Assembly (NCBI GenBank): GCA_036524675.1
Contig: DATDBU010000076.1
Coordinates: 1-35,847, forward strand
Length of the DNA stretch: 35,847 nucleotides
Source of the DNA: Chthoniobacterales bacterium
GTDB taxonomy: Bacteria > Verrucomicrobiota > Verrucomicrobiia > Chthoniobacterales > DASVRZ01
Reading direction: 5' to 3'
Below, piece by piece: positions 1 to 35,847 of this stretch (within the stretch, counting starts at the first letter, position 1; the number at the start of each line of letters is the position of its first letter). Under the pieces are notes generated by a model. That model ran no database searches. It saw only the letters and a program-made list of their open reading frames with translations, and was not told the DNA's origin. The position numbers and the translations under genes are program-made.

Positions 1-298
1 GGAGCGCCTTCTTTATTCGATCCATCACATCCGCCGGCAGCACGCCGAGCTTGCGCTCCAGTCGCTTCACCGGCAGCGAGCCAATGCCTTGCACATTCGC
101 CACGCCTTCCAAACGCAGGAACGGTAGTTTTGGCATTTCCACCTCATACTCGCTTCCTCGATCCTCCGATGTCAGCGGCACATAGAGCACCAGCACTCGC
201 GGCGGGTCTTCGTCGTATCGCGATACCACCACGACCGGCCGCGTCTTCGCCGTTATCCCGAGATCTGCCAGCCAGACCTCACCTGGAAGAGGGCTCAT
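1..298 (-). CDS. Type II toxin, MazF/PemK family (3' end cut by window edge)
   Basis: Reverse-strand translation from the ATG at 298 reads MSPLPGEVWLADLGITAKTRPVVVVS...; the GEVW..D and TRPVVVVS motifs are typical of MazF/PemK endoribonucleases. No stop codon is reached before position 1. The start overlaps the upstream antitoxin ORF by about 20 nt. Confidence 0.75.
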   Translation of the reverse strand, partial: MSPLPGEVWLADLGITAKTRPVVVVSRYDEDPPRVLVLYVPLTSEDRGSEYEVEMPKLPFLRLEGVANVQGIGSLPVKRLERKLGVLPADVMDRIKKAL

Positions 299-464
299 CG
301 AGTATGTCCAGCACTTCCTGTTCGACGGCGCGGGAGCGCCCGATGTCCAGCGCGTCGTCGTCCGCCAGTTCGATGATTTCAGCTACGAGTGCCCGAACCT
401 TCTGCGAGGTTTCAGGCTTCCATTCGTGCAGCTTTGCTTCGAGCGTTTCGGCGATGGCTTCCAT
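279..464 (-). CDS. Putative antitoxin partner of the MazF/PemK-like toxin
   Basis: 61-aa acidic ORF (MEAIAETLEAKLHEWKPETSQKVRALVAEIIELADDDALDIG...) lying immediately upstream of the toxin and overlapping it on the same strand. Size, charge and position fit an antitoxin. The antitoxin family was not recognised. Confidence 0.55.
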   Translation of the reverse strand: MEAIAETLEAKLHEWKPETSQKVRALVAEIIELADDDALDIGRSRAVEQEVLDILDEPSSR

Positions 465-582
465 GACGCTCTCACCGTATTCCCGTAGCCGAGCGCCGTC
501 AATTTCCCAATCGACCGCAACGCCGAACCATGCGCATCAGCGAACTGCTTTGCGCGTCACGCATTCAGAGGCGTCATTGGTG

Positions 583-969
583 TTAATTAGACATGGGACC
601 GATCGCAATAACGCCAACGATCATGAGGGCGAGCCCTGACGCCATGAGCAGACCGACGATGAACACTGCGCTGCGCCATCGGTGCCAGCGATCGACGAAC
701 GGAGTGAAACGAATGCCGACCTCGGCGAAGTAAGCTGCACAATAAAGAATGTTCGCTATAATGGCGGCCTCGACAAGCGTCGACGAGACAGGGGGGCCAA
801 ACCAGCTCTTGGAATACGGCCACTTCCAGGCAAGAGCCAACAGGACAATGGTCGCGAGCACTCCGTTGTAAGCGAGGCGCCTCCGCTCCCAGTATTGGGC
901 TGCGTCCCTGACGCAATTCTGCAAAGGCGTCATGGCGTGGAGCGTGGAAACATTGGGGGAAGGTAGCAT
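583..969 (-). CDS. Hypothetical small integral membrane protein
   Basis: 128-aa ORF with three hydrophobic helices (LATIVLLALAW, AAIIANILYCAAYFA, AVFIVGLLMASGLALMIVGVIAI). The overlapping alternative-frame ORF 587..1222 is Arg/Cys/His-rich junk. Confidence 0.45.
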   Translation of the reverse strand: MLPSPNVSTLHAMTPLQNCVRDAAQYWERRRLAYNGVLATIVLLALAWKWPYSKSWFGPPVSSTLVEAAIIANILYCAAYFAEVGIRFTPFVDRWHRWRSAVFIVGLLMASGLALMIVGVIAIGPMSN

Positions 970-1202
970 GAAAGGGGGGCGAAAAGATGTTTTTACGACA
1001 ATGATCTATTGTCAGCGTAGAAAAGAAACAGCTATCAGGCTGACTGTCTCGCTGAGCTCGGCTCTCACGTCTTGAACCGTCCGGGTCTGGCGGTGCGCAG
1101 TCCGCTAGACTGATTCCGGGTTGAATGAAAGGGATAGCGCTTTGCCATTTTTCATCACAAACTGCATCCGAATCGAAACGGGTGAAAACCGAGGTGCAAA
1201 GC

Positions 1203-1627
1203 TTACTTCCACGCTTTGACATAAGCTTGGTTTCCGTCGGGACTTGAGAGCAGCGATATCCCTTTCCAATCGACGAATACAGGCATCGAGATCACAAAGT
1301 CCGACGCGTTTTTATTTAGTGCGCTATCAGCTTTCGACGATGACACCATAAATCCCCAGCGTTCCTCGACTGACGGCGGCCTTTCAAAGGAGGACGGTAA
1401 TTCCATCGTCCGATGGCCGTCCCGGCTATTCCTGAGAGCAAGCTAAATTCTTGCACGAACGTGTGATCTCCTCTCAGCTCAATTGACCCGGAATGGTAAG
1501 GCGAGACAAGTTCATAGCTTCCCATCAGATCTTCTTCGACAATCTGTTTTTCTCGGCAAGACATTAGCGTCATCACAATCGCTAAGCAGGCAAAAGGAAT
1601 TAGGAGCCTTTTCATTTGTCGAATCAC
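1203..1627 (-). pseudogene. Lipoprotein gene with apparent frameshift (two overlapping ORFs, 1316..1627 and 1203..1406)
   Basis: The N-terminal ORF has a lipoprotein signal peptide and lipobox (MKRLLIPFACLAIVMTLMSC) and stays protein-like until about 1420. It then runs into a basic junk tail (GRRQSRNAGDLWCHRRKLIAH). The other frame continues protein-like from 1406 (MELPSSFERPPSVEERWGF...VFVDWKGISLLSSPDGNQAYVKAWK). A 1-nt indel near 1406-1445 would join the two parts. Confidence 0.4.
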
Positions 1628-1692
1628 CCCTTTGTCTCCAGTCGCTTGGCAAGCAACATTTCCGGTTCATGACAGTCTTGAAACGACCTGCT

Positions 1693-3045
1693 CTATTCCC
1701 CTTCCACCTCGAATCCGAGAAGCGTTTGCGCGTCACTCGTCGGGATTTCGTCTGCTGTATTTAGCTTCCGTTGCACGGCCCGGGAGCGCCGCGATGCGTC
1801 GTCGATCGAGTTGGTCGCTTCCTGCAATTTCTTTTGCACTTTCTCAAGGGCATCGCCGAATTTCCCGAACTCCGTCTTAACAGCGCCGAGAACGGTCCAC
1901 ACTTCGCTGGATCGCTTTTCGATCGCCAACGTCCGGAAGCCCATCTGCAAACTGCTAAGGAGCGCCGCCAGAGTAGTCGGCCCGGCAACCACCACCCGGA
2001 AATTTCGCTGCAATCCATCGGCCAGGCCCGGGCGCCGCAGAACTTCGGCAAACAGGCCTTCCGTCGGTAAGAACAGGATCGCGAAATCCGTCGTCTGCGG
2101 TGGGCTGATGTACTTGGTCGAGATCTTTCGGGCTTCGAGTTTTACGCTGTTTTCGAGAGCTACCGACGCATTTTCCGCGGCTGCAGCGTCGCCCCGTTCC
2201 TGTGCATCGACCAATCGCTGAAATTCCTCCTGCGGAAACTTCGCATCGATGGGAAGCCACACCGGGCTCCCGTCGGCCTCGCGTCCGGGCAATTTCACGG
2301 CGAATTCCACACGTTCATCGCTATCCGACCGTGGCGCCACGTTTCGAGCAAACTGTTCGGGTGCAAGCATTTGCTCGAGTAAATTACCGAGTTGCACTTC
2401 ACCCCACCCGCCACGCGTTTTGATGTTCGAAAGCACTTTTTTCAGGTCGCCCACGCCGGTCGCGAGATTGCGCATTTCTCCAAGACCATTGTGAACCATT
2501 TCGAGACGCTCGCTGACGATTTTGAACGAATCGCCCAGTCGCTGCTCGAGGGTGGCATGCAATTTTTCGTCCACGGTGGCGCGCATCTGTTCCAGCTTCT
2601 GGGTGTTGTCCGCCTGGATCTCTGCGAGCTTGCGTTCGATCGTGTCGCGCATGGCCGCCAGGCGCTGTTCGTTGCCTTGAGAAAGCGCGTTCAGATTTCT
2701 CGTAAATCCTTCGAGTTGCGCTTGTTGGAATGCCGCAAAATCACCGATCCGCCCTCCGATCTGATGCGAGAACCCGTCCAAGTGATTCTGCTGCAGCTGC
2801 GCGATCTCAGCCATTCTCGCGACAAAACTGTCGCCGAAACGTTGCACCGAAGCCGTTAACTCTTCGCGCATCTGCCTGTTGGCGACCCCCCCTTCCTCGC
2901 GATTTTGCGCAAACTCATCGCGTGTCGTCTTTTCTGCTGAATCCAGCGCACCAAGCACTCTCGCATCGCGCCGCAAAAGCAACGCGACGATCTGCAGAAT
3001 GACAATGACTCCAAGCAGGGAAATAACAGTAATCGGGAACCACAT
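1693..3045 (-). CDS. rmuC: DNA recombination protein RmuC
   Basis: 450 aa with an N-terminal TM helix, a long coiled-coil and the conserved RmuC core (KTRGGWGEVQLGNLLEQ..., FAILFLPTEGLFAEVLR). Confidence 0.9.
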   Translation of the reverse strand: MWFPITVISLLGVIVILQIVALLLRRDARVLGALDSAEKTTRDEFAQNREEGGVANRQMREELTASVQRFGDSFVARMAEIAQLQQNHLDGFSHQIGGRIGDFAAFQQAQLEGFTRNLNALSQGNEQRLAAMRDTIERKLAEIQADNTQKLEQMRATVDEKLHATLEQRLGDSFKIVSERLEMVHNGLGEMRNLATGVGDLKKVLSNIKTRGGWGEVQLGNLLEQMLAPEQFARNVAPRSDSDERVEFAVKLPGREADGSPVWLPIDAKFPQEEFQRLVDAQERGDAAAAENASVALENSVKLEARKISTKYISPPQTTDFAILFLPTEGLFAEVLRRPGLADGLQRNFRVVVAGPTTLAALLSSLQMGFRTLAIEKRSSEVWTVLGAVKTEFGKFGDALEKVQKKLQEATNSIDDASRRSRAVQRKLNTADEIPTSDAQTLLGFEVEGE

Positions 3046-3168
3046 TCGGGGTGTAATACACCAATTGCCGCAGCCTTCCGCAACTCCACCAGGTCCTCGC
3101 CGCCGTATTTCGGGATGACACGTCCGAAAGACATCGCCGGAATCTCAATCCGCGTCTAAGCATCCCGC

Positions 3169-3321
3169 ATGTTTCTGAAAGTCCTGCGCTTCCTCGCTGC
3201 GTTCTTCGTCGGGATCATTCTCTTGATCGCCATTGCATGGACATTCGGCGCTATCTACTTCGACGGACCGATCCAGACAGGACACGGAAACCTCTGGCTC
3301 GCGAGCGGCTGGCTGTTCTGA
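3169..3321 (+). other. N-terminal TM segment of the DUF4105 gene, stranded in a different frame
   Basis: Encodes MFLKVLRFLAAFFVGIILLIAIAWTFGAIYFDGPIQTGHGNLWLASGWLF* in the +1 frame relative to ORF 3237..4091. It looks like the missing membrane anchor of the downstream DUF4105 protein. Confidence 0.45.
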
Positions 3322-4091
3322 TCGTTCTAGGAATGGAGCTCTCCATCCAACCATCGAATAATCGCGACTGGCCGCCGGAATTGGCCCGAACGGCTTTCGC
3401 CGACGTTGCGGGCGACGCCGTTCGCAATTTCGACTATCGGAAGGACGCTCCACCCGTGGAAAACTGGGAAACCCGCACCGTCCATCTTTCCAATCTGCGC
3501 GGCGCGGATTTTTTTCTGAACTACTGGAGCTCCTCGTGGATCGCACATCCGATCCTGAGCTTCGATTTCGGGCCGGAAGGTCATATCGCGTTTTCCATCG
3601 AAACGCGGCCAGACAAGCACGAGTCCTACTCGACGCTTGGCGGTCTTTACCGACGCTTCGAGTTGATTTATGTCGTTGCCGACGAACGGGATGTGATCCG
3701 TGTGCGAACCAATTATCGCGATAACGGCCACGGCGAAGATGTGTACCTTTTCAAGCTCCAAACCCATCCAAATAGATTGCCAAAGAGGTTTTTGGAGTAC
3801 ATCGAACAGCTCAACGAGCTCTATCAAACGCCGCGGTTTTACAACGTCATTTCCCACAATTGCACTACGAGCATTCTGGCGCAGACGACTCAAAAGAGTC
3901 GCTTGCCAGCGGATTGGCGCGTTCTGCTCAACGGGAAAATGGACGAATGGTTGGAGCAACTCGGCGCTTTCAAATCCACGCTGCCTTTGGACCGAGCTGA
4001 AACGAAAAGGCAATATCGACGAGCAGCCAAAGCTGCCGACGAGGCGCCGGATTTCAGCGCACGGATCCGGGCAGGTGTTCCTGGTTTCTAG
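3237..4091 (+). CDS. DUF4105 domain protein (Lnb N-terminal periplasmic domain family), likely N-terminally frameshifted
   Basis: Contains ...LAVLIVLGMELSIQPSNNRDWPPE... and ...YNVISHNCTTSILA..., motifs I recognise from the DUF4105 family. The first ~30 residues of this frame (MDIRRYLLRRTDPDRTRKP...) are not protein-like and overlap the TM-encoding ORF 3169..3321. Confidence 0.7.
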   Translation: MDIRRYLLRRTDPDRTRKPLARERLAVLIVLGMELSIQPSNNRDWPPELARTAFADVAGDAVRNFDYRKDAPPVENWETRTVHLSNLRGADFFLNYWSSSWIAHPILSFDFGPEGHIAFSIETRPDKHESYSTLGGLYRRFELIYVVADERDVIRVRTNYRDNGHGEDVYLFKLQTHPNRLPKRFLEYIEQLNELYQTPRFYNVISHNCTTSILAQTTQKSRLPADWRVLLNGKMDEWLEQLGAFKSTLPLDRAETKRQYRRAAKAADEAPDFSARIRAGVPGF

Positions 4092-4108
4092 GCCCAATAA
4101 CGAATCGA

Positions 4109-5023
4109 TCACCCGGGCACGTCGATGCCCTTGAGTGTCGAAAAACTCACCTCCCGCATGATTCGAACAAATTCCTGTATATAAGCGAATGAAGCTGCAC
4201 TGGCCGTGGTCGCTGCATGCAGTTGACTCCGCAACCCACTGCGCCCCACCGGTTTGGACACAACATAATTACGATCCAGAAACGGCTGGACGGTCCAGCC
4301 CGGCAACGCCGCGACCCCTCGGCCGCTGGCAACCAGTTGGAGAATGGCGATTGTCAGCTCTGTCGTGCGCCGTGCGGGATTCACGTGTTTCGGCAGGAGC
4401 ACCTCTCGCACCAGATCAAGGCGCTCGTCGGGAATCGGATACGTTACCAAGGTTTCCTCCTTGAAATCCTTCGCCGTCAAAAATGGCTTCCGGGTCAACG
4501 GATGATGGCGCGACAAAAGCGCAAAGACTTCATACGAAAATAAAGGATGAAAAATCACGTCCTGCCGCTCTTCCGAGCGTGAAACGATCACCAAATCCGC
4601 CCGGTCTTTGCCCAACAAGCCGACCGGATCGGGATGAAACCCGGACACCAGATCCAGCTCCACCTGTGGCCAATGCTCGCGGAACGCGTCCATTGAAGGC
4701 ATGAGCCAGTCGAAACAGGAATGGCATTCGACGGCGATGCGCATCTGTCCCGCCTGTCCTTGCGCTATGCGCGAAAGATCGCGCTCACCATCCTGCACCC
4801 GACGGAGAACATCGTATGCAACTTCGATAAGCAATTTTCCGGCAGCAGTGAGACGCAAGGGGCTGGATTTTCGCTCGAAAAGCTCGACGCCATAGTGATT
4901 TTCAACGGCACGAACCTGGTGGGAAACGGCCGGCTGCGAAAGACTTACCCGCTTTCCGGCTTTGGAAAGATTTCCCGTTTCAGCAAGGGCCACGAGCGTT
5001 TTGAAGTGACGCAATTCCAGCAT
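4109..5023 (-). CDS. metR: LysR-family transcriptional regulator, probable MetR (divergent from metE)
   Basis: N-terminal HTH (MLELRHFKTLVALAETGNLSKAGKRVSLSQPAVSHQV) followed by a LysR substrate-binding domain. The start is set at the internal Met (5023), because the longer N-terminus of ORF 4109..5137 is not protein-like. It is divergently arranged with the cobalamin-independent methionine synthase gene. Confidence 0.8.
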   Translation of the reverse strand: MLELRHFKTLVALAETGNLSKAGKRVSLSQPAVSHQVRAVENHYGVELFERKSSPLRLTAAGKLLIEVAYDVLRRVQDGERDLSRIAQGQAGQMRIAVECHSCFDWLMPSMDAFREHWPQVELDLVSGFHPDPVGLLGKDRADLVIVSRSEERQDVIFHPLFSYEVFALLSRHHPLTRKPFLTAKDFKEETLVTYPIPDERLDLVREVLLPKHVNPARRTTELTIAILQLVASGRGVAALPGWTVQPFLDRNYVVSKPVGRSGLRSQLHAATTASAASFAYIQEFVRIMREVSFSTLKGIDVPG

Positions 5024-5034
5024 GCAGAACAGGC

Positions 5035-5057
5035 CATCATAAATGCTGTGAATGATG
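5035..5057. promoter_or_regulatory. Candidate LysR/MetR operator dyad CATCAT-N11-ATGATG
   Basis: Perfect 6-bp inverted repeat with an 11-bp spacer (T-N11-A architecture) in the metR-metE intergenic region. Related AATGA(T/C)G repeats lie at 5075-5095. Confidence 0.35.
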
Positions 5058-5111
5058 AAACTCAAAACAACGCATGATGCGAATGACGATTTTTCGAAGA
5101 AGGCTGATAAA

Positions 5112-7397
5112 ATGGACGGAAAACTTTTCACCCACAACCTCGGCTACCCCCGCATCGGCGAACAACGCGAACTCAAGAAAGCCACCGAAGCCTATTGGAA
5201 TGGCAAAATCTCCCGCGCCGAACTCGAAACAACAGGCCGGACATTGCGCGCGGCCCATTGGGCAAAACAAAAAGCTGCCGGAATCGACCTCATTCCCTGC
5301 AACGATTTTTCATTTTACGATCAAGTCCTTGGCCTGACGTGCCTCGTCGGAAACGTTCCGCCCCGCTTCGAGTGGGATTGCGAAATGGTCGACCTCGATA
5401 CGTATTTCCAAATCGCTCGCGGAACCGGTCGTCCCGGTTGCGAACACGGCTGTTCAACGCATGGAGGCACATTCGCCAGCGAAATGACGAAGTGGTTTGA
5501 TACGAATTATCACTACATTGTGCCCGAATTGCGGCTGGACACGAAGTTCCGGCTTTCGAGCACGAAAATTTTCGACGAGCTCGAAGAAGCGCAATCACTG
5601 GGCATCAACGCCAAGCCGGTGCTCATTGGCCCCGTGACGTATCTCACACTCGGCAAGGCGCAGGAAGATTTTGATCCGCATACTCTTCTAGATCCACTGG
5701 TTGCAGTTTATGAAGAAATTCTTCGGCGCCTCAAAGTGCTCGGTGTCGAATGGGTGCAACTCGACGAACCTGTTTTGGCGTTCGACCTCTCAGATAGGCA
5801 GCTCAACGCTCTTAAGACCGCTTATGCGCGCCTCGCCAAAGTGGGCCCGAAAATGATGGTCGCGACCTATTTCGGGCCGCTACGTGAAAATTTGCCGCAT
5901 TTTCTGGAATTGCCTGTGGCTGCTCTGCACTACGACGCCGTTCGAGGCGCGGAGGATCTGGACCGTTTGTTTACCCGGTTTCCAGAGCACAAAATCCTGT
6001 CTCTCGGTGTCGTCGACGGCCGCAATATTTGGAAAAACGACTTCGACAGCTCGCTGGCTGTGCTCGACAGAGCCCGAAAGGCGGTTGGCGAAGAACGGCT
6101 TTGGATCGCGCCGTCTTGTTCGCTTCAACACAGTCCGATCACACTGAAGAACGAGCCGGGGTTGGATCCGGAGTTCAGGAGCTGGCTTGCTTTTGCTGAC
6201 GAAAAACTGGCCGAAGTCGTTGCATTGTCTGCTCTTACGCCTGAAGCACTCGAGGAAAACCGCGCCGCTTTGGCTTCCCGGAACCAAAGTCCGCGGATTC
6301 ACGATCCAAAAGTCAAAACGCGACTCGCGGCTGTTCAGAACGCCGATTTCGAGCGATCAGCGCCGTTCGCTCAGCGTCGAAAATTGCAACGCGAGAAACT
6401 GAAACTGCCATCGTTTCCGACAACCACGATTGGTTCATTTCCGCAAACAGCGGAAATCCGCACAGCTCGCGCAAAGTGGAAACGCGGTGAAATGCAACCC
6501 GCAGCATATGAGGCCTTTATCAAGGGCGCCATCCGGGAATGTGTCGCATTCCAGGATTCGATTGGCATCGACCTGCCCGTGCACGGCGAGTTCGAACGCA
6601 ACGACATGGTCGAGTATTTCGGAGAACAACTTTCCGGTTTCGCATTTACTAAAAATGGTTGGGTGCAGAGCTACGGCACCCGATATGTAAAACCGCCGAT
6701 CCTTTTCGGAGACGTGAGCCGTCCGCACCCTATGACTGTCCACTGGTCTGAATTTGCTCAAACGCTGACGGAGCGACCGATGAAAGGCATGCTCACAGGA
6801 CCGGTAACGATTTTGCAATGGAGCTTCGTCCGCGACGACCAGCCGCGTTCCGAGACCGCCTGGCAGATCGCTCTCGCAATCCGGGATGAAGTGATCGACT
6901 TGGAGAAGGCTGGGATCGCTGCCATTCAAATCGATGAGCCAGCTCTGCGCGAAGGACTTCCATTGCGCCACGCCGATTGGGAACATTATCTGGACTGGGC
7001 GGTAAAAGCCTTCCGGCTTTGTGCCTGCGGCGTATGTGACGACACGCAAATCCATACGCACATGTGTTATTCGGAATTCAACGATATCATCACCGCCATC
7101 GCTGCCCTGGACGCCGATGTGATCACCATTGAGACTTCGCGCTCGAATATGGAGTTGTTGGATGCGTTCGTCGATTTTGCCTACCCGAACGAAATTGGGC
7201 CCGGAGTCTGGGATATCCATTCGCCGCGCGTTCCCGGCGTCGAAGAGATGGAAAACCTTCTCCGTAAAGCCAAAGCCGTAATTCCACCGGAGAATCTGTG
7301 GGTAAATCCCGACTGCGGTCTCAAAACACGCGGCTGGGAGGAAGTGAAACCTGCCTTACGGAATATGGCCCAGGCAGCATGCAATTTGAGGGTCTAG
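5112..7397 (+). CDS. metE: 5-methyltetrahydropteroyltriglutamate--homocysteine S-methyltransferase (cobalamin-independent methionine synthase)
   Basis: About 760 aa with two MetE domains. The N-terminus [31 protein letters not shown] matches the canonical MetE start (M..HTLGFPRIG.RRELKKA). The C-terminal catalytic domain carries the zinc-binding MetE signature residues. The start at 5112 is preferred over 5052 on homology grounds and leaves an 88-bp divergent intergenic region. Confidence 0.95.
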
Positions 7398-7461
7398 CGG
7401 CGGTTCAGCTCTTACGCGATTGACGCAAATTGCTTTGCAGTCTTTTCTTGGCCCTCTCGGC

Positions 7462-8010
7462 ATGCGCCCCATTTTCCAACGTTTACAGATGTTTTTTCTC
7501 GCAGGCGCGGCGTTGTTATTCGGAACAGCGGCGCCTCTCCGGGCTATCGAAGTGAAGCCGCCGTTTGGATTGAACTGGGGGGAAACGCAGGACAAACTCA
7601 CTGCGCTGCTGGATGGTGCCCAAGCCAAAGTTGTCGAGAAACGGGAGCTTAATGACAAAGAAATCTGGACCGTCGAAGGCTTGCTGCAACCGCGGCTGCG
7701 TCGGACGCTCTTTTATTTTCGGGAAAAGGAGCTGACCGATGTGGAACTACAATATGAGGACGCCTCGTGGGATGTGCCTAAATATGATGAGTTCCTCAGC
7801 GATATCCGCCGTCGCATCGAGCAAATCTACGGTCCCGGCACCTTGATTGCGCGGCAAAAAGGACCCGATCAGGGTGTTTCGGAGACGATCGTCGGTTACC
7901 AGTGGAATATGGAAAACGGGTCGCTGCAGCTGTTTTACTATGCAGCGGAAAAGCCCCCGGACGTGTTTCGGACAGTGAGCGTGCATTACAAATCGTCGGC
8001 GACGCGCTGA
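7462..8010 (+). CDS. Hypothetical secreted protein
   Basis: ORF 7420..8010. The internal Met at 7462 gives a signal peptide (MRPIFQRLQMFFLAGAALLFGTAAPLRA). No recognisable domain. Confidence 0.5.
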   Translation: MRPIFQRLQMFFLAGAALLFGTAAPLRAIEVKPPFGLNWGETQDKLTALLDGAQAKVVEKRELNDKEIWTVEGLLQPRLRRTLFYFREKELTDVELQYEDASWDVPKYDEFLSDIRRRIEQIYGPGTLIARQKGPDQGVSETIVGYQWNMENGSLQLFYYAAEKPPDVFRTVSVHYKSSATR

Positions 8011-8080
8011 AGAAAAACTCCTTACTCCTACTTGCAATCGAAATCTTTCCTCCATGCTATCGTCGTTTCTAGGGTAAGAA

Positions 8081-8626
8081 TTACTGGCGCTGCAATCGCT
8101 TCAATTTTCCCGAAATTCCCGCCTTCGCCGCGCGGCTCATGCGGTCGATAAAAAGGATGCCATTGAGATGATCCGTCTCGTGTTGAACGGCCCGGGCAAG
8201 CAGGCCGGTGGATTCAAATTCGACAGGCTCTCCTTCGATGCCGGTGGCTTTCACTTTTACCGACGCCGATCGCACAATGCTGGCCGTGACGTCCGGAAAA
8301 CTCAGGCAGCCTTCCGTCCCAGGCTCGGTGTCCTTGGAGAGCTCAAGCTGGGGATTGATGAGGACGACCGGCATGTGATCAGCGAGCGCCACGCGTTCGC
8401 CCCGGATGTGCATCGTGCTGGGACGTTCGTCGGAATCCTGCACGTCGATAACGGTGAGTTGGATGTCCCGACCAACCTGTTGCGCGGCAAGCCCAACTCC
8501 GTTGGCTTCGTACATCGTTTCGAGCATGTCGTCGGCGAGCTGCCGGATTTCGTCGGTGATTTTGGTAATGGGCCGACCCTTTTTGCGGAGGACCGGGTCG
8601 CCGTATTGAACAATAGGAAGGATCAT
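8081..8626 (-). CDS. def: Peptide deformylase
   Basis: 181 aa containing GVGLAAQQVG, EGCLSFP and HETDHLNG, the three PDF motifs. Confidence 0.95.
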   Translation of the reverse strand: MILPIVQYGDPVLRKKGRPITKITDEIRQLADDMLETMYEANGVGLAAQQVGRDIQLTVIDVQDSDERPSTMHIRGERVALADHMPVVLINPQLELSKDTEPGTEGCLSFPDVTASIVRSASVKVKATGIEGEPVEFESTGLLARAVQHETDHLNGILFIDRMSRAAKAGISGKLKRLQRQ

Positions 8627-8665
8627 GAAACGGAATGACTTACTGTCGATGATAACAGGTTCGGG

Positions 8666-9079
8666 CTAGTTGGTTTTCTCCGGTGTCTGTGTAAAGGCAG
8701 GCAAGTTTTTGATGCCAGCATCTTTGAGCGCATCCATGACTTTCAGGATGAATCCGAAAGAAACATCGCGGTCCGCGCGTAAAGCCAGCGGGCGAGCCGG
8801 ATCGCGGTTTTGCACCGCGGTGGTCAATTGAGTCAGGTCCTTCATTTCGTGCTCATCGAGAAGAACCTTCTCGTCCTTGGTGATGGCTACGAGCAGCGGA
8901 TCGGATGGGTTCGCAACTGCCTTCGCCTGTTTGGATTCCGGAAGATTGATGCTGAGCTCCGACTGCTTCGATTTAAACGTCGTCGTGACGATAAAAAACA
9001 TCAGCAATATCGCGAAGATATCGATGAGCGAGACGATGATGATCGTCGGCAGCCGCTTTTTGCGGGCGTAGAATTTCAT
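8666..9079 (-). CDS. exbD: Biopolymer transport protein ExbD/TolR
   Basis: 137 aa with a single N-terminal TM helix (IIIVSLIDIFAILLMFFIV) and an ExbD-like periplasmic domain. Its start overlaps the exbB stop. Confidence 0.85.
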   Translation of the reverse strand: MKFYARKKRLPTIIIVSLIDIFAILLMFFIVTTTFKSKQSELSINLPESKQAKAVANPSDPLLVAITKDEKVLLDEHEMKDLTQLTTAVQNRDPARPLALRADRDVSFGFILKVMDALKDAGIKNLPAFTQTPEKTN

Positions 9080-9792
9080 GCGGCGGACTCGTCAACAATG
9101 GCGTCTTCGCGGCGAGGTTCAATGGTGCCGAGCCGCGCTTTCTGAGAGTAACATTTACCGATCAATTCCGTGACGATCGATTCCATTTCGACGGCCATGT
9201 TTTCGATCTTCCGGGAAAAATACGAGTGGGCAACAAGCGACGGAATGGCGATGCCCAGACCAATAATGGTGGTGCTGAGCGCCTCGGAAATACCGGAAGC
9301 GATGCCCGTGAAATCCCCGGTCGAAGTCGCCCCCGACCCGATACTGGAAAAGACGGAAACCAATCCTGCGACAGCGCCTAGCAGACCCAGCAATGGCGCA
9401 ATGCCGACGACAATTTCGAGCACGACCAAACCGGCTTCGAGTCGAAAAACTTCGTGGCGCGCCCGCGTTTGGACAGCTTCAACATTCTCGGATTTCGGCC
9501 ATCTAATGTGGTCCAGTGCGACGGAGGCGATGCGTGCCAAAGCGGAAGGGTCGCCTTTGACGAGACGCGAAAGCCGTTGCGGATTGTCGCCCGGTTGCAG
9601 GCGCTGGATTTCGCTTTCAATAATGCCCGGAAGAACGCTCGAACGGCGCAAGGCGAACGTGCGCAGGCCAATTACGGCGAATGATGCGACGGAACAAATG
9701 ATCAACAGGATCATGAAGAAACCGCCCTGTTTGATGAGATGAAACGCCGTGTCGAACGAGAATGCCAGCAAGGGTGGGTGGAAGAGGTTCAT
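9076..9792 (-). CDS. exbB: MotA/TolQ/ExbB proton-channel protein
   Basis: 238 aa with three TM helices and the conserved C-terminal region (...ALSTTIIGLGIAIPSLVAHSYF...). Confidence 0.85.
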   Translation of the reverse strand: MNLFHPPLLAFSFDTAFHLIKQGGFFMILLIICSVASFAVIGLRTFALRRSSVLPGIIESEIQRLQPGDNPQRLSRLVKGDPSALARIASVALDHIRWPKSENVEAVQTRARHEVFRLEAGLVVLEIVVGIAPLLGLLGAVAGLVSVFSSIGSGATSTGDFTGIASGISEALSTTIIGLGIAIPSLVAHSYFSRKIENMAVEMESIVTELIGKCYSQKARLGTIEPRREDAIVDESAA

Positions 9793-9817
9793 TACAGATC
9801 GGATGAAGTCGGTTGGG

Positions 9818-10918
9818 CTATGGATGAAACGTGAACGAGAATGGCATTTCGAGACGCCCGGTGGGCAGCGTCAATGCGACTTCGTCAGGGATTGGTGGCA
9901 GTTCGGAGTCGACGATAGATTGGATGCAGATACTTGCCAAACCCTCGTTGGCAGTGTTCGAGAGCACGCGGACATTGTCGATCTTGCCGTCTTTACTGAT
10001 GTTAAAAATGACCTGGACCCGGCCGGGGCCAATCAAGTCTGCATCGCGGCGAACATAGTAATACCACCGGGAACCGATTGCGCGATAAACCTGGTTGAAA
10101 TACCGGCCCAGCGGTGTGCCGCGAGTCGCAATCGATGGCCTGCCATGATTTGAAATGCTGCCCTGCAATTCGGATGCCTGGGTCTGCGGACGAAAGGTGC
10201 CGCCGGCTGACGAAGACGGCTTTGCAGGAGCGCCTCCTCCGGCCGGGCTGGGCGAAGCGGTCGGACTCGGGGTCGCAGTAGGGGTGGGCGTGGGCGTTGG
10301 CGTTGGTGTCGCCCGCTCAATGGCCAGTGCATCGTCGGGGAGTTTATCCGGCGGCGGAGTCGGTGTCGGGAGTGCCGTGCTTGGTTTCAGCAGCGGATTG
10401 TCTAGTTTGGCAAGGTCGGTCGCGGTTTTCGCTGGTTCCTGACGGGCCTGGTTTTGCTGCTGCTGCTGTGCAGGCTGATTCTGCGAAGGACGCCCTTGAG
10501 CTGCCCCCGCACCAGCACTGCCGAGCGAAAGCTGTTGATCGGCCAATTCCAGATGATCCTGTTTTCTACCCTCGATGGCCGGCATGTTTTTTGGGCCAGT
10601 TCCCGCTTTTTCCGATGCAGCCAGAGTATCGCGATCCGACTCGAATGACGTATTTTCGGGCGGTTTTTCCGCTTCGGTCATGTTCTCCGACCGCAGCAAT
10701 TCCGGTTCAGGAGTCGGCGTTGGAGCTGCGCCGAGGCGAGGGTCGGGCGTGGGCGTCGGTTCCGCTATGAGGGTAATTTCAGGAGGCAAATCCCGCTCAG
10801 GAACTTTCGCCGAAGCTTGCGGGCGCACGCTGAGCCACGTCCCAAATCCGAAAAAGAAAAGGACATGAAGAAGAAGGGAGCCGATGACCGCAATGGTCAC
10901 TTTCTTCTTTTCAGACAT
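9818..10918 (-). CDS. tonB: TonB-family energy transducer (Pro-rich linker, C-terminal TonB domain)
   Basis: N-terminal TM anchor, long Pro/Thr/Gln-rich spacers (TPTPTPDP, TPTPTPTPTATPSPTASPSP) and a C-terminal domain. It lies directly upstream of exbB-exbD on the same strand. Confidence 0.75.
   Translation of the reverse strand: MSEKKKVTIAVIGSLLLHVLFFFGFGTWLSVRPQASAKVPERDLPPEITLIAEPTPTPDPRLGAAPTPTPEPELLRSENMTEAEKPPENTSFESDRDTLAASEKAGTGPKNMPAIEGRKQDHLELADQQLSLGSAGAGAAQGRPSQNQPAQQQQQNQARQEPAKTATDLAKLDNPLLKPSTALPTPTPPPDKLPDDALAIERATPTPTPTPTPTATPSPTASPSPAGGGAPAKPSSSAGGTFRPQTQASELQGSISNHGRPSIATRGTPLGRYFNQVYRAIGSRWYYYVRRDADLIGPGRVQVIFNISKDGKIDNVRVLSNTANEGLASICIQSIVDSELPPIPDEVALTLPTGRLEMPFSFTFHP
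10284..10310. repeat. Simple-sequence repeat (GTGGGCGT/GTTGGC units) encoding the TonB (TP)n tract
   Basis: The string gtgggcgtgggcgttggcgttggtgtc is read directly. A second similar GGGCGTGGGCGT stretch lies near 10735-10760. Confidence 0.6.
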
Positions 10919-11003
10919 GGCCCCGCATCATAGTCGAGTGCGGTGCTTTGTCACGAGTGGGTTACAAGTCGCCATTTCCTAGGCGGCTGGTTGGAAAAAG
11001 ACT

Positions 11004-12176
11004 ATGCTGGGGTTTGCTATGACCCCGCATGATTCAGCCCCTCTGGACGCAAAGAAAGACGATCAAGCAATCGATGAACCCCTTGTCCCCGAAGTAGTTG
11101 GTGGTGATGGAGTGGATGGTGAACTCGCACAGGAGCCTTCAAGAGTTGGTCCCGTTCCTGGTTTGGATTCCCCGGACGAACTGAGTGGACGGCTTCAGGA
11201 GAAGGAAGAACGGAAACGTCACAAACTGGATCGTGACCGCCTCCTGGACGCCGCGAGAGTTGTTGCGACGTCCTTTCCCATGGTGGAAATGATCAACGAG
11301 CAGATCAAAACAAGCATCCCGCCTGAGTTGGTCGCGCGCGTTCGCGAAGCGCAAAAGCACAACAGGCGGATCATGAATGCCTCGTTTCCCTACCGGCAAC
11401 GGCTCAGTCGCGCCGATTATGAGGCGGAAATGCTGTTACTGCAGATCGAGCTAGTTAAAATGCAGGCTTGGATCAAGCATACCGGCGAGCGGCTTGTCAT
11501 TGTTTTTGAGGGGCGCGACGCCGCGGGAAAAGGGGGCACGATCAAGCGTTTCATGCAAAACTTGAATCCTCGCGGCGCGCGCGTCGTCGCGCTCACAAAG
11601 CCGTCCGAAACCGAGACGGGACAGTGGTATTTTCAGCGCTATATCGATCACATGCCGACGCGAGGCGAGATCGTGATGTATGACCGCTCCTGGTACAACC
11701 GCGTAGGAGTCGAACATGTCATGGGGTTTTGCACACCCAATGAATATCTGGAATTCATGCGGCAGGCTCCGGAATTCGAGCGGATGCTCGTGCGCAGCGG
11801 TATCCGGCTTATCAAATTTTGGTTTTCCGTAAGCCGCGAAGAGCAGCTGTTGCGTTTTTTGAATCGCGCCCAGGATCCGCTCAAGCAATGGAAACTTAGC
11901 CCCATGGACGTGGAATCTCTCGGCCGCTGGGATTCCTATACGAAGGCAAAGGAATCAATGCTTTTCTACACGGACACCGCCGACGCACCGTGGACGATTG
12001 TCCGGTCCGATGACAAAAAACGGGCACGTTTGAGCGCCATCCGGCACGTGTTGAACCTGGCGCCCTATGTCGGCAAAGGCGCCGAAACCGTGACACCGCC
12101 AGACCCGAAGCTATGCGGCTCAGCTGCCGCTATTTACGAAAGCGACGAAATGAAGGAAAACGCGGCGGTCCATTGA
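11004..12176 (+). CDS. ppk2: Polyphosphate kinase 2 (PPK2 family) with an acidic N-terminal extension
   Basis: Core IVFEGRDAAGKGGTIKR (Walker A), WYFQRY and SWYNR motifs typical of PPK2. An extra ~100 N-terminal residues are rich in D/E/K. Confidence 0.9.
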   Translation: MLGFAMTPHDSAPLDAKKDDQAIDEPLVPEVVGGDGVDGELAQEPSRVGPVPGLDSPDELSGRLQEKEERKRHKLDRDRLLDAARVVATSFPMVEMINEQIKTSIPPELVARVREAQKHNRRIMNASFPYRQRLSRADYEAEMLLLQIELVKMQAWIKHTGERLVIVFEGRDAAGKGGTIKRFMQNLNPRGARVVALTKPSETETGQWYFQRYIDHMPTRGEIVMYDRSWYNRVGVEHVMGFCTPNEYLEFMRQAPEFERMLVRSGIRLIKFWFSVSREEQLLRFLNRAQDPLKQWKLSPMDVESLGRWDSYTKAKESMLFYTDTADAPWTIVRSDDKKRARLSAIRHVLNLAPYVGKGAETVTPPDPKLCGSAAAIYESDEMKENAAVH

Positions 12177-12182
12177 AGTTTT

Positions 12183-12267
12183 AAGTCTTAAGTTTGTAAG
12201 TCTTAAGACATCTCTCTTGCCAAGGCTGTGCTTTTCTTAAGACTTAATACTTACAAACTTAAGACTT
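12183..12267. repeat. Imperfect ~26-bp-stem hairpin composed of four CTTAAG palindromes
   Basis: Left arm aagtcttaagtttgtaagtcttaaga (12183-12208). Right arm tcttaag...acttacaaacttaagactt (12235-12267). There is a 19-bp perfect pairing plus a 7-bp extension with a bulge. CTTAAG occurs at 12187, 12202, 12236 and 12258. Confidence 0.7.
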
Positions 12268-12273
12268 CTTCTC

Positions 12274-12612
12274 ATGCCTTTGGATGACCGTTTGCGTGAC
12301 TGGTTGGCTGCCGATTTGAAAGACATCCTTGCCATGCGGATGCCATTCGGGAAATTCGGTCCGGAGCATTTTCCGCCATCTGGCGTTCCCCTTTTCGATT
12401 TACCGGTGGAATATCTGCAGTGGTTCGCTTTGAAAGGCTTCCCAAAGGGTCGTCTTGGCGAGCTATTGCGAATCGTTCACCAGCTCAAAGTGGACGGCTG
12501 CGATGAGATCTTTGACGACGAACGCCGCAAACGCGGAGGGAGGACGGATCTGCGGGAGAAGAAGACCTCGTCACGGCCGAAGCCCCTGTCACGGCCAAAG
12601 GGAAAACAATAG
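12274..12612 (+). CDS. DUF3820-family protein (annotated in databases as putative quorum-sensing-regulated virulence factor)
   Basis: 112 aa with the MPFGKFG...VEYLQWFALKGFPKGRLGELL signature I associate with DUF3820, plus a basic C-terminal tail. Confidence 0.65.
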   Translation: MPLDDRLRDWLAADLKDILAMRMPFGKFGPEHFPPSGVPLFDLPVEYLQWFALKGFPKGRLGELLRIVHQLKVDGCDEIFDDERRKRGGRTDLREKKTSSRPKPLSRPKGKQ

Positions 12613-12794
12613 CAGCTTCGCGGCCGGGTAACGACTTCTTACTCATTCCACGCCCGGCTTTCTTTCCGTAGTCCGCCCCTCCGGGTCGAACGCCGTTTTG
12701 GGATTAACCTGAAGCCGCCAAAGCCAGCCCAGAGCAATATCGCTGCATCGGCGAGAAGTGAACGAGCAGCTCGATTACGAACCTATTCCTTTGG

Positions 12795-15533
12795 TCAAAA
12801 CTGTGCCAGCACCTGGTGCAAGTGCGCCAGTTTTTCAGCCCAGGTCGCTTCGCGCTGGCGGTGATCTTCCAGGACGACAGGCGGGACCTTCTCAGCGAAA
12901 GCGGGATTAGCGAGTTTGGCGCGGACTTTCGCGAGCTCGTCTTCCACCTTGGCGATTTCCTTGGAGATGCGCTGCTTTTCGGCTTCGACGTCGATAAGAC
13001 CTTCGAGAGGGAGGAAAAGCGTGCCGAGCGGAGTAAGGGCGCGCGGGGTGCCTTTCGGCGCTGCGTACGCAGGATCAATGTCGAGATGCTCGGCGTTGAG
13101 CAGGATTCTTAGAACATCAATGTCATGCGCGGCGAGTTCACTGACCGGCTGCAATACGAAACGGATACGTTTGTTGCTGGCGATGTTGAAATCCCGCCGC
13201 AAACCGCGTCCGGCGAAGACGGTTTCGTATTTCGCCCTGGCCGCCAGGTCGTCCTCAGGCGTGATGCCGTAATGCGCCTTGAAGTCGTCGTCGAGCGGCT
13301 GGGGCCAGCGGGAAGTCTGAATGGTTTCACCTCCCTGTTTCGGCGGCAGATCCAGATTGAAGCCCATGCCATTCCACAGTTCCTCGGTGATGAATGGCAG
13401 GAATGGATGAAACAGCCTCAGCGTATGGCCGAGCACGAAATCCATCACGGCCAGTGTGTTGGCTTTTCGCTCCACACCGTCCGAGTTCAAAGCTGCCTTG
13501 GCCGCTTCGAGGTACCAGTCGCAATACTCGCTCCAGAAAAACCGGTAGAGTATCTGCGCGGCGTCGCTGAACCGGTACTCGTCGAGCGCCAGAGACACTT
13601 CGCGGATAGCGGTGTCAAGACGCAGCAAAATCCATTTGTCATCACTTGTGAGCAGCAGCGGATTGATTTCTCCCTCCGTAGTGAATCCGTCCGGCCCGGA
13701 CCCCTGCATCTGGCGGAAACGCGCTGCATTCCAAAGCTTCGTGCAGAAATTCCGACCCAACTCGACGTTCTTTTCATCAAACAGCACGTCCTGACCCAGA
13801 GGCGCCGAACGCATTACGCCAAAGCGCAGGGCATCGGCGCCATACTTTCCGATCAAATCCAGCGGATCCGGCGAATTGCCGAGCGACTTGGACATTTTTC
13901 GCCCCTGTTTGTCGCGGATGATTCCCGTGAAATAGACGTTTTCAAACGGCTTTTCACCCATCCACTCGAACCCGGCCATGATCATCCGGGCGACCCAGAA
14001 GAAAATAATATCCGGACCGGTGACGAGATCTGTCGTTGGATAGAACTTGCCGAGCGTCTCCGTTTTCTTCGGCCATCCCATCGTCGCAAACGGCCACAGC
14101 CAGGATGAAAACCACGTGTCGAGCACATCGGGGTCCTGTTCCCAGTTTTCCGAGTCGGGCGGAGGTTCTGTGCTGACGTGCAATGACGAATCTGCACGCG
14201 ACGATGTGTTTTCATCACTCGCCATTCGGTCCCGTAGGGCGGGATCATTCTTCCGGTACCACACCGGAATCCGGTGCCCCCACCAGAGCTGCCGGCTGAT
14301 GCACCAATCCTGGAGATTTCCCATCCAGTGATCGTAAACTTTCGCCCAACGTTCCGGGAAAAACCGCATTCCACCGTCGGCGACGATATTCCGCGCCTCT
14401 TCCACGTTCGGATATTTGAGAAACCATTGTTCGCTCAACCGCGGTTCGATCGGGACCTGACCGCGCTCGGAGTAACCGACATTATTCTGATACGGTTCTT
14501 CGCGTTCCAGCAAACCGGCGTCCCGGAGCAGCTCTGCCGCTTTTTTTCGCGCTTCAAAACGATCCAAACCTGCAAGATCCTTCCCAGCGAGCTCATTCAT
14601 GATACCCCGCGGGTCAATCACCTCGATGATTTCCAGCGAATGGCGCTGGCCGATCTCATAGTCCGCCTTGTCATGCGCGGGGGTCACTTTCAGCACGCCG
14701 GTTCCGAACTCGGGATCAATATGGTCATCCGCAACAACGGGCAGCGGCGTCTGATTTTCGAGCGGCAACGGCCGCCGCACATGCTTGCCGATCAAATGCG
14801 AATAGCGCGAGTCCCTCGGACTCACCGCCACTCCCGAGTCACCCGGAATCGTCTCCGGCCGCGTCGTGGCGATGGTTAAAAACGTTCCCGGTTCCTCGAC
14901 GACTTCCACTTTGAAATAATAGAGCAGCCCGTTCACAGGCCTCATCTCCACTTCCTCGTCACTCAGGGCAGTCAACGATGCGGGGCACCAATTGACCATG
15001 CGTTTTCCGCGATAAATGAGGCCTTTGTTGTAGAGATCGACGAAGATCCGCGACACACATTTCGAATACTCCGGATCCATCGTGAACCGCGTCCGTGACC
15101 AGTCGCACGAAGCGCCTAACGCACGGAGTTGCTGCAAAATTCTCCCTCCGTATTCCTCTTTCCAGGCCCAGATTTTTTCCACGAGCGCCTCGCGGCCCAA
15201 ATCGTCGCGATGTTTCATTTCGCCCGACTTGCGGAGGCTCTTTTCCACAACATTCTGGGTAGCGATGCCGGCGTGATCCGTCCCCGGCAGCCAGAGCACT
15301 TCCTTGCCGAGCATGCGCGCACGGCGGGCAAGGATGTCCTGGATCGTATTGTTTAGGACGTGGCCAAGCGTGAGAACCCCCGTGACGTTTGGCGGCGGGA
15401 TCACGATGGAATACGCGGGACGCTTGGCACTAACGCGCGCGGGATCCGCAGTAAAACAACCGTCTGCGAGCCATTTGGAATACCACTTTTCCTCAATGGC
15501 TTGCGGTTCATACGTCTTGGGAATCTCGGACAT
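12795..15533 (-). CDS. valS: Valine--tRNA ligase
   Basis: Class I aaRS motifs (PPNVTGVLTLGHV = HIGH region; KMSKS as RKMSKSLGN), an editing domain and a C-terminal coiled-coil. The start is set at MSEIPKTYEPQAIEEKWY (15533) rather than the far upstream ATG at 15821. Confidence 0.95.
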   Translation of the reverse strand: MSEIPKTYEPQAIEEKWYSKWLADGCFTADPARVSAKRPAYSIVIPPPNVTGVLTLGHVLNNTIQDILARRARMLGKEVLWLPGTDHAGIATQNVVEKSLRKSGEMKHRDDLGREALVEKIWAWKEEYGGRILQQLRALGASCDWSRTRFTMDPEYSKCVSRIFVDLYNKGLIYRGKRMVNWCPASLTALSDEEVEMRPVNGLLYYFKVEVVEEPGTFLTIATTRPETIPGDSGVAVSPRDSRYSHLIGKHVRRPLPLENQTPLPVVADDHIDPEFGTGVLKVTPAHDKADYEIGQRHSLEIIEVIDPRGIMNELAGKDLAGLDRFEARKKAAELLRDAGLLEREEPYQNNVGYSERGQVPIEPRLSEQWFLKYPNVEEARNIVADGGMRFFPERWAKVYDHWMGNLQDWCISRQLWWGHRIPVWYRKNDPALRDRMASDENTSSRADSSLHVSTEPPPDSENWEQDPDVLDTWFSSWLWPFATMGWPKKTETLGKFYPTTDLVTGPDIIFFWVARMIMAGFEWMGEKPFENVYFTGIIRDKQGRKMSKSLGNSPDPLDLIGKYGADALRFGVMRSAPLGQDVLFDEKNVELGRNFCTKLWNAARFRQMQGSGPDGFTTEGEINPLLLTSDDKWILLRLDTAIREVSLALDEYRFSDAAQILYRFFWSEYCDWYLEAAKAALNSDGVERKANTLAVMDFVLGHTLRLFHPFLPFITEELWNGMGFNLDLPPKQGGETIQTSRWPQPLDDDFKAHYGITPEDDLAARAKYETVFAGRGLRRDFNIASNKRIRFVLQPVSELAAHDIDVLRILLNAEHLDIDPAYAAPKGTPRALTPLGTLFLPLEGLIDVEAEKQRISKEIAKVEDELAKVRAKLANPAFAEKVPPVVLEDHRQREATWAEKLAHLHQVLAQF

Positions 15534-15636
15534 GGGACGCCCAATGTGCCGCTCTGTTTCCCATTCTTCAACCCCGGACCATCCTACTTGTTTCTTACGT
15601 TGAATTGCCACAACGACCAATGGAAGCTGAGTCGAC

Positions 15637-17001
15637 ATGGATGAGCTTTTCGCTTCGAAATCCGAAACCTCTGGCGGTGTGCCCGACCCTGCTGGTAAGG
15701 CAGCGCCGCTGGCAGCGCGGATGCGCCCGCGCACGCTCGACGAATACGTCGGCCAGGAACACATTCTCGGTCCGGGGAAATTGTTGCGCCGCGCCATCGA
15801 GGCTGACCGGATAACGTCCATCCTGCTTTACGGTCCGCCTGGCACCGGAAAAACGACCCTGGCACAAATCATCGCCCATGTGACGGCGTCGCGCTTCGAG
15901 CGATTGAGCGGCGTGGAAAGCAGCGTAGCCGATATCCGGCGCGTCGTTGCGACGGCTGCAAACCGTCTGCAAAACAATGGCCCGCGGACGATTCTTTTCA
16001 TCGACGAAATCCATCGTTTCAACAAAGCGCAGCAGGATGTCCTCCTGCCCGACGTCGAAAGCGGCGTCGTGCGACTCATTGGTGCCACCACGCACAATCC
16101 CTTTTTTTACGTTAACAGTCCTCTCGTCTCGCGGTCACAGGTTTTTCAACTGGAACCTCTTTCGGTGGAAAATCTTAAAACGCTCCTGCGTCGCGCCTTA
16201 TCGGATCCGGAACGCGGCTTCGGAGATCTGACAGTCGAGATAGCCGACGAAGCACTAAACTTTCTAGCTGAAGCTGCGGATGGCGATGGCCGCAAATGCC
16301 TCAACTCCCTGGAGATCGGCGTCCTGACCACTCCGCCGGACAACCAAACAGGCGTTGTTAACATCGACCTCGACATCGCCCAGGAATGCATTCAAAGAAA
16401 AGCCGTTGTCTATGACCATGACGAAGACGGCCACTACGACACCATCAGCGCGTTCATCAAATCCATGCGCGGGTCAGACCCGGACGCAGCCCTTTATTGG
16501 CTGGCGAAAATGTTATACGCCGGCGAAGATATCCGTTTCATCGCAAGACGAATCGTCATCTGTGCCAGCGAAGACGTCGGAATGGCAGATTCAAACGCGC
16601 TGGTCGTCGCTGTTGCTGCGCAACAGGCTGTCGAATTCGTCGGCTTGCCTGAAGCGAGAATTCCGCTGGCGCACGCAGCCGTTTATATCGCCACCGCGCC
16701 AAAGAGCAATCGCGCCTACATGGGCATCGATCTGGCTACCAAGGATATCCAGGAAGGCCGTACCCTTGCCGTACCCCGCCATCTCCGGGACGCCAGTAAC
16801 AAGCGGGCCGCAAAAGCATTCGGCCATCAGGGGTATCAATACAGTCACGACTTCGAAGGCGGCTATGTCCCTCAATCGTATCTACCCGAAGGCAGACGAT
16901 ACTATGAGCCCACCGAAAATGGGCTGGAAAAAAGAGTAAAGGAACGCCTCGATTACTGGCGCGCACAGTTTGAAGCGACGGAGACGGAAAAAAATAAATG
17001 A
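15637..17001 (+). CDS. rarA: Replication-associated recombination protein A (AAA+ ATPase RarA/MgsA)
   Basis: Walker A LLYGPPGTGKTTLA, Walker B ILFIDEIHRFNK, sensor motifs and the MgsA C-terminal domain. Confidence 0.9.
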   Translation: MDELFASKSETSGGVPDPAGKAAPLAARMRPRTLDEYVGQEHILGPGKLLRRAIEADRITSILLYGPPGTGKTTLAQIIAHVTASRFERLSGVESSVADIRRVVATAANRLQNNGPRTILFIDEIHRFNKAQQDVLLPDVESGVVRLIGATTHNPFFYVNSPLVSRSQVFQLEPLSVENLKTLLRRALSDPERGFGDLTVEIADEALNFLAEAADGDGRKCLNSLEIGVLTTPPDNQTGVVNIDLDIAQECIQRKAVVYDHDEDGHYDTISAFIKSMRGSDPDAALYWLAKMLYAGEDIRFIARRIVICASEDVGMADSNALVVAVAAQQAVEFVGLPEARIPLAHAAVYIATAPKSNRAYMGIDLATKDIQEGRTLAVPRHLRDASNKRAAKAFGHQGYQYSHDFEGGYVPQSYLPEGRRYYEPTENGLEKRVKERLDYWRAQFEATETEKNK

Positions 17002-18263
17002 CGATTCTGTTGGGTATCCTGCTGGCGATAACGCTCGCCATATTAGTTTTTCGCTATCATTTACCGCTGCGCAGGTTGCGGAAGCGGCTGCGGGATATCG
17101 CTAGTGGCTCAATCCCAAGAACTCATTTCGCGGGAGGCGCTGAAATAGTTAGAGATTTGTCCCTTGATCTCGATCATCTGGTTGAAATGCAGAGTGACAC
17201 TGTGCGACGGGCAGAAGACGAGGGGTTCAACCTGCGCGCCGTGCTCAGCAGCATGAAAGAGGGTGTGCTTATCGTTGACAGCTGGCACCGTATCCGGCTT
17301 GCCAATGAAGGCATCCATTCCTTGCTCCCGCACGGAGTTTCGCCTATCAATCGAACACCGCTGGAGCTATTCCGCAATCACCTGCTCCATCGCGCCATTG
17401 AAGCCAGCCTAACATTTCCCGAACCGCACACCAGTGAAATGACTCTGGACGTATTCGATCACGGCCAGCTCGTGCCACGGCACTTCGAGGTCACCGTTGT
17501 CGGGATGCGCCCAGGTGGCAGAAAGGAATCCCTGGGAGCGCTCATCGTTTTTCATGACATCACACGTGTTAAAGCACTGGAAGGCATGCGCAAAGAGTTC
17601 GTAGCCAATGTTTCCCACGAGCTCCGGACGCCTCTGTCGATTATCAGCGGCTATCTGGAAACCATCCTGGATGACGATCTGAACGACTTGACCGCGGCAC
17701 GGAAGTTTTTGACCATCATGCGCAAACACACGCAGCGGCTGCATTTGTTAGTCGAAGACCTGCTGATCATTTCGCAGTTGGAATCTCAAAAAACGACGCT
17801 CGAAATGGCGCCGATGAACCTTGCTGCCTGTTTGGAAAAAGTGGTCGAGCGTCTTGAACCATCGCTCGAACAACGTGATGTGCGGATCCAGCTCAACTTC
17901 CCGCCCGACTTTCCACAGGTTGAAGCCGACGAACACCGGATGGATCAGGCTTTTTTCAATCTCCTCGACAACGCCGTCAAACACGGGTGCCGCGACCACG
18001 GTGTCGTCGAAGTGCATGGCTCGGTAGCAGAAGGGGATGTCATTGTCTCGGTGCGCGACTACGGACCCGGGATTCCCACAGAGGATCAACCGCATATTTT
18101 CGAGCGGTTCTACCGTGTGGATCGCGGCCGCTCCCGGCAGCGCGGTGGCACAGGGCTCGGGCTATCTATCGTAAAACACATTGTCCAGGCGCACGGCGGA
18201 ACGGTCGAAGTCGAAAGTCGAATTGGAAAAGGCTCAACGTTTCACGTAAAAATACCAATTTAA
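16998..18263 (+). CDS. PAS-domain sensor histidine kinase (PhoR-like)
   Basis: N-terminal TM helix, PAS-like region, H-box FVANVSHELRTPLSIISGYLE and HATPase_c (N, G1 DYGPGIP, G2 GGTGLGLSIVK). Its ATG overlaps the rarA stop (ATGA). Confidence 0.85.
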   Translation: MTILLGILLAITLAILVFRYHLPLRRLRKRLRDIASGSIPRTHFAGGAEIVRDLSLDLDHLVEMQSDTVRRAEDEGFNLRAVLSSMKEGVLIVDSWHRIRLANEGIHSLLPHGVSPINRTPLELFRNHLLHRAIEASLTFPEPHTSEMTLDVFDHGQLVPRHFEVTVVGMRPGGRKESLGALIVFHDITRVKALEGMRKEFVANVSHELRTPLSIISGYLETILDDDLNDLTAARKFLTIMRKHTQRLHLLVEDLLIISQLESQKTTLEMAPMNLAACLEKVVERLEPSLEQRDVRIQLNFPPDFPQVEADEHRMDQAFFNLLDNAVKHGCRDHGVVEVHGSVAEGDVIVSVRDYGPGIPTEDQPHIFERFYRVDRGRSRQRGGTGLGLSIVKHIVQAHGGTVEVESRIGKGSTFHVKIPI

Positions 18264-18266
18264 GTT

Positions 18267-18356
18267 TTCAGGTTCAGGATTCGGCTTCAGAATTCCCACC
18301 GCAGCCACGCGTGGCTTCACGGTCGGCCATCTGAAAGCTGAATCCTGAACCCGAAT
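18267..18356. terminator. Compound stem-loop immediately after the histidine-kinase stop (possible terminator or regulatory RNA structure)
   Basis: A 12-bp perfect stem ggttcaggattc (18271-82) pairs with gaatcctgaacc (18340-51) and is extendable to about 20 bp with one mismatch. The ~47-nt loop contains a perfect 12-nt palindrome gccacgcgtggc (18304-15). It is not followed by a T-tract. Confidence 0.4.
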
Positions 18357-18428
18357 GCTCCCTAAAAACTTTCGCTTTTCTCGCGGACCGCTTTGAACGA
18401 GTTTGCCCGCCCGATTTTCACGAATTTT

Positions 18429-19754
18429 ATGACTACCCGCGTTCGTTTTGCTCCTTCGCCCACCGGCTATCTGCATGTCGGCGGGGCGCGCACGGCTTTG
18501 TTTAACTGGCTTTTCGCCCGCCACACCGGTGGCAGATTGATCCTGCGTATCGAGGACACCGACAAAGCGCGCAACACCGAGGAAGCCGTGCAGGTCATTT
18601 ACGACGGACTACGCTGGCTCGGGTTGGATTGGGACGAAGGTCCGCACGTCGGCGGTGAATACGGACCCTATTTTCAAAGCGAACGGGAGGAGATTTACCA
18701 AGCTTATCTTAAGAAATTGGAAGCCGCGGGGCGCGTTTATGAGGACAACGGCGCCATTCGTTTCAAATCGGCGCGCGGCATCGTCCAGGTCGAGGACGAG
18801 ATTTGTGGTCGAATCGCTTTCGACATGTCGAATCCCGTCACGAACCCGGACATCACGATCCGGCGGCCCGACGGCGGATGGATTTTCCACTTCGTCAACG
18901 TCGTCGATGACATCGAGATGAAAATGACCCACGTCATCCGCGGCGAGGATCACCTTTCGAATACACCGAAACACGTCGAGCTTTACAGGGCGCTCGGAGC
19001 CGAACCGCCCAAGTTTGCGCATATTCCGCTCATTCTGAACAAGGACGGTTCGAAAATGAGCAAACGCGACAACGGCGCCAGCGTACAGAGTTATGTCGAA
19101 GGTGGCTACGCCCCGGAAGCAGTACGAAATTATCTGTGCCTGCTCGGATGGTCGCCCAAAGATAACCGTGAAAAAATCGGGATCGACGAAGTCATTCAGC
19201 TCTTCACGCTGGAAGGCGTCAACCGACGTAGCGCCCATTTCGACCTCGACAAATGCTTCTGGCTCAACGGCCAGTATCTGGCGCAGATGTCGCTGGAGCG
19301 ATTCCGCGATTTGAGCCTGCCGTTTATCGAAAAGGCAGGGATCCAGGTCGATTCCCAAGCGCATTTGATGCAGGTGCTCGCCATTGTGAAGGAAAAAATC
19401 AAGCACCTCGGCGATGTGCCGTCGTGGATCTCGTATTTCTTCACCGACACAGTCGAGTTCGATCCGGTTGCTGTTGAAAAAACACTCAAAAAACCCGGGA
19501 CACTCGATCGCCTTGCCGCATTGGCAGGCGCCTATGCAGCGGTGGAGAACTGGGACGCCGCCACACTGGAAGTTGTGTTGAAACAGACCGCCGAACGCCT
19601 CGGGGTAAAAACCGCCGAATTGATTCATCCCGCCCGCGTCGCCGCCAGTGGGCGTTCCGTCGGCCCCAGCCTGTATCATATGCTGGAGGTCCTTGGGAAA
19701 GAGACTGTTCTGGCGCGGTTCGAAAAATGTCAGAGCCCAAGTGTTACTGCCTGA
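18429..19754 (+). CDS. gltX: Glutamate--tRNA ligase
   Basis: RVRFAPSPTGYLHVGGARTALFNW (HIGH region), KMSKRD (KMSKS) and a tRNA-binding C-terminal domain. An alternative upstream start at 18393 is possible. Confidence 0.9.
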   Translation: MTTRVRFAPSPTGYLHVGGARTALFNWLFARHTGGRLILRIEDTDKARNTEEAVQVIYDGLRWLGLDWDEGPHVGGEYGPYFQSEREEIYQAYLKKLEAAGRVYEDNGAIRFKSARGIVQVEDEICGRIAFDMSNPVTNPDITIRRPDGGWIFHFVNVVDDIEMKMTHVIRGEDHLSNTPKHVELYRALGAEPPKFAHIPLILNKDGSKMSKRDNGASVQSYVEGGYAPEAVRNYLCLLGWSPKDNREKIGIDEVIQLFTLEGVNRRSAHFDLDKCFWLNGQYLAQMSLERFRDLSLPFIEKAGIQVDSQAHLMQVLAIVKEKIKHLGDVPSWISYFFTDTVEFDPVAVEKTLKKPGTLDRLAALAGAYAAVENWDAATLEVVLKQTAERLGVKTAELIHPARVAASGRSVGPSLYHMLEVLGKETVLARFEKCQSPSVTA

Positions 19755-20644
19755 ACGACTTGCGCGACTGGCATGAGCCATCGCTACGTTACGCCGTCCT
19801 CGGCGATCCCGTAGCGCACTCTGCGTCGCCCGCAATGCATAATGCGGCGCTCGAGGCTCTCAAATTGCCGGAACGCTACTGTCGCCTCTGGATTCATCCC
19901 GATGAATTGGCCGAAGCTGTCCGGCTTTTGCCAGAAGCTGGTTTTCGGGGAGTCAATCTCACGATTCCCCACAAAACAGACGTCCTGCCGCTCCTCGATC
20001 GCATCGATCCGGGCGCCAAGAAATTGGGCGCCGTCAATACGCTTGTCTTCCAGGATAATACGGTCACCGGCCACAACACAGACGGACCGGGAATCGTCCG
20101 CGCTATCCGGGAGGAATTCGGCGTCGAGGTAAAGAATCAGCGCGTTCTCATCCTGGGAGCCGGCGGCGGCGCCGGGCGCGCGATTGCCACGCAGTGCGCT
20201 CTCGAAGGCTCTCTAAAAATCGTTCTCGTCAATCGCTCGCTTGAAAAGATCGAATCTCTGGCCCGTCAACTCGGCCCGGGAGCGGTCGCCGTCCCACTTT
20301 TACCCGAAGCTCTAGCTGAACATCTTCCTTCCATCGATCTGGTGATTAACGCCACGTCCGTCGGCATGAAATCGGAGGATCACTCCCCGATCCCAGCCCA
20401 TTTGATCGAGAGCAGACTGCTCGTTTATGACACCATTTATGCCGGACTCGTCACCCCTCTGCAGATGGCTGCCAATGAGTCGGGTGCTCGTAACTCGAAT
20501 GGACTTTCCCTCCTTCTTCACCAAGGGGCGCTCTCTCTCGAAATCTGGCTCGGTCACCCGGTTCCCCTCGAAGTCATGCGGCGCGGACTCCTTGATTTCG
20601 TTGGTGCAAAGTCGTCGTTATCGGGGAAAAAAAACACCCGGTAA
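19727..20644 (+). CDS. aroE: Shikimate dehydrogenase
   Basis: YAVLGDPVAHSASPAMHNAA..., NLTIPHK, NTDGPG and the Rossmann motif ILGAGGGAGRAIA. The start overlaps the gltX end by 28 nt. An in-frame TTG at 19760 is an alternative start. Confidence 0.85.
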   Translation: MSEPKCYCLNDLRDWHEPSLRYAVLGDPVAHSASPAMHNAALEALKLPERYCRLWIHPDELAEAVRLLPEAGFRGVNLTIPHKTDVLPLLDRIDPGAKKLGAVNTLVFQDNTVTGHNTDGPGIVRAIREEFGVEVKNQRVLILGAGGGAGRAIATQCALEGSLKIVLVNRSLEKIESLARQLGPGAVAVPLLPEALAEHLPSIDLVINATSVGMKSEDHSPIPAHLIESRLLVYDTIYAGLVTPLQMAANESGARNSNGLSLLLHQGALSLEIWLGHPVPLEVMRRGLLDFVGAKSSLSGKKNTR

Positions 20645-20703
20645 AATCGCCGCGCAACTTTCCAAAAACAGTTGGGTTTCCACTAGCACAAGTAAACCTA
20701 ACT

Positions 20704-21174
20704 ATGAAAAAACCATCCCTGCTTTCGCTCATCGTCGCCCTGAGTCTTGGTGTTGCAGTAACTGACTCTGGCTTTGCCCAAACGGCTCCAACGGCAAATG
20801 CCCCTGCGACGACCACGGCAGCCCCCGACAAGGTGCGCATTACGAAAGTCAATAAGCGTGTCGAGCTTCTCAAAACCGAGTTGAATCTCACGCCCGATCA
20901 GGAATCCAAAGTCCGTGATTTGATCCAGGCCAACGTATCTGCCGCAAAAGCCCATCGCGAAGCCAACCCGACCGCCACGTTGAAAGAACACCGGAAGGTC
21001 CTCGCAGAGAACCGTGCGAAACTTAACCAGGATATCCGCGCGTTGTTGACGCCTGAGCAACAGACCAAATTCGATGCCCTGGAGGCTCAACGCAAAAACC
21101 GGAAAGCGATGAAGCAAGAAAAAGAACACGCCGCTCCATCAGCTCCCGCCACGGCTCCGGCGCCCGTGCATTAA
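20704..21174 (+). CDS. Periplasmic Spy/CpxP-like LTXXQ-motif protein
   Basis: Signal peptide MKKPSLLSLIVALSLGVAVTDSGFA and two LTP(D/E)Q motifs (LNLTPDQESKV, LLTPEQQTKF) in a helical, K/E-rich protein. Confidence 0.7.
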   Translation: MKKPSLLSLIVALSLGVAVTDSGFAQTAPTANAPATTTAAPDKVRITKVNKRVELLKTELNLTPDQESKVRDLIQANVSAAKAHREANPTATLKEHRKVLAENRAKLNQDIRALLTPEQQTKFDALEAQRKNRKAMKQEKEHAAPSAPATAPAPVH

Positions 21175-21290
21175 TTCAATTTACGTGCCGAAAAAACAGC
21201 GCGCCCAGTAAAAGGCCCGCGCATCCGACCGGCGAGATCTTCGGATTTCGCCGGTCTTGTTTGGAGCGGAATCGCGGACTGCTTCTTGTA

Positions 21291-22097
21291 TCAAATGCGA
21301 GGCCACTCTTCAGATTTCCACGGCCAAGCGCGCAATGCTTCTGCCACACCTGCTCCCGCCACGGACTTCGCGACAAATCCACGCGCCAACTCCACTGTTT
21401 GCTTCACTTCCGGTATCGCATTCACCGGACATGTCACCCACGCTGCCGCTCCTCCATTAAGCATCGGCAAATCGTTAAAGTTATCGCCAGCCGCCAGGAT
21501 TCCCTCCCGAGGAATTTCAAGCAGTCGCGCCAGTTCCGTAAGAGCAGAGCCTTTGTGATAATCGACGTGACACAGGCGCAAATACACTCCGTTGCGCTGA
21601 AAGTTCAAATCGGGCAGACGTGGCTGCAATTTTTTCAGAAACTCCACCGCGTCGTCCATTTGTGCATCATTAACCGCGATCAATCCATCCAGCCATCCGT
21701 CTTCGGACGTGGGCGTCATCAGCCCCTTTTGCGTCGCAGCGTATGCAGTCACTTCCTTGTAAATTTCCTCCGCTTCGCGATGCAGCCGCTCGTGCGCAAG
21801 ATCGCAGCGGCGATTCCAATCTCCAAAATCCTCCCAGCTCCCACGTTTGCCCGGGCGATGATGCACCGCGCGCTCCAACGTGATGATGTAATCGGGCTCG
21901 ACTGGAAAACGAAGATCCAGAATGCCCTGCTCAAGTTGCGGAATAGAGCGGCCCGTATTGATCGCCCAAAAACCACCACGTTCTTGCACATCGCGAACTG
22001 CCTCACAAAAGTCAGGAGAAATAAAAGGAGGACGCTCCCAATCGACAATGGTCCCGTCGAAGTCTGTGCTGATGAGGCGGAGTTGGGTGCCGTTCAT
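21291..22097 (-). CDS. HAD-IIB (Cof-like) sugar-phosphatase family hydrolase
   Basis: Motif I LISTDFDGTIV, motif II INTGRS and motif IV GDNFNDLPML. The start is taken at MNGTQLRLIS (22097). An upstream ATG at 22214 is possible. Confidence 0.8.
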   Translation of the reverse strand: MNGTQLRLISTDFDGTIVDWERPPFISPDFCEAVRDVQERGGFWAINTGRSIPQLEQGILDLRFPVEPDYIITLERAVHHRPGKRGSWEDFGDWNRRCDLAHERLHREAEEIYKEVTAYAATQKGLMTPTSEDGWLDGLIAVNDAQMDDAVEFLKKLQPRLPDLNFQRNGVYLRLCHVDYHKGSALTELARLLEIPREGILAAGDNFNDLPMLNGGAAAWVTCPVNAIPEVKQTVELARGFVAKSVAGAGVAEALRAWPWKSEEWPRI

Positions 22098-22234
22098 GGG
22101 AACACTGACTTTCCGGAAAGACGCGGGAAATGCAAAGGCCAAATCCATCCCTGCAATGTCGTCCCCGGGGATCACAGGTAAAAAACAGGGCCGGTTCTGG
22201 GAAGAACCGGCCACAGCAAGCTCGCCGCCGGGTA

Positions 22235-24280
22235 TTATGACTCCGTCCCAGCAGGCTCGGCAGCCGGATTTTCCTGGCTTACGTTCAAGCCACTCTTTGC
22301 GTCGATCAGCAGGGCAAGCAGTTGATTCACGAGGGTGGGGTTGCCAGCGGCGGGCGGTTGGCCATCGCCCCCGCCGACGCCGCCGAACATGAACATCCGC
22401 TCCGGCACGAGTGGCTGTGTGCTCTGAGCGAAATGCTCAGACACAAGGTTGAGTGCGAACAGACGCGGGTCGCCATAAGCGCGGATTTTTTGCAAGTTCA
22501 CCGAGGCTTCCGCGCGGCCGATCTGGCTGATCTTCGCGGCTTCACCAGCGCCGAGGAGTTCGCGCGATCGGGACTCACCTTCCGCACGGACGATGTCCCG
22601 TTTCGCAAGACGTTGCGCCTCGGCGAGTTGCGCTTCACCTTTGTTCGCAGAGACTTCGACTTCGATCTTGGTCTGCGTGAGTTCGGTTTGTTTCGCGGCG
22701 GCGGCTTGGGCCTCGTTGAGGTCCTGGAGTTGACGCGCGGCTTCCTGCTGTTTGCCGAACGTTTCCTTTTGTTCCTCGGCAAGCCGGCGCAGACGCAATT
22801 GATCGAACAAGGTCTCGATAGACGTTTGTCCCTCCTTCGATTCCGGGCGTCCGATCAGCACGGCGACGCAGGTGATGTCGTACGTCGAAAACCGGCGTCC
22901 CAGCTCCTCGGTGCCACGGCGCTGGATTTCTTCGCGCTTCGTGAGCAGGTCGAGCATGTGCGAGCTTTGCGCCACGTCGCGGAAATACGCAGTGAGGATC
23001 GGGTCGAGCGTCTGGCTGATGAGCCGTTTTACGTCGCCGAAACGCTGCACGACGCTGGAGGCTTTTTCGTAGTCGATGTGCAACACGAGCGACAGCGGGA
23101 GCACGGGCTCGTAGCCGTCGGCGGTGATGAGTTCGATGCTTTCCAAATCGGCGTCATACCGATGTGCCTCGACCTGGCCGGTGATCCAGCGCAGGACGAA
23201 ATTGACCGTGGGCACGAGTTCGATCTTCAGCGCGTAAGGGTTAAGCGCGTATTTGCCGGGCGGCAGGCCGCGACGCCACACGCCGCGGTTGCCGTGTTCG
23301 ACCTGTTCGCCGTAGCGGAATGCCGTGCCGGTCGTATCCATGCCTTGCGAACCGTAATAGGCCACGACGACGCCTACGTATCCGATGGGGATGATGGTTT
23401 TCGGTTTTTCTTCGACCGTGGCAAACCAGCGATTGATGTAAAACGTACCGTCGGTGAGCACCTGGAGCTGTTTACCGCGGCGCCCGCCCAATGCGAGGAA
23501 GACCTGCGGATCCTGGAAATAATTGTGATCCGCAGTGGTATCGCTGGTTTTTACCTCGGGAGCGATGATTTCTCCGGAAGGAATCGGCGGGCCATCATGC
23601 ACGGTGACGACGCCAAGCGTGTCCGTGCGCAGCAAGTCGGCCTGGGCTTCGGCGTCTGTTTTTAACGCGGGCGGAGGGAAATCCTCGCCGTTACTGACCG
23701 AGCGGGCCGCACCAATGAGAACGGGGCTGAAGCCGCGTTGCGAGGCAAGTTCCGTCTGCCAGGCGGCGTATTTGTTATCCTCGCGTTGAAGACCCGGGCC
23801 GCTGTAAACGCGATCCTCGGTAATGACGACGAACAACGACAGGTTCACCGCGTAAACGCCTTCACGCAAAATCGCACGCTGGCGTCCGCGCTGACCGCCT
23901 TTTGATAGAAACGCCACGGCATCCTGGAAATGATTCGACTTCGGGATATCCGCAAGCGTCTGCGTTGGCGGGAGCGGTGCGCCGTCACGTGCATACACGT
24001 AACCGATTTTACCTTCGGAAACCGTGACAAGCGGCTGGCGATGAATGCGGTATTGCCACGGGAACAACCCGAAATGCACACCACCGCGCAGCAACGAGCA
24101 TTGGAAACCTGCCTCGCCATTGAGCGCGATGATGCGGCCTTCGGACAGCGAACCTTTGAACGACCAGAGTTTTTCAACGATACCGACTTTGTTGTGTGGG
24201 ATGTAACGGACGCCTAGCAAAACATACAGCGCAGGGATGCACAGGATCCATACGAACGGTGACTCAAACACTAGTGACAT
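22235..24280 (-). CDS. Flotillin-family (SPFH/band-7) membrane protein, YqiK-like
   Basis: N-terminal TM anchor (FVWILCIPALYVLLGV), SPFH domain and a long Ala/Glu/Gln-rich coiled-coil (AEEQKETFGKQQEAARQLQDLNEAQAAAAKQTE...). The start at 24280 has an AGGAAAAG ribosome-binding site upstream. Confidence 0.85.
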   Translation of the reverse strand: MSLVFESPFVWILCIPALYVLLGVRYIPHNKVGIVEKLWSFKGSLSEGRIIALNGEAGFQCSLLRGGVHFGLFPWQYRIHRQPLVTVSEGKIGYVYARDGAPLPPTQTLADIPKSNHFQDAVAFLSKGGQRGRQRAILREGVYAVNLSLFVVITEDRVYSGPGLQREDNKYAAWQTELASQRGFSPVLIGAARSVSNGEDFPPPALKTDAEAQADLLRTDTLGVVTVHDGPPIPSGEIIAPEVKTSDTTADHNYFQDPQVFLALGGRRGKQLQVLTDGTFYINRWFATVEEKPKTIIPIGYVGVVVAYYGSQGMDTTGTAFRYGEQVEHGNRGVWRRGLPPGKYALNPYALKIELVPTVNFVLRWITGQVEAHRYDADLESIELITADGYEPVLPLSLVLHIDYEKASSVVQRFGDVKRLISQTLDPILTAYFRDVAQSSHMLDLLTKREEIQRRGTEELGRRFSTYDITCVAVLIGRPESKEGQTSIETLFDQLRLRRLAEEQKETFGKQQEAARQLQDLNEAQAAAAKQTELTQTKIEVEVSANKGEAQLAEAQRLAKRDIVRAEGESRSRELLGAGEAAKISQIGRAEASVNLQKIRAYGDPRLFALNLVSEHFAQSTQPLVPERMFMFGGVGGGDGQPPAAGNPTLVNQLLALLIDAKSGLNVSQENPAAEPAGTES

Positions 24281-24972
24281 ACTAACTTTTCCTTTCTGGG
24301 AGAGAGTAATGATGCGAGTACGCGACAGGTTCCGGACTGAACCGGCATGGTAGGTCGCGAGAAAATCGCGAACCTCACACGATATTGGCGAGCCGCACCG
24401 CCGTAGCGGGCCACCAGCCAATGCTCCCTGTCAGACAGTCATGGAACAGTGAACCGGATCCTCCGATTCTCCAGGATACAGTACTGCCTGAAAGCGTTAA
24501 CAACGACCATAATTGATCTCCTTACCAAAGACGCTACGTACGGTCGCGGGAAAAAGCAAACGACGCACGGATGCCTGGGATGTTTAAGAAAGGAAGCACC
24601 GTTCGCTCTGTTAGCCTTATGGGCGCCTCCCGGGATGATTTCGTAAAATTCCCGCGCACGCGGCATTTGTTTGGGTCGATGGGGGACAGAGGATGACAAA
24701 CATCTCGGACGCCGCGAATCGGAGACTTTCATCCGCGATGCTTCGCTCGTTGGTAGAAGAAAACCTTGGGATTCAATTCACCGTGGCCGGACGCATGGTT
24801 TTGCAGTGTCGCGATCATGAAATTCACCGAGGGAATGCATCCGCGCATCCTGAACAAAGGCCGACGTGGACGTCGCCTCTACTTTGTGATCCGTGGTGCG
24901 CCTTGCCTGGGATTCCTCGTTTCCGTAGCTTGGAATCATGAAAACAACCATTGATATTCCTGAAAGGAACTC

Positions 24973-25221
24973 ATGGATGCCATTCGGTTCACCAATGCGA
25001 AAACCAAACGCGAAGCGGTGGTCGCTGCCCTACAGGATTTTAATCGCCGCCAGCGTATGGCCGCGCTGGTGAAACATCCGGGAACGTTTGATTCCCTGAT
25101 GACCAACGACGAAATCGAAAGCCTCGAAGAAACCCGGAACCCACTCGCTGGCATTGTAATCGAAACTCATCGATACGTCTTTGTGGGTCCACGCGCTGCG
25201 GCGCAATGGAGACAGCGATAA
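24973..25221 (+). CDS. Putative VapB-type antitoxin
   Basis: 82-aa ORF immediately upstream of and overlapping a PIN-domain ORF. A ribosome-binding site (gaaaggaactcATG) precedes it. The sequence AIRFTNAKTKREAVVAALQDFNRRQRMAALVKH is a helical DNA-binding-like N-terminus. Its C-terminal ~25 residues overlap the toxin in another frame. Confidence 0.55.
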   Translation: MDAIRFTNAKTKREAVVAALQDFNRRQRMAALVKHPGTFDSLMTNDEIESLEETRNPLAGIVIETHRYVFVGPRAAAQWRQR

Positions 25222-25537
25222 AAAGCAGATTGTCACCCAATTGCTCATCAACGGCGAAGCCGCCTGGTGTTCGGTTGTTCGCCTGGAACTCTGGAATGGC
25301 GTCGGCAGCGACAACGAACGACAGCCACTTCGCGAGTTCGAGGCCGCCATTCCCAATTACGCCGTCACGGACGAAGTCTGGGAAAGAGCCTTTGAGCTTG
25401 CGAGCCTTTGCCGCAAAGCAGGAAAGACCGCACCCGCGACGGACGTTTTGATCGCAGCCTGCGCGCGCCATCACGGCGTCGGAATCGAACATGCAGACGC
25501 GCATTTCGAATTTCTCATGGCCCTGGCTGGGGCGTGA
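25160..25537 (+). CDS. VapC-family PIN-domain toxin with no canonical start codon
   Basis: This frame encodes SKLIDTSLWVHALRR...(D-containing strand 1)...ATDVLIAACARHHGVGIEHADAHFE, a classic PIN/VapC pattern. An in-frame TAA at 25157-59 directly precedes it. The first canonical alternative start, TTG 25181, would delete the conserved LIDTS strand. Confidence 0.65.
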   Translation, partial: SKLIDTSLWVHALRRNGDSDKKQIVTQLLINGEAAWCSVVRLELWNGVGSDNERQPLREFEAAIPNYAVTDEVWERAFELASLCRKAGKTAPATDVLIAACARHHGVGIEHADAHFEFLMALAGA

Positions 25538-25690
25538 CGAGGACGGCCCATGTTGCTTTGGCAACCTCGTCGTTGTTTCCCTCAACACATACGCAAAATT
25601 GTCATTTTTCTCCCACGACCTCTATTTTCTTCTCTTAACATGAATTGATCTGGAAATCCGCGCTTGACGCGTTGTTGATCACCGTTCGCT

Positions 25691-26128
25691 ATGCATTATA
25701 TGTTTATTACTATCTTCTCTTGGGTTCTGTACATGATTGCCCTCGTACTGAAGTCATACGCCAACCATATCCGGTTTATGTCATTTGATGAGATGCCAAT
25801 GACATTTTCACGCTCACCGGGCTTCGCGTCCAAGTTTTGGCTAACGAGATTGGTCGTCACATACGGGTCCTTTGCTGGGCTATGGTTTGTACACGGAGTC
25901 TATGTCCTAATCGGAGCATTTCTTTTTTATCGGCTGGTCTGCTTCTTCACATTTGGGAGAGGTTATAGGAGCTCGGTCAACAGGTGGGCGCGACTTGACC
26001 TCGAAAGACAGCGACTTGAGGCAATAAAGAATGGAGAGAATTTCGACAAAATAGGAGCTTGGCTTAAGGCGGTTAAGTCGGCGAGTGGCTGGATTAAAGA
26101 AAATGCAACTAGAAACGGATCTCTGTGA
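25691..26128 (+). CDS. Hypothetical small membrane protein (low-GC cassette, gene 1)
   Basis: 145 aa with two or three TM helices (FITIFSWVLYMIALVL; LVVTYGSFAGLWFVHGVYVLIGAFLFYRLVCFF) and a charged C-terminal helix. The DNA is markedly AT-richer than its surroundings. Its stop overlaps the next start (ATGA at 26125-28). Confidence 0.5.
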   Translation: MHYMFITIFSWVLYMIALVLKSYANHIRFMSFDEMPMTFSRSPGFASKFWLTRLVVTYGSFAGLWFVHGVYVLIGAFLFYRLVCFFTFGRGYRSSVNRWARLDLERQRLEAIKNGENFDKIGAWLKAVKSASGWIKENATRNGSL

Positions 26129-26655
26129 CTGATTCCACTTCCCGAAAAACGTTAAGCTCTTCATCTATGCGAAGTCAAAAACCTAGAAAGCGAACGGCGT
26201 GGCTTATCACTTGGGAATCATCTCGTAGAGACTACCTTGCTGATTTGAATCGTCCTCGCGTCGTCGCCATTCTTAAGCCGCAGATTTCATCCTCGACCAT
26301 CAGACAGCTCCTTCCCGTCCTGTTCATATCGGAGTCTAAGCTCACTTTTTCGGAGAAAATCGCTTACAGCTTTTTTAGACGCCATGTTCGATGGCTTCGC
26401 GACGACCTGCGACGCATTTGCTGCGGCGATAACCCATGGCTTGAGGCGCGGCTTGTGAAGGAGTTATACGTCGAGACCTATCCAGACACTAGTTGTCGCG
26501 AAAAGCTGCATTGGACTGAACATCCGCGCCACTCATTGACGCCTAGCGACACCGATCCCGAACGCCACTGTTTAGAAGACACAAAATTTGATATGCTTTG
26601 GTATGGACGCGGGGGAAAAGGGGGCATGCAGCAAATGTTAACAGATTTGCATTAA
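26125..26655 (+). CDS. Hypothetical soluble protein (low-GC cassette, gene 2)
   Basis: 176 aa, translationally coupled to gene 1. No motif recognised. An alternative start lies at Met15 (26167). It has a Gly-rich C-terminus (WYGRGGKGGMQQ). Confidence 0.45.
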   Translation: MTDSTSRKTLSSSSMRSQKPRKRTAWLITWESSRRDYLADLNRPRVVAILKPQISSSTIRQLLPVLFISESKLTFSEKIAYSFFRRHVRWLRDDLRRICCGDNPWLEARLVKELYVETYPDTSCREKLHWTEHPRHSLTPSDTDPERHCLEDTKFDMLWYGRGGKGGMQQMLTDLH

Positions 26656-26764
26656 CGCTGGCGGAAAAACTTTGAGCAACGCAATCAATTTTCCTCTTCA
26701 CCGCGCCGGACGGGGCTGTGAAATGGATTGTTTTTTCGAAGACGATCTTCCAGAGTAATCGAAG

Positions 26765-27166
26765 TTAGCGCGTAGAAAGGCGCTGGACGTCCGGATAGTC
26801 CAGGATTTTCCGGTCAGATGTGACCACCGTGAGATTGTGGCTACGGGCGGTGGCCGTGATGATCCGGTCGGCGGGATCTCCGTGGAATTCTCCGGTCAGG
26901 TTGTTGGAATCGATGGCGATCTCCGGCGTGATGCGGAGGAGCAGGATGAGGTTTCGCTGTGTGGCGCGACGCATCCAGACATCCAGTGGAGTATGCAGAA
27001 TAATACGTCCCTTCGCCTGTAGCATGCCGACTTCCCAAAGGCTTATATCGGAAAGTCCGAGTGTCGATTCGGCATTCAGGCGTTGTCTTGACGCGTCCGA
27101 TAATCTCTCCGGTTCGTTGAAAAGCCAGAGCCATGCATTGGTATCGAGGATCAGGCTAGGAAACAT
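26765..27166 (-). CDS. VapC-family PIN-domain toxin
   Basis: MFPSLILDTNAWLWLF... (catalytic Asp strand), ...SLWEV... and ...DRIITATARSHNLTVVTSDRK: a canonical PIN fold pattern. Confidence 0.85.
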   Translation of the reverse strand: MFPSLILDTNAWLWLFNEPERLSDASRQRLNAESTLGLSDISLWEVGMLQAKGRIILHTPLDVWMRRATQRNLILLLRITPEIAIDSNNLTGEFHGDPADRIITATARSHNLTVVTSDRKILDYPDVQRLSTR

Positions 27167-27171
27167 CGCCG

Positions 27172-27459
27172 CTAGTCAACAATTCCATTGATGGCATTCC
27201 ACTCCTCAGGGGCGCAAGCTGACTCGTCCGGGTTGTAGTCCGACGAGAATTCCATCAAACCTCGGCCGCTGCCCGCCCATTCTGCGATCGTTGGCGCCTT
27301 TTCTTCCTCCGGAGGTTCGATGATGGCGACAACTTTCCCATGGCGGGTGATATGGAGGATAACTCCAGTTTCTTCGACTTCCCGGAGCGCCTGCGTGCAG
27401 TGGGTCTTAAATTCGGAAATAGGAATCGACCGGATGCCGGGAGAAGGCTCGATTTTCAT
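27172..27459 (-). CDS. Phd/YefM-family antitoxin
   Basis: IPISEFKTHCTQALREVEETGVILHITRHGKVVAIIEPP matches the Phd/YefM N-terminal fold. It ends 5 nt upstream of the PIN toxin start and has an acidic C-terminal tail. Confidence 0.8.
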   Translation of the reverse strand: MKIEPSPGIRSIPISEFKTHCTQALREVEETGVILHITRHGKVVAIIEPPEEEKAPTIAEWAGSGRGLMEFSSDYNPDESACAPEEWNAINGIVD

Positions 27460-27471
27460 GGTGTGAAACTA

Positions 27472-27519
27472 AAACCGACCAGAAAATTTGGTCAATTCGT
27501 TTCTGTTCGAGGTCGGTTT
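27472..27519. promoter_or_regulatory. Perfect 9-bp inverted repeat AAACCGACC-N30-GGTCGGTTT upstream of the phd/yefM-vapC operon
   Basis: Read directly from the sequence. It lies 13-60 bp upstream of the antitoxin ATG (minus strand) in the divergent intergenic region shared with the cysteine desulfurase gene. A nested 4-bp inverted repeat gaccagaaaatttggtc lies inside it. Confidence 0.4.
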
Positions 27520-27604
27520 CCAACCTCAGAGCAAGAGTAAGAGAGCTTCGCTTGCGCGTGTCACCCGATGGAAATTTCTCACGAGTTCGGTATAGTCCGC
27601 CATC

Positions 27605-28789
27605 ATGAGCATTCGGCCAAAAGACATCATTTATCTCGACAGCAACGGGACCACCTCCGTGGACCCTGCCGTGGTGTCGGAAATGATGCCTTACCTGACC
27701 GACTTTTATGGCAACCCGAGCAGCGCCTACGGCTTCGGATCTCAGTTGAAAGAAGCCATCGACACCGCACGCGAACGCATCGCCGCCCTCATCGGATGCG
27801 ATCCCTCTGAAATCATTTTCACCTCCTGCGGCACGGAATCCAACAACGCGGTGCTTCAATCCGCGCTCGTCACAGATCCGGATCGCCAGCACATCATCAC
27901 AAGCACCGTCGAGCACAGCGCCATCATCAAACATGGTGAAACGCTGGCCAAACGGGGCATTGAAGTGACCTGGCTTCCCGTCGACTTCACAGGACGTCTG
28001 GATCTGGATGACTTAAAAAAAGCGATACGACCTGATACGGCGCTGGTTTCCCTAATGTGGGCCAACAACGAGACCGGCGTTCTGTTTCCAATCGAAGAAG
28101 CCGCCGAAATCGCCCGCGAAAAAGGCGTTCTGTTTCACACGGACGCCGTCCAAGCCGTGGGTAAAATTCCGATCAATCTGCGGAACACCAAGGTCAATTT
28201 TCTTTCACTGAGCGGGCATAAGCTCCACTGTCCCAAAGGAATAGGAGTGCTTTACGTCAACCGCCGGACACGTTTTAACTCGTATCTCATTGGTGGCGGC
28301 CAGGAAAATGGCAAACGCGCCGGCACGGAAAATGTCCCTTACATCGTTGGACTCGGCAAAGCCGCGGAACTGGCGCGGGAAACGATGGATTACGAGAATA
28401 CCGAGGTAAAAAAACTGCGCGACCATTTCGAGAACACTCTCCTTGATGCGGTGGATGGCATTGAAGTGAATGGCGATCGCGAATTGCGGCTCCCGAACAC
28501 ATCCAACGTGGCCATCCACGGTGTCGAAAGCGAGGCGTTGCTCATTCTGCTCGATCAGAAAGGCATTTGTTGCTCTGGCGGTTCGGCGTGTACGACTGGT
28601 TCGCTCCATCCCTCGCACGTTTTGATTGGGATGGGATTTTCGGCCGAACGAGCGCGCGGCAGCGTGCGGTTTTCGTTCAGCCGGTTCAACACGCAGGACG
28701 AAATCGATCGCGCGTTGAAAATCATCATCGAAGCGATCCAGCGTTTGAGGCGCTTGAGCCCCAAACAGGTGCAGGTTGTCGCACGATAA
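27605..28789 (+). CDS. Cysteine desulfurase (class V aminotransferase, NifS/IscS type)
   Basis: IYLDSNGTT, PLP-lysine motif LSLSGHKLHCPKGIG and catalytic-Cys loop CSGGSACTTGS. Confidence 0.9.
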   Translation: MSIRPKDIIYLDSNGTTSVDPAVVSEMMPYLTDFYGNPSSAYGFGSQLKEAIDTARERIAALIGCDPSEIIFTSCGTESNNAVLQSALVTDPDRQHIITSTVEHSAIIKHGETLAKRGIEVTWLPVDFTGRLDLDDLKKAIRPDTALVSLMWANNETGVLFPIEEAAEIAREKGVLFHTDAVQAVGKIPINLRNTKVNFLSLSGHKLHCPKGIGVLYVNRRTRFNSYLIGGGQENGKRAGTENVPYIVGLGKAAELARETMDYENTEVKKLRDHFENTLLDAVDGIEVNGDRELRLPNTSNVAIHGVESEALLILLDQKGICCSGGSACTTGSLHPSHVLIGMGFSAERARGSVRFSFSRFNTQDEIDRALKIIIEAIQRLRRLSPKQVQVVAR

Positions 28790-28915
28790 GCGGCGAGAGG
28801 CCGCGGAGCGTGGGCTTTCCCAGCCTGCTAGGCCACGCAAGAATGTCGATGCTGCTTATTTGAGAGAAAAGTTTCTCGACACCGTAAGGACTTTTCAGCT
28901 AAGTGCTCCGCGCGT

Positions 28916-29728
28916 TTGAAGAGGGTCGCTCCAATCGTCACCGTTATCGCTCGCACCGCGTTCACCGCGGGATTTGTCTCCCACCACCGGTCGTTCTCGC
29001 CGAAAATAAAACCATTGATTCTGCTGGCCGTCGTCATGCTTGCGGCTGTTCCGGCGATGGCCCAGCAAATCGTCAACAAAAACGCAGGCTGGGTTTCGGA
29101 ATGGACGACTAGACTTGGGCCTTTTGAAGCGGGAAGCGCGGTCCCAAGGATGGAAGTATCCAAGGCATTCCAGCGCGAAAACTACAAGAAGGCTGCCCGG
29201 GTCGCTCGGGAATGGACTATCAGCCAGCCCGACAATTTTGAAGCTTGGGGGTGGCTTGCTGCGGCTTGCTCTGGAGCAAAACAGTGGCAGGAAGGCGAAC
29301 AGTCGGCTACGCGGCTGCTTGCTTTTTCCGATGTCCCGTCCAGCTATCGCTCGGCCGGCCTCAACAATCGTGCCAATTGCCGTTTTCATCTGAAAAAGTT
29401 CGCCGGCGCAGAAGCAGATTCCCGTCAGGCGATGCAGTTAAGACCGGATGCTGACAACCAGAACCAACTTGCCTGGTTTCTGGCAACTTGTCCCGATAGC
29501 AAAATGAGGAATGGGCGCGAAGCCGTCGCCCTCGCAAATCGCGCTCTGAAACTGAATTCCGACCCCGCCATCATGGACACATTGGCCGCAGCGTATGCTG
29601 AAACCGGCGATTTTCCCTCGGCCGTAGAGTGGCAGAAAAAGGCGAACAAGGATCCCAAAACCAACAAGGAAGGGGCCAAACGGCTCAAACTTTATCAGGG
29701 CAACCGACCGTATCGAGACGATGCATAA
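28916..29728 (+). CDS. Secreted TPR-repeat protein
   Basis: Signal-peptide-like segment (KIKPLILLAVVMLAAVPAMAQQ) followed by TPR-like helical repeats (W/A/Y spacing, e.g. AWGWLAAACSGAKQW, LAAAYAETGDFPSAVEWQKKA). Its stop overlaps the next ATG by 8 nt. The exact start is uncertain. Confidence 0.65.
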   Translation: MKRVAPIVTVIARTAFTAGFVSHHRSFSPKIKPLILLAVVMLAAVPAMAQQIVNKNAGWVSEWTTRLGPFEAGSAVPRMEVSKAFQRENYKKAARVAREWTISQPDNFEAWGWLAAACSGAKQWQEGEQSATRLLAFSDVPSSYRSAGLNNRANCRFHLKKFAGAEADSRQAMQLRPDADNQNQLAWFLATCPDSKMRNGREAVALANRALKLNSDPAIMDTLAAAYAETGDFPSAVEWQKKANKDPKTNKEGAKRLKLYQGNRPYRDDA

Positions 29729-30701
29729 ATCTTTCCTCCGAATTTTAGCGATAGCCGTCGCCCTCGTCGTCCTTTCCTTCACCGCCAGTATTGCTGCAAC
29801 GCTCGGGGGAAGCGTAGATGCGGGCAAATTCCCCGGCTATGTTGTGGTCCCACTCGGCCGTTCAGAAGGAAATCATCTCGTCATCCCAGCCGTCATCGGG
29901 TCAAAACGTGTCCAGTTTATCGTCGACACCGGAGCGCCCCAGTCCGTCATTGACGCAGGAGTCGCGCGCAAACTCCAACTTCCGCCACCGCCACCAGGTA
30001 GCGGCCTCCCAGCCAAAATCGCCATCGGCGAACAATTGCGGGATATCGTTCTGTTGCCGAACCTGATTGTTCAGGGGATGGACCTTGGAGGCGGGCCGAT
30101 GACGGCCGCGAAAGGCTACAAGAGTTTTACCCTATCCTTAAAAGGCAAATTCGATGACTCCGACGGCTTGTTCGGCAACGACATCCTGACGCGCCAAAAT
30201 GCGATCCTCAATTGCAAGACACAGCAATTGTTTCTCAACACCGATCCGAAACTGATTACAGATCCTTCCCCCGCGCTGCAAAAAGCAGGCTACGTCCGCA
30301 TTCCTCTCAAGGTCGCTGGGCATCTCTTTGCGCCGTGCAAACTCAATGGGAAGGACTTTTGGATTATCGTGGATACCGGCGCAGCGCTTACGACAGTGGA
30401 ATCTGAGGTCCTCAAAAGCCGCGGGATAAAATCGATAACAACGCCTGTTTACTCGTCTGGAATCAGCCTTTCAGGCCGCGACCTCCGATATGTGCCTTTT
30501 GAGGCTCATAAACTTTCCATTGGCGGCGTCTCAATCGCACAAGACATCACCGCAAGGAACCTGGAAGGCTTTTTCAGCGAAGAAAAACAGGTTATCGGAC
30601 TTCTGGGAGCGGAAGTGCTCCACCGTCACAGCGCCGTGATTGATTTCCCCCACAAGGCACTTTGGCTCCGGCCAATGCCGGCTGTCTCACGGAGAAAATA
30701 G
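29721..30701 (+). CDS. Secreted aspartic protease with two retropepsin-like domains
   Basis: Signal peptide MHKSFLRILAIAVALVVLSFTASIAA. Two DTG catalytic motifs (FIVDTGAPQSVI and IIVDTGAALTTV), each followed by the G-hydrophobic 'flap/dimer' motif (GLFGNDILTRQNAIL, GLLGAEVLHRHSAVIDF). Confidence 0.75.
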   Translation: MHKSFLRILAIAVALVVLSFTASIAATLGGSVDAGKFPGYVVVPLGRSEGNHLVIPAVIGSKRVQFIVDTGAPQSVIDAGVARKLQLPPPPPGSGLPAKIAIGEQLRDIVLLPNLIVQGMDLGGGPMTAAKGYKSFTLSLKGKFDDSDGLFGNDILTRQNAILNCKTQQLFLNTDPKLITDPSPALQKAGYVRIPLKVAGHLFAPCKLNGKDFWIIVDTGAALTTVESEVLKSRGIKSITTPVYSSGISLSGRDLRYVPFEAHKLSIGGVSIAQDITARNLEGFFSEEKQVIGLLGAEVLHRHSAVIDFPHKALWLRPMPAVSRRK

Positions 30702-30714
30702 GAGCATTCCGTCG

Positions 30715-31731
30715 AAAATGGGGGAAATCGGGGGATTAAATTGGCGTTGTGTAAACGTTATCAGCAGCTTCGGCTCAAAACCACGGTCGCGACGATGCAC
30801 AGGACGGTTTGCAGCAAGTCGTTCTGGGTTTGGTGCAGCAATTTTTAGTGCCGCATTGGCCTTCCTGATCAGTCTCGCATGCGCTCAGACGCTGGAAGTG
30901 CCCGGATACGAAAAAATTCCGCTTCGTCTTGGTGATGAGGGCCATTTGTTGATGAGTTCCCGGATCAAGGGCCAGAAAATCGTTTTCGTCGTCGATACCG
31001 GCGCTCCCACGGGGATATTGGATCGCGAAAAAGCCCGCGCCCTCGGACTGAAACCGGAAAACGAATTTGGTGACGGGCGGCGCGAGGAAACCGTGATTCT
31101 TTCCGACCTGATGTCCGGGAACGTGCGGCTTGGCAACATTTCAATCGCGGTTGGCGACAGCCTGCCCCAAAGACAACGTACGTTTTATCGGGGTGAGGCT
31201 GACGTCGTTCACGGACTTCTAGGCAGCGACATCCTCGCTCGTCACGCCGCAATTATCGATTTCCGAAACCGGATACTTTTCCTCAGGCGCGCGCCAGAAA
31301 CCCAAGCGATGGTCGCAACGCAGCTCGGCAATACACGTTATGTCCCAGTGCCGTTTCGCAATAGCCGCTGGCTTTACGCTCCCGTTCAATTGAGGGGACG
31401 GAAATTTTCCGCCATTGTAGACACCGGCTCCGCGGTGACGATACTGCGAAGCCGCACCATCGCCCGGCTTGGCGTCCGATCGAAAAACTCGATGATTTGG
31501 GTGAGAGGACTTGGCATCGCTCCCCGCCGACTCCGGCTCGTTCAGAACACTGATCATAGCCTCACAGTCGGCGACACACCTATTCGGACCGAGTTTCATG
31601 TAATGCCAGGCGCGGATTTCTTTGGGAAACAGCCCCGGGATTTTATCGGAATTCTGGGCAACGACCTGCTCATTCATCATGGCGCAGTGATCGACTACGG
31701 TCACAATACCCTGTGGTTGCTACCGGATTGA
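30715..31731 (+). CDS. Secreted aspartic protease, tandem paralog (two retropepsin-like domains)
   Basis: Same architecture: FVVDTGAPTGIL and AIVDTGSAVTIL, with GLLGSDILARHAAIIDF and GILGNDLLIHHGAVIDY. It has a long n-region signal peptide (...RRCTGRFAASRSGFGAAIFSAALAFLISLACAQT). The start is chosen at the ATG 14 nt after the upstream stop, with an AGGAG site. An ATG at 30640 is an alternative. Confidence 0.75.
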   Translation, partial: KMGEIGGLNWRCVNVISSFGSKPRSRRCTGRFAASRSGFGAAIFSAALAFLISLACAQTLEVPGYEKIPLRLGDEGHLLMSSRIKGQKIVFVVDTGAPTGILDREKARALGLKPENEFGDGRREETVILSDLMSGNVRLGNISIAVGDSLPQRQRTFYRGEADVVHGLLGSDILARHAAIIDFRNRILFLRRAPETQAMVATQLGNTRYVPVPFRNSRWLYAPVQLRGRKFSAIVDTGSAVTILRSRTIARLGVRSKNSMIWVRGLGIAPRRLRLVQNTDHSLTVGDTPIRTEFHVMPGADFFGKQPRDFIGILGNDLLIHHGAVIDYGHNTLWLLPD

Positions 31732-31912
31732 GTCTGGCAGCTTCATAACCGGCCTTTTTCCGCAGCCTTATCTTCTTCTTTGCGCGAATAAAGAATGCCG
31801 TTTAAACATGTGGCCCGCAAAATTCCCGGCCCTACGACGTTTCCAGATTGATTCCAGATGCCCATTTCTGACAACCAAAGCCCACATTCCCCCCTTTTGA
31901 ACGAATTTTAGT

Positions 31913-34402
31913 ATGGGTAAGACATTGATTATCGCGGAAAAGCCCAGCGTCGCGGGCGATATCGCCAAAGCACTCGGCAAGTTTGATCGCGAACATGACT
32001 GGTTCGAGAACGATCAATATGTTGTTTCATCGGCAGTAGGCCATTTACTGGAGCTCTGTGCACCCGAAGGTGTCGAAGTGAAACGGGGCAAATGGAGCCT
32101 TACGAATTTGCCTGTGCTTCCTGAAGACTTCGACCTGCGTCCCATCGAAAAAACCGAGTCGCGGCTCAACGTTTTAAAGCGTCTTATCAAACGGAAGGAC
32201 GTTGACAACATCATCAACGCCTGCGACGCGGGCCGCGAAGGCGAACTCATTTTCCGCAACCTTATCCGGGCGGCGAAAACGCCCAAACCCAGCCAGCGTC
32301 TCTGGCTGCAGTCGATGACACCATCGGCGATCCGCGACGCGTTTGCGCATCTGCGAAGCGATACCCAGATGCAGCCGCTCGCCGACGCCGCCGTTTCCCG
32401 GTCGGAAAGTGATTGGCTCGTGGGAATCAATTCGACACGAGCGTTGACGGCGTTCAATTCCAAGACAGGCGGGTTCCAGAAAACCACGGCGGGCCGCGTC
32501 CAGACCCCCACCCTGGCAATCCTCGTTGAGCGCGAAGAAAAGATCCGCGCTTTCAAGCCGCGCACGTATTGGGAAATTTTCGGCGATTTTGGTGTCCAGG
32601 CAGGAACTTACCGCGGGCGCTGGCTCGATCCGACGTTTAGAAAGGGTGGCGACGAAGATGCGAAAGCCGAGCGCCTCTGGGACAAAGCGAGAGCCGACGC
32701 CATTGCCGCAAAATGCGCGGGAAAAACCGGCACCGTCGAGGAGGAAAAGAAGCCGGCGACACAGTTGCCGCCGTTGCTTTACGACCTCACGACGCTCCAG
32801 CGCGAGGCCAACGGCCGCTTCGGTCTTCCCGCCAATCGCACTCTGCAAATCGCGCAAGCACTTTACGAACGTCACAAAGTGCTCACCTACCCGCGAACCG
32901 ATTCCCGGTTTCTGCCGGAGGATTATCTCGGCACGGCACGCAACGTTCTCGGTCAGTTCGAAAATCCGACGCTGGCCGGGCATGCCGAAAAAGCGATCCA
33001 GAACGGATGGGTGAAGTTTAACAAACGCATCTTCAATAACGCCAAAGTCAGTGACCACTTTGCCATCGTCCCGACCGGCGCATCACCAAAGGGACTCGAT
33101 GATTTACAATTGAAGATCTACGAGCTGGTCGCGCGCCGGTTCATCGCCGTTTTTTATCCAGCCGCACAATTCGAGGTGACGACCCGTATCACGACGGTCG
33201 AAAACGAAAAGTTCAAGACCGACGGCAAGATCATAGTCGACCCGGGCTGGCTGGCAGTTTACGGACGTGAAGCGGAGGTTCCCGCCCAAAATGGTGAGGA
33301 GGAAGGCAATGGCAAAGCCATCGTTTCCCTGCGCAATGGTGAACGTTCGGCCAAGGTCGAGGCTGTCGAAGTCCGCGAAAGCATCACGAAACCGGCCGCG
33401 CGCTTCAACGAAGCCACGCTGCTGAGCGCCATGGAAGGCGCCGGAAAACTCGTTGATGATGAGGAACTTCGAGAGGCCATGCGCGAAAAGGGCCTCGGCA
33501 CTCCTGCAACCCGCGCGAGCATCATCGAAGGGCTCCTCTTCGAAGGCTACCTGGAACGCAAAGGCCGCGAACTGGTTGCCACGTCGAAGGGCATTTCGCT
33601 GATTCGTCTTCTTCGCAATGTCAAAGCCGATGTCCTCACCAAGCCTGAATTGACTGGAGAATGGGAATATCGCCTCAAGCAGATGGAACAGGGCAGACTT
33701 TCCCGCTCCGAATTCATGCACGGAATCCGCGACCTGACGATTGATCTCGTCGACAAAGTCAAAGGCTTCGGCGAAAAGCCGATCGAAGGCGAATTCATGA
33801 CCCTCGATGTGACTTGTCCGAAGTGCGGCAAAGGTCCGTTCAAGGAGGATTACAAAACGTGGACCTGCGCCGGGTGCGGTCTGCGACTTTGGAAAGGCAT
33901 TGCCGGACGCGAGTTCGAGCCCGAAGAAATCCGGACGCTGCTGACCGAAAAGCGAGTCGGCCCGCTCGAAGGTTTTGTGAGTAAAATGGGCCGTAAATTT
34001 GCCGCGACCATCGTGCTGGATGACGAATACAAGGCAACGTTCGAGTTTGCCAAAAACGAGAATGGCGAAGGCGAAAATGGTCCCGATTTAAGCCAGGCCA
34101 AACACCTCGGCGATACCCCCCGCGGCGCTCTTTACGAAACGGAATCCGCTTATCTGTGCATCCCTTCGGAGCCAAACGCCAAACCGTTCCGCATGGGTAA
34201 AGTCATCCTTCAGCAAGCCATTCCCGCCGACCAGGCACTCAAAATCTTCACGGAAGGCAAAACGACTCTGTTCAAGCGGTTCATCTCTAAAAAAGGCAAG
34301 CCGTTCTCCGCTTACCTCAAGCTGGAGGGCGACAAAGTGGGCTTTGAGTTCGAAGAACGCGCCCCAAAAGCCGCCGCAACCAAAAAAGCGTCCAAGCCCT
34401 AA
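31913..34402 (+). CDS. topB: Type IA DNA topoisomerase, topoisomerase III-like (TopB) with a C-terminal zinc-ribbon extension
   Basis: TOPRIM MGKTLIIAEKPSVAGDIAKAL and GREGELIFRNL are topo III-like (topo I has ESPAKA). The active-site region is ...LTYPRTDSRFL... (catalytic Tyr). The C-terminal ~200 aa contain CPKCGKG...CAGCG zinc ribbons. Confidence 0.85.
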   Translation: MGKTLIIAEKPSVAGDIAKALGKFDREHDWFENDQYVVSSAVGHLLELCAPEGVEVKRGKWSLTNLPVLPEDFDLRPIEKTESRLNVLKRLIKRKDVDNIINACDAGREGELIFRNLIRAAKTPKPSQRLWLQSMTPSAIRDAFAHLRSDTQMQPLADAAVSRSESDWLVGINSTRALTAFNSKTGGFQKTTAGRVQTPTLAILVEREEKIRAFKPRTYWEIFGDFGVQAGTYRGRWLDPTFRKGGDEDAKAERLWDKARADAIAAKCAGKTGTVEEEKKPATQLPPLLYDLTTLQREANGRFGLPANRTLQIAQALYERHKVLTYPRTDSRFLPEDYLGTARNVLGQFENPTLAGHAEKAIQNGWVKFNKRIFNNAKVSDHFAIVPTGASPKGLDDLQLKIYELVARRFIAVFYPAAQFEVTTRITTVENEKFKTDGKIIVDPGWLAVYGREAEVPAQNGEEEGNGKAIVSLRNGERSAKVEAVEVRESITKPAARFNEATLLSAMEGAGKLVDDEELREAMREKGLGTPATRASIIEGLLFEGYLERKGRELVATSKGISLIRLLRNVKADVLTKPELTGEWEYRLKQMEQGRLSRSEFMHGIRDLTIDLVDKVKGFGEKPIEGEFMTLDVTCPKCGKGPFKEDYKTWTCAGCGLRLWKGIAGREFEPEEIRTLLTEKRVGPLEGFVSKMGRKFAATIVLDDEYKATFEFAKNENGEGENGPDLSQAKHLGDTPRGALYETESAYLCIPSEPNAKPFRMGKVILQQAIPADQALKIFTEGKTTLFKRFISKKGKPFSAYLKLEGDKVGFEFEERAPKAAATKKASKP

Positions 34403-34413
34403 GCGGGGGGGAG

Positions 34414-34432
34414 GACAGGCCGCTGGCCTGTT
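34414..34432 (+). terminator. Short GC-rich hairpin after the topoisomerase gene (weak terminator candidate)
   Basis: ACAGGCC-gct-GGCCTGT, a perfect 7-bp stem with a 3-nt loop, 12 nt after the stop. No U-tract follows it. Confidence 0.3.
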
Positions 34433-34519
34433 ACCTTCGGCGGCCCGCCGATCTTCGTTTGTTCGGGGCTGCCGGCGAACAGTTTCGGACGCACGCCGTT
34501 GAGTTAGCTAGCGTCCTCA

Positions 34520-34696
34520 TCACCTCAGCAGCTTGAATGCATGGCGCCATTCATTTCGCGCAAAGCCAGGAATACACCAAAGCATACATAACGGCTCGAT
34601 GGCGCGAGCCGCATTTGCTTTGCCCATATCCGCTGGTTCCCAGCCAAACTGCTCGAGAATTTCGCCCACAATTTCCTTCGCTGCGGCATCGATATT
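34520..34696 (-). pseudogene. C-terminal remnant of a COG2085/F420-oxidoreductase-like dinucleotide-binding enzyme gene
   Basis: The minus-strand frame encodes NIDAAAKEIVGEILEQFGWEPADMGKANAARAIEPLCMLWCIPGFARNEWRHAFKLLR*, which resembles the C-terminal helices of NADP oxidoreductase coenzyme-F420-dependent-like proteins. It is directly preceded by an in-frame stop with no start codon or N-terminal Rossmann part. Confidence 0.45.
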
Positions 34697-34861
34697 TTAG
34701 GTCAAAAATCAGCTTCCCCGTGGAGATTTCGTTCTTCGATGCGTTGTTTTTTTCTTCCTTGGCGTCTTGGTGCCTTGGTGGTTCATTCAATCAGCGTTTC
34801 CCTTAAGGCCGGAAGTTCCTCCCACAAGGATCGGTCAACGGCTGGCCCTTGTTCGCAGCGA

Positions 34862-35845
34862 CTACCAGATTTCGGAAACAATCTCAAACGACCGCAGCCT
34901 CGCGGCATGATCGTAAATCTGCGCCGTTATCATCAATTCGTCCGCTTGCGTTTCTTCGAGAACGCGTTCCAAACCTTTCCGCACTGTCGCCGGCGAACCG
35001 ACTACGGAATACGAAACCATCTGGTCAATGGCAGCGATCTCCCACGGCGACCATTCTCCGCCCAACGTGTCCACCGGCGGCAGCAACTCCCCGGGGCTTC
35101 CCCGACGCAAATTCAGGATGGCTTGCTGCAGCGACGTGAAAAGTCGCGCCGCAGCCAGGTCAGTGTCGGCAGCAAATACATTGAGTCCAACCATGGCATA
35201 CGGTTTGTCGAGCTGCGTCGACGGACGAAATCCAGCGCGATAAATCTTGAGCGCTTCCAGCAAATGATCCGGTGCAAAATGCGACGCAAATGCGAACGGA
35301 AGTCCGTACGCAGCCGCGAGTTGTGCTCCAAAAAGACTCGACCCCAGAATCCAGATAGGCACTTCCAACCCCGCCCCCGGCACCGCCCGGACTGCCTGTC
35401 CCGGCTCGGCCGGCCGAAAATACATCTGCAACTCCTTCACATCCTGCGGAAAAGCATCCGCACTCGCCCCCCGCCGGAGTGCCATGGACGTCCTCTGGTC
35501 GCTCCCGGGCGCACGCCCCAGTCCAAGGTCGATCCGTCCCGGATACAACGAAGCAAGCGTTCCAAATTGCTCGGCGATCACGAGGGGCGAATGATTTGGA
35601 AGCATGATCCCGCCTGAGCCGACACGAATGGTCGACGTCCCATTCGCGACATAACCGATCAGCACGGAAGTCGCCGCGCTGGCGATCCCTTTCATATTGT
35701 GATGCTCCGCCAGCCAGAACCGCTTGTATCCCCAGCGTTCCACGTTCTGCGCCAAGTCCAGCGACCGATGAAAAGCGTCTGCCGCGGTTCCGCCCTTCAA
35801 AATGGGCGCAAGATCAAGAACGGATAGAGGGATGTCGAGTCTCAT
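34862..35845 (-). CDS. LLM-class (luciferase-like) flavin-dependent monooxygenase/oxidoreductase
   Basis: 327 aa. [15 protein letters not shown]..., ...RFWLAEHH... and ...[37 protein letters not shown] are characteristic of the bacterial luciferase-like family. The start lies 2 nt inside the window end. Confidence 0.85.
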
Positions 35846-35847
35846 AA

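Follow-up and report, generated by a model that had tools for sequence, protein, structure and literature searches.

Two low-GC genes between toxin-antitoxin modules are probably separate accessory genes from the integron cassette pool

Two small genes of low GC content lie between two toxin-antitoxin (TA) modules in a 35,847-nucleotide stretch of Chthoniobacterales DNA (the window), where the neighbors are housekeeping genes and TA modules. Do these genes form an undescribed two-gene system, or are they separate genes that came to be adjacent? A preliminary description of this DNA favored the first view. It proposed a membrane effector with a soluble partner, as in phage exclusion, or alternatively a membrane toxin with its immunity protein. 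The present analysis points to a different answer: the genes are probably separate accessory genes from the integron cassette pool, which were acquired horizontally and are now without integron machinery. As a new two-gene defence candidate, the locus is much weaker than originally held.

Both open reading frames listed earlier, 25691..26128 and 26125..26655, are present on the plus strand, and their position between VapC-type TA modules was confirmed by domain matches (Table 1). In the upstream flank, a family search gave scores of 5.8e-5 for VapB_antitoxin, just under the cut-off, and 1.8e-6 for PIN; in the downstream flank the scores were 9.7e-16 for PIN and 3.2e-8 for PhdYeFM. Both flanks qualify as PIN-domain (VapC-type) TA modules, the VapB match being marginal. 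The ORF of the upstream PIN toxin starts at TTG 25181, with the PIN frame open from 25160. Next to the two modules are an SPFH gene (22235-24421) on the upstream side and a cysteine desulfurase gene (27605-28789) on the downstream side.

Table 1. Positions of the two genes, the adjoining intergenic regions and the flanking TA modules in the window.
Feature	Position	Strand	Description
Upstream TA flank	24973..25537	+	VapB-like antitoxin (24973-25221), then PIN-domain toxin
Upstream intergenic region	25538..25690	+	153 nt, GC 0.47 (low), 5' of gene 1
Gene 1	25691..26128	+	ORF of 145 aa; predicted membrane protein
Spacer from gene 1 to likely gene 2 start	26129..26166	+	38 nt; includes AACGTTAAGC at 26148-26157
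Gene 2	26167..26655	+	162 aa; predicted soluble alpha/beta protein
Downstream intergenic region	26656..26764	+	109 nt, from gene 2 stop to stop of convergent PIN gene
Downstream TA flank	26765..27459	-	PIN-domain toxin (26765-27166) and Phd/YefM antitoxin (27172-27459); convergent with gene 2

The preliminary description had also noted AT-rich DNA and suggested horizontal acquisition, and both points find support in the composition. The GC content of the two genes is 0.477 compared to 0.555 for the window (z = -3.6), which makes them its lowest 965-bp stretch; the upstream flank is chromosome-like at 0.57 and the downstream flank has 0.555. Codon usage follows the same trend, with GC3 values of 0.51 and 0.52 for genes 1 and 2, below those of all 18 large window ORFs (0.62 +/- 0.03, minimum 0.565). 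Because GC3 is about 3 SD under that of the window genes, the atypical composition extends to silent sites. In 13 of 14 loci, the gene-2 relative likewise had a lower GC content than the locus around it. The alternative that the genes are native and vertically inherited, with a low GC content caused by amino acid composition (as in a membrane protein) or local mutational bias, agrees with the lack of an integrase, attC site, transposase or tRNA nearby in the window. The low GC3 speaks against it, as does the patchy distribution of the relatives, which are cassette-borne and occur in unrelated neighborhoods, and we consider native genes very improbable.

A weak sigma-70-like site (TTGTCA-18-TATTTT, 25599-25628) lies in the region upstream of gene 1. 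A promoter scan gave three promoter-like sites vs. 2.4 expected, which is at chance level, and so were the counts of a terminator scan. The window gave no match to Rfam and no tRNA. A 20-nt inverted repeat flanking the pair (25636-25655 and 26748-26767, 75% complementary) was judged to be a chance occurrence, because 37 comparable pairs exist within the same 3.2 kb.

The start of gene 2 needs revision. The overlap of the two ORFs is GTGA (GTG 26125, TGA 26126-26128), not the ATGA from which translational coupling and a length of 176 aa had been proposed. In an alignment of 38 sequences, conservation starts at the Met of ATG 26167, which is the start of most homologues ('MR.RKPKKRNAWLITWE'), and in cassette-borne homologues the attC site ends 3 nt before the equivalent Met. 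From the onset of conservation and the position of the attC end, gene 2 is most likely 162 aa long and starts 38 nt past gene 1; the GTG at 26125 is probably not the start used. A start at this distance would leave no overlap-based translational coupling. No Shine-Dalgarno-like motif was apparent by eye in the 38-nt spacer. It contains AAC followed by GTTAAGC, and one might speculate that this is the remnant of an attC core.

The gene 2 protein belongs to a widespread family. We found 48 relatives in the protein collection and 671 clusters at 50% identity (E<=1e-3) among 1.84 billion cluster representatives, spread over Verrucomicrobia, Acidobacteria, Bacteroidales, Desulfobacterales, Actinomycetes and candidate phyla. 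Conserved motifs are AWLITWE, RPRVVAIL, CGxNPWLxARxV and LHWTE. The AF2 model is confident (pLDDT 83, pTM 0.74), and no structural neighbor was found among solved and viral structures, nor did sequence profiles from narrow and broad alignments match any PDB entry. Gene 2 and seven distant relatives matched no family in Pfam, NCBIfam, PADLOC or PHROGs. Viral contigs gave no confirmed relative, a search of phage records with a gene-2 relative gave none, and the plasmid collection gave a single weak, unannotated match on an Arthrobacter plasmid. The few long members of the family resemble miscalled starts or read-throughs, and fusion proteins were discarded as a clue to function.

For gene 1, three hydrophobic helices were identified at about residues 4-20, 49-67 and 69-88, followed by a basic, amphipathic C-terminal tail of 53 residues with 11 K/R and 6 D/E. 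The AF2 model is helical throughout (pLDDT 81). This agrees with the small multi-pass membrane protein with a charged tail that was described earlier, and suggests an inner-membrane protein with three predicted TM helices. Conserved are the motif MP.xFSRSPGF, in a loop predicted to be cytoplasmic, and a terminal RNG(N/S)L. An alternative start at ATG 25700 is possible. The family has 20 members in the protein collection, metagenomic without exception, and shows dN/dS values of 0.15-0.29. No family in Pfam, NCBIfam, PADLOC or PHROGs matched gene 1, and no relative was confirmed among viral contigs. The earlier statement that neither protein belongs to a recognizable family was thus borne out. 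The concern that the ORFs might be spurious was not: with 48 and 20 relatives and purifying selection in both families (pN well under pS, dN/dS 0.13-0.45), both ORFs are real genes.

The genomic context of the relatives explains how such genes may travel. In one locus, L111, about 19 copies of a roughly 100-nt element, GCCSAAC...GTTSGGC, separate co-oriented small genes. The consensus of this element folds into an R''/R' stem and an L stem, and 13 of the 23 predicted pairs retain pairing through two-sided changes. A covariance model built solely from the L111 attC sites (R1) detects attC in unrelated loci, and a subsequent model (R2) adds further loci. In one of the scans with R2, 85 of 86 attC matches were on the strand of the gene. 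An attC site was found in 34 of 102 gene-2 loci, directly adjacent to the gene in 25, and in three of 10 other gene-1 loci; these counts are lower bounds for both families because the models derive from few arrays. Gene 2 has attC on both sides in 11 loci (L001, L009, L038, L046, L048, L050, L051, L054, L079, L081 and L084), and by the covariance models many of its relatives are single-gene cassettes. Locus L050 carries a complete integron, with an IntI upstream of the array that is 51% identical to IntI1 over 331 aa (E 2.5e-99). For gene 1, an attC site directly follows the gene in L116 and L117, which makes it the last gene of its cassette there. Both protein families include attC-bounded members, and the array in L050 is next to an IntI. 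Judged from these sites, members of each family mostly move on their own, as integron gene cassettes. It is just as possible that integrons took up the two families from ordinary islands.

The window copy itself carries no such signs. With attC defined as an imperfect RYYYAAC...GTTRRRY hairpin of about 60-140 nt at an ORF 3' end, neither R1 nor R2 with filters off detected a site in 25538-25690, 26129-26166 or 26656-26764. The best attC-model score in the window (E 0.03, at 10028) lies inside an ORF. The downstream region 26656-26764 has a suitable size for an attC site and was rejected, since it has no covariance match and no hairpin signal: its fold z values were -0.3 and +0.35, compared to -3.6 and -2.8 for two genuine attC sites used as controls. 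For 25538-25690 the values were -1.4 and -0.4, no better than those of shuffled sequence. A tblastn search of the 35.8-kb window with IntI1 as probe revealed no integrase, and a co-oriented array is absent, the downstream TA module being convergent. An integron remnant in the window was rejected from the two covariance models, DNA folding and the integrase search, so the cassette origin of the window copy is deduced from its relatives.

The occurrence of the two genes in other loci bears directly on whether they form a system. Searches with tblastn and HMMs found a gene-1 relative in none of the approximately 102 gene-2 loci, and a gene-2 relative, 23% identical to the window copy, in only one of 10 other distinct gene-1 loci, a small sample of about 11 distinct loci in all with the window included. 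All-against-all comparison gave no conserved neighbor of gene 2. The 148 neighbors of its relatives represent 103 Pfam families, none with more than three members. By this comparison the two genes are not a conserved two-gene system, which removes support from the proposed membrane effector and soluble partner. The preliminary description had itself named lack of a conserved pair in other genomes as a reason to abandon its proposal, and this is largely what was found. Of the 'undescribed system', the first word holds for both families and the second is not supported, the pair not being conserved.

One other pairing was found, in a single cassette present in L111 and L112. In L111, an attC site is followed by gene 1, a 37-nt spacer, a gene-2-like gene and another attC site. 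Gene order and strand are identical in L111/L112 and the window, no attC separates the genes, and the spacers are of similar length and unrelated in sequence. The same order, orientation and 37-38-nt spacing in two divergent loci argue for some functional link and against a purely independent reading.

Because the pairing recurs once, in that cassette, a facultative link deserves attention, and a facultative partnership of the two genes is possible. They could form a two-component module in one cassette in which a membrane-anchored protein acts with a soluble partner, e.g., a defence sensor with a membrane effector, while a solo gene 2 would represent a simpler form or work with other partners. 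Genome-wide, chance adjacency is unlikely since few cluster representatives belong to the gene-2 family (671 of 1.84 billion), and two-gene and TM-containing defence cassettes are known (bioRxiv 10.1101/2024.07.02.601719). On the other hand, gene 1 is missing from all 102 gene-2 loci, and within a gene-1 subclade of 69-73% identity (L111, L116 and L117) gene 2 is found only in L111, the other two members having the attC site right after gene 1. Between window and L111, the gene-2 copies are just 23% identical vs. 46% for gene 1, and window gene 2 clusters with solo cassettes (50-68% identity). Membrane proteins are not enriched upstream of gene-2 relatives (11/33 vs. 125/483). Furthermore, shuffling within an array that holds both families would place them side by side in about 1 in 19 cases, after which the cassettes would fuse if one attC were lost. 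Such a module is possible, though we lean against it.

The loci without a partner weigh more heavily against a membrane toxin (gene 1) with an immunity protein or antitoxin (gene 2). Two small co-oriented neighbors among TA modules would fit such a pair, and two-gene integron cassettes include TA systems (bioRxiv 10.1101/2024.07.02.601719). A membrane toxin that requires gene 2 as its antidote could not persist alone, so the nine of 10 other gene-1 loci that lack gene 2 count against this explanation; in two of these attC is right behind gene 1, and in others the gene adjoins IleRS or NfeD. About 102 loci have gene 2 without gene 1, and neither protein resembles a toxin, antitoxin or immunity family in Pfam, NCBIfam, PADLOC or PHROGs. 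With both obligate co-occurrence and family homology failing, the earlier toxin-immunity proposal is close to refuted.

Gene 2 might instead act by itself as a single-gene anti-phage protein, in a BRiC-like cassette with gene 1 as unrelated cargo. It is cassette-borne, compact and patchily distributed over many phyla, and some copies occur directly after restriction enzymes (Mrr in L009, type IIG in L020); relatives of gene 1 adjoin PDC-S31/DUF2971 and a SIR2-like fragment. Screens give a prior of about one third, since at least one third of mobile-integron cassettes without known function are phage-protective (bioRxiv 10.1101/2024.07.02.601719). Against this, neither protein matches a PADLOC-DB 2.0 defence model even when all hits with E<=1 are considered, no motif for enzymatic activity or nucleotide binding is recognizable, and defence and mobile genes make up about 9% of the 148 neighbors by a rough count from the 25 families listed, many neighbors being housekeeping genes. 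We see this as a tentative candidate function, less probable than its absence. The more far-reaching view that gene 2 represents a family with a new fold, whose members are self-sufficient defence or conflict proteins carried on cassettes, with gene 1 as a co-packageable membrane adaptor and the window as a working two-part version, is unlikely. Gene 2 could also provide immunity to an interbacterial toxin as an orphan, being stockpiled as other immunity cassettes are. It is predicted to be small, soluble and cytoplasmic and usually occurs alone, and the L111/L112 array also holds the immunity families Imm-NTF2-2 and DUF4265. Yet gene 2 is unlike all described immunity families searched, and the 25 commonest neighbor families listed for about 100 loci include no toxin genes. 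An orphan immunity role is quite improbable.

With separate accessory genes from the cassette pool as the preferred explanation, an insert of roughly 1.2 kb and low GC content would have come to lie between two chromosomal TA modules. Expression of both genes would start from the region 5' of gene 1, which makes them a bicistron. The gene 1 protein would reside in the inner membrane, its loop and basic tail facing the cytoplasm, and gene 2 would be a cytoplasmic single-domain protein that is self-sufficient, since it stands alone in most genomes. Their likeliest role would be that of typical cassette cargo, i.e., a dispensable, niche-specific function. A defence role is possible; anti-phage protection, with each protein acting alone, would be the most probable single class, at roughly one chance in four.

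Integron cassettes are a very large reservoir of uncharacterized genes, and in recent screens many were phage-protective. Gene 2 is a reasonable target for phage screens because it represents a widespread cassette family with a confident model and no match in Pfam or among solved structures. The window also illustrates how cassette genes can be stranded in chromosomal islets without an integron signature, cases that automated integron and defence finders miss.

Abortive-infection systems such as RexAB and the TM-effector variants of CBASS and Thoeris combine a soluble sensor with a small effector in the membrane. The locus resembles these superficially, with a small multi-pass membrane protein beside a soluble protein in an accessory island. 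In contrast to them, the partnership is not conserved, the parts stand alone elsewhere, and there is no sequence or fold similarity. Type II TA cassettes share the two short, adjacent, co-oriented genes, the TA neighbors and the joint cassette in L111, but genes 1 and 2 are not obligate partners and have no toxin or antitoxin homology.

With BRiCs the similarities are broader. Relatives of both genes are compact, co-oriented and attC-bounded in arrays, with IntI in one; the genes are small and without known domains, one encodes a TM protein, and there is one instance of a two-gene cassette. About a third of phage-protective cassettes have TM helices, and homologues of protective cassettes occur outside integrons without attC (bioRxiv 10.1101/2024.07.02.601719), as do homologues of the genes described here. 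Differences are that attC, array and integrase are all missing for the window copy and neither protein matches PADLOC models, that the arrays of the relatives belong to uncultured bacteria of soil and sediment rather than to clinical mobile integrons, and that BRiCs have a known phage-resistance phenotype whereas genes 1 and 2 are known from sequence. Integrase-less attC clusters (CALIN) and cassette insertion at secondary sites have been described (Cury et al. 2016, PMC4889954). Several relatives are similar to CALIN in having no integrase in the stretch examined, e.g., L001, with three attC sites on a 352-kb chromosomal contig. Two or more attC sites are required for a CALIN and the window has 0, so it is not one itself; by analogy, it could be the end-point of CALIN-like decay.

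The two genes represent two independent accessory families of the integron cassette pool, each able to exist alone, and in the window they lie juxtaposed in a low-GC insert. Both open reading frames were recovered at the positions and on the strand first proposed for them (see table). Relatives in a collection of 5.8 billion protein clusters (48 for gene 2; five for gene 1, or 20 with a profile) and dN/dS values of 0.13-0.45 in both families, i.e., non-synonymous differences far rarer than synonymous ones, indicate that they are real coding genes. The view of gene 1 as a small membrane protein is borne out by three hydrophobic helices (residues ~4-20, 49-67 and 69-88) and an all-helical AF2 model (pLDDT 81). 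By the positive-inside rule, its loop, with the conserved motif MPxxFSRSPGF, and its basic, amphipathic tail (53 residues with 11 K/R) would face the cytoplasm, giving a predicted inner-membrane protein with a basic cytoplasmic tail.

Because an alignment of 38 relatives starts the gene 2 protein at the Met of ATG 26167 ('MR.RKPKKRNAWLITWE'), and because in cassette-borne relatives the attC site, at which integron cassettes recombine, stops three bases upstream of the matching Met, gene 2 most likely encodes 162 aa and begins 38 nt downstream of gene 1. The 176-aa protein of the preliminary description is thus replaced, and translational coupling by overlap is unsupported; the overlap of the longest frame itself reads GTGA, not ATGA. 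Transcription of both genes probably starts upstream of gene 1, where one promoter-like site lies at 25599-25628, the number of such sites being at chance level.

Searches of Pfam, NCBIfam, PADLOC and PHROGs gave nothing significant for gene 1, gene 2 or distant gene-2 relatives, in line with the first impression that neither protein belongs to a recognisable family. The gene 2 model is confident (pLDDT 83, pTM 0.74), with a beta-alpha-beta-alpha N-terminal part followed by a sheet of long hairpins at the C-terminus; profile searches of PDB sequences returned no match. The protein is probably cytoplasmic and self-sufficient. An exhaustive profile search (E<=1e-3) yielded 671 cluster representatives (50% identity), and among the 150 matches listed the proteins span 85-250 aa with one matched stretch each. 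Genome scans placed members in Verrucomicrobia, Thermoanaerobaculia, Acidobacteria, Bacteroidales, Desulfobacterales, Actinomadura, Bifidobacterium, Peribacteria, Deinococcales and others. The positions conserved across 118 diverse members (W12, L13, W16, G87, L92, A94, R95, V97 and W116) belong mostly to the core and point to no obvious catalytic set. The family is undescribed, fairly widespread and without a structural neighbour among solved structures, which makes it a screening target of moderate interest. Its only plasmid match among 72,556 records was an unannotated stretch of Arthrobacter sp. MMS18-M83 plasmid NZ_CP113344.1 (34394-34702; locus L118, 4001-4309); the partial relative encoded there aligns with 54% of a family member at 34% identity, and a DNA adenine methylase and a hypothetical gene lie upstream of it.

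The AT-richness of the pair was confirmed by calculation: its GC of 0.477 (window 0.555; z = -3.6) is lower than that of any other stretch of equal length in the window, and GC3 is 0.51 and 0.52 for the two genes vs 0.62 +/- 0.03 for 18 large ORFs (minimum 0.565). The pair does lie between two TA modules, both chromosome-like in GC, and is surrounded by housekeeping genes (GluRS, shikimate dehydrogenase, SPFH protein, cysteine desulfurase, topoisomerase). The upstream PIN (VapC-like) frame is open from 25160, reads SKLIDTSLWVHALRR and shares ~60 nt with the 82-aa VapB ORF. Its first catalytic Asp codon (25172-25174) lies 5' of the first ATG/GTG/TTG (TTG 25181), and the sole start-like codon before it is a non-canonical ATC (25169); this toxin may have an unusual start or be N-terminally crippled.

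Features of the window and neighbours of gene-1 relatives at other loci (L003 to L116)
Feature	Position	Strand	Description
Gene 1	25691..26128	+	ORF
Gene 2, longest ORF	26125..26655	+	ORF; likely start ATG 26167
VapB-like + PIN	upstream flank of pair		TA module
Upstream PIN frame	25160-25537	+	VapC-like
PIN + Phd	downstream flank of pair	opposite to pair	TA module
SPFH gene to VapB	24422-24972		~550 bp; GC 0.52, slightly low; no convincing ORF, no Rfam match
Flotillin-like protein	22235-24421	-	687-728 aa; N-terminal TM segment, one central SPFH/Band 7 domain
TPR protein, then two tandem, slightly overlapping genes	28916-31731	+	tandem genes: two retropepsin-like aspartyl-protease domains each (Asp_protease_2 / gag-asp_proteas)
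L003 neighbours			fatty-acid synthesis genes upstream
L003 SIR2-like fragment	6711-7007		directly downstream; truncated protein starting MIKEPTVFILGAGAS, weak SIR2 match (E 2e-4)
L026 neighbours			HIT and IleRS
L028 neighbour			NfeD
L110 DUF2971 protein	682-1437		directly downstream; PADLOC candidate PDC-S31, E 1e-59
L113 neighbours			ParE module and unknown 227-aa protein
L116 neighbours			weak DUF5677 match and IS3

The pair is not the conserved co-occurring unit that had been expected: no gene-1 relative was found in any of ~102 loci with a gene-2 relative (tblastn; HMM on six-frame ORFs). Nor did these loci have a neighbour conserved beyond close relatives. Counted up to two positions from gene 2, 57 dereplicated loci give 148 genes, which fall into 103 Pfam families with at most three members each, and the gene directly upstream varies (Mrr-type nuclease, type IIG restriction enzyme, solute-binding protein, ALAD, GluRS), with no enrichment of membrane proteins. 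Neighbours of gene-1 relatives are as varied; judging from L110 and L003, gene 1 seems more than once to precede changing cargo of a defence-like kind. In L028 an NfeD gene comes just after the gene-1 relative; SPFH proteins usually have NfeD as their partner and the window contains an SPFH gene, which may be a coincidence. That the pair might be a membrane toxin with its immunity protein is close to excluded, because gene 1 is alone in most of its loci, as a membrane toxin could not be.

The exception is L111/L112, where a distant gene-2 family member of 128 aa begins 37 nt past the end of a gene-1 relative (46% identical). This protein matches the family HMM (E 1e-13) and is 44% identical to P0178, another family protein, and only 23% to gene 2 of the window. 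Between small co-oriented genes, L111 has ~19 copies of a ~100-nt element, GCC(G/C)AAC...GTT(C/G)GGC, which carries the RYYYAAC...GTTRRRY signature of attC sites. Its consensus folds into a terminal R''/R' stem and an inner L stem, 13 of 23 predicted pairs still pair despite changes on both sides, and the bottom strand has a much better fold than shuffled sequences (z -3.6). L111 1-12432 and L112 (metagenome contigs ERZ27248448 k141_1341472 and Ga0182027_10007316) are a large integron cassette array, with no integrase called in this stretch. Other genes there match Imm-NTF2-2 and DUF4265 (immunity families), YCII and DAGK, and an IS110-family transposase is inserted in the array; some IS110/IS1111 elements target attC sites. 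The L111 relatives lie between attC 5894-5992 and 6864-6962 with no attC between them, and therefore form one two-gene cassette. The same order, strand and spacing in two divergent loci would fit a facultative two-part module, but two cassettes brought together by array shuffling, with one attC lost afterwards, would explain it simply, and gene 2 of the window groups with solo cassettes; we consider such a module rather unlikely. The gene-1 copies of L111, L116 and L117 are 69-73% identical to each other, so in a group this closely related one copy has the gene-2 partner and two lack it.

A covariance model built from L111 sites only (R1) found matches in unrelated loci, and a second, built from the sites found by R1 (R2), found more. 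In one scan 85 of 86 hits were on the gene's strand, an internal control against false positives. Sites occur in 34 of 102 gene-2 loci (11 of 57 dereplicated), directly adjoin the gene-2 relative in 25 and bracket it on both sides as a single-gene cassette in 11 (including L001, L009, L048, L050, L054, L081 and L084), counts that are lower bounds with models derived from a few arrays. L116 and L117 have attC directly 3' of the gene-1 relative, without gene 2. The L050 array starts beside a divergently transcribed integrase, 51% identical to IntI1 over 331 residues (E 2.5e-99), a match that validates our IntI1 probe; L050 is a complete integron. It occupies 246-4354 of soil metagenome contig Ga0137375_10054084 and comprises five cassettes or more; a GTTAGGT core lies close to where the first cassette ORF starts, and the last cassette is a gene-2 relative. 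L109 has a similar integrase. A restriction enzyme serves as integron cassette in L009 (Thermoanaerobaculia MAG JBJMHA010000021.1, 6934-8645), where attC hits delimit two successive cassettes, one with an Mrr-type restriction endonuclease and one with a gene-2 relative. Both protein families show the defining features of integron cassettes.

Near the pair itself, neither R1 nor R2 found attC with filters off; the sole window hit below E = 0.1 lies inside an ORF at 10028. Shuffled sequences fold as well as the adjoining 153-nt and 109-nt intergenic regions, and the window contains no integrase (tblastn, IntI1 probe), tRNA or Rfam family. The window copy is a stranded relative of cassette genes, and is not classed as a cassette because it lacks the features that its families have elsewhere. 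Its relatives and foreign composition suggest a cassette origin; cassettes may enter secondary sites or be left without their integrase (PMC4889954), and cassette-borne defence genes have homologues that lie outside integrons and lack attC (bioRxiv 10.1101/2024.07.02.601719).

Of the proposed new two-gene defence system, the undescribed families stand, but the pair is not conserved and the case is much weaker than put forward. An anti-phage role of its genes is rather unlikely: screens of mobile integrons put the prior for phage resistance at about one third (bioRxiv 10.1101/2024.07.02.601719) and some relatives lie beside restriction enzymes, PDC-S31 or a SIR2-like gene, but neighbourhoods overall are not clearly enriched for defence genes and PADLOC is silent. 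The closest known category comprises integron gene cassettes of unknown function and the recently described phage-resistance cassettes; both families share the features of these cassettes, whereas the copy in the window stands apart from them.
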